Source of the DNA: Candidatus Omnitrophota bacterium | GTDB taxonomy: Bacteria; Omnitrophota; Gorgyraeia; Zapsychrales; Fredricksoniimonadaceae | Direction of reading: 5' to 3' | Length of the DNA: 64,000 nucleotides | Assembly (NCBI GenBank): GCA_028865345.1 | Contig: JAGWKL010000003.1 | Coordinates: 128,184 to 192,183 of the forward strand | Part shown: in pieces, positions 1 to 64,000 of the stretch | Layout: each line of letters starts with the position of its first letter | Position numbering within the stretch: the stretch's first letter is position 1 | Position numbers and translations under genes: made by a program | Notes under the pieces: model-generated | The model's database searches: none | Told to the model about the DNA's origin: nothing | Seen by the model: the letters and a program-made list of their open reading frames with translations, nothing else

Positions 1-172
<172 letters not shown>

Positions 173-179
173 TTTTTTT

Positions 180-746
180 ATGATTCTCATGATCGACAAT
201 TACGACTCATTTACCTATAACCTCGTGCAGTATTTCGGCGAGCTCAAGGCCCGTGTCCAGGTTTTTCGCAATGACGCATTGAGCGTTGCAAAGATCGTCA
301 AGATGAAACCGGAAAAGATTGTCATTTCTCCGGGGCCCGGCCGGCCGGAAGACGCCGGTATTTCCATTGAAATTCTTAAACAACTTGGGCCCCGGATCCC
401 TATTTTGGGTGTCTGCCTGGGGCACCAGGGCATCGGTCATGCTTTCGGCGGCCGTGTCATCAATGCCAGGCGCCTTATGCACGGCAAGACTTCCATGATC
501 AAACATAACGGAAAGGGGATATTTAAAGGCCTGCCCGATCCCTTTGAAGCCACCCGTTACCATTCCCTGGTCATTGACCCCAAGCATGTGCCGGACTGCC
601 TTACGGTCACGGCCACGACCACCGATGACGGTGAGATCATGGGGGTGCAGCATAAAATTTATCCCGTCTACGGCGTGCAATTTCATCCGGAATCTATCTT
701 GACCAAACAGGGCATGAATATCCTCAGGAACTTCCTTCATCTGTGA
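180..746 (+). CDS. trpG: Anthranilate synthase component II / glutamine amidotransferase (TrpG/PabA type)
   Basis: [19 protein letters not shown]..., catalytic GVCLGHQ and HPES motifs of class I GATase; ATG at 180 lies 7 nt after the murA stop with a GAAGGAA SD. Confidence 0.85.
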
Positions 747-1759
747 TGCACGAATACATCCAACAAATCGAGCGGGGCGAAAACTTAAGCCATGACGCCA
801 TCACGGTGTTGATGGAGTTGATCATGTCCGGCCATGTCCCTCTTCAAGACATTAAAAGGTTTTTGCTGGCCTTAAACAAAAAAGGCCCCACCGTGGAGGA
901 GATCACGGCCTGTGCTTTGATCATGCGCAAATTCGTACTGCCGGTCAAGACCGGCCATGAGGTCGTCCTGGACGTGGTGGGGACCGGCGGTGACCATAAG
1001 GGTACCTTTAATATCTCGACGGTGACGGCCATTGTCGTGGCAGCCTGCGGGGTGGTGGTGGCCAAGCACGGCAACCGCCGCGTTTCCAGCCGTTGCGGAA
1101 GCGCGGATGTCCTGGAGAAGCTCGGCATCAAGGTGGACATAGAAGAGAGACACCTGGGCCGCGCCCTGGACACGATAGGGCTGGCCTTTTTATTCGCCCA
1201 GCGCCTGCATCCGGCCATGAAAAATGTGGCCCCGGCCCGGCAGGCCCTGGGGGTCAGGACCATTTTTAATATCCTGGGGCCCTTGACCAATCCCGCGCTC
1301 GCCACACATCAGGTCATGGGCGTTTACAGCCGCGACCTTGTTGAGCCGATGGCCGAGGTGCTTAAGGGGCTGGGCCTTAAACGGGCGCTTGTCGTGCACG
1401 GTAATGACGGCCTTGATGAGATCACAACGACGGACGTGACCTTTGTCAGTGAATTCAACGGAAAAGAGATCATCAGTTATGATATCGATCCGGCAGAATT
1501 GGGAGTCCCCCGTGCCCGCCTGAAGGACCTGGAAGGCGGCGATGCCGATGAAAATGCTTCCATTGTGCTTAAGATTTTGGGAGGGGAACACGGGGCCCAT
1601 CGGGACGTCGTGCTCGTCAATGCGGCTTATGCCCTTTATACGGCCCAGGCGGTGGATAACATAAGTGCCGGCATGCAGATGGCGCGGCATGCCGTTGATT
1701 CCGGACGCGCCATGCAAAAATTGGAAGATTTAGAGGAGTTTACCTGCAGTGTTCGATGA
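743..1759 (+). CDS. trpD: Anthranilate phosphoribosyltransferase
   Basis: [33 protein letters not shown] signature; start overlaps the trpG stop (ATGA). Confidence 0.9.
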
Positions 1760-2540
1760 TTTTTTAAAAGATATGGCCCGGCATAAGTTAGAGGCCCTGG
1801 AGGCCAAAAAAGCTTATTACGATAATTTGATCAAGAACATGAAGCCCCTGGAAGGCGAGAGGTATAAGATCTTTAAAAAGGCGATATCGAAGCCGGGGGG
1901 GATCAACCTGATCGCCGAAATCAAAAAAGCCTCGCCTTCCGCGGGGCTCATCCGTGAGGATTTCGATGCGCCTAAGATCGCCCGGATTTATGTCGAGAAC
2001 AACGTCGCGGCTATTTCGGTCTTGACGGAGGACAAATATTTTTTAGGGAAATTTTCGTATTTGAGCCAGGTGGCCAGGCATGCTCCCGTTCCCGTGCTTA
2101 TGAAAGACTTCATTGTGCATGAGTACCAGATCTATGAAGGGCTTTTTTACGGGGCGTCTGCGGCGCTTTTGATCGTGGCGATGCTCACCAACAGTCAGTT
2201 GAGGAGCCTTATGCAGGCGGCCCATCATTTGGGTCTGGATTGTTTGGTTGAGGTGCATGACGAAATCGAAATGGAACGCGCCCTTGCCTGCGGGGCCGAG
2301 ATCATCGGGATCAATAACCGTAGTTTGCAGACCTTGAATGTTGATTTGAACAATTGCCTTAAAATCATTCCGCTTATCCCCAAGGGCATTGTCATCGTTG
2401 CCGAAAGCGGTCTTAAAACGTATTCTGATGTCGTGCAGGTCTCAAAGGCGGGCGCCCACGCGGTATTGATCGGGGAGGCCTTCATGCGTTCGGCCGACAT
2501 CGGCGCCAAGATTAGGGAAGTGATGCATGGTACGCGTTAA
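1749..2540 (+). CDS. trpC: Indole-3-glycerol phosphate synthase
   Basis: IAEIKKASPSAGLIREDFD and downstream TIM-barrel motifs typical of TrpC. Confidence 0.9.
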   Translation: MFDDFLKDMARHKLEALEAKKAYYDNLIKNMKPLEGERYKIFKKAISKPGGINLIAEIKKASPSAGLIREDFDAPKIARIYVENNVAAISVLTEDKYFLGKFSYLSQVARHAPVPVLMKDFIVHEYQIYEGLFYGASAALLIVAMLTNSQLRSLMQAAHHLGLDCLVEVHDEIEMERALACGAEIIGINNRSLQTLNVDLNNCLKIIPLIPKGIVIVAESGLKTYSDVVQVSKAGAHAVLIGEAFMRSADIGAKIREVMHGTR

Positions 2541-3189
2541 AATTTGCGGGATCACCAATGAACTGGACGCCCAGCGGGCCGCCCGTGCCGGGGCCTGGGC
2601 GGTAGGTTTTATTTTTTACAAGAAGTCTCCACGTTTCATATCGCCTTTTAAAGCCAGGAAAATCATCGATACCCTGCCGCCCTTTATTACGCCCGTCGGT
2701 GTTTTTGTCAACCATAAGTCCGGCGCCATCCGCGACATTATTTCCCATTGCGGCCTGCGCGCGGTGCAGCTGCACGGGGAAGAAGACCATCATTTTTGTC
2801 ACAGGCTTAAATCCCAGAATCTCAAAGTCATCAAGGTCTTCCGTGTGGGTGGGAATTTTGATCTCCGGACGCTCGATGCCTTCAAGGTGGACGCGTTTAT
2901 GTTCGACACTTACGATAGGGACAATTACGGAGGCACGGGGAAAACATTCGACTGGGAGGTTTTAAAACAGGTCAAGGCCTCCCATGATGTGCCGGTCATT
3001 TTATCCGGAGGCCTGAATGCCCAGAACGTGATCGAACCGGTCAATGTCCTAAAGCCTTATGCCGTTGATGTCAACAGCGGCGTGGAAGAATCTCCGGGGA
3101 AAAAAGACCACAGGAAGATGAAAGATTTTATCGACATTGTCACCTATATCAGCGGCGCCAAGGTCAAGGATCATGCTAACGATCATTGA
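2527..3189 (+). CDS. trpF: Phosphoribosylanthranilate isomerase
   Basis: MVRVKICGITN... N-terminus and length (220 aa) typical of TrpF. Confidence 0.85.
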   Translation: MVRVKICGITNELDAQRAARAGAWAVGFIFYKKSPRFISPFKARKIIDTLPPFITPVGVFVNHKSGAIRDIISHCGLRAVQLHGEEDHHFCHRLKSQNLKVIKVFRVGGNFDLRTLDAFKVDAFMFDTYDRDNYGGTGKTFDWEVLKQVKASHDVPVILSGGLNAQNVIEPVNVLKPYAVDVNSGVEESPGKKDHRKMKDFIDIVTYISGAKVKDHANDH

Positions 3190-4201
3190 CAATAAAGAGT
3201 TGCGTTGCGTTATTAAGCTCAGCGGCCGGGCCATCCGCGGCTTTCTGTCGGGCGCCGATCCTGCCGGCTTCAAGGGCGAAGCGCGCATGGCCATTGCTCT
3301 TTTTAAGGCTGATCCGGCCGCATTCTCCGATGATAAGCTGGTCACTTACGGCAAAGGAATCCTGAAGGCCGTCGATTACCCGGTGCGCATCGAAATACGC
3401 GGGGCCACGCGGGAGGGGGCGGGGCAAATGGTGGCCAAGGGGATCTGGGGTCCGGCGCGCGGGGTTGCGGCATCCGAGATCGCCCGTCAGTGCCGCCGGC
3501 TGGGATTTGGCTTGCATCTGAAATTAGCAGGCACATCGTCGATTGAATTCAATGTGGAAGGAGTGGACAAGTCCCTGCCTATTCATTTCTTACAAGGGGC
3601 TTTTGAAGAAGTCCTTAAGGAAATGAAGTACAGGCCAGGTCCCGGCATCGATAGTTCCAGGAGCAAAACAATCATTGCTGCCGATGGGGATGGTACGATC
3701 TACGACGGCCCCCGAGTCGGTTTTCTGCCGGCCCTGGCTGAAAGCCCTGTGAGGGAGCCGCTCTGCGATTATTTGCGGGCGGGGGGCATATTTATGCTGG
3801 TCTCGGGCAATGACCTTGACCGTTCATTCAAGCGTTTGGTGGATGCCTTGCCCAGGCAGGTTTATTGCAGGGTCTTGGTCGCGGCTAACGGCGGCTCTGA
3901 ATTGGTATGTGTGGATCCCAGGGGGGCGCCTAAGCCTGTTTCAGGTTATAGAAAGCAGGCTCTTGAATTTGCCCGGAACAAATCCTCCCGCAGGCCTTTG
4001 GACATTGTCTATATCGGTGACGACGGCTCCAGGGAAGGCAATGATTATCCGGCTTTTAAGGCCGTTGGTTTTAAACGTTCCATTCTGGTGGCCCGCCGGT
4101 TTTTAGCTGATTATGATCCGGCCCTTAAGGCCGGTTATATAGGCGGCCTGCTGCAGGGTACCCGTCGATATCTAAAGTCTTATTTATCCCATTGCCAGTA
4201 G
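3173..4201 (+). CDS. Two-domain protein: unknown N-terminal domain plus C-terminal HAD-superfamily (IIB-like) phosphatase domain
   Basis: HAD motif I IIAADGDGTIYDG (DxDGT) and motif IV YIGDDGSREGND (GDxxxD). The N-terminal roughly 170 aa are unrecognised. The alternative in-frame start at 3137 overlaps trpF by 53 nt. Confidence 0.5.
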   Translation: MLTIIDNKELRCVIKLSGRAIRGFLSGADPAGFKGEARMAIALFKADPAAFSDDKLVTYGKGILKAVDYPVRIEIRGATREGAGQMVAKGIWGPARGVAASEIARQCRRLGFGLHLKLAGTSSIEFNVEGVDKSLPIHFLQGAFEEVLKEMKYRPGPGIDSSRSKTIIAADGDGTIYDGPRVGFLPALAESPVREPLCDYLRAGGIFMLVSGNDLDRSFKRLVDALPRQVYCRVLVAANGGSELVCVDPRGAPKPVSGYRKQALEFARNKSSRRPLDIVYIGDDGSREGNDYPAFKAVGFKRSILVARRFLADYDPALKAGYIGGLLQGTRRYLKSYLSHCQ

Positions 4202-4234
4202 TCCTGCTGTTTCTCCCGGCCCTGTGGGCGCATC

Positions 4235-5005
4235 ATGCCTGCCGGGGTTGACAAATCAGCCTGGGGAGGGATAATAACCCTCATTATGAAAACCGATAAA
4301 GACCTGGTTTTTCCAAAATCTGATTCCTGGAAAATGTTCAATGCTATTGCCGGGCGGTATGATTTCTTAAACCGCCTTCTGTCTCTGGGTCAGGACCTGC
4401 GCTGGCGCCGGGCTTTGAAAAAATTCTTGCCTGATTCGAACAAACAAACCATCCTGGATTTGGCCACAGGCACCGCGGACGTTTTGATAGCCCTGGCCCG
4501 GGACAATCCCAGGATCCATAAGGGGTACGGCATTGATCCGGCCGTCAAAATGCTCAGCCTGGGCCGAAAGAAAATTGCGTCCCGCCATCTGGAAGGCCGC
4601 CTTTCCTTGCAGGAAGCCGATGCACAGGCGCTGCCTTTCTCCGACGGGACTTTTGACGCTGTGACCATTGCCTTCGGCATTCGCAATATCCCGGACCTTC
4701 GCCTGGCGCTCTTGGAAATGTACAGGGTCGCCAAAAAGGGCGGGCGTGTGCTGATCCTGGAGTTTTCGAAACCCGAAAATCCTTTTTTAAAGGCCGGCCA
4801 TTGGCTTTATTTGCAGACGGTTGTGCCTCTGGTGGGTTTTTTGTTTTCCGGAAATTTTAAAGCGTACACGTATTTAAATCAAACCATCCAGACCTTCCCC
4901 TACGGAGACCGCTTTTGCAAGATCCTCAAGCAGATGGGATTTGTCAATATCAAGCCGTATTTTCTGATGGGCGGGGTGGCCACCATTTATGTTGCCCAAA
5001 AATAA
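4235..5005 (+). CDS. ubiE: Demethylmenaquinone/ubiquinone C-methyltransferase (UbiE/MenG family)
   Basis: KMFNAIAGRYDFLNRLLSLGQDLRWRR and SAM-binding LDLATGTAD motif; an alternative start at 4286 is possible. Confidence 0.85.
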   Translation: MPAGVDKSAWGGIITLIMKTDKDLVFPKSDSWKMFNAIAGRYDFLNRLLSLGQDLRWRRALKKFLPDSNKQTILDLATGTADVLIALARDNPRIHKGYGIDPAVKMLSLGRKKIASRHLEGRLSLQEADAQALPFSDGTFDAVTIAFGIRNIPDLRLALLEMYRVAKKGGRVLILEFSKPENPFLKAGHWLYLQTVVPLVGFLFSGNFKAYTYLNQTIQTFPYGDRFCKILKQMGFVNIKPYFLMGGVATIYVAQK

Positions 5006-6308
5006 TCTCATTTCTTTGCAAGAAGCCAGGGGGCAGATGTTCTCCTTTATTAAGGCGTACAAGCCGTCTAAAACCATCCGGCGCCTTGAGATCAAGGTCC
5101 GCCCCGTGGACATGATGGCCTGGCTGACCTTGCAGAAGGATGAGGTCAAAATTTATGGCGCCAACCAAAGCGACAGCATGAGCATTGCAGGCATAGGAGA
5201 GGCTGTTTGCATCAGGGCCGGACGGCTGGGCTCGTTTAAAAAAGTATTTCAAAGCTTACGGTCTTTTTTATTGCCGCAGTACCCGTATTTGCAATGGTAC
5301 GGAGGGTTTTGTTTTGATGACCGCCATCAGGACGGGGATTGGAAAGAGTTCGGCGCGTACCGTTTTATCCTGCCGCGCTTTGAGCTGGCCGCCCAGGCCG
5401 GCAAGATGATATTTTGCTGCAATTTAATAGGCAAGATCGATACCAGGGAGGTTTTAAAGCAGCTGGCCGCCATCAGGGCCGACGGTTTTGGCGCTTCCGG
5501 CGGCGGACGGAATGTCTTTTCAATTTCCCGGCGGACAGACCAGCCTGACCAACGGCGATGGGAAAACGGGGTCAGCCGGATTTTAAGAGCCAGGCCCGTC
5601 AAGAAGGTGGTGCTGGCGCGTAAGACCGTCCTCGATTTCCAGCAGGTCCCCGATCCCTGGGCCATGCTGCGGCAATTAAAAGCCGTCACGCCCAATAGCT
5701 ATCATTTCGCATTCCAGTTTAAGAATAAGGTCTTTTTAGGAGCGTCGCCCGAACGCCTTTATCAACGTTTTCAGAGGTCTATAGAGTCCGAGGCGTTGGC
5801 CGGCACCATGCCGAAATCCGCAGCGCCTTCGCTGCTGCAGAAGTCTGAAAAAAATAAATATGAGCACGCGTTGGTCGTCGATGCCATTGACGGTTCTTTT
5901 AAACAATTGTGTACGGCCTTCCGGAAGGACAGGCGGCCCGGTATTTTGACGCTGCCCAACGGGCATCACCTGATCACTAAATTTCAGGGACAATTAAAAG
6001 ATGGCGTAAATGACGAAGATATCCTACAATTCCTTCATCCGACTCCGGCATTAGGCGGTACCCCAAGACCGGCAGCCTTGAAGCTGATCCGCATCCTGGA
6101 AGGGTTTTCGCGGGGCTGGTATGGCGCGCCGATAGGCTATGTCGGCCTGGATTGGGCGGAATTTGTGGTGGGGATCCGTTCGGGCCATCTTCAGGGCAAA
6201 AAATTATCGGTTTTTGCCGGCGCGGGGATCGTACAGGGTTCCGAGGCCAGGGCGGAGTGGAATGAAGTTGAGAATAAGATCAGTAATTTTATAAAAATCA
6301 TCCGATGA
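4989..6308 (+). CDS. menF: Isochorismate synthase (menaquinone-specific)
   Basis: Chorismate-binding-enzyme C-terminal motifs (PTPALGGTPR, GAGIVQGSEARAEWNEVENK); located between ubiE and menD. Confidence 0.8.
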   Translation: MLPKNNLISLQEARGQMFSFIKAYKPSKTIRRLEIKVRPVDMMAWLTLQKDEVKIYGANQSDSMSIAGIGEAVCIRAGRLGSFKKVFQSLRSFLLPQYPYLQWYGGFCFDDRHQDGDWKEFGAYRFILPRFELAAQAGKMIFCCNLIGKIDTREVLKQLAAIRADGFGASGGGRNVFSISRRTDQPDQRRWENGVSRILRARPVKKVVLARKTVLDFQQVPDPWAMLRQLKAVTPNSYHFAFQFKNKVFLGASPERLYQRFQRSIESEALAGTMPKSAAPSLLQKSEKNKYEHALVVDAIDGSFKQLCTAFRKDRRPGILTLPNGHHLITKFQGQLKDGVNDEDILQFLHPTPALGGTPRPAALKLIRILEGFSRGWYGAPIGYVGLDWAEFVVGIRSGHLQGKKLSVFAGAGIVQGSEARAEWNEVENKISNFIKIIR

Positions 6309-8050
6309 ACTTTGCCAATATCAACCACTGCTGGGGAAGCCTGATCATCGAAGAGCTTTCGCGCCTGGGGGTGGATTATTTCTGTGTAGCCCCGGGTTCG
6401 CGCAGTTCGCCTTTGGTCATTCCGTTGGCCCAAAAAGGCTTGAAGAGTTTTGTACATTTCGATGAGCGCGGCCTTGCTTTTCATGCCATGGGCTACATTG
6501 CCGCAACCAGGAAACCTGCGGTGATCATCAGCACGTCAGGCACGGCCGGAGCGAATTTTTATCCGGCGATTATTGAGGCTTCAAAGAAAAAACTGCCGCT
6601 CATCGTCATCACCGCCGACAGGCCGCCGGAATTAAGGCAAACCGGCGCCGTGCAGACCATTGACCAGGTCGGGTTATATGGGAAGTATGTGTGTTGGGCG
6701 ATGGACATGCCCTGCCCGGATACCAAGATCAGCCCGGAGTTTGTCCTGACAACCGTGGCCCAGGCGTGGTACCAGGCGCTGAGGCATCACAGGCCGGTGC
6801 ACATCAACTGCATGTTCCGCCAGCCGCTGGCCCTCACAGCCGGCCGGGAAAACCTTAAAACCTACCTTAAATCTTTGGATAGGTGGGCCGCCTCGCAAAA
6901 GCCCTATACGGAATATGCTACGGGCTTTGGGCCGGCCCCTTTAGCTGTCCCTAAGAAAATAGCGGCACGGCTTCAGGCCATCAAGAACGGCGTCATCGTC
7001 GTCGGCAGGCTCGCAAGTGCCGAAGAAGGCGGGCTGGTCGTGGCCCTGGCTGAAAAGTTAGGCTGGCCTGTTTTTGCGGATGTCTCTTCGGGGCTGCGTT
7101 TGGGGCACGCCCGGGGATGTTTGATCCATTATTTCGATCATCTGTTATCGTCAGATCAATTGGCCGGGAAATTGAATTTTGACGGGGTGCTTCATCTGGG
7201 GGGACGGATGACGTCGGTGCGTTATTACGACTTTATTCAAAAACGACGGCCTGCGGAATATATCATGGTCATCAACCACGCCTTGCGCAACGACCCCAAC
7301 CATCAGGTCACCTTGCGCGTTGAATCCGGTGTCGGTCATTTTATTCAGACGGTCATCAGGTTTATCAAGGCGCGCAAAGGCTCCCGCGCGTTGAAGATTT
7401 TGTCCAAAGCCGATGAGGCCGCCGACCGATCGATCGAAAAGTCTTTTGTCCACGATGAAGCTCTCAGCGAACCCCGCGTGGCCCGTCTGGTTTCTCAGCT
7501 GGTGCCTGCAGGCCAGGGGCTTTTCTTAAGCAACAGCATGCCCATCCGTGATATGGCCAATTTTGCGGATTTTAAAGGCAACCCGGTCCTTGTCAACGCC
7601 AATCGCGGGGCGAGCGGCATCGACGGCATTATTGCTTCCGCCGCGGGATATGCCCGAGGGTCGGGCAGGCCCGCCACCTTGATGATCGGCGATCTGGCCG
7701 CCTTGCATGACCTTAATTCCCTGGGCATGCTTGGCGCTCTGTGCGTGCCTTTGGTCATCGTGGTCCTCAACAACGCAGGAGGGGCCATCTTTTCTTTTTT
7801 GCCGATCGCCGGATTCAAGGAAGGCTTTGAAAAGTTTTGGGCCGCGCCGCATTCTTACACCCTGGAGGCGGCGGCCCAAATGTTCGGGCTCGGTTACAGG
7901 CGGCCCATGGGTGCGGGGCAGTTTAAGAAAGATTATGCCCGGGCGCTCGGATCCCGGATTTCAACGGTCATTGAAGTCATGACCAACCGGGAAGAAAATT
8001 TAAGAATACATAAGCAATTGCAAGAGACTATCCATAAAGTCATTTCATAG
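6305..8050 (+). CDS. menD: 2-succinyl-5-enolpyruvyl-6-hydroxy-3-cyclohexene-1-carboxylate synthase (MenD, ThDP-dependent)
   Basis: ThDP-enzyme architecture (GSRSSPL, GDLAALHDLNSL, VLNNAGGAIF) and length 581 aa. Confidence 0.85.
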   Translation: MNFANINHCWGSLIIEELSRLGVDYFCVAPGSRSSPLVIPLAQKGLKSFVHFDERGLAFHAMGYIAATRKPAVIISTSGTAGANFYPAIIEASKKKLPLIVITADRPPELRQTGAVQTIDQVGLYGKYVCWAMDMPCPDTKISPEFVLTTVAQAWYQALRHHRPVHINCMFRQPLALTAGRENLKTYLKSLDRWAASQKPYTEYATGFGPAPLAVPKKIAARLQAIKNGVIVVGRLASAEEGGLVVALAEKLGWPVFADVSSGLRLGHARGCLIHYFDHLLSSDQLAGKLNFDGVLHLGGRMTSVRYYDFIQKRRPAEYIMVINHALRNDPNHQVTLRVESGVGHFIQTVIRFIKARKGSRALKILSKADEAADRSIEKSFVHDEALSEPRVARLVSQLVPAGQGLFLSNSMPIRDMANFADFKGNPVLVNANRGASGIDGIIASAAGYARGSGRPATLMIGDLAALHDLNSLGMLGALCVPLVIVVLNNAGGAIFSFLPIAGFKEGFEKFWAAPHSYTLEAAAQMFGLGYRRPMGAGQFKKDYARALGSRISTVIEVMTNREENLRIHKQLQETIHKVIS

Positions 8051-11000
8051 ATGAATTTTGCCGAGCTCGATTTTAACGAAGAATTCGCCGCGGCTTTCGA
8101 GGCCCTGGAAAATACCGGCGGGCATGTCTTTGTGACCGGCAAGGCGGGTTGCGGCAAATCGACCCTGCTGCAGTATTTCCGGGCCAAAACACCCAAAAAC
8201 GTCGCCGTGCTGGCGCCCACCGGGGTTGCGGCCATCAACGTCCAGGGGCAAACCATCCATTCCTTTTTTAATTTCAAACCCGACGTGACTCCCGAGACGG
8301 TAGGGGACATCCCCGTGCGCAAGGCCAAGCGCAAAATGTATCAGCAGTTGGACGCCCTGATCATCGACGAAGTCTCCATGGTGCGTGCGGACCTTATGGA
8401 TTGCATCGATGTTTTTCTGCGTCTTTACGGGCCGCATTATGACCGCCCTTTCGGGGGAGTGCAGATGGTCTTTTTCGGCGACCTGTTTCAATTGCCGCCG
8501 GTGGTCGGCCCCAAAGAGCGGGATATTTTCAGGGGCCATTATGCAACGCCGTATTTTTTTTCAGCCAAGGCTTTTGAAACGCTGGATTTCAGGGTTTTGC
8601 AATTGGAGAAAATTTACCGCCAAAAGGATGAGCATTTCATCCGTTTACTCAATGCCGTCCGGCAAGACAGCGTCGAAGGTCATCACTGGGAGGCGCTCAA
8701 CCGCCGGTTTAAGCCGCAACACCGGTTTGCCCCGGAGGAATTTTATATCGTGTTGACCACCACCAACGCCATTGCCGACAAGGTCAACGCCCAGCGCCTG
8801 TATAACCTGCCGGGTCTTCCCAAAATTTATAAGGGCATCATATCGGATAAATTCGAGCAAAAATCCCTGCCCGCTCCGGAGGTCCTGGAGCTTAAAGGCG
8901 GCGCGCAGATCATGATGTTAAGCAACGATCCGGACAAACGCTGGGTCAACGGATCTTTAGGCAAGATCACCTCCATCGTGGTTGGCAGCGATGGGGATGA
9001 TGTGATCATGGTGGAATTGGAAAACGGCGGGTCGGTTGACGTCAAAAAACACACCTGGGAAATCTACCAATATTATTTCGATGAGGTCAACAATGCGATG
9101 GCTTCCAAGGTGGTTGGAAATTTTACGCAATATCCCCTGAAATTGGCCTGGGCCGTGACCATCCATAAATCCCAGGGCCAGACCTTTGACCATGTGGTCA
9201 TTGATGTGGGGTGGGGGACTTTCTCCCATGGCCAGATGTACGTGGCGCTGAGCCGCTGCACGACGCTGGAGGGTATCGTCCTTAAACAACCGCTCAACCA
9301 AAAGCATATTATGATTGATGAGCGGATCTTGCAGTTCATGAGGAAGTTCATGTTCCTTTTGTTCCTCCCGTTGTTGGCAAGCCTGGGGCAGGCCCAGACA
9401 CCGACGCTTGACCGCAGCCGTCTCGTTACCCAGGATTTAAGCCGGATAGAGAACAAAGAGGCTGATCCCAATGCTTGGGAAGAAAAGAACAGCGACCAGC
9501 CGTACGTGGCGCTTCTGGCCGAGACGGATACGGTCATCCATAACGACTGGTCCGTGACCCAAGATTATCATGCCCGCGTCAAGATCCAGAAGGAGGCGGC
9601 CAAGAAGCTGGGATCATGGCCCATTTATTACAACAAAGCCCGGGAACAGATCACGGATATCGAAGCTTATTTTGAAACACCCGACGGCAGGAGGCTCAAG
9701 GCCACCGACATCAAGGATTTGCCGGCCTACGGCCAGTCGCCGCTTTATTCCGACATGCGCCTTAAGGTCATCAGTTTCCCTCAGATCACCATCGGCACGG
9801 TCATTGATATACGGATCAAGACGAAGATTTTTAAAGAGGAGATCCCGAACCAATTTTGGGACGAAGTGACCTATCCTTCCATTCCTACCAAATTTGCGCG
9901 GTACACCTATGTTTTTCCCGCGGATAAGCCCATCCGTTTTTCCGCTTACAATAATAATATGCACCCGCTGATCGAAAAAACCGGCGGTACGGTCAAATAT
10001 TCTTTTATTTTTGAAGACACGTCTTACAGCGAGGATGAGGATTTCATGCCCCCTTCTGATGAGACGGTGGGAGTGCTGTCCCTGTCGTCCATCAGTGATT
10101 GGAAACAGGTGGCCGGCTGGTGGCGTGATGCCATCCATAAAAATACCGTGGATGATCCCGGGATTTCCGCCGAAGTCTCGGCGTTGACCAAAGGGAAAAC
10201 CGGCGATAAAGAAAAATTGCACGCTGTCCTGGAATTCATCCAGGACAATTTCCGTTATGTGCCCATGAGCATGGGGAACCATGCGGTGGGGTTGCATCCG
10301 ACCCCGGAAATCTTTAAAAGCCGCTACGGCGACGGCAAAGACTTGGGGCTGTTGGCCAGGCAGATGCTTGAAATGGCCGGCATTCATGCCGACATCTGTT
10401 TGATGAGCGATGAGTTCAGCGGCGATCCGCAGCACCGCCTGCCCAGCCTTTCGGTTTTCGACCGTGTGATCTTACAGGCGAGTGTCAACGGCCGGAAATA
10501 TTTCGTGGACCCCTTGGCTAAGGGGTATGACTTGGGCCAATGGCCTTCCAGTTATGATAATGCCTATGTGCTGGTCATTGCCTCCGGTTCCAGCAGCTTT
10601 CAAAATATTCCCGTGGCCGGCGGGTCTTTCCATGCCGTCGCCTCCGACAGCGACATCACCGTTGCCGATGACGGTTCGGCCCAATTCCGTGTGCATGTCA
10701 AGATGCCGGTAGAAGCTTCGGAGGATTTCAAGAGCAATTGGGACCCGGCCGATGATGGATCCAAGCAGAAATTCTTTGACAGATTGCAGGCCACCTTTGC
10801 CCAGGGCGGTAAAATAACCGACCGCCGGGTGAAAGGCCTGGATAAACGCTACGGCCAGGTTGAATTTACGTTTAAGTATACTGCGGCCCAAGTCTATCAA
10901 ACGGTCAATGACATGCTCCTTTTAAGGGAACAGGACCAGGGCGATGTGCCTGATTTTGAGCTGAACGCTCCCCGTCATTATCCTATATTTGTGCCCACCA

Positions 11001-11302
11001 ATTCCCAAATCATCGACCGTATCACCTATCATGTTCCTGCTGATCTGAAGATAAGCTACGTTCCGCCGGGCTATGATCTGGCATCGGCTTTTATGACAGC
11101 CTCTGCCAAGTATACCAAAGGCGACGGCACCATCACCGTGGAAAAGATTTACCATATCAAACGCGCCCTCATCCCTCCGGCGGGCTTTGCCGATGTGGAG
11201 AAATTTTGCCAAGAGCTTGCGAAGAACAATGGCATGTATATCGTCTTAAGAAGGAAATCCGGAGTTTCTCCGGAAACCGAATCGTGGCTTAAAAGCCGAT
11301 GA
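8051..11302 (+). CDS. Continuous 1083-aa ORF. The N-terminal ~430 aa form a PIF1-family helicase. The C-terminal ~650 aa form a DUF3857/transglutaminase-like/DUF3858-type protein that starts with its own signal-peptide-like segment.
   Basis: N-terminal GKAGCGKSTLL Walker A and LAPTGVAAINVQGQTIHSFF Pif1 motifs. Near nt 9339 the motif MRKFMFLLFLPLLASLGQAQT (n-region, h-region, AxA-like site) starts the second module. Transglutaminase-like motif RYGDGKDLGLLARQ lies in the C-terminal part. No stop codon separates the two parts. Confidence 0.6.
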   Translation: MNFAELDFNEEFAAAFEALENTGGHVFVTGKAGCGKSTLLQYFRAKTPKNVAVLAPTGVAAINVQGQTIHSFFNFKPDVTPETVGDIPVRKAKRKMYQQLDALIIDEVSMVRADLMDCIDVFLRLYGPHYDRPFGGVQMVFFGDLFQLPPVVGPKERDIFRGHYATPYFFSAKAFETLDFRVLQLEKIYRQKDEHFIRLLNAVRQDSVEGHHWEALNRRFKPQHRFAPEEFYIVLTTTNAIADKVNAQRLYNLPGLPKIYKGIISDKFEQKSLPAPEVLELKGGAQIMMLSNDPDKRWVNGSLGKITSIVVGSDGDDVIMVELENGGSVDVKKHTWEIYQYYFDEVNNAMASKVVGNFTQYPLKLAWAVTIHKSQGQTFDHVVIDVGWGTFSHGQMYVALSRCTTLEGIVLKQPLNQKHIMIDERILQFMRKFMFLLFLPLLASLGQAQTPTLDRSRLVTQDLSRIENKEADPNAWEEKNSDQPYVALLAETDTVIHNDWSVTQDYHARVKIQKEAAKKLGSWPIYYNKAREQITDIEAYFETPDGRRLKATDIKDLPAYGQSPLYSDMRLKVISFPQITIGTVIDIRIKTKIFKEEIPNQFWDEVTYPSIPTKFARYTYVFPADKPIRFSAYNNNMHPLIEKTGGTVKYSFIFEDTSYSEDEDFMPPSDETVGVLSLSSISDWKQVAGWWRDAIHKNTVDDPGISAEVSALTKGKTGDKEKLHAVLEFIQDNFRYVPMSMGNHAVGLHPTPEIFKSRYGDGKDLGLLARQMLEMAGIHADICLMSDEFSGDPQHRLPSLSVFDRVILQASVNGRKYFVDPLAKGYDLGQWPSSYDNAYVLVIASGSSSFQNIPVAGGSFHAVASDSDITVADDGSAQFRVHVKMPVEASEDFKSNWDPADDGSKQKFFDRLQATFAQGGKITDRRVKGLDKRYGQVEFTFKYTAAQVYQTVNDMLLLREQDQGDVPDFELNAPRHYPIFVPTNSQIIDRITYHVPADLKISYVPPGYDLASAFMTASAKYTKGDGTITVEKIYHIKRALIPPAGFADVEKFCQELAKNNGMYIVLRRKSGVSPETESWLKSR

Positions 11303-11338
11303 CATTGCCAAGTCGCTTGGCAAAGCAAGGAACAGGGA

Positions 11339-11941
11339 GTGTTGAAAAATTTTTGGGTCTTCTTGGCAATAGCAGCGGGGGCATGGTTGTTATTTCATCA
11401 TCCCAAAGCCCATTGGCAGGGGCAATTGGCGCCGGCGGACCCTGTGCAAAGTCCGGATAATTTGCCGGCCTCATGGAAGTATAAGGATTTTACCGTGACA
11501 CCCCGGGCCCGATACCATATCAAGGCGGTGGTCCTTTCCAAACACCATTATTGGGGCGAAGTCGAGATTGAGGACACGATCTCATATTATGATCTGGCCC
11601 TGGGTTGGGGGCCCATGAGCGATGCGGCTGTAATCAATCGACTGAACATTACCCAGGACACCCGGTGGTACAATTATTCGTGGCATAATGACCCGCCTAT
11701 CCCCCTTGAGGAGATCATTTCCCACAGCTCCAACAATCACATCATTGCCGGCAATAAGAATGTTTTGGATGCCGTGGCTCATTTTAAGAGGTATGATGTG
11801 GTTGATCTGCAGGGATATTTGGTGGATGTGAAGCTTGACAATAAAGACTGGACCTGGCACACGTCGCTTTCGCGAACCGATACCGGCGGGGGATCATGTG
11901 AGTTGTTTTGGGTGGATGACGCCTTTGATTTAAGTATATGA
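11339..11941 (+). CDS. Hypothetical protein with N-terminal signal-anchor/TM segment
   Basis: 200-aa ORF tightly coupled (ATGA) to the downstream gene; N-terminus LKNFWVFLAIAAGAWLLF is hydrophobic; no recognisable family. Confidence 0.5.
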   Translation: MLKNFWVFLAIAAGAWLLFHHPKAHWQGQLAPADPVQSPDNLPASWKYKDFTVTPRARYHIKAVVLSKHHYWGEVEIEDTISYYDLALGWGPMSDAAVINRLNITQDTRWYNYSWHNDPPIPLEEIISHSSNNHIIAGNKNVLDAVAHFKRYDVVDLQGYLVDVKLDNKDWTWHTSLSRTDTGGGSCELFWVDDAFDLSI

Positions 11942-13878
11942 AAAGCCTGTGGAATGACAAAGAAGCTGTAAAATCAGGACCAGACGCTCTCGCCTTGCGC
12001 GTTTATACCTCGCGGTTGCTTGGGCGCAAGCCGGGCCTCGTCATGCACGGAGGGGGAAACACATCGGTCAAGGCCGAGGTGAAGGACTTTTTTGGCCGAA
12101 AGCAGGAAGTGATTTATATCAAGGCCAGCGGTTGGGATCTGGCCACGATCAAATCCGAAGGTTTTGCGGCGGTCAAAATGGATGCGCTTCTGGCAATGGC
12201 GGCCATGAAGCAATTGAGCGACACGGACATGGTGCGCGGGCAGAGGGCCGCCATGCTTGATCCTTATGCGCCCAACCCTTCAGTGGAAGCTATTCTTCAT
12301 GCCATTATCCCTTATAAGTACGTGGACCATTCGCATGCCGATGCTGTGGTGACCATCACCAACACCCCCGATGGAAAACGGCGCATCCAAGAGATTTACG
12401 GCACTCGTGTATTGATTGTCCCTTACGTGATGCCCGGATTTGTTTTGGCGCGCAAGGTTTATGAAGTGACGCGAGGGGGCGATTGGTCCCGATACGACGG
12501 CATGATTTTATTAAACCACGGCCTTTTTACCTTCGCAAACAGCGCCAAAGAAAGTTATGAGAACCATATCAGGCTGGTCACCAAGGCCGAACAATACATA
12601 AAGAAGAGGAACATTAAATTGGCGTCCGCCAAGCCCATGCCAGACGATTTGGTAGGATTGGCCCGTCTTCGACGGGCGGTGAGCCGCGTTCAGGGCGGAG
12701 CCGTGGTGGCGTTATTAAAAGATGACGCTCGCAGCGTCGGTTTCAGCCGGTTGTCCAAAGTCAATAATTTAGCCGCACGCGGGACCCTGACCCCGGACCA
12801 TGTGATCCGTACCAAGTCTAAGGCCGTTATCATTCATAAAAATGTTGAAACGGATGTGAATGAATACGCGAGAACTTATAAAGAATATTTTGACCGGCAT
12901 GCGGGAGATCAATTGAAATGTTTGGATCTGGCGCCGCGCTGGGCCGTATGGCCAGGCCATGGGGTGGTGACTTTCGGTCGTTCCCCGAACGAAGCTGCGA
13001 TTGTCGGCGATATCGTTGACCATACCCTGCCGGCCATCCAACGGGCAGAGGTTATGGGAGGCTGGAAGACCATAAGTGAAAACGATCTCTTTGATGTCGA
13101 ATATTGGGAATTGGAACAAGCCAAGTTGTCTAGAAACCCGAAGCCTAAAGGCTTAATCGGGAAAGTCGCTTTGGTGACGGGCGCCGCTTCGGGTATCGGC
13201 AAGGCTTGCAAAGAGTGTTTACAGGCTGAAGGAGCCAATGTGGTCGGTTTGGACATTAAAAGCGGCCCCGATCATATGCAGTGTGATGTGACCCGGGAAG
13301 CGCAAGTCAGGAAAGCCGTTGAACATACCGTGCGCCGTTTCGGAGGACTGGATATCATCGTCAGCAATGCCGGGGTTTTTCCGCCGAGCATGAACATCGA
13401 GTCAATGCAGCCGTCAGCCTGGGAGAAAAGCCTGCAGTTAAATTTAACCGGTCACCAGTACCTGATCAAGCACGCCATTCCTTATTTGACTTACGGCATT
13501 GACCCGGCGATCGTCATCATCGCCTCCAAAAATGTTCCCGCTCCCGGCCCGGGCGCTGCGGCTTATTCCGTCGCTAAAGCAGGGCTGACACAGTTAGGCA
13601 GGGTGGCGGCCCTGGAATTGGGGGCCAAAGGAGTCCGGGTCAACATGGTCCATCCCAATCAGGTCTTTGATACCGCCATATGGACCAGGGACGTTCTTGA
13701 GAAACGCGCCAGACATTACGGCATGTCCGTTGAGGAATACAAGACCAGTAATATCCTGCATACAACCATCACTTCAAAAGATGTGGCCCAACTCGTCTGC
13801 GCCATGGCCGGTCCGGCCTTTGCCAAGACCACCGGTTCACAAATTCCTATCGACGGCGGCAATGAAAGGGTTATTTAA
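11938..13878 (+). CDS. Bifunctional class II aldolase/adducin-domain plus short-chain dehydrogenase (rhamnulose-1-phosphate aldolase/SDR-like)
   Basis: N-terminal MKSLWNDKEA...LALRVYTSRLLGRKPGLVMHGGGNTSVK is characteristic of this bifunctional family. The C-terminal SDR domain has GKVALVTGAASGIGKA and YSVAKAG motifs. Confidence 0.8.
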   Translation: MKSLWNDKEAVKSGPDALALRVYTSRLLGRKPGLVMHGGGNTSVKAEVKDFFGRKQEVIYIKASGWDLATIKSEGFAAVKMDALLAMAAMKQLSDTDMVRGQRAAMLDPYAPNPSVEAILHAIIPYKYVDHSHADAVVTITNTPDGKRRIQEIYGTRVLIVPYVMPGFVLARKVYEVTRGGDWSRYDGMILLNHGLFTFANSAKESYENHIRLVTKAEQYIKKRNIKLASAKPMPDDLVGLARLRRAVSRVQGGAVVALLKDDARSVGFSRLSKVNNLAARGTLTPDHVIRTKSKAVIIHKNVETDVNEYARTYKEYFDRHAGDQLKCLDLAPRWAVWPGHGVVTFGRSPNEAAIVGDIVDHTLPAIQRAEVMGGWKTISENDLFDVEYWELEQAKLSRNPKPKGLIGKVALVTGAASGIGKACKECLQAEGANVVGLDIKSGPDHMQCDVTREAQVRKAVEHTVRRFGGLDIIVSNAGVFPPSMNIESMQPSAWEKSLQLNLTGHQYLIKHAIPYLTYGIDPAIVIIASKNVPAPGPGAAAYSVAKAGLTQLGRVAALELGAKGVRVNMVHPNQVFDTAIWTRDVLEKRARHYGMSVEEYKTSNILHTTITSKDVAQLVCAMAGPAFAKTTGSQIPIDGGNERVI

Positions 13879-15078
13879 TTATCTCCGGCGCAGGCGCATG
13901 CGGCGCGGTGTCTGAAAAGCCATGACCGGCGCCTTGGGCTGATGGAATTTCTCCAAAGGTATGGTGGGGTGGCTTTGGGCCACGGGAAGGGTCTGGTTGA
14001 TAATGCGTTCGATGTTTTTGACGTCCAGCCGCTGGTCAGGAGTGGCAAAGGAAGCGGCATGGCCGGCAAAACCCGCGCGGCCGGTGCGGCCGATGCGGTG
14101 GACGTAATTTTCCGGATCATCGGGCAGGTCGTAATTGATGACCAGCTCTATGCCTTTGACATCGATGCCGCGCGCGGCGATGTCCGTAGCCACCAGAATG
14201 CGGTATTTCCCGCGCTTGAAGCCTTCCAAAGCCTCCTTGCGCTGTCCCAAAGAGCGGTCTGAATGTGTTTCCGCGGCATTATGCTTCGCGTGGCGCAATT
14301 GCCTGGTCAGACGCGCTACGCCGAATTTGGTACGGCAAAAGATCAGCACCGATCCTTTATATTGGGCCAGCGTACTTTCCAATAATTGGTTTTTAAATTC
14401 TTTGCGCACGATGAACAGTTCCTGGGAGATCTTGTCCGCCATGGTGCCGGCAGGCGCCACTTCCACGCGCACGGGTAGTTTCATATAGCTTTTGGCAATG
14501 TTCACGATCGTTTCCGGCATGGTCGCTGAAAAGAGCATGGTTTGCCTGTCCTGAGGGACTTGCTTGAGCAGGGTGGCGATCTGGGGCCCAAAGCCCATGT
14601 CCAGCATGCGGTCGGCTTCGTCCAGGACCAGGATATGGATGTCGTGAAGGTTTAAGGTTTTCTGCTGCATGTGGTCGATCAGGCGGCCGGGGGTACCGAT
14701 CAAAATGCGCGGGTGCGAGCGCAGGTGTTGGATCTGTTTGCCCATGGAATCCCCGCCGATCAAGACCACGGTGCCCATTCCCAGGGCGGTGGCTATCTTG
14801 CGTAGGCTCTCATCGACCTGAATGGCCAATTCGCGGGTGGGGACAACCACCAGGGCGCGGCCCTTGATCTGGGCCAGGCGCTGGATCAAAGGGATGCCGA
14901 AGGCAATGGTCTTGCCTGTGCCGGTCTGGGCAATGCCCATGACATCCTGGCCTTGCAGCCCTATCGGAATGGCCTGATACTGAATTTTAGTGGGGGTCGT
15001 GAATTTTAAACGTTCGATGACGCTTAAAATTGCGGGAGCGATGCCTAATCCGTAAAAGTTGGGTTCGTTTTGAGACAT
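13879..15078 (-). CDS. DEAD-box ATP-dependent RNA helicase
   Basis: AQTGTGKT (motif I), VLDEADRMLDMGF (DEAD), SAT, HRIGRTGRAG motifs; its stop codon abuts the stop of the convergent upstream gene. Confidence 0.9.
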   Translation of the reverse strand: MSQNEPNFYGLGIAPAILSVIERLKFTTPTKIQYQAIPIGLQGQDVMGIAQTGTGKTIAFGIPLIQRLAQIKGRALVVVPTRELAIQVDESLRKIATALGMGTVVLIGGDSMGKQIQHLRSHPRILIGTPGRLIDHMQQKTLNLHDIHILVLDEADRMLDMGFGPQIATLLKQVPQDRQTMLFSATMPETIVNIAKSYMKLPVRVEVAPAGTMADKISQELFIVRKEFKNQLLESTLAQYKGSVLIFCRTKFGVARLTRQLRHAKHNAAETHSDRSLGQRKEALEGFKRGKYRILVATDIAARGIDVKGIELVINYDLPDDPENYVHRIGRTGRAGFAGHAASFATPDQRLDVKNIERIINQTLPVAQSHPTIPLEKFHQPKAPVMAFQTPRRMRLRRR

Positions 15079-15175
15079 AATTGACTTTCTTTTTTAACTG
15101 TTTGTAAGGCCAACAGCCTAACACTATTTGGCCGAATATGCAAGGACTGCCAATTTCGTTGGCGTTTGAAGATGA

Positions 15176-16828
<1,653 letters not shown>

Positions 16829-16926
16829 AAGCGATTTACGGAGAGGCGGGTCGAATCGTGGAAAAACATTCGGCGACACGACACCTCTCCCTTTCTGGAA
16901 ATTATTTGATATAGTTGTTTTTGGTC

Positions 16927-17018
16927 GGAGAGGTGGCCGAGTGGTTTAAGGCGCGCGCCTGGAAAGCGCGTGGACGCCGAAAGGCGTCTCGGGAGTTCGA
17001 ATCTCCCCTTCTCCGCCA
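16927..17018 (+). tRNA. tRNA-Ser (anticodon GGA), type II with long variable arm, CCA encoded
   Basis: Acceptor GGAGAGG/CTTCTCC; anticodon arm CGCGC-CTGGAAA-GCGCG gives GGA; long variable arm; T-loop TTCGAAT. Confidence 0.85.
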
Positions 17019-17066
17019 GTTTTTGAGCAGCAGTTACAAACATCTCAGGCCCTCATTATAAATAGA

Positions 17067-17116
17067 TTACAACTTTCATTGCAACTGTTTGTAACGAAGT
17101 TGTAATTTTTTATTTC
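17067..17116 (+). terminator. Inverted repeat TTACAACTT / AAGTTGTAA followed by a T-run; possible terminator or regulatory hairpin downstream of tRNA-Ser
   Basis: 9-bp perfect inverted repeat separated by 21 nt, followed by TTTTTTATTT. Confidence 0.35.
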
Positions 17117-17238
17117 CGTTTCCCTCCCATCGGCAGGAAGTTTTCGCGAGTACATGGGGAAATTGAGTGTTAAATAGGGTTTTTTGGTTATAATAAGGAA
17201 TTGAATGAAATTATAATCATATAAAAAAGGAAGAGAAT

Positions 17239-17688
17239 ATGGCCTTTCCAAAGAAGAGAAAGATTTTTTCCACCAGCAACCCTTATGAGGTAAGGTATGT
17301 GTTATTGGCTTTTTTGCCGGGTTTGCTTGCCCTTCTGAGTTTGGCTGTGGCCCTGCTGTACGTTGGAGGCCAGGTCGTATGGGTCGTGCGTTTGGGGCAT
17401 CATATCAATTTTTCTGAGGCGGTCATCGCATGGATCACGGCATGGTACAGGCCCGTGATCATTCTTTTATGCGGGCTTTATGTTTTATCGGTGGTCTGGG
17501 CTTTCAATATGGCCCGTAACGTTCTCGGGGCCTTTACCAGGTTGATCCCGGAGATGGACGCGATCATCGAAGGCCGTTCGCAGAAATTGCTGACCGCCAG
17601 GCCGGGGGACCGCCTGGCCCAGGAGTTACTCAAACGTATCAATGTCTTTGTCCGCAGTTATATCGCACATCAAAAATCGGGGCAATGA
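17239..17688 (+). CDS. Hypothetical membrane protein (2-3 TM)
   Basis: 149-aa ORF with AAGGAAG SD 7 nt upstream, hydrophobic segments, and an AT-rich promoter-like region with two TATAAT boxes (17185-17213) upstream. Confidence 0.5.
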   Translation: MAFPKKRKIFSTSNPYEVRYVLLAFLPGLLALLSLAVALLYVGGQVVWVVRLGHHINFSEAVIAWITAWYRPVIILLCGLYVLSVVWAFNMARNVLGAFTRLIPEMDAIIEGRSQKLLTARPGDRLAQELLKRINVFVRSYIAHQKSGQ

Positions 17689-17701
17689 TTGGAAGAAAAA
17701 A

Positions 17702-18916
17702 TCAGATTGGGTACGCTGTTTCCAAAATTACCTTCGCGGCGCGTTGGCTTGCCCCCGGTTCGCCCAGGGAATCCTTGACCGCGGCCAGTTCGTCGATGAT
17801 CCGGTGGTTGTACAGGACGCTTTCCATGGCATCACTAAGGCGCTTAGCGGTTGCGTCGTTTTGCAGCAGTTCTTCCACTATTTTTTTACCGGCCACGACA
17901 TTGACCAGCCCTATATAAGGGATTTTAATGACGGTCTTGGCAACGGCATAGGTCAGCCATGAAGTTTTGTAAATGATGACCATCGGTTTTTTCAAGAGCG
18001 CGCATTCCAACGTCGCCGTGCCCGAAGCGACCATAACAGCGTCTGCAGCATTGATCCCGTCATAAGGGTTGCCATCATAAATTTTCAGAGGGAAATGTTC
18101 CAGTTCTTCGAAAGGCCCCAGCATCGCTTCAGGCGCATGCTTTAAAGGGACATCCGGCAGGGTCATCACTGAATCCATTTGGAAGGACGATACAATCGAT
18201 TCTATAAGTTTTAAAGGGATGGAGGAGGCTTTGAGTAAAATGAATTGGCGCTCCCGGTTGCGGCTGTAAAGGAGCTTGGCCGCTTCCAGCATGCAGGGCA
18301 GATGCCGCTCGACTTCCTTCAGGCGCGAGCCGGGCATGAGGCCTATGGTCGTTTTGCTGGCAGAAAGCCCCAGGGCTTTCAAAACTTCCGTCTGGTCATG
18401 GTTGACGATGATCTCCTCGGCCAAGGGATGTCCGGCATAATCGGCCTTCATCCCGTATTTTTCATAAAGCTGTTTTTCAAAAGGGAATAAAACGATCATC
18501 CGGTCGACCAACTTTTTGATTTTCAGGATTCGGTTTTCTCTCCAGGCCCAGACTTGAGGAGAGATGTAATAAATGACCTTGAGCCCGCGTTTTTTTATTT
18601 CCCCGGCCAGGCGCAGGTTAAACCCCGGATAATCGACCAGCACCACGGCATCGGGGCGGGAGGCATCGATTTGCGCTAACGTTTGTCTGAATACTTTTTT
18701 GATGCGGTTGAAATTTTTGACGACTTCGGCAATGCCGATGACCGCAAGCTCGGTTATATCGGCAAAACATTCGACGCCGGCCCGGCGCATATGCTCGCCG
18801 CCGATGCCGGAAAGGCGCAGGGAAGAATCGAGCCGTTTTAAAGCGCGGGCCAGGCCGGCGGCGCGCATGTCGCCGGAAGCTTCTCCCGCAATGATCATTA
18901 CATGGCGGTTTTTCAT
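17702..18916 (-). CDS. lpxB: Lipid-A-disaccharide synthase
   Basis: MKNRHVMIIAGEASGDMRAAGLARALKRL N-terminus and 404-aa length typical of LpxB. Confidence 0.9.
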   Translation of the reverse strand: MKNRHVMIIAGEASGDMRAAGLARALKRLDSSLRLSGIGGEHMRRAGVECFADITELAVIGIAEVVKNFNRIKKVFRQTLAQIDASRPDAVVLVDYPGFNLRLAGEIKKRGLKVIYYISPQVWAWRENRILKIKKLVDRMIVLFPFEKQLYEKYGMKADYAGHPLAEEIIVNHDQTEVLKALGLSASKTTIGLMPGSRLKEVERHLPCMLEAAKLLYSRNRERQFILLKASSIPLKLIESIVSSFQMDSVMTLPDVPLKHAPEAMLGPFEELEHFPLKIYDGNPYDGINAADAVMVASGTATLECALLKKPMVIIYKTSWLTYAVAKTVIKIPYIGLVNVVAGKKIVEELLQNDATAKRLSDAMESVLYNHRIIDELAAVKDSLGEPGASQRAAKVILETAYPI

Positions 18917-18956
18917 GGCCGTTTGCTTTCGCCGTCGATGAAACAGGGAATATCGA

Positions 18957-19892
18957 TCACGATATGCTTTGACGGTGTTCCCATATTTTTTGGGTGATGT
19001 CGAGGGCGATTTTCAAAGCCTCGCGGCCTTCGACACCGGAGACCTTGGGGGTTTTGTCCTCACGCACGCAGTCGAGAAAATGCTCAAGTTCTTTTTTCAG
19101 GGGCTCTTCTTTTTCGATGGGGATGTTGCGCTTACTGATGCCGCGTTCATCCTTATTGTAGATGCTGGCTTCCTGTTTGGCGTAGTCCAGGGAAATGTAG
19201 GCGTTTTTGGTGAACATCCTGATTTTACGGGTGACCTCCGGCGAAATACGGCTGGCCGTGACATTGCACACACAGCCGTTGGCAAAGGTCAGGCGGCAAT
19301 TGGCAATGTCCTCTTTGTCCGTCAATACATTGATGCCCACGGCCTGGATGTCTTTCAAGGGCGATTTCACCAGCCCCAGGATGATGTCGATGTCATGGAT
19401 CATCAGGTCCATGACCACCCCGATGTCCAGCGAACGGTTGGGAAACATGTTCAACCGGTGGCACTCGACGAATAGGGGGTTTTGGGCAACGGTTTCGATG
19501 GCGGTGAAAGCGCTGTTGAAACGCTCCACGTGGCCGACTTGTAATTTCAGGCCTTTTTGGGCTGCCAGGTCAATAAGCCCCTCGGCTTCCATCAAGCTAT
19601 TCGTCATGGGTTTTTCCACAAAAGCATGGACTCCTTTATTAAGGAAATAGGTGGCGATCGCGGCATGGGTGTTGGTGGGCGTGCAAATGCTCACCGCGTC
19701 AAGAGGCAGAGGGATGTCCCTGTAATCGGCGAATACGGGCACGCGGTATTGTTTCCCCAGCGGTTGGGCATGTTCCATGTGGTGGTCGCAGATGGCCGTG
19801 ATATTGGCTTTGGCCTTAAGGGCATTAAGACATTTGAGATGGCGTGTCCCCAGGAAACCGCAGCCGATTAAAGCGATATTTGTTCTTTTCAT
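18957..19892 (-). CDS. Gfo/Idh/MocA-family NAD(P)-dependent oxidoreductase, immediately upstream of lpxB
   Basis: N-terminal Rossmann motif IALIGCGFLGTRHL and GVHAFVEKPM motif; 311 aa. Confidence 0.8.
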   Translation of the reverse strand: MKRTNIALIGCGFLGTRHLKCLNALKAKANITAICDHHMEHAQPLGKQYRVPVFADYRDIPLPLDAVSICTPTNTHAAIATYFLNKGVHAFVEKPMTNSLMEAEGLIDLAAQKGLKLQVGHVERFNSAFTAIETVAQNPLFVECHRLNMFPNRSLDIGVVMDLMIHDIDIILGLVKSPLKDIQAVGINVLTDKEDIANCRLTFANGCVCNVTASRISPEVTRKIRMFTKNAYISLDYAKQEASIYNKDERGISKRNIPIEKEEPLKKELEHFLDCVREDKTPKVSGVEGREALKIALDITQKIWEHRQSIS

Positions 19893-19916
19893 ATAAAATT
19901 AACAATAACAAAGCCG

Positions 19917-21752
19917 TTGCAAATTGTCAAACGTCATGCTACATTACGGTTTCCTATGAAAAATTACTTGAAACTGTTAAAGTTCCTCAAAGGTTATGAG
20001 GGACGTTTCGGCGTTGCCGTTGTTTTTATCGTTCTCTCGTCTCTGTTTGAGGGTGTCCAGCTGACATTTATCCTGCCGGTGGTGGACCGTATTTTTGAAA
20101 ACAAGCCCATTGTCATCCCCAATAAGGTCCCGGCTGTTTTGGCGCACCTGGTCAACAAGCTCAACGCCATGGATGTCCATACCCTGTTTTGGCTGACCCC
20201 CTTGTGCTTTATGGTCCTTTTTACCATCAAGCAGGTGGTTTTGTTTTTTTCGGATTATATGATGAATGATATCGCCCAGGGGGTCATGCGTGATGTGCGT
20301 TCCCGTGTTTTTGAACGCATGCAGACTTTGTCCCTGGATTTTTTCAGCCGCAAACGCACCGGCGAGTTGATCTCCCGCATCACCAACGATGTGGGGACCA
20401 TCGAGAACGCGATTTCCTACGCGGTCACGGATTTGGTCAAACAACCGGTTTTGATCGTGGTCTTCATGGTGATATCCATCATGATCAACACCAAGGGGAC
20501 CATCATCGTGCTCTTGATGTTCCCTTTGATCGGTTGGCCCATGGTCCTGATCAACAGGAAATTACGCAAGATCGCCAAAAATACGCAGGAAAAAATGGCG
20601 GACATCAATTCTCTTTTGATGGAGACCATATCAGGCGTCCGTATTCTGAAAGCTTTCGGCACGGAAAAGTATGAGATCCAGCGCTTCCGGCACCAGAGCC
20701 ATGATTATTATAAATTGCGCATGAAGACATTCATCAATATGAATATGATGGGGCCCATCACCGAAATGGTGGGGGCTTTGTGCGGCATGGCGATCCTTTT
20801 GATCCTGGGCAATGATGTGCTTGGCGGTCATTTGTCTTTCGGCGTGTTCCTGCTTTCCATCATTTCCATCACCCAGGTCATACGGCCTATCAAACGCATG
20901 GCCAATGTGATGACCATTGTGCAGCAGGCTCTGGTCGCCAATACGCGCATCTATGAAGTCCTGGAGACCAAGCCCACGGTCGTCGAACGGCAGGACGCCC
21001 TTGAATTGGAAACGTTTAAAAGTAAAATTACCATGGAAGGGGTCAGCTTCAGTTATGAAACGGACTCAGGGCTTGTTTTAAGCGATATCGACCTGGTTCT
21101 TAAAAAAGGGGAACTGGTGGCCGTGGTCGGCCCCACCGGTGCGGGCAAATCCACCCTGGTCAATCTGATCCCGCGTTTTTACGATGCCGTCAAGGGCCGG
21201 GTTTTATTCGACGGGACGGATGTCAGGGGTGTTTCTTTTAAATCGTTGCGCGGCCAGGTGGGCATTGTGACCCAGGAAGCCATCCTTTTTAACGACACGG
21301 TCAGAAACAATATTGCCTATGGAACTTTTGATGTGACTCTGGATGGCATTCAACAGGCGGCCCGAATGGCCTTTGCGGACCGGTTCATCGAAAAGATGCC
21401 TAAAGGCTACGACACCTTTATCGGGGACAGGGGCTTCAGGCTTTCAGGAGGGGAAAAACAGCGTTTGACCATTGCCCGCGCCATTGTCAAAAACCCGCCC
21501 ATCCTGATCCTGGATGAGGCGACTTCCCAGCTGGACTCGGAGTCGGAAAAATACGTGCAGGAGGCGTTGGACAAGTTGATGATGGGGCGTACGGTCATCG
21601 CCATTGCCCACCGTCTGTCCACCATTATGAAGGCAGATAAAATTGTGGTATTGGAACATGGAAAAATAGTTGGACAAGGCCGGCACGACGATCTGCTGTT
21701 TTCCTGCCCTTTATACCGCAGGCTTTATGAAACCCAGTTCCGCGCGGCGTAA
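19917..21752 (+). CDS. msbA: ABC transporter permease/ATP-binding protein, MsbA-like lipid A flippase
   Basis: Six-TM N-terminal domain plus C-terminal ABC (GPTGAGKSTL, LSGGEKQR, ILILDEATS). It is divergent from lpxB; an alternative start at 19956 (MKNYLKLL) is possible. Confidence 0.8.
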   Translation: MQIVKRHATLRFPMKNYLKLLKFLKGYEGRFGVAVVFIVLSSLFEGVQLTFILPVVDRIFENKPIVIPNKVPAVLAHLVNKLNAMDVHTLFWLTPLCFMVLFTIKQVVLFFSDYMMNDIAQGVMRDVRSRVFERMQTLSLDFFSRKRTGELISRITNDVGTIENAISYAVTDLVKQPVLIVVFMVISIMINTKGTIIVLLMFPLIGWPMVLINRKLRKIAKNTQEKMADINSLLMETISGVRILKAFGTEKYEIQRFRHQSHDYYKLRMKTFINMNMMGPITEMVGALCGMAILLILGNDVLGGHLSFGVFLLSIISITQVIRPIKRMANVMTIVQQALVANTRIYEVLETKPTVVERQDALELETFKSKITMEGVSFSYETDSGLVLSDIDLVLKKGELVAVVGPTGAGKSTLVNLIPRFYDAVKGRVLFDGTDVRGVSFKSLRGQVGIVTQEAILFNDTVRNNIAYGTFDVTLDGIQQAARMAFADRFIEKMPKGYDTFIGDRGFRLSGGEKQRLTIARAIVKNPPILILDEATSQLDSESEKYVQEALDKLMMGRTVIAIAHRLSTIMKADKIVVLEHGKIVGQGRHDDLLFSCPLYRRLYETQFRAA

Positions 21753-21786
21753 GAACCTGTCCCCGGACTCGGGGACCAAAATTTTA

Positions 21787-21814
21787 TTGCAAAAACATAA
21801 GTCTTTGTTATAGT
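21787..21814 (+). promoter_or_regulatory. Sigma70-like promoter TTGCAA-16-TATAGT upstream of rpsB-tsf-pyrH-frr, followed by a ~170-nt leader
   Basis: -35 TTGCAA at 21787-21792, 16-nt spacer, -10 TATAGT at 21809-21814. Confidence 0.45.
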
Positions 21815-21985
21815 AAATGTTCAATTTAATGCCCTTGGACGGGCTTTCCGGCCGGGGTCTACAATGGCCGCTTTTGAGGGGCATGAGGTAAAAACTCAAG
21901 GCAGGCCGCAAATCTGAAAATTCCGTCTTGACCTGATTGTCAGCACAATCCGCCGGCGGAACAAGAGAAGAAAGGAAGTAAACGC

Positions 21986-22723
21986 ATGGCAACAGAATTG
22001 ATCAAGAAGCTTTTGGAAGCAGGTGTGCATTTCGGTCATCAAAGCCGCCGCTGGAATCCCAAGATGAGAAGGTTTATATTCGGGGAACGGGGCGGCATTT
22101 ATATTATTGACCTGGAAAAGACGGTGGACAGGCTCAATGCCGCCCGCGACGCCATCCGCGACATCGCCGCCCGGGGGGGCAAGATCCTTTTTGTGGGCAC
22201 CAAGAAGCAGGCCCAGCAGGTCATTGAAGAAGAGGCCCAGCGTGCCGGCATGTTTTATGTCAAGAACCGCTGGATGGGCGGGCTATTGACCAACCTGGAA
22301 ACCGTAAAGAAGTCCGTACGCAAGCTGGTTGATATAGAAAAGATGGAGGGTAATGGTACGGTCGACCGCCTGACTAAAAAAGAAGCCTCTTTATTAATGA
22401 AGGAAAAAGAGCATTTGATCCGAGATTTAGGCGGTATCCGGGAAATGGGCGTTGTCCCTCAGGGTGTTTTTATCGTGGACACCAAAAAAGAAGAGATTGC
22501 CGTGGCCGAGGCCAATCGCTTGGGCATCCCGGTTTTTGGTCTGATCGATACCAACTCCGACCCTGATCTGGTCCAATATCCCATTCCCGGCAATGACGAT
22601 GCCGTCAAATCCATTAAATTCATCACCGGCTTGATGGTGGACAGTGTTCTCGAAGGGCAGAAAGAATATTTGGCAGGCAAGAAAATACAACAGGCGTCCC
22701 AGAACCAGGAAGTGACGGTATGA
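21986..22723 (+). CDS. rpsB: 30S ribosomal protein S2
   Basis: MATELIKKLLEAGVHFGHQSRRWNPKM canonical S2 N-terminus. Confidence 0.95.
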   Translation: MATELIKKLLEAGVHFGHQSRRWNPKMRRFIFGERGGIYIIDLEKTVDRLNAARDAIRDIAARGGKILFVGTKKQAQQVIEEEAQRAGMFYVKNRWMGGLLTNLETVKKSVRKLVDIEKMEGNGTVDRLTKKEASLLMKEKEHLIRDLGGIREMGVVPQGVFIVDTKKEEIAVAEANRLGIPVFGLIDTNSDPDLVQYPIPGNDDAVKSIKFITGLMVDSVLEGQKEYLAGKKIQQASQNQEVTV

Positions 22724-23247
22724 TCATGACGACAGCAGACGACATCAAGCGTTTAAGGGAAGAGACTTCCTGCGGAGTTATTGATTGTAAAAAGGCCCTG
22801 GAAGAGGCCAAGGGGGATTTTGGCAAGGCCAAGGAACTTTTGCGTAAAAAAGGCCTTGAGATGGCGGCCAAAAAAAGCGACCGCGTGGCCAGAGAAGGCC
22901 GCGTGGAGGCGTATATCCATAACGGCAACAAGATCGGGGTCGTGGTGGAGGTCAATTGCGAAACGGATTTTGTGGCCCGTAATGAGGATTTTTGCCGGTT
23001 CACGCGCGAGGTGGCCCTTCATATAGCCGCCATGAATCCGAGATATATAAGGAAAGAAGATGCCCCTGCCGAGGTGTTGAGCAGGGAAGCGGACAAGGAA
23101 GCCTATATCAAGGCCAATTGTCTTTTATCCCAGGCCTATGTCAAAGATCCGGGTAAAACCATCCAGGATCTATTGAATGAGCTGGTGGCCAAGATCGGCG
23201 AAAATATCATGATAGGCCGTTTCGTGCGCTTCAAGGTCGGAGAGTAA
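22720..23247 (+). CDS. tsf: Elongation factor Ts (short form)
   Basis: [28 protein letters not shown]-like N-terminus; position after rpsB. Confidence 0.9.
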
Positions 23248-23969
23248 TGTTGAAAAAAGAACCTGTTTATAAAAGGGTTTTGTTGAAGTTAAGCGGGGAA
23301 GCTTTGTTGGGGCGCCAGCAGCACGGCATTGACACTGAAATGTGCGCTTCACTGGCCGCCCAGATCAAGGAAGTCCACGAGGCCGGCGTCCAAATGGCGC
23401 TGGTGGTCGGCGGGGGCAATATTTTCCGCGGCCGCGTGGAAAGCGAACGTTTCGGCCTGGACCGTTCGGTCGCGGATTATATGGGGATGCTTGCGACCGT
23501 CATGAACGGCCTGGCGTTGCAAAATTCCCTGGAGCAGTTAGGGGTTCAAACGAGGGTCATGACGGCCATTCAAATGCATGCCGTTGCCGAACCTTACATT
23601 TTACGCCGGGCCATCCGCCATCTTGAGAAGCGCCGTGTGGTCATTTTTGTGGCAGGCACCGGAAATCCGTATTTTACGACGGACACGGCAGCGGCCCTGC
23701 GGGCCACGGAGATCGGCTGCGATGTGATCATCAAAGCCACCAAGGTCGATGGTGTTTATTCCGCCGACCCTCTCAAGCACAAAGGGGCCAAAAAGTTCAA
23801 GAGTTTGAAATTCATTGACGTGTTGAAGAAAGATTTAAAGGTCATGGATGCAACCGCCATCAGCATGTGCATGGACAACGGCCTTCCCATTGTTGTGTTT
23901 AATCTTTTGCAAAAAGGGAATATTAAAAAGGTTATCTATGGCGACGGCATAGGAACGGTCGTCCGGTAG
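23247..23969 (+). CDS. pyrH: UMP kinase
   Basis: [13 protein letters not shown]...[13 protein letters not shown] motifs. Confidence 0.95.
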
Positions 23970-23978
23970 GAGGCGTAT

Positions 23979-24539
23979 ATGACTGCCAAAGAAATATTAA
24001 AAGAGACTGAAGGCAAGATGAAGAAGACCATGGAGACGGTGTTACGCGAGTTTTCCGAGGTCCGTACCGGCCGCGCCCAACCCGCCTTGGTGGAGGACAT
24101 GCATATCAATTATTATGAAACCTCGACTCCCATCAAGCAGCTGGCCGCGGTGTCTTCTCCTGATCCCCGGCAAATACTGGTCCAACCCTGGGATTCCAAC
24201 GCCATTAGAGATATTGAAGAAGCGATCCTGAATTCCAAATTGGGGGTTACGCCCTCCAATGACGGTAAGTTTATCCGGTTGGTCTTCCCGCCGTTGTCCA
24301 CTGAACGCCGGGAAGAGTTCATTAAGGTCTGCAAAGACATGGCTGAGCGCGGGCGGGTCACCTTGCGTACCATCCGGCGGGATGCCAATGATAAGATCAA
24401 AAAGATGTTAAGCGAAGGTCATGTCAGCGAAGACGAAAAGTTCAAAGGCGAAGAAGAAGTGCAAAAAATGACCGACCGCTTCATCAAAGAGATAGATGCT
24501 CTGCTGGAGCGAAAAAGCAAAGAGTTGCGGGAAGTATAG
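23979..24539 (+). CDS. frr: Ribosome recycling factor
   Basis: 186 aa, VRTGRAQPALVEDMHINYYETSTPIKQLAAVS typical Frr. Confidence 0.95.
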   Translation: MTAKEILKETEGKMKKTMETVLREFSEVRTGRAQPALVEDMHINYYETSTPIKQLAAVSSPDPRQILVQPWDSNAIRDIEEAILNSKLGVTPSNDGKFIRLVFPPLSTERREEFIKVCKDMAERGRVTLRTIRRDANDKIKKMLSEGHVSEDEKFKGEEEVQKMTDRFIKEIDALLERKSKELREV

Positions 24540-24556
24540 AGCGCCCCAAGGATTTC

Positions 24557-24633
24557 GACCCACTAGCTCATCCGGTTAGAGCACTACACTTTTAATGTAG
24601 GGGTGCCGCGTTCGAGTCGCGGGTGGGTCACCA
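24557..24633 (+). tRNA. tRNA-Lys (anticodon UUU), CCA encoded
   Basis: Acceptor GACCCAC/GTGGGTC; anticodon arm CTACA-CTTTTAA-TGTAG; T-arm CCGCG-TTCGAGT-CGCGG; 77 nt. Confidence 0.85.
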
Positions 24634-24666
24634 TGATTGAGGTAAAGTGAAACCGCTCTCGTGAAG

Positions 24667-24747
24667 GGGCGGGTGGCGGAATGGCAGACGCGCATGCCTT
24701 AGGAGCATGTGGGGAAACCCGTGGAGGTTCAAGTCCTCTCCCGCCCA
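24667..24747 (+). tRNA. tRNA-Leu (anticodon UAG), type II, CCA not encoded
   Basis: Acceptor GGGCGGG/CCCGCCC; anticodon arm CATGC-CTTAGGA-GCATG; long variable arm TGGGGAAACCCGT; T-loop TTCAAGT. Confidence 0.8.
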
Positions 24748-24774
24748 CTTTGGTTCTTTAATACATTGAAAGAT

Positions 24775-24850
24775 GCGGCGGTAATTCAGTTGGTAGAATG
24801 CCACCTTGCCAAGGTGGATGTCACCGGTTCAAGCCCGGTCCGCCGCTCCA
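24775..24850 (+). tRNA. tRNA-Gly (anticodon GCC), CCA encoded
   Basis: Acceptor GCGGCGG/CCGCCGC; anticodon arm CCACC-TTGCCAA-GGTGG; T-arm ACCGG-TTCAAGC-CCGGT; 76 nt. Confidence 0.85.
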
Positions 24851-24873
24851 ATTTTTAATCGTTTGGAGAGATC

Positions 24874-25344
24874 ATGAAAATCAGCGACTTTTTACGCAAG
24901 GAAGCAGTTTGTACGGAACTAAAATCCGAGACCAAGGCCGAAGTCATTTTAGAAATGGTGGGGATCCTGGTCGATAACGGGATCATTGAAAAGAAGTACA
25001 AGAACAAGATTGTTGAGGGTTTGATGGCCCGGGAAGCCCTGGGCTCCACGGCCATAGGGCAGGGGATTGCCATCCCTCACACCAAATCAGATACCGTAAG
25101 CGAACTCATTTCCGCTTTAGCCATCAGTAAAACGGGTGTCAATTTCGATTCTCTCGACGGAGAACCGGCGCATATTTTTTTCCTTTTGATCGCACCCTCT
25201 GATTCCGCCGGCCCGCATTTAAAGGCTCTTGCACGGGTCTCACGCCTGTTGAAGGACAAATTTTTCCGCGACAGCCTCAAAAACACCAAGACAGCCAAAG
25301 AGGTCATGGACCTGGTTGCGCAGGAAGATGCGCGCATCGGCTGA
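24874..25344 (+). CDS. ptsN: PTS EIIA-type nitrogen regulatory protein (PtsN / EIIA-Ntr-like)
   Basis: 156 aa, phosphorylatable His context AIPHTKSD typical of the EIIA fructose/nitrogen family. Confidence 0.85.
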   Translation: MKISDFLRKEAVCTELKSETKAEVILEMVGILVDNGIIEKKYKNKIVEGLMAREALGSTAIGQGIAIPHTKSDTVSELISALAISKTGVNFDSLDGEPAHIFFLLIAPSDSAGPHLKALARVSRLLKDKFFRDSLKNTKTAKEVMDLVAQEDARIG

Positions 25345-25359
25345 AAAGCTTTTTAGCTC

Positions 25360-26604
25360 ATGTCTCAAAATTTTTCTAAATGGCTTTATCCGGGCATTAA
25401 GGTCAAACGCTGGGTGTTTGCCTCTCTGTTCGGGGTCGTCGTCGTAGGTGTCGGCGCTGTTTATGCGGCGTACCCTTATCCTTTTGTCCAGACCTTTGGG
25501 GTTGTCATCATCCTGTGCGGCATTGTTTTTATCGTGCTGGGCATGGGGAAAATGATCATCTCGTTGTTGACTCTTTTTTTGCCGCAGCGCGAGCGGGACA
25601 TCGTGGATATTCTTTACCGGCGCCGTTTTCTGGAGCGCGGCCCCAAGGTGGTTGCTATCGGAGGGGGCCATGGCCTGTCGCATTTGCTCCTTGCCCTGAA
25701 AGCATACACTGCCAATTTGACGGCCATCGTCACCGTCGCCGACAGCGGCGGATCCTCGGGCCGGCTGCGCCAGCAGTTCAATATCGTCGCGCCCGGAGAC
25801 ATACGCAACTGCCTGGTGGCCCTGGCCGATACGCCGGCATTGATGGGGGAGCTTTTTCAATACCGTTTTGCCGAAGGAGGGGGGCTTAAAGGGCATAGTT
25901 TCGGGAATTTGTTTTTGACCGCCATGGTGCAGATCACCAACGGGGATTTTAAAAGGGCGGTGGAGGAGTCCAGCAAGGTCCTGGCGGTCCGTGGGAAGGT
26001 GATCCCTTCGACGGTACACAACGTGCATTTGGTGGCCGAGTATATGGACGGGACGGTCACCCAGGGTGAAGCCAAAATCCCCCAGGCCAATGCCGTGATC
26101 AAGCGCCTGTCCCTGACCCCTGAAGACGCCCGGCCGACGGATGATGCCCTGACGGCCATTGCCCAGGCCGACATTATTGTGATGGGGCCCGGAAGCCTGT
26201 ACACGAGTATTTTGCCGAACCTGATCATTAAAGGCATGGCTGATGCCGTGGCCACGTCGCCGGCCTACAAAATTTATGTTTGTAACGTGATGACGCAGCA
26301 GGGTGAAACGGACAATTTCTCCGCTTCTGATCACCTGAGGGTTCTTTTGGAACATACCAACCCTAAATTGGTGGATGCCTGTTTGATCAATGACGCGGTG
26401 GTCAGCAATGAGGAAGCTCTCAACCGCTACCGCCAGGAGAACGCTTATCCGGTGGCGGCGGACAGCGACCGCATTAAAGCGATGGGAATCAAGGTGGTTG
26501 CCGCCGATCTTTTAAGCGTCGCTGATTATGTCCGGCATGATTCCAAGAAATTGACCCAGGCGCTCATAAGATTGATCGAGACCCAGAGGGTCATTAAAAG
26601 ATGA
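25360..26604 (+). CDS. YvcK/CofD-like (UPF0052) gluconeogenesis-factor family protein with a ~90-aa N-terminal two-TM extension
   Basis: VVAIGGGHGLSHLL and TVADSGGSSGRLR core YvcK motifs, preceded by two hydrophobic helices (FASLFGVVVVGVGAVYAA; VVIILCGIVFIVLGMG). Confidence 0.8.
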   Translation: MSQNFSKWLYPGIKVKRWVFASLFGVVVVGVGAVYAAYPYPFVQTFGVVIILCGIVFIVLGMGKMIISLLTLFLPQRERDIVDILYRRRFLERGPKVVAIGGGHGLSHLLLALKAYTANLTAIVTVADSGGSSGRLRQQFNIVAPGDIRNCLVALADTPALMGELFQYRFAEGGGLKGHSFGNLFLTAMVQITNGDFKRAVEESSKVLAVRGKVIPSTVHNVHLVAEYMDGTVTQGEAKIPQANAVIKRLSLTPEDARPTDDALTAIAQADIIVMGPGSLYTSILPNLIIKGMADAVATSPAYKIYVCNVMTQQGETDNFSASDHLRVLLEHTNPKLVDACLINDAVVSNEEALNRYRQENAYPVAADSDRIKAMGIKVVAADLLSVADYVRHDSKKLTQALIRLIETQRVIKR

Positions 26605-26888
26605 TCATTATGCATAAACTTGAAAAAGAGCTGACCGTGCTCAATAAAAAAGGCCTGCATGCCCGGCCGGCCGCCCTGTTTGTGGGCTTGGCCGAAAAAT
26701 ATGGCGTGACCGTGACAGTGGCCAAAGGCTCGGAAACGGTCAATGGCGCCTCGATCATGGGGCTTTTGATGTTGGGGGCTGTGGAAGGCACTGTGCTGAA
26801 AATCACCGTTGAAGGTGACAGGGCCCAAGAGGCCATGGCCGGGTTTGAGGATTTTTTTAATAAACAAGATGAAGAATTGCCCTCATGA
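26601..26888 (+). CDS. ptsH: Phosphocarrier protein HPr
   Basis: GLHARPAALFV with active-site His; 95 aa. Confidence 0.9.
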   Translation: MIIMHKLEKELTVLNKKGLHARPAALFVGLAEKYGVTVTVAKGSETVNGASIMGLLMLGAVEGTVLKITVEGDRAQEAMAGFEDFFNKQDEELPS

Positions 26889-28627
26889 GTGAGATCGTTT
26901 TAAAAGGTATCCCCGCGGCGCCCGGCATTGCCTATGGTCCGTCCTTTATTCTGGACAAAGGCGAATTCATTGTGCCCAAGCGTTCCATTGCCACTTCTGA
27001 AGTCAATTCTGAAATCGCCCGTTTTGAAGAGGCCGTTCACAATGCAAGGCTGGAGATCCAGGCTCTGAAAACCAAGATCACCAAGGACATGGGCGCGGCG
27101 CATGCGCGGATCTTTGATGCGCACCTTTTGGTCCTGCAGGATGCCACCTTGATCGACCAGGTCACCGCCGACATACGCAAGCACAAGACCTCCGCGGAAT
27201 ATGTTTTCATCAAGATCATCAAGAAATTCGTTGAAGCGTTCACCAAACTCCCGGATGAATATCTGCGTGAGCGCGCCGCCGATGTCAGCGATATCAGCCG
27301 GCGGGTCCTGAAATATTTGATGGATGAAAGCAAGCTCCATGATCTGGAGCTTTTGCAGGACGATTTGATCGTGGTGGCGCATGAGCTGTCTCCGTCGGAT
27401 GCGGTGAGCATGTATAATAAAAAGATCAAGGGCTTTTTGACGGACATCGGCGGAAGGACCTCCCATACGGCCATTATCGCCAAATCCTTGGGCGTTCCCG
27501 CCGTGGTGGGCTTGAAAGACGCGACCTTGAAGATCGATAACCAGGACCCTGTGATCGTGGACGGGCAAAAAGGCCTGGTCATCATCAACCCCTCCCATGA
27601 AACCAAGGAACAATATATTAAAGAGCAGCACAAGATCACGGCGACCCTGGAAAAGCTGGACGATTTAAAGAATTTACCGGCCCAAACCCTGGACGGCAAA
27701 AACATCTGCATTATGGCCAACCTGGAATTGTCCTCGGAAATCCCGGTCGTACGCAAGTACGGGGCCGAGGGGGTGGGACTTTACCGCACCGAGTTTTTAT
27801 ACATGAACCGCCTGGATTTGCCTTCGGAAGAAGAGCAATATCAAGCCTACAGCCAGGTGGCGCGTGCCGTGGCGCCTTGTCCCGTCACCATAAGGACCCT
27901 TGATTTGGGCGGAGACAAATTTATTTCCAGCGTGCAGATCCCGCATGACATGACCCCTTTTTTAGGGTGCCGGGCCATCCGTTTTTGCCTTGAACGGCCG
28001 GATATTTTCAAAACACAACTCAGGGCCATTTTACGCGCTTCCGTGCACGGCCGGATCCAGATGATGTATCCCATGATCTGCGGTTTGGGGGAATTACGGC
28101 AGGCCAATGCCATTCTCAATGAGGTGAGAACGTCCTTAAAGGATGAGAAGATCCCTTTTGATGAGAAAATGAAGGTCGGTATCATGATTGAAGTGCCCTC
28201 GGCGGTGATGACGGCCGAGGCCCTGGCCCGCGAGACCGACTTTTTTTCCATCGGCACAAATGATCTCATCCAGTACACTCTCGCCGTTGACCGTGTCAAT
28301 GAAAAGACGGCCCATCTCTATGAACCCACGCATCCGGCGGTCATTAAAATGATACAAAAAACCATCGATGCCGGTCATAATGAAGGCCTGCATGTGGCCC
28401 TGTGCGGGGAAATGGCTTCAGACCCTTTGCTGGCTTTTTTACTTTTGGGCATGGGGATCGATGAATTGAGCATGTCCGCGGCGAGCATTTTGACCGTCAA
28501 GCGGATGATACGCGGCGTGAAACTGCAGGATGCCCAGCGTACGGCCTACGAGGCCATGCAATTGGCTACGGGCCAGGAAGTTGAAGAGTATATTGATGTC
28601 CAAATCCGCAGGCACATGGCCGGTTAG
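26885..28627 (+). CDS. ptsI: Phosphoenolpyruvate-protein phosphotransferase (PTS Enzyme I)
   Basis: GGRTSHTAIIAKSLGVPAVVG phospho-His region and C-terminal PEP-utilising domain (GTNDLIQYTLAVDR, CGEMA); 580 aa. Confidence 0.95.
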   Translation: MSEIVLKGIPAAPGIAYGPSFILDKGEFIVPKRSIATSEVNSEIARFEEAVHNARLEIQALKTKITKDMGAAHARIFDAHLLVLQDATLIDQVTADIRKHKTSAEYVFIKIIKKFVEAFTKLPDEYLRERAADVSDISRRVLKYLMDESKLHDLELLQDDLIVVAHELSPSDAVSMYNKKIKGFLTDIGGRTSHTAIIAKSLGVPAVVGLKDATLKIDNQDPVIVDGQKGLVIINPSHETKEQYIKEQHKITATLEKLDDLKNLPAQTLDGKNICIMANLELSSEIPVVRKYGAEGVGLYRTEFLYMNRLDLPSEEEQYQAYSQVARAVAPCPVTIRTLDLGGDKFISSVQIPHDMTPFLGCRAIRFCLERPDIFKTQLRAILRASVHGRIQMMYPMICGLGELRQANAILNEVRTSLKDEKIPFDEKMKVGIMIEVPSAVMTAEALARETDFFSIGTNDLIQYTLAVDRVNEKTAHLYEPTHPAVIKMIQKTIDAGHNEGLHVALCGEMASDPLLAFLLLGMGIDELSMSAASILTVKRMIRGVKLQDAQRTAYEAMQLATGQEVEEYIDVQIRRHMAG

Positions 28628-28636
28628 GAGATTTTC

Positions 28637-29368
28637 ATGAAAGCTTTGATTTTAGCGGCCGGTTACGGCACGCGGCTCGCGTCGGTGGCCAAAGATACGC
28701 CCAAACCCTTGATCACTGTAGGCGCAAGGCCTTTGGTGGATTATGTGGTGGATAAACTGCAGGGTATCAAGGCATTGGATGAGATCGTCGTCGTCAGCAA
28801 TAATAAATTCGCGCCGCATTTTCAACAATGGGCGAAAGGGCATAGGGGGCTGCCCATCCGCGTCGTTAACGACGGCACAAATGCGCCCGAAGAGCGCTTG
28901 GGGTCCGTGGGGGACATGCATTTTGTCTGGCAAAAGGAAACTTCGCCCTGCGACTGGCTGGTCATCGGCGGGGACAACCTTTTTGACGGCGAGGTTTCCC
29001 ATTTTGTTGATTTTGCGGTTTCCAAAGATCCTGCGGTCACCATCGGCATTTTCGATATCCATGATATCAAGGCGGCCACCAAGTTCGGGGTATTGGGCGT
29101 TGATGCCCAACACAAGGTCGTCAGCTTTCAGGAAAAACCGGAAAAACCCGTCTCCAGCCTTATCACCATGTGTTTATATTATTTCCCCCGCCCAACGCTT
29201 AAATTTCTACCGGAATATTTAAAAGAGTCCAAGGCCGTGGATGCGGCCGGAAGTTACATCAAGTGGCTGTCTGAAAATAAGGCGGTTTACGGTTTTCAAT
29301 TTACGGGCAAGTGGTATGATATCGGGAGCATTGAATCCCTGGAAGAAGCCAGGCGGGCATTTTCATAA
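28637..29368 (+). CDS. Sugar-phosphate nucleotidyltransferase (NTP_transferase family)
   Basis: [25 protein letters not shown] glycosyltransferase-A-like NTP-binding N-terminus. Confidence 0.75.
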
Positions 29369-29400
29369 AACAAATTCAATTTTTTAGAAAGGTGGTAGGC

Positions 29401-30552
29401 GTGAAAGGGCGTTATCTTTTTACCTCAGAATCGGTGGGCAACGGCCATCCGGATAAAGTGTGTGATCAAATTTCAGATGCGGTCCTGGATGCGGTTTTTA
29501 AGGACGATCCTCATGGCCGTGTGGCGTGTGAGACTTTTTGTTCCACGGGCCTGGTCATTGTGGGCGGCGAAATCACCACGACCACCTATGTGGATGTCCA
29601 TAAACTGGTCCGCCAGGTCCTTTTGGACATCGGCTACAACCATCCTAAATACGGTTTTGACGCCAACACCTGTTCCATTCTAAATGCCATCAACAAGCAG
29701 TCGCCGGACATTTCACAAGGAGTTGATGCCGGGGGCGCGGGGGACCAGGGCATTATGTTCGGGTATGCCAGCAATGAAACCCCTGAGATGATGCCTTTGG
29801 CCATCACCCTGGCCCATCATTTGGTCAAACGGATCGAAGTTGTGCGCAAGAGCGGCATTTTGAAATACCTGGGACCGGATTGCAAATCCCAGGTGACCAT
29901 CGAATACGAAGATGATAAGCCCATCCGCGTCGATGCCGTGGTCCTCGCCTGCCAGCATACGGAAGAGATTTTGGACAAGACCGGCAAGCGCATCACCCAA
30001 AAGGCCAAACAGGAGATCATTAAAACGATCGCTCATCCCATTGTCGGCAAGTTGATCGACAAGCAAACCAAATTTTATGTCAATGAAACGGGCAAGTTTG
30101 TCGTCGGCGGACCTCAATCCGACACCGGCGTCACCGGGCGCAAGATCATTGTGGACACCTACGGCGGTGTCGTGCCGCACGGGGGCGGAGCCTTCTCCGG
30201 CAAAGACCCGACCAAGGTGGACCGTTCTGCGGCCTACATGGCGCGTTATATCTGCAAAAATATCGTGGCTGCGGGCCTGGCTCACCGGTGCATGCTGCAA
30301 CTCGGTTATGCCATAGGGTTTCCCCAGCCTGTTTCCCTGATGGTGGATACCTACGGCACGGGCAAGATTTCCGAACAGTATCTTGTCCAGCTGGTGCGCA
30401 AGCACTTTGACCTTTCGCCGAGAGGAATCATCAAGACCTTGGATTTACGGCGGCCAATTTATTTAAAAACAGCCTCTTATGGCCACTTCGGCCGTTTTGG
30501 ATTTCCCTGGGAAAAAACCGACAAAGTTTCGGCCTTAAAGAAAGACGCTTAG
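29401..30552 (+). CDS. metK: S-adenosylmethionine synthetase
   Basis: [30 protein letters not shown] and [19 protein letters not shown] motifs. GTG 29401 follows a GAAAGGTGG SD; the ORF track offers GTG 29392. Confidence 0.9.
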
Positions 30553-30569
30553 AGGGAAACAACCATTCG

Positions 30570-31907
30570 ATGACCAAGAAAGAGGGAATATTGGGAGAGA
30601 CGACATTGAAAGCTAATGATTATAAAGTCAAGGACATGGGGCTCGCTTCCTGGGGGCGCAAAGAAATCGAGATCGCCCAAACCGAAATGCCGGGCTTGAT
30701 GGCCGTACGCGAAGAATACAAGGCCGGGCAGCCGTTGAAAGGCGCACGCATTGCCGGCTGCATCCACATGACCATCGAGACTGCGGTGTTGATCGAGACC
30801 CTGATTAAATTAGGCGCGCAGGTGCGCTGGTCATCCTGCAATATTTTCTCCACCCAGGACCATGCGGCCGCTGCCATCGCTGCGGCCGGAATTCCGGTAT
30901 TTGCCTGGAAAGGGGAAAGTCTTGAGGAGTATGATTGGTGCATCGAACAGACCATTTATTGGCCGGACGGTCAGGGGCCCAACATGATTTTGGATGACGG
31001 TGGAGACCTGACCAAAATGGTCCATGAAAAATATCCGCAATATTTAAAAGATATCCGTGGGCTTTCGGAAGAGACCACCACCGGAGTCCATCGCCTCTAT
31101 GAAATGATGAAAAACAAGACATTGAAGGTGCCGGCCATGAATGTCAATGATTCGGTCACCAAGTCCAAGTTCGATAATTTGTACGGCTGCCGCGAATCCC
31201 TGATCGACGGCATCAAGCGTGCCACGGACCGCATGATCGCGGGCAAGGTTTGCGTGGTCGCCGGTTACGGGGACGTGGGCAAGGGCTGCGTTCAGTCTTT
31301 TAAAGGTTTGGGCGGGCGCATCATTGTCACGGAGATCGATCCCATATGTGCTTTGCAGGCGGCCATGGAAGGCTATCAGGTCATGCCCATGAACGAAGCG
31401 GCCAAGATCGGCGATATTTTTGTCACTGCCACCGGTTGCATTCATGTCATAACGGCCAAACATCTGGACGCCATGAAGAGCGGGGCGATTGTCTGCAATA
31501 TCGGGCATTTTGATTCCGAAATCGAAATCGCGTATTTGAACGACCGTAAGGACATCAAAAAAGTGCAGATCAAACCCCAGGTCGATGAATACATTTATCC
31601 AAACGGCAAGAAGGTCGTTGTCCTGGCCGAAGGCAGGCTCGTCAATTTAGGTTGCGCCATGGGGCACCCGTCCTTCGTCATGAGCAATTCCTTCACCAAC
31701 CAGGTCCTGGCCCAGATGGAACTTTGGCAAAACGGGCATAAATACGAACATAAGGTTTATACGCTGCCCAAGCACCTGGATGAAAAAGTGGCCGGCCTGC
31801 ATTTGGCCAAGGTCGGCGCCAGGCTTGACGTGCTGACTGCAGAGCAGGCCCAATATTTAGGCGTCAGCCCCCAGGGACCTTTTAAGCCCGATCATTACCG
31901 CTATTAA
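30570..31907 (+). CDS. ahcY: Adenosylhomocysteinase
   Basis: NAD-binding [11 protein letters not shown] and conserved SAH hydrolase blocks; adjacent to metK. Confidence 0.95.
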
Positions 31908-31948
31908 TTTATTATTTATGAGTTTTTTCCTGTCCTTGATGCTTCTGG

Positions 31949-31957
31949 TGATATAAT
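31949..31957 (+). promoter_or_regulatory. Extended -10 element TGaTATAAT upstream of pfkA
   Basis: TGATATAAT at 31949-31957, about 70 nt upstream of the pfkA start; no good -35. Confidence 0.3.
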
Positions 31958-32029
31958 AATCAAATTCTCTTATTTCAAACAGGTATAGGCCCAAACAGAA
32001 ATAGTGTTTTCAAGGTAGGAGTCTTTTTT

Positions 32030-33001
32030 ATGGCCAATAAAATCAAGAAGATCGGGATTTTGACCTCCGGCGGCGACGGCCCCGGCATGAACGCGGCCAT
32101 CCGTTCCGTGGTGCGCTATGCCCTGAATTATGACCTTGAAGTGGTGGGCATCATGCGCGGTTATCAGGGGCTTTTGGATGATGATATTGTCCCCATGAAC
32201 CACCGGTCGGTTTCCAATATCATCAATAAGGGCGGAACCATCTTGAAGACCGCCCGCTCCAAGGAATTTTCGACCGATGAAGGCAAGATGAAGGCCGCTG
32301 AGGTCCTGAGACGCAATGCCATCGATGCCTTGATCGTGGTTGGAGGCGACGGTTCCTATAGAGGCGCCAACCGTCTTTATGAATTGACGGGTATCCCTAC
32401 CATTGGTTTGCCGGGGACCATAGATAATGACCTCAACGGCACGGACCAGACCATCGGCTGTTCAACGGCCGTAAACACAGCCTTGGAATCCATCGATAAA
32501 ATCCGCGATACGGCCCAAAGTATGGAACGTATCTTTGTGGTTGAGGTCATGGGCAACAAATCGGGGTATATCGCCATGGAAGTTGCCCTTGCAGCCGGTG
32601 CGGAAGATGTTATAATACCTGAACGCCCTTTTGATTATAATGCCATGTATGATGAGGCCAGGGAAGGCAATGCCAAGGGCAAGATCAGTTGGATCATCGT
32701 GACGGCTGAAGGGGCTGCCAAGGCCCAGACCGTGGCGGAAAATATCACTACGGCCATAGGCCTGGAGACCCGTTACGCAGTTTTAGGTCACGTGCAGCGC
32801 GGCGGTACCCCCAGCGGGCAGGACAGGATCTTGTCCACGCGCCTGGGCGCTGCCGCGGTCGATCTTTTGCTCAACGGCATTTACGGAAAAGCGGTCGGTG
32901 TTTTGCAGGACAAGATCAACGTGGTTGACCTTAAAGATGCTACCCGCCGGATCCATGAGGACATGGACCGGCGTTATCAATTATTGAAAATTTTAACGTA
33001 A
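32030..33001 (+). CDS. pfkA: ATP-dependent 6-phosphofructokinase
   Basis: IGILTSGGDGPGMNAAIRSVVR and GGDGS motifs. Confidence 0.95.
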   Translation: MANKIKKIGILTSGGDGPGMNAAIRSVVRYALNYDLEVVGIMRGYQGLLDDDIVPMNHRSVSNIINKGGTILKTARSKEFSTDEGKMKAAEVLRRNAIDALIVVGGDGSYRGANRLYELTGIPTIGLPGTIDNDLNGTDQTIGCSTAVNTALESIDKIRDTAQSMERIFVVEVMGNKSGYIAMEVALAAGAEDVIIPERPFDYNAMYDEAREGNAKGKISWIIVTAEGAAKAQTVAENITTAIGLETRYAVLGHVQRGGTPSGQDRILSTRLGAAAVDLLLNGIYGKAVGVLQDKINVVDLKDATRRIHEDMDRRYQLLKILT

Positions 33002-33055
33002 AGCCCCATCCTGTAGATAGCAACAAGCGGGGATTTAAGAAGGAGAGGCGGTCAC

Positions 33056-34372
33056 ATGGCAGTCAAGTCGGGTTTTGATGTCGATGCAACAGTCCAGAAA
33101 CTGGTGATGAGCGATAATATCAAGGAAAAGGAGGCTTTGGCCCGTGAAATCCAGGCGGAGGCAAAGTCCCGCGGGGTATTTCTGGCCTCCATCCATGAGG
33201 TGTATATGGCGCGCGGCAAAGGACAGGGCAAGAATTTCACGACGCCGGCCATGAACCTGCGTTGTTTGACCTATCATCTGGCCCGTGCCATTTTCCGCGT
33301 GGCCAAACGTTTGAATGCCGGCGCTTTTATCTTTGAGATCGCCAAATCGGAAATGGGCTATACGGCCCAGCCGCCCATTGAGTATTCCGCGGTTATTTTA
33401 GCGGCCGCCGTTAAGGAAGGCCATCGGGGACCGGTGTTCGTGCAAGGGGACCATTGCCAGATCAAGGCCAGCAGCTATTTCGAAAATAAGGCCAAGGAAG
33501 TTTCCGGCTTGAAAGACATGGTGGCAGACTGTATCGCCGCCGGCTTTTATAATATCGACGTCGATTCTTCCACGACCGTTAAATTGGACCGTCCGACCCT
33601 GACAGAACAGCAGCGCGATAATTTTGAAGTGTGCGCGGACATGTCGGCTTTTATCCGTAAGATCCAGCCGAAAGGCCTGCAGATCTCCATCGGCGGGGAG
33701 ATCGGTGAAGTCGGTCATAAGAATTCCACCGTTGAGGAGTTGGTGGCCTTCACCGAAGGTTATAACAAAGCCCTGCCTAAAGGCTTGGTCGGTTTAAGCA
33801 AGATTTCCGTACAAACAGGAACTTCCCACGGCGGGACCGTGTTGCCTGACGGCTCCATTGCCAAGGCCAATGTGGATTTTGATACTTTGAAAAACATCTC
33901 TGCGGCCGCCCGGCAGAAATTCGGCATGGGCGGGGCTGTCCAGCACGGCGCCTCTACCTTAAGCGATGACCAGTTCCATAAATTCCCGGAAGTCAACACG
34001 GTTGAGATCCATTTGGCCACCAATTTTCAAAACAAGACCCTGGATAACCTGCCCAAGGACCTTTACCAAAAGATGATGGACTGGACCAAGGCCAACTGCC
34101 AGAGTGAACGTAAAAGCACCGACACCGAGGAGCAGTTTTTATACAAGGCCCGTAAACGCGCTTTAGGGCAGTTTAAAAAAGAGATTTACGGCCTGCCTGA
34201 AAGCGTCAAAGAAGGCATTGCCGCTCAACTGGAAAAGAATTTTGAATTCCTTTTTAAGCAGCTTAATGTGGGGGACACAAAAGATTTTGTGACTTCCATC
34301 GTTAAGCCGGTGGATACGGCCATCGGTTTGCGTCAGACACAGGCCCATTTAGACGGCGAAGGGGATGATTAA
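33056..34372 (+). CDS. Class II fructose-bisphosphate aldolase-family protein (long, ~438-aa form)
   Basis: QGDHCQ (cf. class II HTDHC zinc site) and ISIGGEIGEVG (cf. GGEED) motifs; lies next to pfkA. Confidence 0.6.
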   Translation: MAVKSGFDVDATVQKLVMSDNIKEKEALAREIQAEAKSRGVFLASIHEVYMARGKGQGKNFTTPAMNLRCLTYHLARAIFRVAKRLNAGAFIFEIAKSEMGYTAQPPIEYSAVILAAAVKEGHRGPVFVQGDHCQIKASSYFENKAKEVSGLKDMVADCIAAGFYNIDVDSSTTVKLDRPTLTEQQRDNFEVCADMSAFIRKIQPKGLQISIGGEIGEVGHKNSTVEELVAFTEGYNKALPKGLVGLSKISVQTGTSHGGTVLPDGSIAKANVDFDTLKNISAAARQKFGMGGAVQHGASTLSDDQFHKFPEVNTVEIHLATNFQNKTLDNLPKDLYQKMMDWTKANCQSERKSTDTEEQFLYKARKRALGQFKKEIYGLPESVKEGIAAQLEKNFEFLFKQLNVGDTKDFVTSIVKPVDTAIGLRQTQAHLDGEGDD

Positions 34373-34607
34373 TCCTGATCAACAAAAGATCAATGAAGAT
34401 CAGTGGCATAATCAAGACAATTGGAGCGGACCGTTCTATTCGAGCAAAAAAGACGACCGGCTCTGGGTCCCTAAAAGAAATCCTGTCTTTGGCTGGACGA
34501 TCAATTTTGGTCATAAGTACGGGCTTCTGACAATGATCATGATCAGCATCGTTCCTTTGATCGCGGTCGCTGTCGGTTTAACAGCAGTTTTAAGCACAAG
34601 ACATTAA
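34365..34607 (+). CDS. Small membrane protein (W-x-G-P-x-Y ... R-L-W-V-P-K ... G-W-T-x-N-F motif, DUF5808-like) with C-terminal TM helix
   Basis: 80-aa ORF overlapping the aldolase stop by 8 nt; C-terminal hydrophobic stretch LLTMIMISIVPLIAVAVGL. Confidence 0.4.
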   Translation: MINPDQQKINEDQWHNQDNWSGPFYSSKKDDRLWVPKRNPVFGWTINFGHKYGLLTMIMISIVPLIAVAVGLTAVLSTRH

Positions 34608-34625
34608 TATAAGGAAAAAATAAAA

Positions 34626-35618
34626 ATGGCTAAGATTTTTTACGATAAAGATTGCAAAATCAATGATATTAAGGACAAGACCATCGCCGTGGTGGGGTAC
34701 GGTATCCAGGGACGCGGCCAGGCGTTGAATTTGCGCGACAGCGGCTTGAAGGTCATCGTAGCGCAGCGGCCGGGCGGCCCTAATTATGAGAAGGCCATTG
34801 AAGATGGGTTTAAGCCGGTGTCCGTCGATGAGGCCACGCGCAAGGCAGAGGTGATCATCCTTTTGACCCAGGACCATCTGCAGGCGGATATTTACAGGAA
34901 TTCCATCGAGCCTTACCTGACCAGGGGCAAGGCCCTGGCGTTCTCCCACGGGTTCAATATCCATTTTAAATTCATCGTTCCTCCTAAGGACGTCGACGTT
35001 TTCATGATCGCGCCCAAAGGTCCCGGGGCCCTGGTGCGGCGCCAGTATGAAGAAGGCCGCGGCGTGCCATGCCTGGTGGCCGTGCATCAAAATGCCACAG
35101 GCAAGGCCCTAAAGATCGCTTTGGCTTATGCCAAAGGCATCGGCGGTTCCCGCGCAGGGATCATCCAGACGACATTCAAGGAAGAAACGGAAACCGACCT
35201 GTTCGGCGAACAGTCTGTTTTGTGCGGGGGCGCCAGTGAGCTCATCAAGGCGGGTTGGGAGACCCTGGTTGCGGCGGGCTATCAGCCGGAAATCGCCTAT
35301 TTTGAATGCCTGCATGAATTGAAATTGATCGTGGATTTGATCTACGAAGACGGCATCCAGGGCATGCGCAGGCGCGTTTCCGATACTGCGGAATACGGGG
35401 ACATGACCCGCGGTAAACGCATTGTGGATGCCCGTACCCGTAAAGAAATGCAAAAGATATTAAAAGAAATTCAAACGGGCAAATTTGCCGGGGAATGGAT
35501 GGCCGAAAACAAAAAAGGCCGCAAGAATTTCCTTAAGATGCGTAAAATAGGCGAAAAACATCCGGTTGAAAAAGTGGGTGCCCGACTTCGGGCCATGATG
35601 AGCTGGATGAAAAAGTAA
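34626..35618 (+). CDS. ilvC: Ketol-acid reductoisomerase
   Basis: [21 protein letters not shown] Rossmann N-terminus and conserved KARI blocks. Confidence 0.95.
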
Positions 35619-35658
35619 AACTGTTGATTACACCATAGGAAAAGTTATTATATACTAA

Positions 35659-35690
35659 GGGCGGCTTCAACAGCCGCCCTTCATTTTTGT
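35659..35690 (+). terminator. Rho-independent terminator after ilvC
   Basis: GGGCGGCT-TCAAC-AGCCGCCC hairpin followed by TTCATTTTTGT. Confidence 0.6.
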
Positions 35691-35704
35691 CAGCGAGGCC
35701 ATTT

Positions 35705-37231
35705 ATGAAAAACGACAAGGTTTTTGTATTTGATACTACTTTAAGGGATGGGGAGCAGGCTCCCGGAGCCACCATGGGCCCGGAAGAAAAGTTGGAGATC
35801 GCTTTTGCCCTGGAACGCCTGGGCGTCGATATCATTGAGGCCGGTTTTCCGGTTTCTTCTCCGGGGGATTTTGCTTCAGTGCAGAATGTGGCGCGGCACA
35901 TCAAAGATTCCTGTGTGTGCGGCCTGGCCCGTTCCATTGTCAAAGATATCGATGCCGTTATTGAGGCGGTCAAACCGGCCAAGCACAAACGCATTCACAT
36001 CTTTTTGGCCACATCTTCCATCCATTTGCAGCATAAGTTGAGAAAAAGCCAGGATGAAATTGTGGCCATGGCCGTTGAGTCCGTCAAGTATGCGCGCAAG
36101 CGGATGGACAATATTGAATTCTCACCGGAAGACGCGTCCCGTACGGAGAAAAGCTTCCTGTACCGTATTTTGGAAGAGGTCATCAGGTGCGGTGCCACCA
36201 CGGTCAATATTCCGGATACGGTCGGCTACAGCACGCCCGAAGAATACGGGGCGGTGATCGCCGGGATATGCAATAATGTTCCCAACATCGGCAAGGCGGT
36301 TGTTTCCGTCCATTGCCATGATGACTTGGGGTTAGGTGTGGCTAATTCCCTGGCAGGTGTCGCCGGCGGTGCGCGGCAAGTTGAATGCACCATCAACGGC
36401 ATCGGGGAGCGGGCGGGCAATGCCTCTATGGAGGAAATTGTCATGTCCTTAAGGACCCGTCAGGACTTTTATCATTTGTCGACCAACATCAAAACAAAAG
36501 AGTTTTACCGCATTTCCCGCATGGTCTCAAAGGCCACCGGCTTTATTGTACCGCCCAACAAGGCGATTGTGGGGGCCAATGCCTTTCGTCATGAATCCGG
36601 CATCCATCAGGACGGTGTCCTGAAAGAGCGGCGCACCTACGAGATCATGGACCCTGAAGATGTCGGCGTGCCGTCGACAGAAGGCCTGGTCCTGGGCAAA
36701 CATTCCGGGCGCCATGCGTTCAAAGACAGGTTAAAAGGCTTAGGCATCGAGTTGCCTGAGGTTGATCTGGACAAGGCCTTTGCCCGGTTCAAAGACCTGG
36801 CCGACAAAAAGAAGGAAATTTACGACGAAGACCTGGCGGCCATTGTCGAAGACCAGGGACATATGGCCCATGTGGCTTACAGTTTGGCGGACTTGATTTC
36901 CACCAGCGGCACCAACATTGCCCCTGAGGTGACGGTCACCGTCTTATATAAGGGCAAAAAGCGTTCTCAAAGGTCCACCGGAGACGGGCCGGTGGATGCC
37001 TGCTATAAAGCCATCGAAGCATTGACAAAGTTGAAAATCAAATTATTGGATTACGGCATCAAGTCTGTGACCCAGGGCAAGGATGCTTTGGGCGAGGTGA
37101 CGGTCAAGGTCGCCGTCGAGGGGGAAACGGTGATCGGCCGCGCGGCCAGCACGGACATCATCGAGGCCTCAGCCAAAGCCTATATCAACGCCATTAACAA
37201 ATATGTGGCCCAGCAGAAATTAAGAAAATGA
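35705..37231 (+). CDS. leuA: 2-isopropylmalate synthase
   Basis: VFVFDTTLRDGEQAPGA, HCHDDLG and regulatory C-terminal domain; GAGG SD 8 nt upstream of ATG 35705. Confidence 0.95.
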   Translation: MKNDKVFVFDTTLRDGEQAPGATMGPEEKLEIAFALERLGVDIIEAGFPVSSPGDFASVQNVARHIKDSCVCGLARSIVKDIDAVIEAVKPAKHKRIHIFLATSSIHLQHKLRKSQDEIVAMAVESVKYARKRMDNIEFSPEDASRTEKSFLYRILEEVIRCGATTVNIPDTVGYSTPEEYGAVIAGICNNVPNIGKAVVSVHCHDDLGLGVANSLAGVAGGARQVECTINGIGERAGNASMEEIVMSLRTRQDFYHLSTNIKTKEFYRISRMVSKATGFIVPPNKAIVGANAFRHESGIHQDGVLKERRTYEIMDPEDVGVPSTEGLVLGKHSGRHAFKDRLKGLGIELPEVDLDKAFARFKDLADKKKEIYDEDLAAIVEDQGHMAHVAYSLADLISTSGTNIAPEVTVTVLYKGKKRSQRSTGDGPVDACYKAIEALTKLKIKLLDYGIKSVTQGKDALGEVTVKVAVEGETVIGRAASTDIIEASAKAYINAINKYVAQQKLRK

Positions 37232-38109
37232 ATTATGAACCTCCGGCCATATACGGAATTATCGGCAATCCGGTCGAACGCAGCCTGTCTCCGGTGATGC
37301 ACAATACCGCTTTTAAGGCCTTAAAAGTCAATGCTGTCTACAAATTGTTCCCTTTGGCCGATGCCCAGGACCTCAAGCTCTTTATGGAAGACCTCAAGGA
37401 GCAGGACAATCCCGTTTTCGGCCTTAATGTGACTGTCCCGTATAAAGAGGATGTGTTGCCTTATCTGGACAGCGTGGATGCTTTGGCCGACAAAATAGGC
37501 GCGGTCAATACCATTGTCATCGACCACCAGCGCAAGCTGCACGGGTTCAATACCGACGGCCCGGGTTTCATGAGCCATTTGACGGAACTCGGATTTGATT
37601 TTAAAGGCAAGCGTCTGGCCGTTCTGGGCGCGGGAGGTACGGCCCGTGCCATTATAAGCGTCCTGTGCCTGCTGCCCGAGGGGCCGGAGAGTATTGCCGT
37701 TTATAACCGTACCCGGGGCAACGCCGATGTCCTGCTTGAAGACTTGCGGCAAAAGATCCCTGTGGAAAAGGTCCGTATCGTCGATGAGCCGGAAGACCTC
37801 AACATTGAATTGGCGGACCTTTTGATCAATACGACCAATGTGGGGATGAAGGACAGCGAGGCGCTTTTGATCGATGCAGGGGCCTTGCATAAAGACATGC
37901 TGGTGTATGATGTCATTTATAATCCGCAGGAAACAAAACTGCTTAAAGAAGCCCGTGCCCGGGGCGCCCGGACATCCAACGGATTGGGGATGCTGTTTTT
38001 TCAGGGAATGCTGGCTTTTTGGCATTGGTCGGATGTAGAATTGGATGAGGAGATAAAAAAAATAGTGAGAAAATCTTTAGGGGAGGCGAGCCTGAGACAT
38101 GGATCTTAA
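37228..38109 (+). CDS. aroE: Shikimate dehydrogenase
   Basis: IYGIIGNPVERSLSPVMHNTAF N-terminus; GAGGTARA NADP site. Confidence 0.85.
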   Translation: MNYEPPAIYGIIGNPVERSLSPVMHNTAFKALKVNAVYKLFPLADAQDLKLFMEDLKEQDNPVFGLNVTVPYKEDVLPYLDSVDALADKIGAVNTIVIDHQRKLHGFNTDGPGFMSHLTELGFDFKGKRLAVLGAGGTARAIISVLCLLPEGPESIAVYNRTRGNADVLLEDLRQKIPVEKVRIVDEPEDLNIELADLLINTTNVGMKDSEALLIDAGALHKDMLVYDVIYNPQETKLLKEARARGARTSNGLGMLFFQGMLAFWHWSDVELDEEIKKIVRKSLGEASLRHGS

Positions 38110-38899
38110 TATTTTGTTCGGTGTTTTTGTGTTTATTATGGGAGCGATCATCGGCAGTTTTCTTAACGTCTGCATTGTGCGCCTTCCGTTGGAGAAATCC
38201 ATTGTCCGTCCGGGGTCGCATTGCGTGGCTTGCAAGGCGCCGATCGCTTGGTACGATAATATCCCCCTGATCAGCTGGCTCGTGTTGGGCGGCCGTTGCC
38301 GCGCTTGCAAAGCCAAAATATCCTTTCGTTATTGGCTGGTTGAGCTGCTGACAGGATCGGTGTTTTTTCTTTTTTGGCGGTATTACGGGATGCATGCGGT
38401 TTTATGGCCCTATCTGGTCATGATGAGCGGTTTTATTGTGGCGACTTTCGTGGATTTTGAGCACCGCATCATCCCCGATGAGGTTTCCATCGGCGGCATC
38501 GTCGCCGGGTTGGCTTTTAGTCTGGTTGTCCCGCAATTGCAGGGGGCAACCTCTCCATTATGGGGGTTTTGCCTTTCCCTGCTGGGGGTGTTGGCGGGAG
38601 GGGGCGTTATTTATTTGATGGGCATGATCGGCGATTTTGTTTTCAAGAAAGAGACCATGGGCGGCGGAGATGTGAAGTTAATGGGCATGGTTGGCGCTTT
38701 TATGGGCTGGAAACTGGCTTTATTGACCTTTTTCCTGGCCCCGTTTTTCGGAGCTGTTTATGGCATCATCGAAAAGATCCGCACCAAGGACAGCGCCATC
38801 GCTTATGGCCCTTTTTTGATCCTGGGGGCTTTGACAAGCCTGTTTTGGGGCGAGAGAATCATTCATTATGTGATCACAGGGGGAGTTTATCACTTATGA
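38099..38899 (+). CDS. pilD: Prepilin peptidase (type IV leader peptidase / N-methyltransferase, A24 family)
   Basis: N-terminal zinc-binding CxxC...CxxC pair (HCVACKAPIAWYDNIPLISWLVLGGRCRACKAKI) plus polytopic membrane domain. Confidence 0.85.
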   Translation: MDLNILFGVFVFIMGAIIGSFLNVCIVRLPLEKSIVRPGSHCVACKAPIAWYDNIPLISWLVLGGRCRACKAKISFRYWLVELLTGSVFFLFWRYYGMHAVLWPYLVMMSGFIVATFVDFEHRIIPDEVSIGGIVAGLAFSLVVPQLQGATSPLWGFCLSLLGVLAGGGVIYLMGMIGDFVFKKETMGGGDVKLMGMVGAFMGWKLALLTFFLAPFFGAVYGIIEKIRTKDSAIAYGPFLILGALTSLFWGERIIHYVITGGVYHL

Positions 38900-39309
38900 T
38901 CAGAGCGTTGTGCGTTTTATCGTGCTTATTGTTTTCCGCGGCCGCGGCCGGTTTTGCCACGCCGCCGACCAGCATCAGTTTGGCATATGATATGGGCAAG
39001 GGGAGTTTGCATGTGGAAGCGCTGCACGAATCATTCAATCTCACAAAAAGTTATGTACGCCTGATGTACGTTTATCTCAACGGCGAGCGGGTTTTGAGCC
39101 GGAACTATTATAAACAAGATGCCTATGATAGATTTACCGACGACCTTCCTCTCACCGCCAAGGTGGGGGATATGATCAAAGTTGATTTGTTCTGTACTTT
39201 GGGCGGAGAAAAGGCCCAAGAATTAAAGGTCACAAGTACGGGTATTTCACAGACTCAAAACGCCGCTGATGAGCCTGCCGCAAACGGCGCAGCACAACAG
39301 GAGGAATAG
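38897..39309 (+). CDS. Small secreted hypothetical protein (Sec signal peptide)
   Basis: MIRALCVLSCLLFSAAAAGFA signal peptide; start overlaps the pilD stop. The longer out-of-frame N-terminus in the ORF track (38560) is discounted. Confidence 0.5.
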
Positions 39310-39313
39310 GGTC

Positions 39314-39637
39314 ATGCGTTATTGTATTTTATTGGTTTTACTTCTTGCCGCTTCTCCGGTATCGGCCCAGAACGCCGCTCCTGTTCAGACGGCCATGCCG
39401 GTTGAACGTACATGGATCCACAATGTCCTTATCAAAGGGTTTGTCCTGGATAACAGGGGCCAATTTGTCAAATTATTCAGGCCCTACCGTAACAAGCGTT
39501 TGTCCAGCGCTGATATGGGCGATATCCTTCAACACCTCCAGGAGATTTATGAAGAAGCGGGGTATCAAGGCCTGGTCTCCATAAACTATCATGTCCGTAA
39601 AAAATATTTAATTTTTACGGTTTCCTTGATTAAATAA
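39314..39637 (+). CDS. Small secreted protein consisting essentially of a single POTRA-like domain (no beta-barrel)
   Basis: Signal peptide MRYCILLVLLLAASPVSAQNA; AGGAGGAA SD upstream. IKGFVLDNRGQFVKLFRPYRNKRLSSADMGDILQHLQEIYEEAGYQGLVSINYHV resembles TpsB/BamA POTRA consensus. Confidence 0.5.
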   Translation: MRYCILLVLLLAASPVSAQNAAPVQTAMPVERTWIHNVLIKGFVLDNRGQFVKLFRPYRNKRLSSADMGDILQHLQEIYEEAGYQGLVSINYHVRKKYLIFTVSLIK

Positions 39638-39639
39638 TA

Positions 39640-40275
39640 ATGAAGCAGAAACGGGTTTATTTTTGGGCATGTGTTGTCCTTTTGGGGCTTGTGCTGATGG
39701 TTGGGGCCATTCCTTTTCTTCGCGCCGTGGGTTCTTTTTTAGTGGTGAAAGATAAATTGCAGCCGGCAGATATTGTTATCGTGCTGGCCCACGCCCAAGA
39801 CCGGGTGGCCCAGGCCGTTCAATTATATAAAGAAGGGTATTCCAAATTGCTCATTATGAGCGGCGGCAGACAGCTTCCTTCAGGAAACATCGAAGCTGTC
39901 CAGATGAAACAGGAGGCTGTGCAAGCCGGCGTGCCTCCGGACAGGATATGGCTGGACCTCAAGACGATGCATACGTTTCAAGACCCCATTTTTCTTAAAC
40001 CCGTTTTATTGAGCCATGGTTTTAAATCAGCCATTGTGGTGACCTCTCCCTATCATACGCGCCGCGCCGCCATGATATTTAACCGGATGGCCGAAAAGAC
40101 CGGTATCAAGATAATGTATTGCCCCGCCCAAAACAGCAGGTTTGACCCTCAACGTTGGTGGCTGAGTTGCGAAGGATGGAAAGACGTTTTCTGGGAATAT
40201 GCAAAAATGGCGGTCAATTTTTGGGGGACGGGTGTCGATAATTTTGTATGCCGCCTATTGGGGCTGAATGGATGA
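39640..40275 (+). CDS. DUF218 (YdcF/SanA/ElyC-like) domain protein with N-terminal TM anchor
   Basis: N-terminal TM helix, then ADIVIVLAH...LLIMSGG...VVTSPYHTRRA blocks typical of DUF218. Confidence 0.7.
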   Translation: MKQKRVYFWACVVLLGLVLMVGAIPFLRAVGSFLVVKDKLQPADIVIVLAHAQDRVAQAVQLYKEGYSKLLIMSGGRQLPSGNIEAVQMKQEAVQAGVPPDRIWLDLKTMHTFQDPIFLKPVLLSHGFKSAIVVTSPYHTRRAAMIFNRMAEKTGIKIMYCPAQNSRFDPQRWWLSCEGWKDVFWEYAKMAVNFWGTGVDNFVCRLLGLNG

Positions 40276-40772
40276 ATAAGAATATTGTTTTAATCGGGTT
40301 TATGGGCTCAGGAAAATCCATGATCGCCCGCCAATTGGGCAAGCGCCTGAAACGCCAGGTCGTGGCCACTGATGATCTGATCGAGGCCGGGCAAGGCATG
40401 AAGATCATGGATATTTTTAAGTCCAAAGGCGAGGCGTGTTTCCGCGACCTCGAGCGGGACATTGTTTTGGAGGTCTCCAGGCGTCAGGGCATCATCATCG
40501 ATTGCGGCGGAGGCGTTGTCCTGCGTAAAGAAAACTTGGCAAATCTTAAAACCAATGGTATTGTATTCTACCTCCAGGCGGCGCCGGAAGTCATTTATGA
40601 GCGTATCAGGCATGAACGCCACCGGCCCTTGCTCAAAGGACCCGACCCCCTCGGGTGTATTAAAGAACTCTACATTCAACGGCTCCCCCTGTACAACCAG
40701 GCTGATCATGTGATCGACGCCAACGACCCGTCGATTGAAGGCCCCATCGGCGAAATTTTAAAAAGAATATAA
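40272..40772 (+). CDS. aroK: Shikimate kinase
   Basis: MNKNIVLIGFMGSGKSMIARQLGKRL Walker A N-terminus; 166 aa. Confidence 0.85.
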   Translation: MNKNIVLIGFMGSGKSMIARQLGKRLKRQVVATDDLIEAGQGMKIMDIFKSKGEACFRDLERDIVLEVSRRQGIIIDCGGGVVLRKENLANLKTNGIVFYLQAAPEVIYERIRHERHRPLLKGPDPLGCIKELYIQRLPLYNQADHVIDANDPSIEGPIGEILKRI

Positions 40773-40823
40773 AAATTTCGCTTCAGCCAACTGTACGCAT
40801 TCGAAGCAATTGGGCCTTTTAGA

Positions 40824-40858
40824 AGGCCCGGTTGCCGAAATCCTCAAGAAAATATAAA
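40824..40858 (+). repeat. Degenerate duplicate of the aroK 3' end (encodes GPVAEILKKI-stop, cf. authentic GPIGEILKRI-stop 80 nt upstream)
   Basis: GGCCCGGTTGCCGAAATCCTCAAGAAAATATAA vs GGCCCCATCGGCGAAATTTTAAAAAGAATATAA at 40742-40774. Confidence 0.45.
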
Positions 40859-40895
40859 TCTACGGGTAGTATTAAGACACGCGATGGATATGGCG

Positions 40896-40946
40896 GGCCA
40901 AACTCCTTTCGCCAAGGTATTGGGTTTCCCAATACCTCGTTTGGCC
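40896..40946 (+). other. Extended hairpin (outer stem GGCCAAAC/GTTTGGCC enclosing a 10-bp stem AGGTATTGGG/CCCAATACCT) in the 380-nt aroK-dprA spacer; candidate small structured RNA or REP-like element
   Basis: Nested perfect inverted repeats read directly from sequence. Confidence 0.4.
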
Positions 40947-41150
40947 GTGCTCGTTCCCAATCGAATAAGGAATTCTGGGATGAACCTTGGCTTAAGGAGT
41001 TATGCCAGCCGTATCCATCCGGAACTTTTGACAGAACCAATCATATCGTCGAAAGTTTTATGAAAACCATGTTGCTTCGGATTGCCCCCGCCTGTGAAGG
41101 GTGTATTTTAATAATTTTTACAAAATGTTATTTAATGTCAGGAGGAACTT

Positions 41151-42236
41151 ATGACGGAACAAGAGGCTTTGCTTGTTTTAAATGCAGTGCCTGATCTGGG
41201 CGCAGTCCGTATCCGTAAACTGATGGCCGTTTTAGGCAGCGCCCTGGCGGTTTTACAGGCTCCTTCGGACGGACTTAATGAATGCCGATGGCTTACCCCG
41301 GAGCATGTTCAGAATATATTAAACTTTTCTAAAGACAAATTCCTGCAAGGCGAATATAATCTGATGCAACGCAAAAGCATTGTTGCTGTGACACTTGCGG
41401 ATGAAAATTTCCCGTGTTCTTTAAAAAATTTTGAAGATGCCCCTGTTGTGCTGTATGTTAAAGGGAGCATGGATTGCCTTAATGACATGTCTGTGGCCCT
41501 GGTGGGTTCAAGAGCAGCCAGTTTTTCCGGCCGCAGGTGTGCCCAGGCTTTTGCCCGCGCCTTTGTGCAAGCGGGATTGACGGTGGTCTCCGGGTTGGCC
41601 CGCGGGATAGACACTGCGGCGCATCAAGGAGCGCTGAATGCCGGCGGCAGGACCATCGCGGTCATCGGTTGCGGTTTTAACCATATGTACCCTAAAGAAA
41701 ATGTTCCTTTAATGGAGGCCATCAGCCGTCAAGGGGCCGTGGTCTCCGAGTTTGCTTTCGGTATGCCGCCCTTGAAACAAAATTTCCCCTGGCGCAACCG
41801 CATTATCAGCGCCTTGGCCCTGGGCACCGTCGTCATCGAAGCGGGGCCCCAAAGCGGCGCCCTGATTACGGCGGATTATGCTTTAGCCCAGAACAAGGAT
41901 GTCTTTGTTCTGCCTTCAAATGTTGATAATGAAACGGCCCTGGGCAGCAACCGGTTGATCCAAGACGGGGCATGTGTAGCGCTGGATCCCGATGACGTAT
42001 TGCTTTGTATCAAAAAGGGGTATCTTCCGCAAGCCCATGCGGAGGACAGAAAGCTGCTCGTATTAAGCGAGGAGCAATCGAGGGTCTATCCTCACATCAC
42101 GTCGGCTCCGGTGCATTTGGAAGAGCTGGCCAGGCAATCAGGGCTGGATATCGGCTGCCTTATGAACATTACTTTGAGCCTGGAATTGAAACGCCTGATC
42201 AAGCAGTTGCCCGGCCAGTATTATGTAAGGAATTAA
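41151..42236 (+). CDS. dprA: DNA-processing protein DprA (Smf)
   Basis: Rossmann-like DprA core (VVSGLARGIDTAAHQGAL, LPSNVDNETALGSNRLIQDGA); conserved dprA-topA-xerC neighbourhood. Confidence 0.9.
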   Translation: MTEQEALLVLNAVPDLGAVRIRKLMAVLGSALAVLQAPSDGLNECRWLTPEHVQNILNFSKDKFLQGEYNLMQRKSIVAVTLADENFPCSLKNFEDAPVVLYVKGSMDCLNDMSVALVGSRAASFSGRRCAQAFARAFVQAGLTVVSGLARGIDTAAHQGALNAGGRTIAVIGCGFNHMYPKENVPLMEAISRQGAVVSEFAFGMPPLKQNFPWRNRIISALALGTVVIEAGPQSGALITADYALAQNKDVFVLPSNVDNETALGSNRLIQDGACVALDPDDVLLCIKKGYLPQAHAEDRKLLVLSEEQSRVYPHITSAPVHLEELARQSGLDIGCLMNITLSLELKRLIKQLPGQYYVRN

Positions 42237-42239
42237 ATT

Positions 42240-44243
42240 ATGTCCAAAGCTTTGGTCATCGTCGAGTCACCTGCCAAGGTCAAGACGATCAATAAAATTT
42301 TAGGATCCAAATTCAAGGTCACGGCCTCCATGGGGCATCTGATCGATTTGCCGAAATCAACCCTGGGCGTCGACGTGGACCACGATTTTGAGGCCAAATT
42401 CATCGTGGTGCGTGACAAGCAGAAGACCATGACCAAGTTGAAAAAAGAGGCTAAGGACGCGCAGGAGATCTATATCGCCACCGACCCCGACCGTGAAGGC
42501 GAGGCCATCGGCTGGAATCTGATCGAGCATATCGCCAAGGGTAAGAAGGTCAGCCGGGTGGTTTTTCATGAGATCACCAGGGACGCGGTCAAGAAGGCCT
42601 TTTTGCATCCACGGGAGTTCAACCGTAAACTCGTGGACGCCCAAAATGCCAGGCGCGTCTTGGACCGCATGGTCGGCTACCAGATCAGCCCTTTGTTGTG
42701 GGAAAAGGTGGGTTCCCGTCTCAGCGCCGGCCGCGTGCAATCCGTCGCCCTGCGGTTGATTGTCGAGCGTGAGGAGGCCATCAGGGTTTTTGTGCCCCAG
42801 GAATACTGGCAGATCGCCGTCGACCTGCAGAAAGAAGGCCTCAAGGATGTCATCACCGCCAATCTGGAAAAGGTCAATGGCGAAAAGACGGATCTCAAAG
42901 ACCAGTCACAGACTAAAAAGATCGTCGGTGAATTAAAGGAGTCGGTTTTCAAGGTGTCTGCCATCAACACCAGGCAGGTGAAGCGCAACGCGCCGCCCCC
43001 GTTTATCACCAGCACCCTGCAGCAGGAGGCTTTCGGAAAATTGGGCTTCAACACCTCCAAGACCATGTCCATTGCTCAGGAACTTTATGAAGGCATTGAG
43101 ATCGGGGACAAGGAGCCTGAAGGCCTGATCACGTACATGCGTACGGATTCCGTCAACATTGCAGCCGAGGCCATAGAAAAAGTCAGGGGGATGATAGGCC
43201 GGGAGCATGGGTCTGATTACTTGCCCCAGCAGCCCAATAAATTCAAGTCCAAAAAAAGGGCCCAGGAAGCCCATGAAGCCATCCGTCCCAGCGATGTTTC
43301 CCGCAAACCGGAAGACCTCAAGCGCTATCTTACCGACGATCAATACCGCTTGTATGATCTTATTTGGAAAAGGTTCGTCAGCTGCCAGATGGTGAGCGCT
43401 GTTTTTGAGCAAACCAAGATCGAGATTGCCGCAGGCCCCGCCCATGGGGGGGCAAGCCGGTTTCAATTCGGAGCATCGGGTTCTATTTTGGCTTTTCCGG
43501 GCTATTTGACGATGTACAGGGACAATGACGACCAGGACATCAAGCTGGATCCTTCTTTATATGCCGAGGGCGATGCGCTCAATCTTCAGGAGGTCAAGCC
43601 TACCCAGCATTTTACCAAACCGCCGGGGCGGTATTCGGAAGGCACCCTGGTCAAGGCCCTGGAAGAGCAGGGCATCGGACGGCCTTCGACCTATGCGTCG
43701 ATCATCCAGACCCTGGTTTACCGCAATTATGTCCTGCGTGACCGGGGCTATTTTACAGCGACGGAGCTGGGTATCCGGATCTGCCGCCTGCTCATGGAAT
43801 ATTTCAAAAAGATCATGGACATAGGCTTTACCGCCCTCATGGAAGAGGAATTGGACTCCATTGAAGAAGGGGACAATGTTTATGCCAAGGTGCTGGCAGA
43901 TTTCTGGGGGCCTTTTAAAGAGGACCTGGATTTCGCGAAAGGCCATATCCAAAAGACGCAGATCACCATTGATAAACCCTGCCCGGAATGCGGCAAACCC
44001 ATGGCGGTCAAGTGGGGGCGGCGGGGGCGTTTTATCAGTTGTACGGGTTTCCCCGCCTGTAAGCATGCGGAACCTTTTATGACAGGCGTTAAATGTCCCT
44101 CGCCCGGTTGTACGGGGGAGTTGGTGGAGCGCCGTTCCCAGAGAGGGGCCCTTTTTTACGGCTGCAGCCGTTATCCGGAATGCAAATTCATTGCCAATAA
44201 GCTGCCTGTTGGGCCATCGGCGGAACCTGCCGCCAACCCATGA
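42240..44243 (+). CDS. topA: DNA topoisomerase I
   Basis: MSKALVIVESPAKVKTINKILG TOPRIM N-terminus, active-site Tyr region, C-terminal Cys4 zinc ribbons. Confidence 0.95.
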   Translation: MSKALVIVESPAKVKTINKILGSKFKVTASMGHLIDLPKSTLGVDVDHDFEAKFIVVRDKQKTMTKLKKEAKDAQEIYIATDPDREGEAIGWNLIEHIAKGKKVSRVVFHEITRDAVKKAFLHPREFNRKLVDAQNARRVLDRMVGYQISPLLWEKVGSRLSAGRVQSVALRLIVEREEAIRVFVPQEYWQIAVDLQKEGLKDVITANLEKVNGEKTDLKDQSQTKKIVGELKESVFKVSAINTRQVKRNAPPPFITSTLQQEAFGKLGFNTSKTMSIAQELYEGIEIGDKEPEGLITYMRTDSVNIAAEAIEKVRGMIGREHGSDYLPQQPNKFKSKKRAQEAHEAIRPSDVSRKPEDLKRYLTDDQYRLYDLIWKRFVSCQMVSAVFEQTKIEIAAGPAHGGASRFQFGASGSILAFPGYLTMYRDNDDQDIKLDPSLYAEGDALNLQEVKPTQHFTKPPGRYSEGTLVKALEEQGIGRPSTYASIIQTLVYRNYVLRDRGYFTATELGIRICRLLMEYFKKIMDIGFTALMEEELDSIEEGDNVYAKVLADFWGPFKEDLDFAKGHIQKTQITIDKPCPECGKPMAVKWGRRGRFISCTGFPACKHAEPFMTGVKCPSPGCTGELVERRSQRGALFYGCSRYPECKFIANKLPVGPSAEPAANP

Positions 44244-45100
44244 TCAAATATCTGGACAAATTTTTTACCTATCTTGAAGTAGAAAAGAATTATTCCGGCC
44301 ATACCATCCTGAATTACCGCCTTGACCTGGAGGAGTTTGCACGGTTTCTTGATCAAATGCCCGTCACAAAAGTGGAGTACTCGGACCTACGCCGCTTTTT
44401 GGGCCAAATGAAGAACCGGAATTTGAAACCGCGTTCCGTGAGCCGCAAGCTTTCAGCCTTGCGCTCTTTTTTTAAGTTCCTTCAACGCGAAGGCGTCCTC
44501 CAATCCAATCCGGCCAAACTGTTGGTCACCCCGAAATTGGACAAACCGCTGCCGCATTTCATGACGGAAGAAGAGACCGTACGAATCATCGAGGCGCCCC
44601 AAAGCAACAAGGTAAGCGCCCTGCGGGACAAGGCTATTCTTGAGATCCTTTATTCGACCGGCATCCGGGTCAGTGAGCTGGTGGGCCTGCAGGCGGACGA
44701 CGTGGATTTTATCGGCAATATCATCAAGGTCAAGGGCAAGGGCAAGAAAGAGCGCATGGTCCCCGTGGGGGACAAGGCCCTGGATGCTTTAAAAGAGTAC
44801 TTGGACAAACGCCAAGCCAATCATAAGTCCGTCTTTCTTAATAAAAATGGTACGCCGTTGACGGACCGCAGCGTGCGCAATATCATCAATAAATATATTC
44901 TCCAGCAGTCCTTGAGCCAGCACGTCACGCCCCATATGTTCCGCCATTCTTTTGCAACGCACCTTCTGGATCATGGCGCCGATCTGCGTTGCGTGCAGGA
45001 GCTTTTGGGCCATGTCAATCTCTCCACCACCCAGATCTACACCCACCTGACCACCGAAAAGCTCAAAAAAGTCTACGACCGGGCCCATCCCCGGGCATAA
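44240..45100 (+). CDS. xerC: Tyrosine recombinase XerC/XerD family
   Basis: R...HxxR...Y catalytic residues (HMFRHSFATHLL, LGHVNLSTTQIYTH); 286 aa. Confidence 0.9.
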   Translation: MIKYLDKFFTYLEVEKNYSGHTILNYRLDLEEFARFLDQMPVTKVEYSDLRRFLGQMKNRNLKPRSVSRKLSALRSFFKFLQREGVLQSNPAKLLVTPKLDKPLPHFMTEEETVRIIEAPQSNKVSALRDKAILEILYSTGIRVSELVGLQADDVDFIGNIIKVKGKGKKERMVPVGDKALDALKEYLDKRQANHKSVFLNKNGTPLTDRSVRNIINKYILQQSLSQHVTPHMFRHSFATHLLDHGADLRCVQELLGHVNLSTTQIYTHLTTEKLKKVYDRAHPRA

Positions 45101-45156
45101 TATAGATTCAAAACTTTTTAAATGTCTTTTAAATCCGCTGCAGTTATAATAATAAA

Positions 45157-46455
45157 ATGTTCCCGGTTTATGATTTCGTCCTTTTCCTTTATGCGCTGCT
45201 GTACCTGCCTTATTTGCTCGTCACCGGCCGCGGGTACGCGGGTTTTTCCATGCGGCTGGGGCGTTTTTCCCCGGAGGTCCGCAGGCATATAAAGCAAAAT
45301 GCCAATATTTGGGTGCATGCCGTCAGTGTCGGGGAAGTGATGCTCATTGATGCCATTTTGTTTAGGTTAAGGCAATTGTATCCTGCCTACCAGTTTATCG
45401 TGACAGTCACGACGAGGACCGGTTATCAACTGGCCTTGGAACGCCTGAAGGACAAAGCCCTGGTCGTGCCGTCACCCGTTGATTTTGGTTTTACGGCCGC
45501 GCGTTTTGTCGAGCTGATCGACCCCAAGCTCTATATTGCTGTCGAGACTGAAATTTGGCCGAATCTTTACAGGAAATTACATCTTAACGCCACCCCTACG
45601 ATGGTCATCAACGGGCGGATTTCGGATGCCTCTTTCGACCGTTATAAGCTTGTCCGTATTTTTCTAAAACCCATATTAAATTATATCAGGCTCTGGTGCA
45701 TGCAAACCCGGGCGGATGCTGATAGGATCATAAAGTTGGGGGCCGAACCTTCATGCGTCTGTGTGACGGGCAATATCAAATTTGATGAGTTGCCCAAACC
45801 GGCCGATGCGTCCGTCTGGCAATTGGGCCAGGGTCTCTCGTGGTGGGTGGCGGGTTCCACTCATCCCGGCGAAGAAGAGATGGTCATCAGCGTTTACAGC
45901 AAGCTCGTTAAATTTTATCCGCGATGGCGTTTGATCATTGTCCCCCGCCATATTGAAAGAACGCCCCAAATCATGGAGCTTATCGTCCGCAGGGGATTAA
46001 AGGCGGTCAAATTCAAAGAGGTTGCTTCCTCGGCACCGCCTTCCCGCATCGGCCTTTCCCTTAACGACGGCAAAGCCGTCGTGCCTTCTGATACTGTAGT
46101 GGTTGTAGACACCATCGGCCAGCTGCGCTCTCTGTATTCCCTCGCCTCCCTGGTCTTTGTGGGAAAGAGCTTGTGCGTCGGGGGAGGGCAAAACGTCATT
46201 GAGCCGGCATCTTACGGCAAGGCCGTCATCATCGGCCCCTTGGTCCAGAATTTCAGGGACATTGTGGCATGTTTTAAAGAACATGACGCCATCGTGCAAG
46301 TCGAGGGTAAGGAGGCCTTTGAGAAGGCCGTTTTAGCATTGTGCGCCGATGAAGACAGGCGGCGGATGTTGGGGGCCGCGGCCAAAGAAGTTATCGCCGC
46401 CAATCAAGGGGCCACCCAGCGCAGTTTGGAGCGCTTGAGGACGCTTTTAAAATGA
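45157..46455 (+). CDS. waaA: 3-deoxy-D-manno-octulosonic acid (Kdo) transferase
   Basis: N-terminal membrane anchor plus WVHAVSVGEV motif; 432 aa. Confidence 0.9.
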   Translation: MFPVYDFVLFLYALLYLPYLLVTGRGYAGFSMRLGRFSPEVRRHIKQNANIWVHAVSVGEVMLIDAILFRLRQLYPAYQFIVTVTTRTGYQLALERLKDKALVVPSPVDFGFTAARFVELIDPKLYIAVETEIWPNLYRKLHLNATPTMVINGRISDASFDRYKLVRIFLKPILNYIRLWCMQTRADADRIIKLGAEPSCVCVTGNIKFDELPKPADASVWQLGQGLSWWVAGSTHPGEEEMVISVYSKLVKFYPRWRLIIVPRHIERTPQIMELIVRRGLKAVKFKEVASSAPPSRIGLSLNDGKAVVPSDTVVVVDTIGQLRSLYSLASLVFVGKSLCVGGGQNVIEPASYGKAVIIGPLVQNFRDIVACFKEHDAIVQVEGKEAFEKAVLALCADEDRRRMLGAAAKEVIAANQGATQRSLERLRTLLK

Positions 46456-47495
46456 ACCGATATCTGCTTTCCATCATGAAGGGGCGGCAAAACAGCTTCA
46501 CGGCCCAATTAATCATGTATTTATTGCTGCCGTGGTCCTTTCTTTACGGGCTGGGCGTCGTCTGCCACCGCAACCTCTGCCGCCTGCAGGGTATTTACAG
46601 GGCCCCCAAACCCGTGATCAGCATCGGCAATATCACCGTCGGGGGTACGGGTAAGACGCCCCTGGTCATCTGGCTCGTGAAGGGGCTGCAGAATAAAGGG
46701 ATCAAATCCATCGTTTTGATCCGTGGGTACAAGCCCCATGCTTCCAGGATGAGCGACGAAGTCGACATGTTGAATGAGCAAATACCTTATGTCCCGGTTT
46801 TGGCGGGGGCCGACCGGTCAGCCAATATACGTGAAGCTGAAAAAACGTTACCGGCGGACGTGTATATCTGCGATGACGCCTTTCAGCATTGGCCCCTGCA
46901 CCGTGATTTGAACCTGGTGACCATCGATGCCGGCAATCCCTTCGGCAACGGATATCTTTTGCCTGCGGGGATCCTGCGCGAAGGGCTTTCCGCCCTCAAG
47001 CGGGCGGATGTTTTCATGTTGACGAAAACCGACGGTCCCAGGGACATTCAAAATTTAATAGCGCGCCTTCAAAGGATCAACCCAAAAGCATTGATCATGG
47101 AAAGCCGGTATAAAAGCAGCGCTACCGTCGACGCTTTCGATGCGTTAAGCCTTCCTGAAGATTTCCTAAGCGGCAAGCGGGTGGCCGGGTTCTGCGCCAT
47201 CGGCGATCCGCTTTCTTTCGAGTTGAGCTTGAGGAATTCCGGGGCGGACGTCGTTAAAATGTTTGAGTTTATGGACCATCATGCTTACCGTGCGAAGGAT
47301 ATCCGCCGCATGGTCCAATTTTGCTGTACGCAGAACATTTGGGTGCTGGTCACGACCCACAAGGACATGGTCAAATTGCGGTCGTTCAAAAATTTGCTGG
47401 CAGGCATACGCCTGGTTTATATACCGGTCCAAATAGAGATCACCAAAGGAGCTGATGAGTTCTTTCAGAAAGTCTTTTCTCTTTGCCGCCGTTAG
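46452..47495 (+). CDS. lpxK: Tetraacyldisaccharide 4'-kinase
   Basis: ISIGNITVGGTGKTPLVIWL P-loop. Confidence 0.9.
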   Translation: MNRYLLSIMKGRQNSFTAQLIMYLLLPWSFLYGLGVVCHRNLCRLQGIYRAPKPVISIGNITVGGTGKTPLVIWLVKGLQNKGIKSIVLIRGYKPHASRMSDEVDMLNEQIPYVPVLAGADRSANIREAEKTLPADVYICDDAFQHWPLHRDLNLVTIDAGNPFGNGYLLPAGILREGLSALKRADVFMLTKTDGPRDIQNLIARLQRINPKALIMESRYKSSATVDAFDALSLPEDFLSGKRVAGFCAIGDPLSFELSLRNSGADVVKMFEFMDHHAYRAKDIRRMVQFCCTQNIWVLVTTHKDMVKLRSFKNLLAGIRLVYIPVQIEITKGADEFFQKVFSLCRR

Positions 47496-49422
47496 GACAG
47501 CGGCCTTTATTTTTATGCTTTTGCCCATGAGGACAAGCCTGTGGCTGGGGCGTGTCCTGGGCTGGTTGGGATATTATTGCCTGTCCCAAAAAAGGAAGGT
47601 GGTTTACGCCAATCTGAAAACAGTGTTCGCCGGCGAGCGGAGCCCCCGGCAACTGCGGATATTGAGCAGGGAGGTCTTTGTCAACTTTATTCAAAGCGTT
47701 GTCGAGCTCTTGTGCCTGCCCAAGATCAAACGTCTGGGATTCCAGAAATTTGTCGAGTTGGAAGGCTCGGAACATATTGACCAGGGGCTGTCAAAGGGAA
47801 AGGGAGTGATCTTTTTGGCCATCCATTCGGGAAGCTGGGAATTGGCCAGTATCATCGGCGGGGTGACAAATGGCTCTTATTATATTGTGGCCAATGAGCA
47901 GCCCAAGCTTCCCCAATTGGACAAAATGCTCAATGAATACCGCACCATTGCCGGTGCCCGGGTGATCACTGCGGGCGGGGCCGGCAAGGGGATCATCAAG
48001 GTCCTTCAGGACAACGGAATCGTTTCCCTGGTCCTGGACCAGGGGGGAAGGACAGGCCTGGCGGTCCCGTTCTTAGGCAAAACAGCGTCCATGTCCACAG
48101 GAGCCGTAAGGCTTGCCCTCAAATACGGCTGCGCTTTATGCCCGGTTTGGATCAAGCGCTCCGCCGGCGGCAAGCACCTGTTGAAAGTTTTTCCGGAGCT
48201 TTCACTGGTCCAAACAGGTGACGTAGAAAAGGATGTGGAGGCCAACGTCGGGGCGGCGGTCCGGATTTTTGAGGGGCTGCTTAAAGAACATCCTGAGGAA
48301 TACCTGTGGTTCTACAAGGTCTTTAAATATTCGACCCAAGCACGGGTACTCATTATCGACGACGGGCGTACCGGGCATTTGCGCCAGTCGCAGGCCCTGT
48401 CCGGGAATTTGCGCGAAGTCTTGAAGAAAAGGGGCAAGCTTGCTCAGGAGAACACCGTCTCTTTGCAATGGCGGAACAATTGGAGCTCTTCCTGGCTTAC
48501 TTTTTATGTTTACCTGTCGCAGTATTTCAGTTTTCTGAAAAGAGAAGTATGTTTGAAATATTTTTTGACGGACCATTGTTTCGAAGAGCTCATGAAGCAC
48601 AAAGCGGATTTCGTGATATCCTGCGGTTCCCAGGCGGCAGGGACCAATTTTGTACTCAGCCGTAATCATTTGGCCAGGTCCATTTGCATATTGTCTCCCG
48701 GCATTATTTCCCACGAGCGTTTTGATGCCGTGGTGTTGCCGGAGCACGACAGGCCGAACGATTTCCGGCGGGCGCGTCTGATCCGCCCCAAGATATCCCC
48801 AAATCTGGTCAATGCGGCCTACCTTAAAGAGCAGGAAGAAGGGCTGCTGAGATATTATTCCCATTTAAAAGGCAATGTGCGCACCAAATTCGGCGTCCTT
48901 TTGGGCGGGGATACCGATGGCGTCAGGTTTGAAGAGGCCCAAATCCGCGAGTTGCTTGGCGGGCTCAAAGAGGCCGCCCTGCATTATAACGCAGACATTT
49001 TATTGACAACTTCCCGGCGTACGCCGCCGGCCGTTGAACAGGCCGTTGTCAGGGAATTTAAAAGTTTTGAACGCTCTTGTTTGTGCATCATTGCCAACCA
49101 GCGCAATATTCCCGAAGCTGTGGGCGGCATATTGGCCTTGTCCGATCTGGTCATTGTCTCCGGGGAAAGTATTTCCATGATCTCCGAGTCTTTGAGTTCC
49201 GGCAGGAGTACCATTGTGTTTTCTCCCCATGGCCGCTGGAGTGACCATCCAAGGGACAAATATGAAGATTTTGTGTTGCAATTGAACGACCAGGGTTATT
49301 TAATGTTAAGTTCGGTGGACGACATCAAGGCCAAAATCACATTGATCATGAGCCGTAAAATAAGCCTGAAGTCCGTGGATGACACGAAGATCATCCAAAG
49401 CGGCCTGGAGGCCATTGTTTAA
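47455..49422 (+). CDS. Fusion protein: lipid A late acyltransferase (LpxL/HtrB, LABLAT family) N-domain plus ELM1/GtrOC1-like (DUF1022) putative glycosyltransferase C-domain
   Basis: N-terminal half has AIHSGSWELAS (HxxxxE acyltransferase motif). The C-terminal half begins ARVLIIDDGRTGHLRQSQALSGNL, the hallmark opening of DUF1022/ELM1-like proteins. Confidence 0.75.
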   Translation: MSSFRKSFLFAAVRTAAFIFMLLPMRTSLWLGRVLGWLGYYCLSQKRKVVYANLKTVFAGERSPRQLRILSREVFVNFIQSVVELLCLPKIKRLGFQKFVELEGSEHIDQGLSKGKGVIFLAIHSGSWELASIIGGVTNGSYYIVANEQPKLPQLDKMLNEYRTIAGARVITAGGAGKGIIKVLQDNGIVSLVLDQGGRTGLAVPFLGKTASMSTGAVRLALKYGCALCPVWIKRSAGGKHLLKVFPELSLVQTGDVEKDVEANVGAAVRIFEGLLKEHPEEYLWFYKVFKYSTQARVLIIDDGRTGHLRQSQALSGNLREVLKKRGKLAQENTVSLQWRNNWSSSWLTFYVYLSQYFSFLKREVCLKYFLTDHCFEELMKHKADFVISCGSQAAGTNFVLSRNHLARSICILSPGIISHERFDAVVLPEHDRPNDFRRARLIRPKISPNLVNAAYLKEQEEGLLRYYSHLKGNVRTKFGVLLGGDTDGVRFEEAQIRELLGGLKEAALHYNADILLTTSRRTPPAVEQAVVREFKSFERSCLCIIANQRNIPEAVGGILALSDLVIVSGESISMISESLSSGRSTIVFSPHGRWSDHPRDKYEDFVLQLNDQGYLMLSSVDDIKAKITLIMSRKISLKSVDDTKIIQSGLEAIV

Positions 49423-51509
49423 TGAATATTCTGCAAATTTTACCGGAGCTCAATGTCGGCGGGGTCGAAACCGGCACCGTGGATCTGGCCGGGTACCTGG
49501 TGTCCCATGGGCATAAGTCGGTCGTGGTTTCCAACGGCGGCGGCCTGGTCGCGGGGCTCCAGTCCCAGGGGTCCAAGCATTACACCCTCCCTGTGCATGC
49601 CAAGAACCCCATCACAGCTTTTCGCTGTATCGGCAAACTGGCATCTATCATCCAGAAGGAAAAGATCGATATCGTGCATGCCCGTTCCCGGGTGCCGGCC
49701 TGGATCGCTTTTTTTGCCTGCCGGCGGACGGAAGCCCATTTTATGACCACCTGCCACGGGTATTACACGCCTCATTTCTTCAGCAGGGTGATGGGGTGGG
49801 GGAAGACCGTCATTGCCATCAGTGACGCCGTCGGCCGCCATATGGTCCATGATTTCAAAACACCGGCGGAAAATATCCGGGTCATCCCCCGCAGTGTTGA
49901 CCTGGAAAAATTCAGCGTCCCGCGTGCGCCTAAGTCCGATAAAAAGTCCTTCACGGTGGTGATGGTCGCCCGGATCACTCCTTTGAAAGGCCATTCTTAT
50001 TTTTTAAAAGCCATGGCCCGCGTGATCCGCCGTATGCCGTCAGTCAGGGTCAGGATCATCGGTGAAGCGCCGCCCAAGAAACAGGCTTATAAGGACGAGT
50101 TGGTATTATTGACCAGGCGTTTGGGGATTTCAGAGCAGGTTGAATTTATGGGTAACCGGCGGGACATTCCTCAATTGCTGAGCAAGGCCGATTGTTTGGT
50201 CCTTTCGACGGTGACCCAGGAAGCTTTTGGCCGGGTCATCATCGAAGCCCAGGCCGCCGGCGTTCCTGTGGTGGCGACGAGCGTGGGCGGAACGACGGAG
50301 ATCATCGAGCATGAGAAAACAGGGCTTCTGGTATTGCCCAAGGATGTGGAAGCCATGGCAGCCGCCGTATGGCGTGTTTTAAATGATCCTGATCTGGCCG
50401 CGGGCATGGTCCTGGAAGCCAAAAAGAAGATCGAAAGCCGCTATACGCTGGAGCGCATGGCTGAAGCGACCCTGTCTGTTTACAAGGAATTGATGCAGGC
50501 GACAAAGATCTTGGTCATTAAGATGACGGCCGTAGGGGACGTGGTTTTGTCCACCGCCGCCATCAGGTCTATCCGCCGGAAGTTCCCCCAGGGGCGCATT
50601 TATTGTTTGACTTCATCGCAGGCCGGCCCTGTTGTGGAAAGTTTGCCATATGTCGACGAGACATTACTGTTCGACGGCAGGGGCCGCAATGTCAAAGCGC
50701 TGTGGCGGACAGCCGCCGAATTGCGCGAGTTCAATTTCGACAAGGTGATAGACCTGCAGAACAACCGGACAAGCCATCTGCTGTCTTTTTTGGCCTTACC
50801 CAAAGAATCGTACGGGTACAATAACGGCAAATTTTCATTTCTTTTATCAAAAAAGATCAAAAACAATGTCCGTAATATCCCGCCGGTTGAGCATCAATTC
50901 AGGATATTGGCGATGCTCGGCATCGACTATACTCCGGATTTGAGGCTCGAGCTTCACCCCTCATCGAAGGATGATGCCTTTGTGCAGGAAATATTGGACA
51001 GTGAATGGCTCAGCAATCCGCAGGTTTTTGTGGGTTTGAACGTTTCCGCCTCTGTGAGCTGGCCTACGAAGAATTGGCCCCTGGAGCACATGGCCAAATT
51101 ATGCGACATTCTGGGATCCAAAAATGTCCGGGTGGTATTGACCGGTGAAAATAAAGACAGGCCCCTGGGCAGGCAATTGATCGCCCGCGCCCGTGCCAAA
51201 CCGGCCAGTTTCATCGGTAAAACTTCCATCATGCAGCTGGCCGCCCTGATCAAGCGCTGCCGGGTCTATATTTCACCGGATTCGGCGCCTTTGCACGTTG
51301 CGGCGGGCATGGGGGTGCCCATCATCGCCTTTTTCGGGCCCACCGACAGCCGGCGTCATATGCCGCCGTCGGACAAAAGTATCGTCTTGCACCGGCCTCT
51401 TAAATGTTCGCCGTGTTATTCGAATGTATGCAGGATCAGGACCCATGCCTGCATGACTGAAATTATGCCCGAAGAAGTGGCCCGAAAGGTCATGTCATTC
51501 ATCAAATGA
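49422..51509 (+). CDS. Fusion glycosyltransferase: GT4 (N-terminal ~360 aa) plus GT9 heptosyltransferase-like (C-terminal ~335 aa)
   Basis: N-terminal MNILQILPELNVGGVETGTVDLAGYL and EAFGRVIIEAQAAGVPVVAT (GT4 E-x7-E region). C-terminal KILVIKMTAVGDVVLSTAAIRSIRRKFPQGRIYCL (GT9 N-terminal signature). Confidence 0.75.
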   Translation: MNILQILPELNVGGVETGTVDLAGYLVSHGHKSVVVSNGGGLVAGLQSQGSKHYTLPVHAKNPITAFRCIGKLASIIQKEKIDIVHARSRVPAWIAFFACRRTEAHFMTTCHGYYTPHFFSRVMGWGKTVIAISDAVGRHMVHDFKTPAENIRVIPRSVDLEKFSVPRAPKSDKKSFTVVMVARITPLKGHSYFLKAMARVIRRMPSVRVRIIGEAPPKKQAYKDELVLLTRRLGISEQVEFMGNRRDIPQLLSKADCLVLSTVTQEAFGRVIIEAQAAGVPVVATSVGGTTEIIEHEKTGLLVLPKDVEAMAAAVWRVLNDPDLAAGMVLEAKKKIESRYTLERMAEATLSVYKELMQATKILVIKMTAVGDVVLSTAAIRSIRRKFPQGRIYCLTSSQAGPVVESLPYVDETLLFDGRGRNVKALWRTAAELREFNFDKVIDLQNNRTSHLLSFLALPKESYGYNNGKFSFLLSKKIKNNVRNIPPVEHQFRILAMLGIDYTPDLRLELHPSSKDDAFVQEILDSEWLSNPQVFVGLNVSASVSWPTKNWPLEHMAKLCDILGSKNVRVVLTGENKDRPLGRQLIARARAKPASFIGKTSIMQLAALIKRCRVYISPDSAPLHVAAGMGVPIIAFFGPTDSRRHMPPSDKSIVLHRPLKCSPCYSNVCRIRTHACMTEIMPEEVARKVMSFIK

Positions 51510-52606
51510 ATATTCTTTTTTTGACAACGCACCTCAATACCGGCGGTATAACAAGTTATGTGCTGACCCTGGGCGAAGGGTTGGTTAAGTCAGGGCATAA
51601 GGTATGGGTGGCCTCCAGCGGCGGGGATCGTGTGCCGCGCGTGGAAGAGTTGGGCATGCGGCATGTCACGCTCAACATCCGTACCAAATCGGAAGCCCAT
51701 CCCAAGGTATGGTTGAGTTTGGGGGCGCTTAGAAATCTGGTCCGGGAAGAAAAGATCGATTTGATCCATTCTCAGACAAGGGTCACCCAGGTTTTGGGTG
51801 CCGTATTGAGCCGTTTATCCTCTGTTGCGATGGTCACCACCTGCCACGGCTTTTTTAGGCCGCGCTGGTTCAGAAAAGCTTTCCCCTGCTGGGGCCGCGG
51901 CGTTATTGCCGTCAGTCGACCCGTGGCCAGGCATTTAAGCGAAGATTTCGGAGTTCCGCAAAACCGGATCCATCTGATCTTAAACGGCATTGATCTAAAG
52001 CGATTTGTGACTGATGCGCCCGGAGAGCGCAGATCGGTAAGGGAACAATGGGGCATCAGCGCTGCAGCGCCGCTCATAGGCATTATCGCGCGTCTCTCCA
52101 GTGTCAAAGGCATAGATATTTTGATCAAAGCCATGCCCGCCGTGCTTAAAGAGGTGCCCGAGGCCAGGTTGATTATTGTCGGGCAGGGGCCTGAAGAGTC
52201 CGCTTTAAAGAAACTGGCCCAGGACATGTCCCTGACACGGCAAGTGCATTTTAAAAATACCATCAACCAGACCCATGAAATTTTGTGCGCCTTTGATGTT
52301 TTTGTCATGCCTTCCTTGATGGAAGGCTTGGGGCTCTCGGTGATGGAAGCGCAGGCCTGCGGCATTCCGGTCGTGGCATCAAGGGTGGGAGGCCTGGTCG
52401 ACCTGATTATCGATGGCACAAGCGGCTTTCTTGTCCCCGTCCAGGATGAAAAGGCCCTGGGCGGGCGAATCGTTGAGTGCCTGGCCAACCCCCGGAAAGC
52501 GCAAGCCATGGCCAGGCAGGCGCGGTTGAATATCGAAAATTATTTTTCCGCCTCCATAATGGTTGAGAAAACCGTGCGTATTTATGAACAATATTCTTGT
52601 CGTTAA
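51506..52606 (+). CDS. Glycosyltransferase family 4
   Basis: MNILFLTTHLNTGGITSYVLTLGEGL and EGLGLSVMEAQACGIPVVASRVGG motifs. Confidence 0.8.
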   Translation: MNILFLTTHLNTGGITSYVLTLGEGLVKSGHKVWVASSGGDRVPRVEELGMRHVTLNIRTKSEAHPKVWLSLGALRNLVREEKIDLIHSQTRVTQVLGAVLSRLSSVAMVTTCHGFFRPRWFRKAFPCWGRGVIAVSRPVARHLSEDFGVPQNRIHLILNGIDLKRFVTDAPGERRSVREQWGISAAAPLIGIIARLSSVKGIDILIKAMPAVLKEVPEARLIIVGQGPEESALKKLAQDMSLTRQVHFKNTINQTHEILCAFDVFVMPSLMEGLGLSVMEAQACGIPVVASRVGGLVDLIIDGTSGFLVPVQDEKALGGRIVECLANPRKAQAMARQARLNIENYFSASIMVEKTVRIYEQYSCR

Positions 52607-53591
52607 TATCAATTGGCTGGGGGACGCGGTATTTTCCATCCCTGTTTTTAAAGCGCTCAAAAAGGCCTACCCGCAGGCAAGGATTTCCTGCTTGTGCGTG
52701 CCCAGGGTCAAGGAGGTGCTTGAGCATTGCCCTTATGTGGACAGGATCATTGTTTATGATGAAAAGGGCAGGCACCGTTATCCCTGGCAGAAATTAAAAT
52801 TGATCTTTACGTTGAGAAAAAAAAGATTCGACGCGGGCTTTTTGCTGCACCGTTCCATGACGCGCTCGCTCATGGTTTATCTTGCGGGGATACCCTTGCG
52901 CATAGGTTACGGGAAGGTCAAAGGCCTTTTGACCCACCCGGTTGCCATGGACGCGGAAGATATCCATCGCTGCGATTATTATTTAAAGGTGCCGCAGGCT
53001 TACGGGATCAAGGTCCAAACCCGCGTATGCGAATTGCGCCTGAAGCCGGAGGATATTCAAAGTCTGGATGTCAAATTAAGCGGGGCGGGGCTTGGAAAAG
53101 AAGAGAAGTATGTGGTATTGAATACCGGCGGAAACTGGGACCTGAAACGCTGGAGTCCGGATTCTTTCGCGCAGTTGGCCGGGCGCCTGCATGAACACAT
53201 GGGCCTGCGCGTCGTTTTTTCCGGAAGCGGGCAGGATCAAGAACAGTGCCAGCGCATTGCCGAAGCCTCCGGCATCCCTGCGGTGATCATGGCCGGAGCC
53301 ACGACGCTGGGAGAATCCCTGGCGCTTTATAAGCGGGCTTTGGTCGTGATTTCCGCGGACTCCGGGCCTTTGCACCTGGCCCACGGGGTGGGCGCCGATG
53401 TCATCGGGATCTATGGCCCCACGCGCCCCGAAATAACCGGCCCCAGGGGCAGCGGCCGCTGCTGCATCCTTTTTAATGGGGTGGGGTGCAATAAATCCCC
53501 TTGCTATCATCTGGCCTGCGGTAATAATATGTGCATGAAATCTGTGACGGTGGACGATGTTCTTCAAGCTTTCAAAAAATTCTGCGCCTGA
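52584..53591 (+). CDS. Glycosyltransferase family 9 (ADP-heptose:LPS heptosyltransferase-like), paralog 1
   Basis: MNNILVVNINWLGDAVFSIPVFKALKKAYPQARISCL; C-terminal DSGPLHLAHGVGADVIGIYGPT. Confidence 0.8.
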   Translation: MNNILVVNINWLGDAVFSIPVFKALKKAYPQARISCLCVPRVKEVLEHCPYVDRIIVYDEKGRHRYPWQKLKLIFTLRKKRFDAGFLLHRSMTRSLMVYLAGIPLRIGYGKVKGLLTHPVAMDAEDIHRCDYYLKVPQAYGIKVQTRVCELRLKPEDIQSLDVKLSGAGLGKEEKYVVLNTGGNWDLKRWSPDSFAQLAGRLHEHMGLRVVFSGSGQDQEQCQRIAEASGIPAVIMAGATTLGESLALYKRALVVISADSGPLHLAHGVGADVIGIYGPTRPEITGPRGSGRCCILFNGVGCNKSPCYHLACGNNMCMKSVTVDDVLQAFKKFCA

Positions 53592-54537
53592 ACGTATTTT
53601 GGTCTTCAGCCTCACGAATATCGGGGATGTGGTCCTCACATGCCCGGTCATTGATATTTTGCGTGAGAGTTTCCCTCTGGCCCGGATGGATGTGATGACC
53701 GGCCCCAAGGCGTCCTCACTTTTTGAGGATAATCCTTATTTCGGCATCAAGGTATTTGATAAGCACGCCACCATGCGCAAAAAGCAGGCGTGGTTTTCAG
53801 AGCTTCGCGCCCAGCGCTATGACTGTGTGGTTGACCTGCGCCGCACCATGCTGCCTGTTTTTTTAATGCCCAAATATGCCACGCCGGTCGCCTCATTCCA
53901 TTCTTTCAAAGGCCATAAAAGGCAGGCGCACTTAAATCATCTGCGCAGGGTTTATCATTTCGATCGTCAGGCGAGCCAGAGGTACGCTGTATTTACGACC
54001 GGAGAAGATGAGCGGTTTTTTGCCCGGAACGTGGAGCCTTTTTTAGAGGGCCGGAAATTCGCGGTGATCGCGGCAGGCACGGCTTCCGGGGAAAAACGCT
54101 GGCATGCCCAGGGTTTTATGGCTGTCGCCGATTATTTATCAGAGTCAACCAGGGTCGTTTTTGTGGGGGATACAAAAGACAGGCAGTTCATCGAATATAT
54201 CCGGGCAGGCATGAAAAACCCATCGCTGTCTTTGGCAGGCAGGATCAATTTACGGCAGGCGGCTTATGTTTTAAAGCGGTGCTCGTGGGCCTTGACCCAT
54301 GACAGCGGCATCATGCATCTGGCGTCTTATTTGGATGTGCCGCTGGTCGCCCTCTGGGGGCCCAGCCCTTTGGAAAAGTACGCGCCGTGGTCGGCAAAAT
54401 ATGTGGTTGTCAGGCGCAATGAACAATGCGCCCGCTGTCAGGACCCCAAGGCGAAGCCCGAACATAGCTGCATGTCCTTTATCGGGCCGGATGATGTCAT
54501 CAACGCCATTAAAGAGTTGCGTGATGAAAATCACTAA
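53557..54537 (+). CDS. Glycosyltransferase family 9 heptosyltransferase-like, paralog 2
   Basis: ILVFSLTNIGDVVLTCPVIDILRESFP; DSGIMHLASYLDVPLVALWGPS. Confidence 0.75.
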   Translation: MFFKLSKNSAPERILVFSLTNIGDVVLTCPVIDILRESFPLARMDVMTGPKASSLFEDNPYFGIKVFDKHATMRKKQAWFSELRAQRYDCVVDLRRTMLPVFLMPKYATPVASFHSFKGHKRQAHLNHLRRVYHFDRQASQRYAVFTTGEDERFFARNVEPFLEGRKFAVIAAGTASGEKRWHAQGFMAVADYLSESTRVVFVGDTKDRQFIEYIRAGMKNPSLSLAGRINLRQAAYVLKRCSWALTHDSGIMHLASYLDVPLVALWGPSPLEKYAPWSAKYVVVRRNEQCARCQDPKAKPEHSCMSFIGPDDVINAIKELRDENH

Positions 54538-55549
54538 GTTGTTCCATAATGTTTTGATCGTCCGTACCGACCGTATCGGAGACGTGGTGCTGACCACTCC
54601 GGCCATCAAGTCTTTGCGGCACACTTATCCCACGGCGCGCATATCCATCCTGGTCGGCCCGTCGACCAGGGATTTGGTGGACGGCAATCCGTATCTCGAT
54701 GAAGTCCTCGTCGATGAGCGCCAGGGGCGGCATCAGGGACTGTTGGGCTTCTTAAGATTGGCGCTCCAGCTGCGATCCCGGCATTTCGACCTGGCTGTGA
54801 TTTTTCATACCAAGCGCCGGTACAATCTGGCCTGCTGCCTGGCGGGCATCCCTTGCCGGCTGGGATATAAGAACGATAAATACGGATTTTTACTCACCCA
54901 TCCTTTAAAAGACACCAGACACCTCGGCGAAAAACATGAGGCGCAATATTGCAAGGATGTTTTAAGGCCCTTAGGCATCGAGGACGACGAGATGGGGGTC
55001 TTCGTGCCGCTGCAGCCGGAGGCGGAGGCGTGGGCGCTCGGAACCATGCGGGAAAACAGCCTGGTTTCCAATGAATTTATCGTCGTCCATCCGGGCGCCT
55101 CAGACCCGGCCAAGCGCTGGCCGGCGGCTGATTTTGCGAGGGTCATGGAGAGTTTGATCCAGCGGCATCCTTTTAAGATCGTTTTGATCGGCGCACCCCA
55201 GACGGCTCCTGTGGCGGCAGAAATCCTGCGCCTTGTGCCCCAGGCGTCCCAATGCTTGAATCTGACCGGACACACGACGGTGGCCCAAATGGCCAGTTTG
55301 TTGAGGCGCTCGCGATTGCTTATCTCCAATGATTCCGGTCCGGTGCATGTGGCGGCCGGGGTGGGAACAAGTGTTATTTCCATCTTTATGCGGGACGATC
55401 CGGGGATCAATGTGAAACGCTGGAAACCCCTGGGGGCCAGAAGCCATGTCTTGAACAATAAATTCCATCCCGGGGCCGTCAAGGCGGAAGATGTCCTGAA
55501 ATTGGTCGAGCAGATATTCCGCAAAAACAGCCAGTATGAAATATTTTAG
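54524..55549 (+). CDS. Glycosyltransferase family 9 heptosyltransferase-like, paralog 3
   Basis: MKITKLFHNVLIVRTDRIGDVVLTTPAIKSLRHTYPTARISIL; DSGPVHVAAGVGTSVISIF. Start ATG 54524 chosen over the longer out-of-family N-terminus. Confidence 0.8.
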   Translation: MKITKLFHNVLIVRTDRIGDVVLTTPAIKSLRHTYPTARISILVGPSTRDLVDGNPYLDEVLVDERQGRHQGLLGFLRLALQLRSRHFDLAVIFHTKRRYNLACCLAGIPCRLGYKNDKYGFLLTHPLKDTRHLGEKHEAQYCKDVLRPLGIEDDEMGVFVPLQPEAEAWALGTMRENSLVSNEFIVVHPGASDPAKRWPAADFARVMESLIQRHPFKIVLIGAPQTAPVAAEILRLVPQASQCLNLTGHTTVAQMASLLRRSRLLISNDSGPVHVAAGVGTSVISIFMRDDPGINVKRWKPLGARSHVLNNKFHPGAVKAEDVLKLVEQIFRKNSQYEIF

Positions 55550-55610
55550 CTATGATCGGTGATTCGTAGTAAAATATCTATAGTCTCCAAGAAAGGACCG
55601 GTGTTTTTTT

Positions 55611-55841
55611 ATGAAATACAAATGGCTGCCCGTATTTGATGCTGACAATTGTTCACAGTGCAGGGCTTGTGCCCCGGCCTGCCTTTGCGGTGCTATAAAG
55701 TTGAGTGAAGGCAGTATCCGTTTTGACCCGGAACTTTGTTGCAGCAGCGGCCGGTGCATTGACTCATGCCCGATAGGGGGGATCCATATGGAATGGGTGC
55801 CTTTCTTCGGTGATGCCGGCCACGGTCTTGTCAGGGCGTGA
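55611..55841 (+). CDS. Small 4Fe-4S ferredoxin-like protein
   Basis: Two cysteine clusters CSQCRACAPAC and CCSSGRCIDSCP in 76 aa. Confidence 0.65.
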   Translation: MKYKWLPVFDADNCSQCRACAPACLCGAIKLSEGSIRFDPELCCSSGRCIDSCPIGGIHMEWVPFFGDAGHGLVRA

Positions 55842-55872
55842 TTTAATCCCATATTTGTGTCTACAACATGCG

Positions 55873-55911
55873 GCCTCCGTCAGATTGTGTACTCTGCCGG
55901 AGGTTTTTGTT
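55873..55911 (+). terminator. Rho-independent terminator-like hairpin after the ferredoxin gene
   Basis: GCCTCCGTCAG-(10 nt)-CTGCCGGAGG imperfect stem followed by TTTTTGTT. Confidence 0.5.
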
Positions 55912-55978
55912 CAGGTTTTCATAGGGTTTAAGGCCGCAGGATCATTTTTGGGATGGTCCGGAAAAAATGGAGGTGTGT

Positions 55979-56182
55979 ATGTTTGAGAATTTGAATATAA
56001 GATTGAGGAGATTGGACGTTGGGGATATTGGTTTGGTCAAATGGGCCTGCGTTGTGTTCGGGATCGTCCTGGCCAAATTTTTCCCGCAGTTATTGCAAAT
56101 CAATTATATTGTTTTGGTGGCGCTCATGCTGGTCTTCAGTGTCAGGCCGACATATAAGTTTTGGATCAAGAAGGCGGCTTAA
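55979..56182 (+). CDS. Small hydrophobic membrane protein, hypothetical
   Basis: GGAGG SD 5 nt upstream of ATG 55979; two hydrophobic helices. Confidence 0.4.
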   Translation: MFENLNIRLRRLDVGDIGLVKWACVVFGIVLAKFFPQLLQINYIVLVALMLVFSVRPTYKFWIKKAA

Positions 56183-56200
56183 GTCCGCCGGGGGCGGAAC

Positions 56201-56707
56201 ATGCTTCAAACCAATAAGAAATACAACTTTGCTTTCGGCAGACGCAAGGTCGTCATCAATAAACTTTCCCACGAAGGGGAGTTTCATCCCTATGCCAAAG
56301 CGTTGGTCTTTGCCCTGTACCACAAACAGTACCGTTCGCTTCGCCTCGAGCCCCAGCTGCCGGACGAGCGTTTTCAGCCTGATTTATGCGCCATGGATTA
56401 CGACGGCACCATGCTGTTCTGGTCCGAGGTGGGCAATGTTTCTCTGTCAAAGATCGAAAAACTTTTTAAGAAATACCGCAGGGCCCATTTTGTGTTTGTC
56501 AAAGAACAACAGGATGTGCCGGGCTTTGAAAAACATCTTTCCAAACTTGTCAAATCATGTTCAAGCCTTCCGTTGATCGACATTGTGGTCTATCCGCCGC
56601 ATTTTCAGGAATGGAATGTCAGCCCGCAAGGGGATGTTTTTATCCGCAAAGAAGACCTGGAAATTGTCCGCTGGCACACGCCCCAAGGGCATAAAGAGCA
56701 TTTTTAG
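56201..56707 (+). CDS. YaeQ-family protein (putative)
   Basis: Pattern YNFAFG...FHPYAKALVFALY...PDL...LFWSEVGNVS...KKYRRAHFVFV parallels the YaeQ consensus (YKF...HPSE...PDL...LWVEVG...VVV). Confidence 0.55.
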   Translation: MLQTNKKYNFAFGRRKVVINKLSHEGEFHPYAKALVFALYHKQYRSLRLEPQLPDERFQPDLCAMDYDGTMLFWSEVGNVSLSKIEKLFKKYRRAHFVFVKEQQDVPGFEKHLSKLVKSCSSLPLIDIVVYPPHFQEWNVSPQGDVFIRKEDLEIVRWHTPQGHKEHF

Positions 56708-56727
56708 AGGCGGCAAGGGAGGGGTTT

Positions 56728-57387
56728 ATTAGAACGCTTACCGTTGCAGAGATCCAGGAATTAGACCGGTGGGCTATTGGGGCTGTGGGGATTCCGTCGC
56801 TGGTCTTGATGGAAAATGCCGGCCGCGGTGTCGCGCTGCACGTTTGCAAATATTTAAAACGTCGGAGAATGTCCAGGGTCGTCATTGTGTGCGGGGCGGG
56901 GAATAACGGCGGCGATGGTTTTGTGGCTGCCCGTTACCTGTTTAACTTTGGTTTCAGGCCCAGCGTATTTTTTATCGGGGCCCTCTCCAAACTGAAAGCG
57001 GATGCTTTGGTCAATTACCGCGCGGCAAAAAACTTGAAGATCCCTGTCAAGCCTGTCCGCCGGGAGGATGCTGCTTTCAAGAAGGCCCTTCGATCGGCAG
57101 ACGTCATCGTGGATGCGATTTTCGGCGTTGGCTTGAACCGTTCTCTTGAGGCCCCGTATGACGGGATCATTGGGGCCATTAACGCCTCCAATGCGTACGT
57201 GGTCGCGGTTGATGTCCCTTCAGGACTGGATGGCACCGGCGGGGGGATTTACGGCATTTGTGTTGTGGCCGACCTGACCGTGACTTTTAGTTTTCCCAAG
57301 AAAGGTTTTTTCAAAAAGCACGCAGCACGTTACACAGGGAGGGTTGCGGTCGTTGATATCGGCATTCCCGTAAGGACCCGTTTGTGA
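56728..57387 (+). CDS. nnrE: NAD(P)H-hydrate epimerase (YjeF N-terminal domain, NnrE)
   Basis: VVIVCGAGNNGGDGFVAARYL and VDVPSGLDGTGG motifs. Homology (TVAEIQELDRWAIGAVGIPSLVLMENAG) extends upstream of the first GTG (56785). The only SD-positioned in-frame start there is ATT at 56728, 5 nt after GGAGG. Confidence 0.6.
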   Translation: MRTLTVAEIQELDRWAIGAVGIPSLVLMENAGRGVALHVCKYLKRRRMSRVVIVCGAGNNGGDGFVAARYLFNFGFRPSVFFIGALSKLKADALVNYRAAKNLKIPVKPVRREDAAFKKALRSADVIVDAIFGVGLNRSLEAPYDGIIGAINASNAYVVAVDVPSGLDGTGGGIYGICVVADLTVTFSFPKKGFFKKHAARYTGRVAVVDIGIPVRTRL

Positions 57388-57487
57388 ATTCATTGATTGA
57401 AAGGCCGGATTAAGGTATCATTATTTCCAAGCGTTATTCCCAATCCATCAGCCGTATTTCAATAACGAGGGCATAGAACGCGCGACT

Positions 57488-58612
57488 ATGATGCAACAGG
57501 TCAGCCGGCAAAATAAGATCCGCATCGTGAACTTGAATCCCGGATGTGAGCCTTCAGGGATCCTGTTGAATAAAATTGTCATGTTTTTGCGCGTCAATGG
57601 TTATGAGTACACTTTTGACACGGAAGCGTCGTGCGATGTCGTTTTGATCAACAGTTGCTGCGTGTCCAACGCCATGATGTCAAAGATGAAAATAATGATC
57701 TCTGAGACCCTTGAGGAGGGGCAGGTTAAGAAAGTCATTATTTTCGGTTGCTTTGTTCCTTTCGCCGAAGACAGGGGGAATGATGCGCGGGTTATAATGA
57801 TCGGGCCGAAAGAGGCGGAGGAATTCGATCAATTGTTTGCGCACAGGATACCCATCGGACATGTCCCTGCCGGCCGCTTGAATTCCCGCTTGTTCAGGCC
57901 GCATCAACTCATGGATGCCGATGAGGACTATTTTGTACTGATTTGCCAGGGATGCACGCAAAACTGCAGTTACTGTAATATCAAGCGGGCCAAGGGCCGC
58001 ATCACCAGCCGCAGCGCGGAGCAGATCATCAAGGATATTCAGCAGGGGCTTAAGGAGGGCAAGAAGAACTTCGTTCTTGTAGGGGACGATTGCGGAAGTT
58101 ACGGTGTGGATCTAAAGACCGATTTGGCGTGCCTGGTCAGGGAGATCATTGACGCATGTCCGGACATTCGATTAAAAATCAATTATGTCTACCCCGGCCG
58201 TTTGATACATCTTTTTCCCTCCCTTGCGGGCAGTATTGTTTCGGGTAAAATCATTTATATGTGCGTTCCCCTGCAGTCAGGTTCAAAAAGAATTTTGAAA
58301 TTGATGAACCGGGACTATGACCTGGGCCGTTTAAGGGACATCGTGACGGAGATTAAAAAGATCGCCCCTTCTCTTTGGATCTATACCCATATGATCGTCA
58401 ATTTCCCGACAGAGACAATGGAAGATCTCGAGGACACATTACAGGCGGCCGAATGGTTTGATGATTTCGTTCTTTTTAATTATTCGGATAATCCCATGAC
58501 CGCGGCAAGCAGGTTTTACCCGAAAGTGGAAGGCCAAGAACAGGCCCAACGTTTAAGAGTTTGTATGAATAGGATCAAAAACATCCATTGCGGCAGGCTG
58601 GACCAGATTTGA
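57488..58612 (+). CDS. Radical SAM protein of the MiaB/RimO-like methylthiotransferase family, lacking a TRAM domain
   Basis: N-terminal MTTase-domain cysteines (NPGCE, NSCCV, FGCFVP) plus radical SAM CTQNCSYC (CxxxCxxC); 374 aa with no C-terminal TRAM-like extension. Confidence 0.75.
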   Translation: MMQQVSRQNKIRIVNLNPGCEPSGILLNKIVMFLRVNGYEYTFDTEASCDVVLINSCCVSNAMMSKMKIMISETLEEGQVKKVIIFGCFVPFAEDRGNDARVIMIGPKEAEEFDQLFAHRIPIGHVPAGRLNSRLFRPHQLMDADEDYFVLICQGCTQNCSYCNIKRAKGRITSRSAEQIIKDIQQGLKEGKKNFVLVGDDCGSYGVDLKTDLACLVREIIDACPDIRLKINYVYPGRLIHLFPSLAGSIVSGKIIYMCVPLQSGSKRILKLMNRDYDLGRLRDIVTEIKKIAPSLWIYTHMIVNFPTETMEDLEDTLQAAEWFDDFVLFNYSDNPMTAASRFYPKVEGQEQAQRLRVCMNRIKNIHCGRLDQI

Positions 58613-58747
58613 ATTAAATCATCCTAATAAATAATTTATCTACCCGAAAAAATCCATATACAGCCTGTAAATTTATTGTATAATTCGAATTCAGTTCATG
58701 GCTTGGTGGAATATGAATAAGGCTATGCTATACTTTGCTATCGCTTC

Positions 58748-58786
58748 GCTGGATTAGCTTAAGTTGGTAGAGCAGCTGATTTGTAA
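58748..58786 (+). pseudogene. tRNA-Thr(UGU)-like 5' fragment (acceptor 5' strand, D-arm, anticodon 5' stem and loop only); probable integration-site remnant
   Basis: GCTGGAT-TA-GCTT-AAGTTGGTA-GAGC-A-GCTGA-TTTGTAA closely parallels bacterial tRNA-Thr(UGU) up to position 38. Downstream sequence cannot pair to complete the anticodon stem, T-arm or acceptor. Confidence 0.45.
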
Positions 58787-58907
58787 AGCCTCCGAAAAAA
58801 TTTCCGCAACATGCTCCAATTCTTGTATTTAGGTCTACTGCCAATAAGTTACGAGAAAATTTGTTAGACACATTTTGCTACAAAATGGCCTGTTTTGGCA
58901 TCCTTTT

Positions 58908-59023
58908 TAGCACGCCGTTAGCACATTTTTGAACCTTAAGAAACTGAGTATCACTCAGCTTATTCAACTAAAGGGACAATAAATGGGTATTTTAATAGCC
59001 CTGCATAGCACGCTATTAGCACA
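58908..59023 (+). repeat. Two 18-nt direct repeats TAGCACGCCGTTAGCACA / TAGCACGCTATTAGCACA (each containing a TAGCAC-N5-TAGCAC internal repeat) 98 nt apart, upstream of the higBA promoter
   Basis: Repeats at 58908-58925 and 59006-59023. Further palindromes CATTTTG-CTA-CAAAATG (58871-58887) and CTGAGT-ATC-ACTCAG (58943-58957) lie in the same spacer. Confidence 0.45.
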
Positions 59024-59032
59024 CAAGCTTCT

Positions 59033-59060
59033 TGACAAATATCTCAATATGAGATATACT
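59033..59060 (+). promoter_or_regulatory. higBA promoter (TTGACA-16-TATACT) with overlapping 8-3-8 palindromic operator ATATCTCA-ATA-TGAGATAT
   Basis: -35 59033-59038; -10 59055-59060; perfect palindrome 59039-59057 between/overlapping them; GAGGAGG SD at 59071-59077. Confidence 0.6.
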
Positions 59061-59082
59061 TCTACCAGATGAGGAGGTAAAG

Positions 59083-59373
59083 ATGCATGTTATATCAAGG
59101 AGGGCGTTACAGGTCTTTTGGGAAAAGTATCCAGACAGCGAAGAGCCCCTTAAGGTCTGGTTTAAGATTATCAGGTTATCAGAATACGAAGGATTTAATG
59201 ATTTGAAGAAAACATTTGGTTCGGTAGACAAAGTCGGAGACAAATATGTGTTTAATATCGGGCGCAATAAGTATCGGTTGATTACAGCCATCCATTTTAA
59301 TGTCGGAAGGGTTTACATACGGGCTGTTTTGACACATAAAGAGTACGATAAAGAGGAGTGGAAAAATGGTTAA
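59083..59373 (+). CDS. higB: Type II toxin HigB (RelE/ParE-fold mRNA interferase)
   Basis: MHVISRRALQVFWEKYPDSEEPLKVWFKIIRL...VFNIGRNKYRLITAIHFNVGRVYIRAVLTHKEYDK is a near-canonical HigB; toxin gene precedes antitoxin. Confidence 0.9.
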   Translation: MHVISRRALQVFWEKYPDSEEPLKVWFKIIRLSEYEGFNDLKKTFGSVDKVGDKYVFNIGRNKYRLITAIHFNVGRVYIRAVLTHKEYDKEEWKNG

Positions 59374-59770
59374 AACAATCAATGAACCGGTTTTGAAAAA
59401 GACTTGGCCTGCCGTTGAGCAACATCTCTCTATTCATACAAAACAGGATTATAACAATGCCATTGCTGTGCTTAATCGTTTGTTAGATGAAGTTGGTGAT
59501 AATGACAGGCATCCTCTGTATGGCTTTTTAGAGATTTTGGGCATTGTTATAGAAAACTATGAAACAGAACATCATCATTGGGAAGATGCGTCAGGGGTTG
59601 AGGTGCTTAAAGTTTTAATGGAAGAGCACAATCTAAACCAAGCCGATCTTCCTGAAATAGGTTCCCAAGGAGTTGTTTCAGAAATATTGAACGGTAAAAG
59701 ACAATTAAATGTGAACCAGATCAAGAAATTAGCCGAAAGATTTAATGTAGGCCCAGCTGTTTTTTTATGA
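59366..59770 (+). CDS. higA: Antitoxin HigA (XRE-family HTH)
   Basis: Overlaps higB by 8 nt; C-terminal HTH ...NQADLPEIGSQGVVSEILNGKRQLNVNQIKKLAERFNV. Confidence 0.85.
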   Translation: MVKTINEPVLKKTWPAVEQHLSIHTKQDYNNAIAVLNRLLDEVGDNDRHPLYGFLEILGIVIENYETEHHHWEDASGVEVLKVLMEEHNLNQADLPEIGSQGVVSEILNGKRQLNVNQIKKLAERFNVGPAVFL

Positions 59771-59926
59771 AAGAATTAAACGGCGGGCTTTGCGCTGGCC
59801 ACAAACATTTCGCATAAATTCGTAACCAACAATTGATTATTTGTTAAAACCAACAAATTCATAATTTAACATTTGTTACCTAACAATATAGACTATTTTA
59901 GTAGTTGTTTGGTAATAGGAGGGGTT

Positions 59927-60247
59927 ATGCGTGGTGTTATTAAAGGGGTGTTGGCAGAAGAATTGCAAAATTCTTTGCGGATGCAAAAGGATTATGAATC
60001 CGCTTTGTCAAAATTACCACAAGGATGCCTTGTTCAAAAGAGAATCAGGGGACATCTGTATTGGTATATAGTGAAAAGAGAGGGGAATAAGGTAAAGCAT
60101 TTATACAAAGGCAAACTATCATCAGAAGAAATTAATAAATATCAGGAGGCCAAATCTCTCAGGGCTCAATATCGTCACGCGTTATCTAAGCTTAAGAAGC
60201 AGATTAAGTTCTTAAAAGGGGTGTTACGTGGAAAAGAGCCAATATAA
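59927..60247 (+). CDS. Small basic hypothetical protein (R-G-H-L-Y-W-Y ... R-E-G-N-K-V-K-H-L-Y-K-G-K motif; C-terminal coiled-coil), mobile-element-associated type
   Basis: AGGAGGGG SD then ATG 59927. The motif resembles a small-protein family (possibly DUF6788) that I recall from mobile-element contexts. It is preceded by TTGTTA/TAACAA palindromes. Confidence 0.45.
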   Translation: MRGVIKGVLAEELQNSLRMQKDYESALSKLPQGCLVQKRIRGHLYWYIVKREGNKVKHLYKGKLSSEEINKYQEAKSLRAQYRHALSKLKKQIKFLKGVLRGKEPI

Positions 60248-60446
60248 TTTATGCGTTGCAATATTAATAAGGCTTAGATGCCAGATGGATGCCAAGAAAT
60301 TATCAGTCTACGGAGAAGACGTATCGTTCGCAATGAGAAACGGCCCCCCGCGGCAACCTCACGTATTTCCAGCCTGATTGTCATTCTCCGTCGATAAATT
60401 CAATATTCTTGCTTTTAGATTGTTTAGGATTTTTTAGGTTTCCTTG

Positions 60447-60464
60447 ATTGTGACCAGTCACAAT
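60447..60464 (+). promoter_or_regulatory. Perfect palindrome ATTGTGAC-CA-GTCACAAT, candidate operator ~40 nt upstream of membrane-protein paralog A
   Basis: 8-bp arms with a 2-nt centre, read from sequence. Confidence 0.45.
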
Positions 60465-60504
60465 TTAGACACCAAAAACGATGCGGTCTATCCGGGGGGG
60501 TAAT

Positions 60505-60906
60505 ATGATCCGAAACTTTTGCTCTAAACTGGCTGACTATAACTACCGAGTCCTTTGGGCAGAGGCTGTGGTTTTGTCCGTGATCATTGGTGCCGGACTG
60601 GCCTCCTGGCCGGGCGTTATTGTGCTTCTGGCGGTCCTGACATGGGTTTTGGACCGAAAGCAGGGGAAAGTACTGCTTATAGGCCTTTTTAGCCTGACCT
60701 GGGGCCTGCTGGCTGGAATGATAGGTTTTGGTTTAGGTGGATGGGCCTGGGCTCTGTTATTGGGCAGCCTGGCCTTGATAAGCGGGGTGAAGATCCATTG
60801 CCGGGATTTGAAAAGGCCCTTTGTTCAGGCTTATAACGATTTTAAGATGCTAAATGCTAAGGAATTGAGAGAGAGCTGGATTATAGGAAGACAAAATTTA
60901 AATTAG
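60505..60906 (+). CDS. Small polytopic membrane protein, paralog A of a three-member family in this island
   Basis: G-rich SD before ATG 60505; ~4 predicted TM helices; glycine-rich GFGLGGWAWALLLG segment. Homologous to the 62433-62846 product and the 62043-62150 fragment. Confidence 0.6.
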   Translation: MIRNFCSKLADYNYRVLWAEAVVLSVIIGAGLASWPGVIVLLAVLTWVLDRKQGKVLLIGLFSLTWGLLAGMIGFGLGGWAWALLLGSLALISGVKIHCRDLKRPFVQAYNDFKMLNAKELRESWIIGRQNLN

Positions 60907-61069
60907 AGTCAATATGTTACGAAAGTAAACCATTTAAACAATTTTGTTTCTCTCCGTTCATTTTCTACAGAAAATATCATAATTTGATATCATAAATCTA
61001 AGGATGCCACAGGAGATATCAGATGCGTCCTTATTCATAATTCAAATTGGGACGAGGAAGGATAATTAA

Positions 61070-61789
61070 ATGTGTTTACCTGAGCCGCCTAAATGGAAAG
61101 AAGATGCAATTACAAAATTTATTGGGGATGTACAGCACAATGCTTACGTTACATTTGTTAAATATTCAACTGAGTTTTCCCGTTTAATTGAGGTCGATAG
61201 CCTATTCCGAGAAGCGATTGGTTGTACCAATAATGCCAAATTTTGGTTTGCTTGTTTATTTCCTTTAAAAGCGCATTCGGCATTTTTGAGTGCTGTTCAA
61301 TTAATAATGGGTACTCAAGCGCAAGAATCGTACATGGTGATGAGGGGGACTATTGAAAATGCATTGTACGGCTACTATATTTTTAAACATAAAGAATTGG
61401 CCGAAGTGTATTTAAAAAGAGACGAAAATTTACAAACCAAACGAGAGATGAAAAAAAGATTCCAGAATAAAGCAATTATTGAGGAATTAAAGGCAGACGA
61501 AATGTCATTGGGAAGTGCGGTAGAAATATTATATGAAAGGGTGATTGATTTTGGTGCACACCCAAATGAGAAATCATTATCATCAGCGTTGAAGAGAACA
61601 GATTTAAAAGATGGTGTCCGATTTGACGTCAGTTATTTAACAGATAATCCTAAGGTAATAGAGCTTGGCTTAAAGACGGTAACCCAAGTGGGTATAGCTT
61701 GTGTTAAAATAATAGAGTTGCAATTTCCGGAAAGATTTAAGATTGTTGGTCTATCAGATAAGATTCAATCGATTAGTCGGTTTTTTTAA
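61070..61789 (+). CDS. Hypothetical 239-aa soluble protein, low-GC, with R-x6-H motif (ERVIDFGAHPNE) suggestive of a HEPN-type domain
   Basis: GAGGAAGG SD 7 nt upstream; no TM or signal peptide; a strong intrinsic terminator lies 64 nt downstream. The HEPN assignment is from the motif only. Confidence 0.6.
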   Translation: MCLPEPPKWKEDAITKFIGDVQHNAYVTFVKYSTEFSRLIEVDSLFREAIGCTNNAKFWFACLFPLKAHSAFLSAVQLIMGTQAQESYMVMRGTIENALYGYYIFKHKELAEVYLKRDENLQTKREMKKRFQNKAIIEELKADEMSLGSAVEILYERVIDFGAHPNEKSLSSALKRTDLKDGVRFDVSYLTDNPKVIELGLKTVTQVGIACVKIIELQFPERFKIVGLSDKIQSISRFF

Positions 61790-61852
61790 GACGTACTGAT
61801 TTGTAAACTAAAAAAGCTCCAAAACGCAATTTCTTCAAAATCAATAACTTAA

Positions 61853-61885
61853 CCCTTTCACCGTCGGTGGAAGGGTTTTTTATTT
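61853..61885 (+). terminator. Rho-independent terminator after the 239-aa gene
   Basis: CCCTTTCACCG-T-CGGTGGAAGGG (11-bp stem, one G-U) followed by TTTTTTATTT. Confidence 0.6.
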
Positions 61886-61958
61886 GCCAACCATCAGGTA
61901 TGATTACGCCTCATTGGGTATGCAAAGTGGACACCAATACGGACACCAAAGATAGACC

Positions 61959-62025
61959 GTCATTCTGAGCGAAGCGAAGAATCTCTAAAAGAACAACCCA
62001 TGTCATTCCCGCGAAAGTGGGAATC
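61959..62025 (+). repeat. Two related ~25-nt hairpin elements GTCATTC...GCGAA...GAATC (second is ATTCCCGC-GAAA-GTGGGAAT with a GNRA loop), plus tandem GGACACCAA repeats just upstream
   Basis: 61959-61983 and 62002-62025; GGACACCAATACGGACACCAA at 61927-61947. Confidence 0.35.
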
Positions 62026-62042
62026 CAGAAACGGAGGAATAA

Positions 62043-62150
62043 ATGTTAAATAAATTTAAAGATCATAATTACCGGGTTTTGTGGGTTGAGGCCGTGGTTT
62101 TGGCGGTGATTATTAGAGTGGAGTCATGTTGGGTTTATCACCAAAAATAA
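62043..62150 (+). pseudogene. Truncated paralog B of the small membrane-protein family (35 codons: MLNKFKDHNYRVLWVEAVVLAVII... then unrelated tail and stop)
   Basis: About 75% nt identity to codons 10-33 of paralog A (KLADYNYRVLWAEAVVLSVII); own GGAGGAA SD; homology ends abruptly near 62130. Confidence 0.5.
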
Positions 62151-62154
62151 CGAC

Positions 62155-62183
62155 TTGACATCATTCATGATTAAATTTACTAT
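62155..62183 (+). promoter_or_regulatory. Candidate promoter TTGACA-17-TACTAT for paralog C
   Basis: -35 62155-62160, -10 62178-62183; direct repeats CAGACTGATG at 62318-62327 and 62370-62379 lie in the leader. Confidence 0.35.
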
Positions 62184-62432
62184 TGCCTTTTATAATGTTT
62201 ATAAAAATCGTTCCATTCGTATTAGCATCATTCCTTCTCTTCAATCTTCCTTAGTTTTGCTGACTTAACTGCTAGTCAACAGATGAGCGGTCAGTTCCGC
62301 GCCAGTGAAAATCAGTTATCCAGACTGATGCTCTATGCTTTTAATCGTCAGTCCTTTGATTTAACGCAGACTGATGGTTCACATGTTTTGTGTCATAGCA
62401 CACTTTTAAACTGAATTAGAACGGGGGATGAT

Positions 62433-62846
62433 ATGTTAGAACTTATCAGAAAGGGTGCAAAATTAAGCGAAGAAAATCGTCCATTGCTTTGGTCCGAAGT
62501 GGCGTTATTTTCAGTATTGGCTGGCTTAGTATGTCATTCATGGGTAGTTTTTATTTTAGTTGCTGCCATGTTGTCGTGGGTTATGACCACACGCAATGGC
62601 ATGTTTTATATAATTTTTGCAATAAGTATATTATGGGCATTGATGCCAGCCTGCTGGGGGCTTGCTGGTGGAGGCTGGCTCTGGGCGCTTATTGTAGGTG
62701 GGACAGTTCTATTATGGGCTTTTAAGGTTCATGTCAATGGACTCAAATGGCAATGGGATGAACTAGTCTATAAAAGCGATAATACTGTTGAATGGAAGCA
62801 AATGTTTTGGAGTGGCCCCAACGCAAATCGGATTCCTCGTGTATAA
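62433..62846 (+). CDS. Small polytopic membrane protein, paralog C (same family as 60505-60906)
   Basis: Alignable with paralog A over about 100 aa (LWSEVALFSVLAGL..., GLAGGGWLWALIVGG); ~4 TM. Confidence 0.6.
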   Translation: MLELIRKGAKLSEENRPLLWSEVALFSVLAGLVCHSWVVFILVAAMLSWVMTTRNGMFYIIFAISILWALMPACWGLAGGGWLWALIVGGTVLLWAFKVHVNGLKWQWDELVYKSDNTVEWKQMFWSGPNANRIPRV

Positions 62847-62948
62847 AATTTGACTTTTTAGACAAGAGACCATAAAATACTAAAAATTGAAAGCAGTGGT
62901 GCCGTTTGAGGGGTAAATCCGCCACTTTAAAATAACTAAACACCTCCG

Positions 62949-63311
62949 TTGGACGCAATGTGTCTGGCGGGGGATTTTTTATTTATTATGGGAATTCCTG
63001 ATTTGGATACAGTAAGGGGGAAGATTCAAGATTGGGGGATTAAAAATCCTCGGATCATCAGGGCATACTTGTATGGTTCTTTTTTAACCAAAAAGAAATC
63101 TTCACCTGGGGATATTGATATAGCTATAGAAATAAGCAGCCAGAAGAATGATACTGCCTCCGGATTTTGGTGTGGAGAAGGTAAGAAAATGGAAGAGGAA
63201 CTATCAATCCTTTTAGCATATAAGGTCGACTTAGAGTGGTTAAACGATAGATCGCACATTGTAAAAAAAGGATTGGCTGACGGATCGTTATTGATTTATG
63301 AGGCAGGTTAG
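62949..63311 (+). CDS. Minimal nucleotidyltransferase (MNT, Pol-beta superfamily), the antitoxin-type partner of HEPN/MNT modules; no adjacent HEPN gene
   Basis: YLYGSFLTKKKSSPGDIDIAIE (GS-x9-13-DxD) motif; an alternative start at 62988 (MGIPDLDT) is possible. Confidence 0.65.
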   Translation: MDAMCLAGDFLFIMGIPDLDTVRGKIQDWGIKNPRIIRAYLYGSFLTKKKSSPGDIDIAIEISSQKNDTASGFWCGEGKKMEEELSILLAYKVDLEWLNDRSHIVKKGLADGSLLIYEAG

Positions 63312-63326
63312 GAGTAGAATTGCCAC

Positions 63327-63755
63327 ATGACAAAGGTCATTGAAATATTTAAGGTTGATATTGCCCTCAAAAAGTCTTTACCGTTGTATCTTTCCAGCAT
63401 TAAGGCCGGGTTTCCTTCGCCGGCAGAAGATTATTTAGACAAGAAACTGGACTTAAACGAGCATTTGATCAAGCATCCGACATCCACCTTCTTTGTGAAG
63501 GTCAAGGGGGATTCGATGGTGGGCACCGGTATCAATTCTGGAGATATTCTCATTGTTGACCGGTCCATCGAGGCCAAGAGCGGCAAGGTCGTTGTCGTTA
63601 TCCTTAACGGTGAGTTTACCGTCAAAAGATACCAGAAAAGGCAGGACAGGGTCTTTCTGCTGGCGGAAAACCCTGAGTACGGGCCTATCGAGATCGTTGA
63701 CGGGATGGACTTTGAGATTTGGGGAGTTGTGCTTCATGTGATTCATTCGGTATAG
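63327..63755 (+). CDS. umuD: UmuD/LexA-like S24 peptidase (translesion-synthesis UmuD-type)
   Basis: GDSMVGTGINSGDILIVD Ser nucleophile and downstream K in GEFTVKRY; 142 aa. Confidence 0.8.
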   Translation: MTKVIEIFKVDIALKKSLPLYLSSIKAGFPSPAEDYLDKKLDLNEHLIKHPTSTFFVKVKGDSMVGTGINSGDILIVDRSIEAKSGKVVVVILNGEFTVKRYQKRQDRVFLLAENPEYGPIEIVDGMDFEIWGVVLHVIHSV

Positions 63756-63767
63756 GAGAGGTGAGCA

Positions 63768-64000
63768 GTGAATAAGGTACTGGCAAACAAGATAGCGATC
63801 CTTAAAAAGAAACTTGAATCCCAAGCGGTCAATGTCCCTGATGACGTTATCCTTTACATTGCCCAAAAAACAAAAACTGCTGAACTTGTTGAAACCCTAA
63901 TCCATGTAATAGTGTACTCAATCGTAGTAGAAAGCCCTATTACGCTTGTCCTTGCCGAAAAGGCCTTAAAATCACCTAAGTATATTCTTGCGATAAGACG
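63768..64000 (+). CDS. Partial ORF (5' end only; continues beyond window), unknown function, not UmuC-like
   Basis: GTG 63768, open to window end (77 codons: VNKVLANKIAILKKKLESQAVNVPDDVILYIAQKTKTAELVETL...); GAGAGGTGAG SD-like upstream. Confidence 0.3.
   Translation, partial: MNKVLANKIAILKKKLESQAVNVPDDVILYIAQKTKTAELVETLIHVIVYSIVVESPITLVLAEKALKSPKYILAIR

Follow-up and report, generated by a model that had tools for sequence, protein, structure and literature searches.

A predicted signal peptide within a conserved fusion of a Pif1-family helicase and a DUF3857/transglutaminase-like protein in Omnitrophota

How can a single open reading frame encode both a cytoplasmic ATP-dependent helicase and a protein with the features of an exported one? 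This question is raised by a locus of Candidatus Omnitrophota bacterium (GCA_028865345.1, contig JAGWKL010000003.1) lying in a stretch of 64,000 nucleotides, called the window hereafter, that was analysed as a whole. The original prediction described a Pif1 helicase reading without a stop into a signal-peptide-bearing DUF3857/transglutaminase-like protein, and proposed either two genes with a lost or mis-sequenced stop, an internal translation start, or a genuinely novel fusion. Translation of positions 8051-11302 gives one frame with zero internal stops. The continuity of this frame is borne out by the 1083-aa ORF, by Pfam and structural comparisons and by about 35 homologues, and the two halves and their signal-peptide-like junction had been described correctly. 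The coordinates of the features are listed in Table 1.

Table 1. Features of the fused locus and its neighbours, with positions counted from the first nucleotide of the window.
Feature	Position	Strand	Basis or remark
Single fused ORF, 1083 aa + stop	8051..11302	+	Translation; P0001; NCBI GCA_028871075.1 contig JAGWOE010000006.1
Pif1 (SF1B) helicase core, complete, aa 1-429	8051..9337	+	PF05970, 8BNS alignment, invariant motifs
Walker A / motif I, G30-KAGCGKS-T38	8138..8164	+	Translation; invariant columns
Walker B / motif II core, I105-D106-E107	8363..8371	+	Invariant columns
Predicted internal Sec-type signal peptide, aa 430-448, MRKFMFLLFLPLLASLGQA	9338..9394	+	Charge, hydrophobicity, cleavage-site rules
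Predicted mature exported protein, aa 449-1083, DUF3857/transglutaminase-like/DUF3858 (BDI_1141-like) fold	9395..11299	+	AF2, Foldseek, profile
DUF3857 (PF12969), aa 499-656	9545..10018	+	Pfam, 88.7 bits versus cut-off 24.6
Transglutaminase-like core region, aa ~735-830, degenerate triad	10253..10540	+	Homologue comparison
menD-like gene	6305..8050	+	Upstream neighbour; its stop directly adjoins the ATG at 8051
Class II aldolase/short-chain dehydrogenase gene	11938..13878	+	Conserved downstream neighbour

The N-terminal half, which ends with DERILQF at nt 9337, fits the PIF1 family (SF1B), with ATP-dependent 5'-3' DNA unwinding as its predicted activity. The Pfam PIF1 domain (PF05970) is matched at aa 18-203 with 99.7 bits (99.7-102.2) against a cut-off of 25.9, and UvrD_C_2 at aa 365-404 of the fused ORF. 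SsPif1 (8BNS) aligns with an E-value of 7.7e-155 (query 6-429 to 5-426), followed by the other solved cores 8BNV (1.7e-116) and 5FHD (2.8e-89), and F429 is the exact end of this homology. The motifs GKAGCGKST, IIDEVSM, PFGGVQ, GDLFQLPPV, YRQ, TIHKSQG and YVALSR, which cover Walker A, Walker B and helicase motifs III-VI, are all present and invariant in 34 fused homologues, including G30, K31, A32, G33, G35, K36, S37 and T38 of motif I. Membership of an anti-phage defence system was considered and rejected, as neither half has a full-length match among the PADLOC models: the helicase half matched much longer profiles only in part, as a generic SF1 ATPase, and the C-terminal half and the downstream 200-aa ORF gave none.

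The C-terminal half was modelled by AF2 (pLDDT 87.7, pTM 0.83). Foldseek relates this model to 3KD4_A with an E-value of 7.5e-33 and a TM-score of 0.79 normalised to the target, the next matches having TM-scores below 0.2 normalised to the query; a profile match to 3KD4 was also obtained (E 2.5e-9). The Transglut_core domain of Pfam is not matched in the window's copy at E<=0.01. In an active member of the transglutaminase-like cysteine protease superfamily a Cys-His-Asp triad is expected, whereas here the Cys position 762 is Gly (nt 10334-10336) and the His position 805 is Arg (nt 10463-10465), Asp820 being retained (nt 10508-10510). The triad is complete in only 10 of 34 fused and 8 of 19 split homologues. 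Because the catalytic Cys and His are absent, the exported half of the window's protein seems more likely to be a binding or structural protein than an enzyme.

Between the two halves, the frame continues after F429 with ATG(9338) AGG AAG TTC ATG(9350), i.e. MRKFMFLLFLPLLASLGQAQTPT; the two ATG codons had been placed at 9339 and 9348 in the original prediction, off by 1-2 nt. All signal-peptide and transmembrane calls on the junction follow rule-based criteria only, and by these the segment has the layout of a Sec/signal peptidase I substrate: a positively charged n-region (M-R-K), a hydrophobic h-region of the required 7-15 or more residues (FMFLLFLPLLASLG) and G-Q-A before Q, with small residues at -3 and -1. 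The predicted cut by signal peptidase I falls at A448↓Q449 (nt 9394/9395), after MRKFMFLLFLPLLASLGQA and before QTP. Across the main fused clade this site is strongly conserved, with Ala at -1 in 30 of 32 members, A/G/V/S at -3 in 32 of 32 and Gln at +1 in 31 of 32. What is unusual is the position, at aa 430-448 of a 1083-aa ORF and not at the N-terminus of the chain; the same signal peptide is N-terminal only in the split orthologues described below, or if ATG 9338 acts as a start. The window's copy has a charge of +3 upstream and 14 uncharged residues in the segment. Over the family, the charge amounts to +3/+4 over the 8 residues upstream of the segment and to -2 to +1 over the 15 downstream. 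This distribution predicts, by the positive-inside rule, that the helicase is inside and the C-terminal half outside (N-in/C-out). The view that both domains are topologically incompatible in one chain was thus mistaken, since a chain that spans the membrane N-in/C-out by a single hydrophobic segment has a standard topology, and the flanking charges fit it. In the full-length AF2 model, of moderate quality (pLDDT 68.5, pTM 0.51), the two halves are independent modules with an unstructured junction and no predicted domain packing; the junction has a pLDDT below 50 in both this model and that of the C-terminal half.

A comparison of orthologous loci, which had been proposed along with the original prediction, was informative. 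Among 53 species-level loci compared, 18 related Omnitrophota species have two separate genes in the same neighbourhood, with the helicase directly upstream of DUF3857. The conserved gene order is ubiE-menF-menD-Pif1-DUF3857-aldolase/SDR. The split helicases stop 4-20 aa after F-[M/H], and the split DUF3857 genes begin with an ordinary N-terminal signal peptide. The two genes are separated by a 55-nt gap or overlap by 16 or 4 nt, and the spacing of the relatives' genes overall consists of overlaps of 4-16 nt or distances of 30-55 nt. Both parts are thus found separate, adjacent and co-oriented in relatives, as in a Rosetta-stone fusion. The +3/+4 upstream charge and the AxA↓Q site are common to the fused junctions and to the N-terminal signal peptides of the split orthologues, with an uncharged stretch of 14-17 residues in the former versus 15-19 in the latter.

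Full-length fused homologues in the same continuous frame, with 54-75% identity, number about 35 in NCBI, JGI, ENA and Logan assemblies, and 13 species-level loci of the window's clade share both frame and junction. Purifying selection on both halves is strong, with dN/dS of 0.04-0.12. In the main clade the helicase half has a ratio of 0.04-0.10 and the DUF half one of 0.07-0.11, at dS of 0.75-2.2, and between two other fused loci, L001 and L040, the value for the DUF half is 0.12. On these comparisons the locus is best regarded as a genuine, conserved gene fusion that forms an established family in databases. Novelty can be granted to the fusion only in that our literature search found no paper describing it; searches on DUF3857 returned unrelated papers only, and those on Omnitrophota with helicase and on gene fusion with signal peptide returned nothing relevant. 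Two genes with a lost stop is likewise an apt account of its history, given the adjacent genes of split relatives, but a mis-sequenced stop is not compatible with a frame that is conserved, selected and recurrent. The remaining possibility, that the locus is an assembly artefact or a decaying pseudogene, is hardly credible: frameshifts in related MAG loci L017 and L057 and an in-frame TAA in the C-terminal half of L018 show that such defects do occur, but the same frame and junction recur in independent assemblies, with both halves constrained and all helicase motifs invariant.

The fusion has probably arisen more than once. The trees, made by neighbour-joining with about 26 taxa and weak at deeper nodes (L003 and L022 are sisters in 89 of 200 bootstraps), recover the main fused clade as monophyletic in 200 of 200 bootstraps. 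The fused taxa as a whole form a clade in none of the 200, and a clade of fused taxa only that joins any two of the three fused lineages is likewise never obtained. The junction architectures also differ among these lineages. Trees and junctions together point to three or more independent fusion events. One ancient fusion with later fissions was rejected as less parsimonious, since it would require about four fissions, the outgroups have separate genes and the junctions of the three fused lineages differ. As judged from these loci, two separate proteins are the ancestral and most widespread state and the fusion is derived. The stop-free junction was also considered as a sign of selection for continuity. 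This was rejected: in the main clade M430 directly follows the invariant F429, without a spacer, and a point mutation therefore cannot split the genes again.

The best explanation, and in our opinion the probable one, is that a translationally coupled gene pair has been fused, and that its second product is still exported by an internal signal peptide and released by signal peptidase I. The ancestor would have been an adjacent, coupled pair encoding a cytoplasmic Pif1 core and a DUF3857/transglutaminase-like protein with a Sec signal, of which the gene boundary was lost. In the absence of a stop, every ribosome that completes the helicase continues into the old signal peptide. Residues 1-429 would fold in the cytoplasm as a helicase, while the very hydrophobic residues 433-446 would be recognised on leaving the ribosome and inserted at the Sec translocon in the N-in/C-out orientation. 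The ~635 residues that follow would then be threaded into the periplasm, and signal peptidase I would cut at the conserved AxA↓Q. The conservation of this site predicts such a cleavage, by which the chain would behave as a two-protein polyprotein. The outcome would be close to the ancestral one, with the helicase and the exported DUF3857 protein produced in a 1:1 ratio. The sole difference would be a short hydrophobic tail on the helicase, which may stay at the membrane or be trimmed. A helicase tethered in this way might be costly, and this cost is left unexplained by the polyprotein model. The fusion would be nearly neutral. It would be easily created because the relatives' genes overlap or lie so close together, and hard to undo in the window's clade because of the missing spacer. 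Being easy to make and hard to reverse would explain both the repeated origins and the persistence of the fusion.

An alternative is that the genes are nested, the exported protein being made mainly by initiation at ATG 9338 (M430), as it was prior to fusion, and the full-length chain being a minor by-product that is tolerated or degraded. We regard this as unlikely, even though several observations are in its favour. The junction ATG is kept in 31 of 32 main-clade members, and 'MKK + hydrophobic core' is the exact opening of several split orthologues. Conservation of M430 was nevertheless rejected as proof of a start: it aligns with the helicase-tail residue of split relatives, where the residue after the invariant Phe, which is not a start, is Met in 14 of 18, His in 3 and Lys in 1, and the conservation needs no start function. 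The ATG also lies in AT-rich, weakly folded mRNA, with an MFE of -8.4, against -6.7 for the split starts and -12.6 for internal-ATG controls. This likeness of the raw values to true starts does not survive GC correction, after which the difference vanishes or even reverses and the junction is no less structured than the controls. For RNA structure at the junction, a separate test gave z = -0.06. No conserved Shine-Dalgarno (SD) sequence precedes the ATG, GAGG at -16 being present in only 3-4 of 15 loci. This absence is weak evidence, as just 16 of the window's 44 naive gene starts show an SD and its tightly packed genes show none, and many genes of the genome have no canonical SD. There is no upstream stop for coupling by termination and reinitiation, and synonymous variation upstream of the junction is not suppressed. 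Promoter-like sites occur at chance level (3 found, 3.3 expected), and one such match, at 9283-9312, sits in codons not conserved among relatives. The L001 fused lineage has zero in-frame ATG, GTG or TTG before the hydrophobic core, yet its exported half is still constrained. Finally, without a stop the full-length chain is made along with the helicase in any case, so an internal start could only be additional. Initiation at ATG 9338, raised in the original prediction, could still occur in this clade, though no specific evidence favours it.

A further idea is that the linkage itself matters. Pif1 and the periplasmic DUF3857/transglutaminase-like module could form a functional trans-envelope unit, either tethered or with the helicase anchored in the membrane after cleavage. 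This is quite unlikely in our judgement. If true, the unit could, for example, link an envelope-side binding domain to the unwinding or handling of DNA at the membrane, and it would explain why the fusion arose at least three times and why the helicase-DUF3857 pair is also adjacent outside the menaquinone (men) operon in L051, a hint of a functional link. The stricter version, in which an uncleaved signal-anchor ties both domains into a bitopic protein and the linkage is the selected function, with for example helicase activity controlled or positioned by the envelope-side domain, strikes us as quite unlikely too. It shares the support of the recurrent origins and of L051; the positive charges on the helicase side of the segment suit it, and the linker that is 31 aa longer in L040 is what a flexible tether would allow. 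However, a signal anchor should span about 18-20 or more residues and lack a cleavage motif, whereas the hydrophobic stretch here has 14-17 residues, often with a central Pro. There is no 19-residue window with a mean KD hydropathy above 1.6 in the whole protein, so a long transmembrane helix is not supported. The signal-peptidase motif is nearly invariant and not just kept, no packing between the domains is predicted, and the prevalence of separate proteins argues that physical linkage is not required for function.

If the processed fusion is confirmed, it would be a rare natural bacterial case of a signal peptide acting mid-chain, about 430 residues behind a folded cytoplasmic enzyme, and signal peptidase would in effect process these proteins as polyproteins. 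The family provides a comparative series, from split genes with a gap and split genes with an overlap to three independent fusions, one of them without an internal start codon. Such a series is useful for asking how readily bacterial secretion tolerates fusions and what becomes of the upstream domain. It also calls for caution in annotation and in 'Rosetta-stone' inference, as a conserved fusion need not imply a shared compartment. That a Pif1 helicase and an exported protein are persistently paired within a menaquinone operon lacks an explanation, and the phylum has no cultured model.

Compared with known systems, the N-terminal 429 aa align over their full length with SsPif1 (8BNS), DdPif1 (8BNV), Bacteroides BsPif1 (5FHD/5FTB) and TePif1, with all SF1B/Pif1 motifs present. 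The difference lies in what follows the core. In SsPif1, DdPif1 and TePif1 a WYL domain that binds ssDNA stands at the C-terminus (PMC9964779), and most close database relatives carry WYL, RNase T or a 5'-3' exonuclease, whereas here the core is followed directly by the signal peptide and the exported protein, and in split relatives only by the short tail. For the C-terminal half the counterpart is BDI_1141 of Parabacteroides distasonis (3KD4, 'putative protease'), which matches over its whole length in fold and profile with only 14% identity; function is established for neither. 3KD4 is a stand-alone protein and the window's is fused behind a helicase, and the triad Cys and His that are absent in the window's copy are present in only about a third to two fifths of its family.

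The predicted order of a cytoplasmic N-terminal domain that is an enzyme or acts on nucleic acids, a hydrophobic segment and a periplasmic C-terminal domain is that of membrane-tethered DNA-binding proteins of the ToxR/CadC type, which show the arrangement to be topologically feasible. ToxR/CadC proteins, PASTA kinases and anti-sigma factors are N-in/C-out bitopic proteins with stable, uncleaved transmembrane helices of about 20 residues, and the function of such proteins depends on the linkage. In contrast, the segment here is a short signal peptide of the cleavable type that would be inherited from a separate gene. Our literature search on internal signal peptides and signal peptidase in bacteria returned viral and eukaryotic cases only, with no natural bacterial example of a large cytoplasmic enzyme upstream of an internal signal peptide. 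In the structural polyproteins of flaviviruses and HCV, the part that follows an internal signal is translocated through the action of that signal, and cleavage by signal peptidase yields the individual products. The mechanism proposed here would be the same, although those are viral and eukaryotic ER systems and the fusion described here would rely on the bacterial Sec translocon and signal peptidase I.

The original prediction that a helicase frame runs without a stop into a DUF3857 protein was borne out, and the two constitute a real, single reading frame. At the junction, the codons GAG CGG ATC TTG CAG TTC are followed in frame by ATG AGG AAG TTC ATG TTC CTT, i.e. ERILQF followed by MRKFMFLLFLPLLASLGQAQTPT. 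Pfam recognizes PIF1 (aa 18-203, 99.7 bits), UvrD_C_2 (aa 365-404) and DUF3857 (aa 499-656, 88.7 bits) in the same chain. The helicase half (aa 1-429) gave only sub-threshold RecD-like matches with NCBIfam and just partial, generic ATPase matches with PADLOC; the C-terminal half (C-half) had no match in either.

Features of the fused gene, its surroundings and related loci (L numbers)
Feature	Location	Strand	Remarks
Conserved block ubiE-menF-menD-Pif1-DUF3857-(orf200)-aldolase/SDR + DEAD-box helicase	4235-15078		Syntenic in most related Omnitrophota loci
Fused helicase-DUF3857 ORF	8051-11302	+	1083 codons without interruption
Junction in-frame ATGs	9338 and 9350	+	From reading-frame translation
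Transglutaminase nucleophile position (YGD-C-KD)	10334-10336		Gly
Transglutaminase His position	10463-10465		Arg
orf200	11339-11941	+	200 aa, hydrophobic N-terminal segment (MLKNFWVFLAIAAGAWLLF); between fusion gene and aldolase/SDR gene
DEAD-box helicase	13879-15078	-	End of conserved block
Helicase/DUF3857 boundary	L006		55-nt gap
Helicase/DUF3857 boundary	L007		16-nt overlap
Helicase/DUF3857 boundary	L008		4-nt ATGA overlap
Junction type	Window's clade		F-MKK-core
Junction type	L001		F-HKAKIQTK-core
Junction type	L040		F-HKAKIQTK-core as in L001, 31-aa insert added
Junction type	L003		F-HRKRVRSA-M-core
Conserved pre-start spacer motif	L006 ~6983-7000; L034 ~5971-5988; L036 ~350-367

Residues 6-429 align end-to-end with the crystallized helicase core of Sulfurihydrogenibium Pif1 (8BNS, chain residues 5-426; E 7.7e-155), and the half also aligns with the DdPif1 (8BNV) and Bacteroides Pif1 cores; the protein identities of 8BNS and 8BNV are from PMC9964779. 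As homology to the solved cores ends exactly at F429, the PIF1-family helicase before the junction is complete, as had been proposed, with no part missing. Every tested feature of the Pif1 family is present, and Walker A, Walker B and the Pif1 motifs show no variation in the alignment of 34 homologues. Close Pif1 relatives elsewhere, found by the whole-ORF search, carry C-terminal WYL, RNase T or 5'-3' exonuclease domains. Partner replacement is thus common in this family, unlike an exported C-terminal partner. Among the nearest relatives of the core outside Omnitrophota (proteins P0041-P0120), HEAT and Sel1 repeats are found besides these three domains, with odd partners such as a zinc-dehydrogenase (P0044) and an RF-1 domain (P0049); this core appears to have an unusual tendency to C-terminal fusion.

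The C-half is a BDI_1141-like DUF3857 family member by sequence and fold. Its AlphaFold model is confident (pLDDT 87.7, pTM 0.83) outside the signal-peptide segment (residues 1-25). The sole real structural neighbour is 3KD4 (BDI_1141 of Parabacteroides distasonis, a 'putative protease'; E 7.5e-33, target-normalised TM 0.79), which a sequence-profile search likewise retrieves. Together with the Pfam match, these hits uphold the predicted DUF3857/transglutaminase-like architecture. The window's copy lacks the catalytic triad of active transglutaminase-like enzymes, with the nucleophile and His positions both substituted, and judging from its sequence it is almost certainly not a cysteine enzyme. 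The Cys/His/Asp triad is complete in only 10 of 34 fused and 8 of 19 unfused relatives, so catalysis is not conserved in this DUF3857 family. The Cys and His switch on and off between close relatives in both alignments (A1 and A2; states include CHD, GRD, CRD, AHD and SRD), an uncommon pattern for an enzyme, suggesting that catalysis was lost repeatedly or that the core function is non-catalytic.

Comparison with related genomes, as had been advised, revealed numerous orthologues fused in the same frame. The whole-ORF search retrieved an identical NCBI protein and about 35 full-length relatives (1071-1094 aa, 54-75% identity) from NCBI, JGI, ENA and Logan assemblies, every one with both domain sets. 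At the aligned junction, 31 of 34 sequences read F-M-[KR]-[KQN], a hydrophobic core of 14-17 residues, then A-Q-T-P. Within the window's fused clade, the helicase half has a dN/dS of 0.04-0.10 and the C-half one of 0.07-0.11, at a dS (0.75-2.2) where synonymous sites are close to saturation; on these ratios each half is a functional gene. Species-representative genomes contributed 53 Omnitrophota loci, classified together with those found earlier. The window's clade comprises 13 loci plus L057, whose junction is intact with a frameshift farther downstream, and there are two other fused lineages (L001/L002/L040 and L003-L005). Frameshifts, perhaps long-read indel errors, fragment the helicase or C-half matches of L017 and L057, two fused-clade loci from MFD isolates, and in L018 an in-frame TAA interrupts the C-half (EAS*DF, 7336-7338). 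These defects may be errors or genuine decay.

Searching with the C-half only, we found stand-alone relatives of ~650 aa (41-54% identity) in loci with the same ubiE-menF-menD-Pif1-DUF3857-aldolase/SDR order, but with Pif1 and DUF3857 as two genes, and 18 distinct split loci have the helicase directly upstream. About 20 remoter DUF3857 homologues (30-40% identity) have neither helicase nor men genes close by. All split helicases end in D-x-R-[VI]-x-x-F, a variable residue (M in 14/18, H in 3/18, K in L051), 4-20 more residues and a stop, and all split DUF3857 genes start with a classic signal peptide, e.g. MKKILLPLLSVLLCAPALA before QE. In the split sisters of the window's clade, a conserved CTATACTAAAATC(C/G)ACC(A/C)-ATG lacking an SD occupies the short spacer ahead of the DUF3857 start; this might be a -10-like box followed by a very short leader. 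L051, from a distant lineage, has genes for a Pif1 of 458 aa and, after it, a DUF3857/transglutaminase protein of 641 aa at 4338-7866, surrounded by aroA, SUI1, ABC-F and GTPase genes unrelated to the men-operon context; no men genes were detected in this neighbourhood. The pairing is therefore not a mere passenger of the men operon, and suggests an origin predating that context. In the conserved block, genes for a DNA helicase and an exported protein lie within a menaquinone gene cluster. The orf200 product has no match in Pfam or PADLOC, and a comparison of about 60 related loci places it in the window and L011 only (79% identity).

Neighbour-joining trees of the two halves are concordant. 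Bootstrapping of the concatenated alignment recovered the window's clade as monophyletic in 200/200 replicates and all fused taxa together in 0/200; no two of the three fused lineages were ever united in a clade of fused taxa only. Given also their dissimilar junctions and the split state of the outgroups, at least three independent fusions is the parsimonious reading. The ancestral genes were closely spaced, which makes fusion by a small indel easy. As M430 directly follows the invariant F429 in the window's clade, point mutation could not restore two genes; re-splitting being blocked, the missing stop alone would be no evidence of selection for continuity.

By simple criteria, the junction segment is indistinguishable from the signal peptides at the N-termini of split orthologues: the uncharged stretch is 14-17 residues (15-19 in the latter), and both finish with AxA before [QDE]. 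The putative signal-peptidase site hardly varies, with Ala at -1 in 30/32, A/G/V/S at -3 in 32/32 and Gln at +1 in 31/32 sequences. The composition is that of an SPase I signal peptide; the position is not. Without a stop at the junction, ribosomes finishing the helicase must go on through the signal peptide and C-half. In the most economical model, the internal signal peptide would target the chain co-translationally, the C-half would be exported, and cleavage would occur between A448 and Q449. The products would approximate the ancestral pair in a 1:1 ratio, the helicase presumably keeping a hydrophobic tail that may tie it to the membrane or be trimmed off.

The main rival explanation is that the C-half of the window's clade is made by internal initiation at the junction ATG. 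This ATG is kept in 31 of 32 clade members, in an AT-rich, weakly folded site resembling genuine starts (MFE -8.4, versus -6.7 for split starts, -7.5 for SD-led window genes and -12.6 for internal ATG controls). Several points speak against its being necessary: this accessibility appears to be wholly accounted for by base composition (GC-adjusted residual -2.3), the Met is as well conserved in split helicases, although it starts no gene there, and synonymous variation upstream is free. We found no conserved SD upstream, an argument of limited weight since an SD precedes only about one third of the window's naive gene starts, no upstream stop for translational coupling and no RNA structure signal at the junction, and promoter-like sites are at chance level. 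Most telling, L001 has no in-frame ATG, GTG or TTG from the helicase to the hydrophobic core. Its C-half is still constrained (dN/dS 0.12 versus L040, at a dS of about 0.4), so in this lineage at least the C-half can be made only within the fused chain.

Contrary to what had been argued, a helicase and an exported domain are not topologically incompatible in one chain. The charge is +3/+4 over the eight residues on the helicase side of the hydrophobic segment and between -2 and +1 net on the far side, a distribution that predicts N-in/C-out, the topology common to many bitopic proteins. The highest 19-residue mean hydropathy anywhere in the protein is below 1.6, so the segment is too short for a standard TM helix, and it falls short of the length of a stable signal-anchor. 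The full-length AF2 model, mediocre at pLDDT 68.5 and pTM 0.51 (residues 420-471 below 50), gave no sign of packing between the halves. An assembly artefact is ruled out by the fused homologues across assemblies and the low dN/dS of both halves; of the suggestion of two genes with a lost or mis-sequenced stop, the split pair stands as ancestor and the sequencing error falls.

The fusion is real, conserved, recurrent and derived from a coupled gene pair, and it is probably best explained as tolerated and self-resolving; a functional trans-envelope helicase unit is a more exciting but unlikely reading. The literature searched did not describe a helicase-DUF3857 fusion and offered next to nothing on DUF3857; cases of signal peptidase cutting at an internal signal peptide came only from viruses or eukaryotes. 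The proposed arrangement would work like signal-peptidase-processed polyproteins, and its topology is like that of ToxR/CadC-type proteins, although the fused protein belongs to neither group.

Follow-up and report, generated by a model that had tools for sequence, protein, structure and literature searches.

How did a run of AT-rich accessory genes come to start beside what resembles the front part of a tRNA gene? The question is raised by a 64,000-nt stretch of DNA from a Candidatus Omnitrophota bacterium (here called the window), in which an initial annotation had noted an abrupt switch to AT-rich DNA at 58.6 kb and, at the junction, a sequence similar to tRNA-Thr(UGU).

An AT-rich island runs off the end of the window

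The switch in composition was borne out by the GC profile. In 1-kb intervals, GC was 0.47 to 0.57 over positions 1-58000 but 0.37 to 0.42 over 58001-64000, and at 200-nt resolution the fall from ~0.52 to ~0.39 was placed at about 58500-58700. Foreign composition is one criterion by which Islander recognizes genomic islands, and GC was 0.39 in the island against 0.52 in the rest. Because low GC persisted to 64000 in the 1-kb intervals, we conclude that the island extends past the window end. The further impression of spacers full of palindromes was overstated: promoter-like and terminator-like sites were near shuffle expectation (17 against 15.5 and 8 against 4.7 ± 2.1, respectively), and an inverted-repeat scan of 58600-64000, made without a dedicated attC model, found no attC-like hairpins between genes. 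No integrase of the clade described below was found in the window, where tblastn gave only a 32% match at 44831-45079. As the initial annotation had stated for the visible island, none was present in 58787-64000, which amounts to 5.2 kb of island searched.

All island open reading frames lie on one strand, and each feature of the island and its flank given here is on the + strand. The cargo begins with higB (59083-59373; PF09907, 1e-27) and a higA-like HTH antitoxin gene (59366-59770; HTH_3), and the pair (59083..59770) matched the PD-Lambda-2 A/B models. Next come a small putative DUF6788 protein (59927..60247; called from a weak match in the sister contigs), a DUF6788 gene being also present in the island of a relative, L126; membrane-protein paralog 1 (60505..60906); and a 239-aa protein with a sub-threshold DUF5677 match (61070..61789). 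A truncated copy of the 5′ end of the membrane-paralog gene (62044..62130; 78% identical to 60539-60588) precedes membrane-protein paralog 3 (62433..62846), which is 35% identical to paralog 1 (E 1e-18). The remainder comprises an orphan MNT, an MntA-like nucleotidyltransferase (62988..63311); a UmuD-like S24 peptidase (63327..63755; NCBIfam 168 bits, cutoff 110); and an open reading frame cut by the window end with a weak DnaA-like stretch (63768..64000). Intrinsic-terminator-like hairpins with T runs lie at 61851..61877 and 62943..62973. Domain matches and the paralog alignment confirmed the earlier calls of HigBA, MNT, UmuD-like protein, and membrane paralogs.

Island content varies between closely related strains. 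Two sister-strain contigs have the junction in common with the window and are ~99.4% identical to it up to 60.8 kb, where, ~2.2 kb into the island, they diverge or end; Islander counts presence/absence variation of this kind among its criteria. The hot spot of divergence is paralog 1, in or just after which both sister MAG contigs end, and in the sister contig L001 the gene for the 239-aa protein is missing after the paralog gene. No island-free relative with an empty site was found, and the nearest homologs of the radical-SAM gene that precedes the junction (56-57% identity) lay in unrelated contexts.

The junction carries the 5′ half of a tRNA-Thr(UGU) gene

The sequence at 58748..58786, GCTGGATTAGCTTAAGTTGGTAGAGCAGCTGATTTGTAA, covers positions 1-38 of tRNA-Thr(UGU), with one base inserted in the D-loop. 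In 120 intact tRNA-Thr(UGU) genes from many phyla, the equivalent part reads GCTGGnnTAGCTCA(G/A)TTGGTAGAGCAGCTGATTTGTAA and continues with TCAG..., and the window differs from these, two free acceptor-stem positions aside, by one D-stem C>T change and one inserted A. Agreement ceases precisely where the anticodon loop ends on its 3′ side, with similarity gone directly after TTTGTAA; the description of a tRNA 5′ part reaching through the anticodon loop and no further held against the intact genes. The same truncation point was found in the relatives L125, L128, L210, and L130, and it recurs in five independent loci beside integrases. Position 58753 (tRNA position 6) is A in the window but C in L125, in both sister contigs, and in L061, one of the 120 intact genes compared.

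Dedicated tRNA searches responded weakly. ARAGORN called no tRNA at 58748-58786 and no tRNA-Thr in the 64-kb window, and the Rfam tRNA model missed the fragment in a 6-kb scan. When the stretch was cut at 58787, the same model aligned positions 1-38 as a 3′-truncated tRNA (14.4 bits, E 0.47), a score that is weak alone; the fragment was weakly aligned as a partial tRNA in a covariance-model search of the cut stretch but not in the longer scan. We take the 120-gene comparison to be the stronger evidence for tRNA identity, outweighing the weak Rfam score. The 3′ half of the tRNA was not found in the window. An intron-interrupted tRNA gene was rejected as a candidate, with no group I intron match, no intron family at E≤10, and no 3′ half in the window.

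A displaced tRNA gene fragment at one end is a further Islander criterion, and here the displaced fragment is the 5′ part, as in elements of reversed orientation. The D-arm change, the insertion, and the strain-variable acceptor-stem position suggest that the stranded half is decaying.

Sequences flanking the fragment are found again in a relative

Between the radical-SAM (MiaB/RimO-like) gene and the fragment lies an AT-rich spacer (58613..58747) in which 58657-58684 resembles a promoter. Two short stretches of this spacer, a 15-mer (58625-58639) and a 9-mer (58666-58674), are also present between integrase and tRNA half in L125, and a shared 15-mer was reached in 0/2000 shuffles; a purely chromosomal flank would not lead one to expect such sharing. 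On the other side, 58787..58965 is ~80% identical to L125 539-720 and is designated the element-side P′ arm. It contains TCCGCAAC at 58803, a TAGCAC-N5-TAGCAC pair at 58908-58925, and a hairpin at 58938-58964. Four of the six TAGCAC copies in the 64-kb window fall within 58908-59022, and a second pair at 59006-59023 is followed by a promoter ahead of higB (the whole at 59006..59060), TTGACA-17-TATACT at 59032-59060, which is the best sigma-70-like promoter of the region.

The core of the junction is not confined to it. The exact 12-mer CTGATTTGTAAA, comprising anticodon stem and loop core, occurs in the 64 kb only at 58776 and at 61796 (61796..61807), where it is followed by CTAAAAAA, as at site B of L001. 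The tail of L001 carries a copy of the core and the P′ arm after the paralog gene. These core-like copies (61796 and L001 site B) have neither an integrase nor a tRNA half; the one at 61796 could be the remnant of a junction or else a secondary att site, and copies of this kind inside the island are left unexplained by a simple one-element model.

A clade of integrases adjoins tRNA genes or their 5′ halves

L125 is a metagenome contig, the sole one found by the arm pattern. It reads, in order, tyrosine integrase, tRNA-Thr(UGU) 5′ half, arm, and a toxin-antitoxin pair different from that of the window. Its tRNA half has the canonical sequence and is cut at the same base as that of the window, ~175 nt of its arm are homologous to 58787-58965, and its integrase looks intact, with HDLRHT...LGH...RY at the C terminus. 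Homologs of this integrase came mostly from Omnitrophota and were followed, at a distance of 1-90 nt, by intact tRNA genes of the same orientation, with ordinary cellular genes beyond the integrase-tRNA unit on the longer contigs. The adjoining genes were tRNA-Met (L126/L127), tRNA-Gln (L128), tRNA-Lys (L129 and L214-218), and tRNA-Thr(CGU) (L210/212/213).

Two relatives show whole islands flanked by a direct repeat of the tRNA 5′ part, with the intact gene downstream. The repeat in L128 lies at 6351-6388 (35/38) against an intact gene at 10627, giving an island of 4.2 kb, and that in L210 at 4627-4664 (38/38) against an intact gene at 10695, giving 6.0 kb. Both repeats cover tRNA positions 1-38, and all genes called between them are co-oriented. 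No 5′-half repeat was found within 10 kb in L126, and the L126/L127 integrase is frameshifted. L130, a contig of 14.9 kb that encodes a capsid, has a 127-nt terminal repeat, and was read as circular, carries the integrase followed by only the 5′ half of tRNA-Met, on either side of which are paired GGTGACA repeats that the rest of the contig lacks. This arrangement is as expected for an attP, and both L125 and L130 thus place a tRNA 5′ part where an attP would lie.

In controls, an integrase was near 4 of the 120 intact tRNA-Thr(UGU) loci, always on the 3′ side, and L131, a 47%-identical relative, has a 3′ half, the canonical kind, on the opposite strand. Relatives at 30-47% identity with a tRNA adjoining the integrase were mostly of the canonical convergent type, L147 being the one exception. 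Judged from these gene arrangements, replacement of the 5′ half appears to be the trait of an Omnitrophota integrase clade with at least five tRNA species as targets.

The window probably shows the left end of a reversed-orientation island

We consider it likely that the window shows the attL of a reversed-orientation genomic island made by tyrosine-integrase recombination at the tRNA-Thr(UGU) anticodon loop, and the half tRNA at 58.7 kb is most likely the scar at the left end of a mobile island that replaced the front half of the gene rather than, as is usual, the back half. The island would have entered a chromosomal tRNA-Thr(UGU) gene, with a tyrosine integrase recombining at the anticodon loop. 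Its attP, directly downstream of the integrase gene, would have borne a copy of the first ~38 nt of the tRNA. Integration would have fused this 5′ half to the chromosomal 3′ half, so that an intact tRNA came to follow the integrase gene directly at the right end. The 5′ half that the chromosome had originally possessed would have been cut off from the gene and remained at the left end, with the P′ arm (58787-~58965) after it and then the cargo in a single orientation (HigBA, a DUF6788-like protein, membrane paralogs, MNT, and a UmuD-like protein). We infer that the crossover lies within the anticodon loop and that the tRNA half in the window is the chromosomal copy. Because the integrase of the relatives sits at the far end beside the intact tRNA, that of the window would fall outside it; integrase and restored tRNA-Thr are predicted to lie to the right of 64000.

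The proposal that an accessory island joins the chromosome at the tRNA-Thr fragment, with the break at an integrase crossover point, gains support from the sister contigs, the L125 arm, and the 38-nt repeats of the relatives, which end at the same tRNA position. The expectation of a 3′-half direct repeat at the other end is corrected, as elements of this integrase clade carry the 5′ half; one would thus expect, at the far end, the integrase and after it an intact tRNA-Thr(UGU) with the repeat as its first 38 nt.

DISCUSSION

In canonical tRNA-integrating elements, it is the 3′ part of the tRNA that travels with the element and a 3′ fragment that stays behind (Williams 2002 sublocation classes; Islander, PMC4383910). 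As proposed, the island would share with them a tyrosine integrase that targets a tRNA gene, an identity block ending at the anticodon loop, a gene restored by the element, a displaced fragment at the far end, and AT-rich, strain-variable cargo. Unlike them, it would carry the 5′ part and leave a 5′ fragment, and the integrase, as seen in relatives, lies directly upstream of the restored tRNA and co-oriented with it. Recombination with the 5′-distal part is "considerably less frequent" than the 3′ type according to PMC6563490, which cites reversed-orientation elements (Zhao & Williams 2002, J Bacteriol 184:859) and archaeal cases; the Islander configuration filter likewise anticipates 5′ fragments upstream of the tDNA (PMC4383910). 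As far as that citing work describes them, those elements resemble the present one in using the 5′-distal tRNA part and differ in that here the arrangement is the apparent trait of a whole Omnitrophota integrase clade, with at least five tRNA species and the tRNA 1-90 nt after the integrase stop. A tRNA-Thr(UGU) 5′ half cut at the same base as that of the window is also carried by the phage contig L219 (IMGVR_UViG_3300013426_000012), which has a tailed-phage-like genome with putative tail-like open reading frames upstream. This half has its own TTGACA-17-TATAAT promoter and adjoins an integrase, but the integrase is downstream of the half rather than upstream as in the clade, and the tRNA is the variant GCTGGTATAGCTCAG. 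L219 was found by DNA pattern, and the likeness concerns the tRNA half.

The junction could have formed as proposed and the integrase, perhaps with the restored tRNA, since been lost, leaving a fixed, immobile region. We regard such a degraded relic as possible but unlikely. The 5.2 kb of island hold no integrase though whole islands of relatives span only 4-6 kb, the fragment shows decay, the truncated paralog and core-only sites suggest past deletions, and the frameshift in L126/L127 shows that the integrase family does decay; yet content differs between 99.4%-identical strains, which points to recent turnover, L125 pairs an intact-looking integrase with a canonical half and the same arm, and the window ends before the island does. 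It is rather unlikely that the tRNA half and its upstream flank are themselves element-borne, a P arm. The island would in that case begin at 58613, directly behind the stop codon of the radical-SAM gene, and the fragment would mark either a P-core-P′ junction inside a tandem array or what was once an attP, with the integrase gene deleted from it. Such an origin would account for the k-mers shared with L125, itself a P-core-P′ arrangement, and for a GC drop that starts at ~58600 rather than 58787. However, the 135-nt spacer holds no integrase remnant, intergenic DNA is AT-rich anyway, the shared k-mers could equally mean that the element captured a host tRNA promoter, and decay has gone further in the fragment than in the L125 copy carried by the element, which is what a stranded half should show.

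One-directional small accessory genes, toxin-antitoxin pairs, and an adjoining tyrosine-recombinase site recall integrons and CALIN arrays, and the tRNA half might serve as an attI-like site, with core copies (TTTGTAA plus arm) bounding exchangeable cassettes in a one-directional array. Cargo typical of cassettes (toxin-antitoxin pairs, MNT) on a single strand, the same platform with a different toxin-antitoxin pair in L125, and the core or arm copies at 61796 and in the L001 tail fit this idea, which we nevertheless consider very improbable: there are neither attC sites, the scan having found no imperfect hairpins of that type, nor an IntI-type integrase, clade integrases reaching 69 bits on TIGR02249, where the cutoff is 265; the core-like sites seen numbered only two or three, one of them a 12-mer; and L128 and L210 behave as plain islands, bounded by tRNA 5′-half repeats and with an integrase that lies at the far end. 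Chance resemblance, an intron-split tRNA gene, or truncation by an unrelated deletion would agree with the silence of ARAGORN and of the unrestricted Rfam scan and with the weak truncated match, but are made almost negligible by the agreement, with few changes, with intact tRNA-Thr(UGU) genes of many phyla and by a single truncation point in five independent loci beside integrases.

The reversed-orientation island is the reading we prefer, and two extensions of it bear on the biology of the family. Reuse of the anticodon-loop core inside the island, at 61796 and with the P′ arm in the sister strain, might reflect a modular array whose pieces are swapped singly by a tRNA-targeting integrase, an improbable reading; if true, it would be a cassette system resembling integrons but founded on a tRNA half in place of attI/attC, and the stranded tRNA promoter would drive the one-directional cargo. 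Better supported is that the whole clade has flipped to replacement of the 5′ half, with the restored tRNA directly behind the integrase and with ready retargeting among tRNAs, because the integrases found at Thr, Met, and Lys genes are 80-84% identical over the C-terminal ~130 residues. The 5′-replacing mode is rare and was already known, and it appears here in the little-studied phylum Omnitrophota.

Results

GC content lies between 0.47 and 0.57 in all 1-kb bins up to 58 kb and between 0.37 and 0.42 from there to the end of the window. At 200-nt resolution, the drop was placed at ~58.5 to 58.7 kb, directly past the stop codon of a MiaB/RimO-like radical-SAM gene (57488-58612), the last gene before the change. 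The two profiles bear out the abrupt AT-rich switch that the initial annotation had located at 58.6 kb. Gene tables of two sister-strain contigs assign lipid A and heptosyltransferase-type functions to the genes upstream of the boundary, and NCBI lists Candidatus Omnitrophica/Omnitrophota MAGs as the source of the radical-SAM protein. No synteny was found through radical-SAM homologs, the nearest of which are 56 to 57% identical and belong to unrelated radical-SAM clusters.

The sequence at 58748-58786 reads GCTGGATTAGCTTAAGTTGGTAGAGCAGCTGATTTGTAA. ARAGORN called no tRNA at this position and found four tRNAs elsewhere in the window, and the Rfam tRNA model left the fragment unreported in a 6-kb scan. 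Covariance models permit truncation only at the ends of the searched stretch; when the stretch was cut at 58787, positions 1-38 of 71 aligned and the match was flagged as 3′ truncated, with a weak score of 14.4 bits (E, 0.47). The covariance-model check named in the initial annotation thus gave an alignment of the expected extent, and because its score is weak the fragment was compared with real tRNA-Thr genes. The reference set consisted of at least 120 intact tRNA-Thr(UGU) genes from many phyla, obtained by a loosened 5′-half pattern scan of genome contigs. All of those listed read GCTGGnnTAGCTCA(G/A)TTGGTAGAGCAGCTGATTTGTAA, followed by the TCAG... that closes the anticodon stem. Two free acceptor-stem positions aside, the window copy differs from them by one D-stem C-to-T change and one inserted A. 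Position 6 of the fragment is A in the window and C in both sister contigs, in one reference gene (L061), and in a metagenome contig described below (L125); such a change would disrupt pairing in the acceptor stem, in keeping with a sequence that selection no longer maintains. Resemblance to tRNA-Thr ends completely right past the anticodon loop, no tRNA-Thr 3′ half is present anywhere in the 64-kb window, and no intron family matched in an Rfam scan of the 6-kb stretch. An intact tRNA-Thr(UGU) of this species was not among the matches listed, all of which came from other phyla. We conclude from the comparison with intact genes that the fragment is the 5′ part of a tRNA-Thr(UGU) ending at the anticodon loop, as first proposed.

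The fragment is followed by an arm at 58787-~58965, and a metagenome collection was scanned with a conserved part of that arm, CCGCAACATNCTNCAATTCTTGTA. The scan returned one match, L125, a contig of 1740 nt with all features on the + strand; the arm pattern had no match in viral contigs. L125 contains, in order, the C terminus (132 residues) of a tyrosine recombinase bearing the motif HDLRHT...LGH...RY; a spacer of 80 nt; a tRNA-Thr(UGU) 5′ half of canonical sequence that breaks off at exactly the base where the window copy does; a ~175-nt stretch with ~80% identity to window positions 58787-58965, TAGCAC-N5-TAGCAC pair and hairpin included; and two small ORFs that resemble a toxin-antitoxin pair and bear no relation to higBA. 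As L125 repeats the window's fragment and arm beside an integrase, we conclude that fragment plus arm is a recurring integrase-adjacent unit. Less easily accommodated, the flank upstream of the fragment and the L125 spacer have TAATAAATAATTTAT and TGTAAATTT in common, which 0 of 2000 shuffles reached. Either the element once took the half and its promoter from this host lineage, or the shared k-mers mark an internal P-core-P′ junction minus the integrase. The window has only one tyrosine-recombinase-like match, at 44831-45079, with 32% identity to the integrase fragment of L125; it is probably a housekeeping gene of the Xer type and unconnected with the island.

The L125 integrase has many homologs, and those with a named source come mostly from Omnitrophota. 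In all readable contexts, a + strand integrase is followed, after a gap of 1 to 90 nt, by a co-oriented intact tRNA gene, and on the longer contigs ordinary cellular genes come after the tRNA. The tRNA is tRNA-Met in L126 and L127, tRNA-Gln in L128, tRNA-Lys(CUU) in L129, L214, and L216-L218, and tRNA-Thr(CGU) in L210, L212, and L213. These tRNAs turn their 5′ end toward the integrase gene, the reverse of the usual layout. The controls agree: at intact tRNA-Thr(UGU) loci of other phyla, an integrase-like gene was nearby in 4 of the 120 matches listed, always on the 3′ side of the tRNA, and distant viral relatives (30 to 40% identity) with an adjoining tRNA mostly have it convergent with the integrase, L147 being the exception.

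In both loci that combine a short island with enough upstream sequence, tRNA positions 1-38 are directly repeated upstream. L128 has its repeat at 6351-6388 (35/38 identical) and its intact gene at 10627-10701, enclosing an island of 4.2 kb; L210 has its repeat at 4627-4664 (38/38) and its intact gene at 10695-10770, enclosing 6.0 kb. Both repeats stop at the 3′ edge of the anticodon loop, the called island genes are all co-oriented with the tRNA, and in L210 the tRNA begins directly behind the integrase stop codon. Paired short direct repeats lie in the 3′ end of each integrase ORF, CAGCACAAA in L210 (10600-10695) and GGACACT in L128 (10533-10553), with a further copy in the P′ arm ~130 to 150 nt past the core, which parallels the TAGCAC pairs of the window. 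These repeats may be arm-type binding sites.

In L126 and L127 alike, a frameshift splits the small-island integrase beside tRNA-Met. A search of the upstream part of L126 gave no decayed 5′ half of tRNA-Met or tRNA-Ser. L126 also carries the T4SS genes TrbI, TraV, and TraG-like together with Fic (1-6303, 9531-10585) upstream of a co-oriented tRNA-Ser(UGA), and upstream of that tRNA a 361-aa integrase 57% identical to the clade. The T4SS region may be a conjugative element with the same reversed layout.

L130, a 14.9-kb IMG/VR contig, has a 127-nt terminal direct repeat and is interpreted as a closed circle. Its products include an HK97-type capsid, a D5-like primase, a resolvase, and two tyrosine recombinases, among them a 55%-identical integrase. 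A tRNA-Met 5′ half (positions 1-37) comes after this integrase, and no 3′ half occurs anywhere in L130. The motif GGTGACA is present only as two pairs, which flank the tRNA-Met half, one pair lying inside the integrase coding region. This is the layout (10059-10327) that an attP should have if the element carries the 5′ half. In L131 (10797-10870), an opposite-strand tRNA-Arg(CCU) 3′ half directly follows a 47%-identical integrase, and no intact tRNA is present in the contig; L131 is the canonical equivalent of the flipped layout. The flip in orientation would thus fall between relatives at 47% and at 55% identity. The geometry as seen from the integrase gene is kept (integrase, ~40 nt of tRNA, core, P′ arm), with the core alone flipped, and the two-fold symmetry of the anticodon stem-loop probably makes a flip of this kind easy.

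The two sister-strain contigs, L001 and L002, match window positions 47488-60824 at ~99.4%, a range that covers the tRNA fragment, the arm, higBA, and a DUF6788-like gene. The differences fall largely inside the first membrane-paralog gene (60505-60906), 84 of 121 in one contig and 104 of 138 in the other. Both MAG contigs end in or just after this gene: one stops there, and the other, L001, first runs on with unrelated sequence. Since the contigs agree at the left end and diverge further in, we conclude that the left end of the island is shared and its interior strain variable. The paralog gene may be diversifying, or paralogs may recombine there with high frequency. Past the paralog gene, L001 contains ATTTGTAA and then a 39-nt stretch that shares 85% identity with the window directly past the fragment. 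L001 site B combines a core with a P′ arm and lacks both integrase and tRNA half. In the window, the exact 12-mer CTGATTTGTAAA occurs twice in 64 kb, in the fragment and at 61796; the latter copy starts 7 nt past the stop codon of a 239-aa ORF and is followed by CTAAAAAA, as in site B.

All credible island ORFs are on the + strand. HigB and a HigA-like HTH protein are encoded at 59083-59770 and also match the PADLOC profiles PD-Lambda-2_A (3e-27) and PD-Lambda-2_B (7e-22); PD-Lambda-2 is a candidate anti-phage system, of whose profile the HigA-like protein spans only positions 7-114 of 402. Also encoded are an MntA-like nucleotidyltransferase, a UmuD-like peptidase that scores above the NCBIfam cutoff, and two membrane proteins 35% identical to each other, of which a truncated third copy is present. 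Among positionally indexed contigs, neither the protein of 61070-61789 nor that of 63327-63755 had an exact match; in NCBI, a Candidatus Omnitrophica contig encodes a protein 100% identical to the UmuD-like one (P0242). These domain and profile matches and the paralog identity uphold the initial calls of higBA, MNT, umuD, and a paralog array as cargo. The palindrome-rich spacers described with them were overstated, as promoter- and terminator-like counts are about those expected from shuffles and no long imperfect hairpins lie between genes. Short palindromic motifs, GTCATTCTGAGCGAAGCGAAGAATCTC (61959-61985) and GTCATTCCCGCGAAAGTGGGAATCC (62003-62027), are found just 5′ of the truncated paralog and may be akin to the widespread REP-like intergenic repeats. 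A GACACCAAA-type direct repeat at 60461-60476 and 61935-61950, 5′ of paralog 1 and of the truncated paralog, may be a regulatory site common to both. The ORF cut by the window end (63768-64000) has a weak match to a DnaA stretch (TIGR00362 positions 272-337, 32 bits versus a cutoff of 344) and lies directly after the UmuD-like gene, at the place expected for umuC.

Discussion

We propose that the fragment is the attL of a reversed-orientation island. The 5′ half of a chromosomal tRNA-Thr(UGU) would be stranded at the left end, followed by the element's P′ arm (58787-~58965) and then by co-oriented cargo, and the integrase and a hybrid intact tRNA-Thr(UGU) would be expected at the right end, past 64000. 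That the junction arose by such an integration we consider likely; that an intact integrase and tRNA are present to the right of the window is only somewhat favored. The proposal builds on the observed fragment and its truncation point, the arm homology, the clade architecture, the 5′-half repeats, and the attP on the contig read as circular. The crossover itself could formally have taken place at any point in the 38-nt identity block. L125 would be a free attP or the junction of tandem copies. The accessory island bounded by a tRNA fragment that the initial annotation had described is thus supported by the L125 arm, the clade, and the repeats in relatives. The far-end repeat, suggested there to be a 3′ half, is expected instead to be the same 5′ half inside an intact gene, as in L128 and L210.

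The core-like sites at 61796 and in L001 (site B) may be trimmed relics of tandem insertions or secondary att sites. Such core sites could also serve modular, cassette-like exchange, to which we assign a low probability: there are no attC-like structures, the clade integrases fall far below integron-integrase thresholds, and the complete relatives behave as plain islands. The clean 38-nt direct repeats of the tRNA half in relatives led us to drop three readings of the junction, as an attC/integron site, a group I intron, or a transposon end starting TGT....

tRNA genes are classic integrase targets, and the element usually carries the 3′ part of the gene. A regenerated tRNA gene and a displaced fragment mark the ends of an island (Islander; PMC4383910). 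Recombination at the 5′-distal part of tRNAs is called "considerably less frequent" in a passage of one article, which cites Zhao and Williams 2002 and a few archaeal cases (PMC6563490), and the configuration filter of Islander explicitly foresees 5′ fragments upstream of the tDNA (PMC4383910). In L219 (12990-13365), a phage contig that looks unrelated and has tail-like ORFs upstream, a tRNA-Thr(UGU) 5′ half again breaks off at the window's base; the half has its own TTGACA-17-TATAAT promoter before it and an integrase gene ~200 nt downstream. L219 appears to be an independent case of 5′-half replacement at the same tRNA. Given the earlier cases, the Islander filter, and L219, the mechanism is already known. 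Three points are new: the phylum of the host, an integrase clade that shows the trait consistently and on at least five tRNA species, and the very short distance between integrase and tRNA. The junction does not amount to a new kind of system; it marks cleanly, to the base, an island end of a rare type in a phylum that has received little study.

Routine annotation, and island finders optimized for 3′ fragments, may score a lone 5′ tRNA half wrongly or pass over it. In the window, the half fixes the island boundary to the base and predicts an integrase and then a hybrid tRNA-Thr past the window, and for genome binning the boundary helps explain the MAG contig breaks at this locus. Omnitrophota is a phylum with little mobile-element characterization, and the integrase clade keeps throughout to the rare reversed orientation. 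With only 1 to 90 nt between the integrase stop codon and the restored tRNA, expression of the tRNA gene may depend on sequence supplied by the element, and such dependence, if true, would be a lever for retention of the element.

Follow-up and report, generated by a model that had tools for sequence, protein, structure and literature searches.

An accessory island in an Omnitrophota genome combines small membrane-protein genes behind leaders with tRNA 5′ halves and a HEPN-fold gene of a separate family

Gene content of the accessory island

The window considered here is a 64,000-nt stretch of a Candidatus Omnitrophota genome (assembly GCA_028865345.1, contig JAGWKL010000003.1, positions 128,184-192,183, forward strand), to which the coordinates below refer. 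It contains a low-GC accessory island at approximately 58.2-63.3 kb, within which an initial annotation had proposed that a 2.4-kb stretch forms one module, with paralogous membrane proteins (A, B and C) and a soluble protein of 239 residues as its components. All of the features described in that annotation, namely A, B, C, the 239-residue ORF, a palindrome, a terminator, a promoter and a nucleotidyltransferase (MNT) gene, were found in place. The genes and features of the region are as follows.

59083-59373, + strand: HigB toxin (PF09907 HigB_toxin, E=8.6e-28)
59366-59770, + strand: HigA-type HTH antitoxin (PF01381 HTH_3, E=2e-6)
59873-60247, + strand: 124-residue DUF6788-type protein (weak PF20586 match of the identical protein of related locus L001)
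60303-60504, + strand: leader unit of copy A (alignment of 22 leaders)
60505-60906, + strand: membrane paralog A, 133 residues, four transmembrane helices, A-type subfamily (no Pfam, NCBIfam or PADLOC match)
61070-61789, + strand: 239-residue soluble HEPN-fold protein (intact ORF), distant relative of DUF5677, stand-alone accessory gene
61790-62042, + strand: leader unit of copy B (alignment with other leaders, terminator scan, hairpin repeats)
62043-62150, + strand: copy B, an A-type gene reduced to its initial 24 codons, which are followed by unrelated sequence and a stop codon (homology to A)
62155-62183, + strand: sigma-70-like promoter match TTGACA-N17-TACTAT upstream of C (consensus scan, 10/12 matches)
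62433-62846, + strand: membrane paralog C, 137 residues, C-type subfamily, topology as A (26 relatives)
62943-62973, + strand: intrinsic terminator after C (14-bp stem and T-run)
62988-63311, + strand: orphan MNT/Polbeta-type nucleotidyltransferase, with no adjacent HEPN partner (PF18765, E=7e-9)
63327-63755, + strand: UmuD/LexA-type S24 peptidase (PF00717, E=1.6e-33)

The GC content is 0.54 in the backbone (51% for the window as a whole), 0.49 in A, 0.35 in the gene for the 239-residue protein and 0.31-0.42 in the flanks, and returns to 0.46 at the S24 peptidase gene. The HigB/HigA pair upstream of the membrane gene (GC 0.37-0.39) belongs to the low-GC accessory genes, in line with the earlier description of the surroundings as accessory, mobile-element-type DNA rich in toxin-antitoxin genes. 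A toxin-antitoxin pair occupies the same position before the membrane gene in the related loci L010, L011, L024 and L077, and relatives of the DUF6788-type protein are encoded before the membrane gene in L001, L015 (where the relative is frameshifted) and L029.

With regard to transcription signals, the TTGACA element previously assigned to C is present 250 nt upstream of the gene. It is no more than a match to the consensus, and shuffled sequence would be expected to contain as many such sites as the region does. The strong terminator that had been attributed to the gene for the 239-residue protein is real (61851-61877, a 12-bp stem and T-run) but belongs to the leader of B; inspected by eye, this hairpin does not contain the GTTRRRY R′ box of integron attC sites. 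The terminator scan detected no terminator between A and the gene for the 239-residue protein, and these two genes could be co-transcribed in this genome. Since the TTG start codon of the MNT gene (62949) falls within the terminator that follows C, the ATG at 62988 is the likelier start.

Two subfamilies of four-helix membrane proteins

A and C share 35% identity over 97 residues (E=1e-18) and are therefore paralogs; hydropathy and an AlphaFold model (pLDDT 71 for A) predict four membrane helices followed by a C-terminal amphipathic helix, in agreement with their earlier description as intact four-helix membrane proteins. The distribution of lysine and arginine in A (14 inside vs 0 outside) indicates an N-in/C-in orientation. 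Because C has the same bias, a dual-topology pair of the SMR/EmrE or Fluc/CrcB type was rejected for A and C. The family is strongly conserved (66% mean column identity), with an invariant glutamate in the first helix (E20) and a K96-x-H98 motif.

Searches recovered 61 relatives of A at 60-100% identity and 26 relatives of C. All source-named relatives of A, and both source-named relatives of C, are from Ca. Omnitrophica, and among the relatives searched the family was found solely in Omnitrophota-type MAGs and metagenome contigs. It was absent from IMG/VR and from GenBank phages. In the window, L001, L002 and L027 the A-type gene follows the same heptosyltransferase cluster, and in L015 a single ORF of a glycosyltransferase cluster was seen upstream of it.

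Copy B, which had been regarded as a truncated paralog, indeed retains homology to the N-terminus of A only (16/22 residues; 78% nucleotide identity between 60539-60588 and 62065-62114) before it diverges. The end of this homology at 62114 corresponds to 60588 in A and coincides with a mosaic breakpoint at ~60577-60588 in the comparison of the window with L001 and L010. B is a remnant copy, left as a recombination or deletion scar.

The soluble protein belongs to a large HEPN-fold family

Structure prediction, which the initial annotation had recommended, gave a confident model of the 239-residue protein, and its best structural matches were HEPN domains (comparators: UPF0332/AF0298, PDB 2hsb; TT1696, 1ufb; the sacsin HEPN domain, 3o10; and the HepT toxins 5yep and 7ae2). 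The model contains the four-helix up-and-down bundle of the HEPN type, and differs from these domains in being approximately twice their size and in having two additions, a helical hairpin at the N-terminus and a beta-hairpin. A Foldseek search of the model against the PDB gave nothing significant, a profile search against PDB sequences gave no match, and no sequence match to the Pfam HEPN families was found. The assignment to HEPN stands at the level of fold, but the R-x6-H RNase motif read in the segment ERVIDFGAH does not: H164 is invariant, while R157 is an arginine in only 84 of 163 relatives. No other R-x4-6-H was conserved in these relatives, and in this respect the family differs from RNase-active HEPN members. 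The invariant residues are instead R92, E96, Y100, Y155, G162, H164, P165 and N166, of which R92, E96 and Y100 lie on one helix and G162-A-H164-P-N166 in a loop.

Residues 66-144 match DUF5677 (PF18928) with 17.8 bits (E=0.0035), below the gathering threshold of 27.1 bits, and 12 of 40 relatives also match at E<=0.01 (best E=4.8e-6). By these profile scores the protein is a distant relative of DUF5677, not a member, its family forming a separate, longer branch of 1,916 representatives (~1,900 clusters). The family spans many phyla as single genes on prophages, plasmids and islands, and relatives are present in IMG/VR; a tblastn search of GenBank phages did not find the protein. Its neighbours include P2-type tail genes, integrases, SRAP, SieB, SIR2_2, DUF4238, UvrD/GajB-like, Shedu and CHAT proteins, and no neighbour is conserved across the loci surveyed. 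In its stand-alone occurrence in mobile or defence-type contexts the gene resembles DUF5677, an uncharacterised family listed as a domain enriched near serine-recombinase-marked defence islands, an Enterococcus DUF5677 gene not being among the five tested ORFs reported protective against six phages (bioRxiv 10.1101/2025.10.07.681051). Neither the 239-residue protein nor A or C has a match in PADLOC-DB 2.0 at E<=1. We suggest that the protein may need no partner and may use a site formed by the invariant R92, E96, Y100 and H164-P-N to act as an effector of the nuclease type in defence or abortive infection. The HEPN-fold family in which it is now placed is very large and has no annotation, and since it is carried by prophages, plasmids and islands next to defence genes, it is a reasonable target for single-gene defence screens.

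Leaders containing the 5′ halves of tRNA genes

Nearly all of the membrane genes are preceded by a conserved leader of ~200 nt and form with it a repeated module of ~0.6 kb, in which the gene encodes a four-helix inner-membrane protein of ~135 residues. The leader consists of a tRNA gene truncated to its 5′ half at approximately position 39-43, a hairpin/terminator box (CYCCGWCGA), an AT-rich stretch and a palindromic motif (ATTTT-GGACACC-AAAAT). The leader motif is strand-specific in L001-L034, and its position ahead of the start codon is fixed. In the leader of A, a decayed tRNA-Ala(CGC)-like 5′ fragment with the anticodon loop TTCGCAA at 60327-60333 is accompanied by the CTCCGTCGA box, an AT-rich stretch and a ribosome-binding site. 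The motif TTAGACACCAA is located at 60465-60475, directly after the palindrome of the initial annotation (60447-60464), which has two perfect 8-nt arms but a non-palindromic 2-nt centre and is hence an 8-2-8 element, not a perfect 18-bp palindrome. The leader of B contains a tRNA-Thr(TGT)-like anticodon remnant (CTGATTTGTAA, 61796-61806), two GGACACCAA motifs (61926-61950) and a ribosome-binding site, together with two short hairpin repeats (61959-61983 and 62002-62026) that recur ahead of the membrane genes of L011, L024, L026, L033 and L078.

Some of the tRNA halves are identical to intact tRNA-Ser(TGA) at 41-43 of 43 positions, others are nearly identical to intact tRNA-Ala(CGC) up to position 39-41, and Thr(TGT)- and Lys(CTT)-like halves occur in the leaders of other loci. 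In two cases (L078 and Ga0206950_1021) the contig also carries, further downstream, an intact tRNA of the matching type. No orphan tRNA 3′ fragment was found in the loci searched, and ARAGORN detected no tRNA in this region of the window or in the loci that hold fragments only. A covariance search of 58500-64000 against Rfam gave no match at E<=1 and hence no known riboswitch or leader RNA, and the structure of the hairpin is not preserved across the alignment of 22 leaders. In IMG/VR the 18-mer leader motif occurs nine times, in two independent, unrelated contexts, a pattern consistent with chance.

Linkage to tRNA genes and integrases in related genomes

In related genomes a recurrent order is observed, in which tRNA-Ser is followed by a tyrosine integrase, a toxin-antitoxin pair of the HigB, RelE or Gp49 type, the leader and the membrane gene. 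The integrases (PF00589, E=1e-29 to 1e-33) adjoin intact tRNA-Ser upstream of the membrane gene in L010, L011/L016, L024 and L077; L028 has an integrase and a tRNA-Ser 3′ end at the contig edge, and L008, L017 and L033 contain truncated integrase-like ORFs. C-type genes share this leader and these integrase and toxin-antitoxin neighbours in L033, L077 and L078. Because this order recurs, the membrane gene can be considered a regular cargo of such elements. The 58-64 kb island of the window was searched for an integrase and contains none, and we therefore regard the window as holding a remnant of a tRNA-linked island; the sole integrase-type match in the window is a recombinase of 27-30% identity at 44240-45100, inside a glycosyltransferase cluster.

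Comparison with the closest relatives reveals a mosaic. Upstream of A the window shows 100% identity to L001, from which it diverges inside the gene, L001 is the same as L010 from ~60581 through the downstream flank, the homology of L010 with the window around the leader of A starts exactly at 60327, and 3′ of the A stop codon the window is unrelated to both. L010 is also syntenic with window positions 13714-17024, which include tRNA-Ser(GGA). In L010 the integrase, toxin-antitoxin pair, leader and A-type gene directly follow this tRNA gene, whereas in the window the leader and A are 43 kb away from it.

An intact tRNA-Ser followed by a tyrosine integrase with toxin-antitoxin cargo downstream, low GC content and a gene content that varies between close relatives are all shared with tRNA-linked islands of the P4 type, and the island is in kind an ordinary one. 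Partial tRNA copies lie nearby as well. Its only unusual part is the leader with the tRNA 5′ half. Classical tRNA-integrating elements leave 3′ tRNA fragments rather than 5′ halves, whereas the partial copies here comprise positions 1 to ~43 and, embedded in a conserved leader, immediately precede one particular cargo gene. They represent four tRNA species. Within arrays, Ser halves are found together with those of Ala or Lys, a mixture that simple tandem integration leaves unexplained. The tRNA halves may be scars of site-specific integration of the putative elements. That the cargo gene nearly always stands behind such a leader is an unusual feature of Omnitrophota mobile DNA.

Unrelated passengers or one system

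A comparison that bears on the proposed module concerns co-occurrence, which we examined by tblastn with A, B, C and the 239-residue protein over flanks of +/-6-10 kb. None of the ~20 distinct loci of the membrane family, many of which are on short contigs, has a relative of the 239-residue protein within 6 kb, and none of the 36 other loci of the latter has a member of the membrane family. The two families were thus never seen together outside the window, the very outcome that the initial annotation had named as telling against its own proposal. We favour, as the probable though not secure reading, that the 2.4-kb stretch consists of unrelated passengers in a recombination-scarred accessory island and does not constitute one system. 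The island would have been built up from remnants of small integrative elements and later reshaped by homologous recombination; the window would hold one A-type module, one C-type gene and a third module (B) cut after codon 24, and the gene for the 239-residue protein would be an independent single-gene insertion between the A stop codon and the leader of B. On this reading a false candidate for a new defence system is removed, and accretion of the island together with recombination accounts for the striking layout of its genes.

The alternative that A, C and the 239-residue protein form one cassette, with a HEPN-like toxin or abortive-infection effector, the membrane paralogs as immunity, sensor or partner proteins and B as a decaying spare, would fit genes that are adjacent on the same strand, the lack of a terminator after A, the HEPN-type fold and the toxin-antitoxin-rich surroundings. 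It is nevertheless very improbable, given the co-occurrence result and the absence of any PADLOC match. The soluble family occurs in many phyla and on plasmids and prophages without the membrane family, which is itself confined to Omnitrophota-type sequences, and the nearest relatives, L001 and L010, do not have the gene after the membrane gene. Nor does the toxin/immunity idea find a counterpart among the recurrent neighbours of the membrane genes, which are an integrase and a HigB/RelE-type toxin-antitoxin pair, with no HEPN protein. Even harder to credit is a split type VII (HepT/MntA-like) pair of the 239-residue protein and the downstream MNT gene. The nucleotidyltransferase assignment of the latter holds, with a weak MntA match, and a canonical MNT-HEPN pair adjoins the C-type membrane gene in L034. 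However, type VII systems comprise adjacent, co-transcribed MNT and HEPN genes, and the gene for the 239-residue protein, unlike those of HepT toxins, has no adjacent MNT: the two genes are 1.2 kb apart with B, C and two terminators between them. The MNT protein scores 31 bits against NCBIfam MntA (cut-off 60 bits), the canonical Rx4-6H is not conserved in the 239-residue family, and no NTP_transf_2 or Polbeta family is among the best 25 of 46 matched neighbour families (103 proteins, 30 other loci). The MNT protein of the window shares only motif-level similarity with that of L034, and in PADLOC-DB 2.0 it weakly matches the candidate PDC-S09.

A further possibility is that the diverged paralogs A and C function as a pair, for instance in a hetero-oligomeric membrane complex maintained by selection in the chromosome, in which case the leaders would be promoter or regulatory regions and the accessory genes incidental. 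Both subfamilies are present in the window, on contig Ga0206950_1021 (L024 and L033) and in a single MAG, as P0025 and P0247 have the locus-tag prefix KGJ61 in common, and the strong conservation, the shared position 3′ of the heptosyltransferase cluster and the fixed distance of the leader motif from the start codon would also be expected of such a pair. We consider it unlikely but worth keeping in view, since A- and C-type genes are generally separated by long distances (19 kb in Ga0206950_1021) and adjoin each other in the window only, their identical orientation does not make a dual-topology pair, and close relatives have the module in different positions, which are tied to integrases and tRNA fragments.

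Within the accretion of passengers that we favour, the membrane proteins may be element-borne envelope proteins, for example of the exclusion type, that function independently of the 239-residue protein. A more ambitious proposal, to which we give about as little credence as to the A and C pair, would make the leader the attachment region of undescribed small integrative elements of Omnitrophota that recombine in the tRNA anticodon arm, replacing the 5′ half and the promoter in a mirror image of the classical 3′-end replacement, with the membrane gene always the first cargo; in parallel, the HEPN-fold proteins of the 239-residue family would serve as stand-alone defence effectors that have escaped recognition, with R/E/Y...H-P-N as a non-canonical active site. 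No clear element border emerged from the resemblance of L024 10767-10862 to window positions 17053-17149 (TTACAAC repeats), between which lie TetR, isochorismatase and GST genes. The membrane proteins resemble prophage or island moron and superinfection-exclusion proteins (SieB-type) in being small inner-membrane proteins with their own transcription unit, encoded near that end of an integrative element which carries the integrase and toxin-antitoxin genes. They differ in having no similarity to SieB or any named exclusion protein, and the elements seen, unlike prophages with morons, contain no phage structural genes. The membrane protein does show a weak match to the uncharacterised phage family phrog_15014 (E=1e-4).

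Sequence features of the membrane paralog region

Every sequence feature that the initial annotation had listed was found in the window. With those added here, the features of the region are:

60303-60504, leader upstream of gene A
60327-60333, TTCGCAA, decayed Ala-like tRNA remnant in this leader
60447-60464, palindrome with 8-nt arms and a 2-nt centre
60505-60906, membrane protein gene A, paralog of C
61070-61789, gene for a soluble 239-residue protein
61790-62042, leader upstream of copy B
61796-61806, Thr-like tRNA remnant in this leader, beginning 7 nt past the stop codon of the 239-residue protein gene
61851-61877, terminator, matching the consensus
62043-62150, truncated copy B, similar to A residues 7-28 only, with unrelated sequence after it
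62155-62183, TTGACA-N17-TACTAT site, matching the consensus
62433-62846, membrane protein gene C, paralog of A
62943-62973, second terminator, matching the consensus
Flanking genes: HigB, HigA, a DUF6788-type protein, an MNT/Polbeta nucleotidyltransferase and a UmuD-type peptidase

Proteins identical to those of the window, KGJ09_03550 and KGJ09_03555, are recorded publicly under a Candidatus Omnitrophica MAG. The products of A and C are paralogs (35% identity, E=1e-18), each with four hydrophobic helices and a charged C-terminal helix, and with all lysine and arginine residues on one side. The similarity of B to residues 7-28 of A amounts to 73% identity at the amino acid and 78% at the nucleotide level. 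The TTG codon (62949) first taken as the start of the MNT ORF falls within the terminator of gene C, which has a 14-bp stem; translation more probably begins at ATG 62988 (107 aa).

Distribution of the two protein families

Co-occurrence was assessed by searching every retrieved locus by tblastn with A, B, C and the 239-residue protein. Among all loci compared, the two families were found together only in the window, an outcome that the initial annotation had itself named as refuting a single module; the proposal that they form one is unsupported. Arrays and fragments of the membrane family recur without the 239-residue protein gene: one other locus, L007 (on the same contig as L019), carries two tandem A-type genes and a remnant of the C-terminus of a C-type gene. 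This remnant, 19 codons long and located behind the second tandem gene (L007 8470-8526, equal to L019 7498-7554), is a further recombination scar in the membrane family.

The A-type subfamily comprises 61 clusters, with identities of 60-100%, and the C-type subfamily 26; all source-named members of both are called Ca. Omnitrophica. Among GTDB species representatives the family is present in just three, including one labelled 'uncultured Planctomycetales', and it was not found in IMG/VR or GenBank phages. The proteins are highly conserved, with invariant positions including E20 (in TM1), S34-W35, W82 and K96-x-H98. Structure searching returned no specific match, and PHROGs gave a weak match to phrog_15014. 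We infer an element-borne envelope function, independent of the 239-residue protein; from the gene position beside an integrase and the phrog_15014 match we would guess that the proteins are of the exclusion type. Many metagenome contigs (L001, L003, L007, L009, L010, L013, L014, L029, L033 and L034) start or stop no more than a few hundred bases from a membrane-family gene, which suggests that repetition of leader and gene, or strain-variable flanks, breaks assemblies. Very large ORFs, of 3,086 aa (L033 2767-12027) and 1,287 aa (L078 8655-12518), lie behind C-type genes, with no Pfam domain in either.

The 239-residue protein

None of the curated libraries searched places the 239-residue protein: Pfam gave a sub-threshold match to DUF5677 (17.8 bits, cut-off 27.1), PHROGs a match to the uncharacterised family phrog_36906 (E=1e-9), and PADLOC and NCBIfam nothing useful. 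The HEPN fold suggested initially is supported. The R-x6-H motif proposed with it is not conserved, as the arginine of ERVIDFGAH is present in only 84 of 163 relatives, among which R92, E96, Y100, Y155, G162, H164, P165 and N166 are nearly or fully invariant. Clustered at 50% identity, the family numbers 1,916 representatives, 735 with E<=1e-30. Of 40 members sampled, 12 show a weak match to DUF5677, and a few have N-terminal HTH, DUF4062 or DUF4325 fusions.

Genomic context was compared at 36 loci outside the window (four MAG or metagenome loci, two Rhizobium conjugative plasmids and 31 IMG/VR loci, one of which fell under the tblastn threshold when re-tested). In all of these the gene stands alone, with no recurrent neighbour. 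Nearby genes encode integrases, SieB, DUF4238 and a DpnII restriction-modification set, on the plasmids a Shedu nuclease, an HNH endonuclease and a CHAT protein, and elsewhere P2-type tail genes, SRAP, SIR2_2 and UvrD/GajB-like proteins. Such surroundings are typical of an accessory or 'moron' gene that occupies variable-gene hot spots. According to a preprint (10.1101/2025.10.07.681051), DUF5677 is among the domains enriched beside serine recombinases in defence islands; the DUF5677 gene assayed in that study was outside the five ORFs reported as protective against six phages. The HEPN fold, the invariant polar residues and the genomic contexts suggest a putative stand-alone nuclease-type role in defence or abortive infection. 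In L005 (8001-8743, on a 429-kb contig) the homologue is frameshifted into ORFs of 141 and 115 aa, flanked by DUF4238, SieB, an integrase and a DpnII restriction-modification set.

Mosaic structure and association with integrases

Comparison with the closest relatives revealed breakpoints within and around gene A. L001 is identical to the window (100%) from far upstream to about 60489, then diverges progressively inside the gene, and from about 60581 on is identical to L010 through the DNA past the stop codon, where the window is unrelated to both. The internal breakpoint, at about 60577-60588, falls at the position where the similarity between B and A ends (60588 in A, 62114 in B). Homology of L010 to the window begins only at 60327, in the anticodon-loop remnant; its upstream region is syntenic with window 13714-17024, including tRNA-Ser(GGA), so that the leader and A-type gene lie directly behind this tRNA in L010 and 43 kb from it in the window. 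The GC content (0.54 in the backbone, 0.49 in A, 0.35 in the 239-residue protein gene and 0.31-0.42 in the remainder of 58.2-63.3 kb) fits a mosaic structure.

In L010, L011/L016 and L024 an A-type gene ends a recurrent series that runs from an intact tRNA-Ser through a tyrosine integrase (PF00589) and a RelE/HigB/Gp49-type toxin with its HTH antitoxin to the leader, whose motif is absent from L011. A C-type gene takes this place in L077, and the integrases of L077 and L024 share 85% identity. In L028 the integrase is accompanied by only the 3′ end of a tRNA-Ser, at the edge of the contig, and L008, L017 and L033 contain truncated integrase-like ORFs. The order in the window is HigB, HigA, DUF6788, leader and A, with no integrase. 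Directly past tRNA-Ser(GGA), a TTACAAC/GTTGTAA repeat cluster (window 16927-17150; compared with L024 10767-10862 and L010 3886-4060) shares 80% identity with L024 sequence located 4.4 kb downstream of the membrane protein gene there. In L010, L024 and L077 the DNA that separates tRNA-Ser from the integrase gene carries similar TTGTAAC inverted repeats. All of these may represent arm sites of the integrase or a former att site.

A leader containing 5′ tRNA halves

The motif CA(T/A)TTT(A/G)GACACCAAA precedes nearly every A-type gene and the C-type genes of L033, L077 and L078. Within L001-L034 it occurs on the coding strand only; L077 has an additional inverted copy. It belongs to a leader of about 200 nt, present twice in the window and in L002, L007, L008, L010, L013, L015, L017, L022, L024, L026, L028, L033, L077 and L078, which includes a tRNA 5′ half (positions 1 to about 43), a CYCCGWCGA box, an AT-rich stretch and the palindrome ATTTT-GGACACC-AAAAT. 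The palindrome may be the core site of a recombinase, or it may act as promoter or operator. The box folds as a terminator hairpin in many copies. As the Thr-like remnant in the leader of B starts 7 nt past the stop codon of the 239-residue protein gene, the strong terminator previously ascribed to that gene is the hairpin box of this leader. The tRNA parts match intact tRNA-Ser(TGA) at 41-43 of 43 positions, or are nearly identical to intact tRNA-Ala(CGC) up to position 39-41, and end there; Thr(TGT)-like and Lys(CTT)-like parts occur in other loci, and L017, L033 and L007 have tandem double leaders.

The region is probably an accretion zone of small-integrative-element remnants, with leader and membrane protein gene as their regular cargo. 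A and C would be two cargo genes of different subfamilies, B a third module cut by recombination within the most conserved stretch of the gene, and the 239-residue protein gene a separate single-gene insertion between A and the leader of B. In two contigs, L078 (tRNA-Ala) and Ga0206950_1021 (source of L033 and L024; tRNA-Ser in L024), an intact same-type tRNA lies downstream of the fragment and has a copy of the motif ahead of it, at -58 to -62 nt. This arrangement would fit elements that carry a promoter and a tRNA 5′ half and recombine in the anticodon arm. However, the arrays mix tRNA types, and a search for orphan 3′ halves found none. Taken as accreted remnants, the region is an ordinary kind of mosaic island, in which the leader with its tRNA 5′ half is the sole feature meriting follow-up.

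Other repeats near the leader

Short hairpin-forming repeats, GTCATTCTGAGCGAAGCGAAGAATC and GTCATTCCCGCGAAAGYGGGAATCC, separate the leader motif from the ribosome-binding site ahead of membrane protein genes in many loci (window 61959-61983 and 62002-62026, each occurring once there; L011 5940-5985; L024 about 5949-5999; L033 205-236, 2225-2267 and 3429-3458; L078 about 7960-7985), and their translation accounts for the 'SFPRKRES' extension on P0036. At L077 7860-7990 the motif forms an inverted pair (TAATGTAGATCGAATTTGGACACCAA ... TTGGTGTCCAAAATAGTACTACATTA) around a hairpin repeat, which looks like a miniature inverted-repeat element. The exact 18-mer CACATTTTGGACACCAAA also occurs directly behind a terminator in one GC-rich phage group (IMG/VR L068-L073, L075 and L076); given the otherwise unrelated context, we judged this a chance match.
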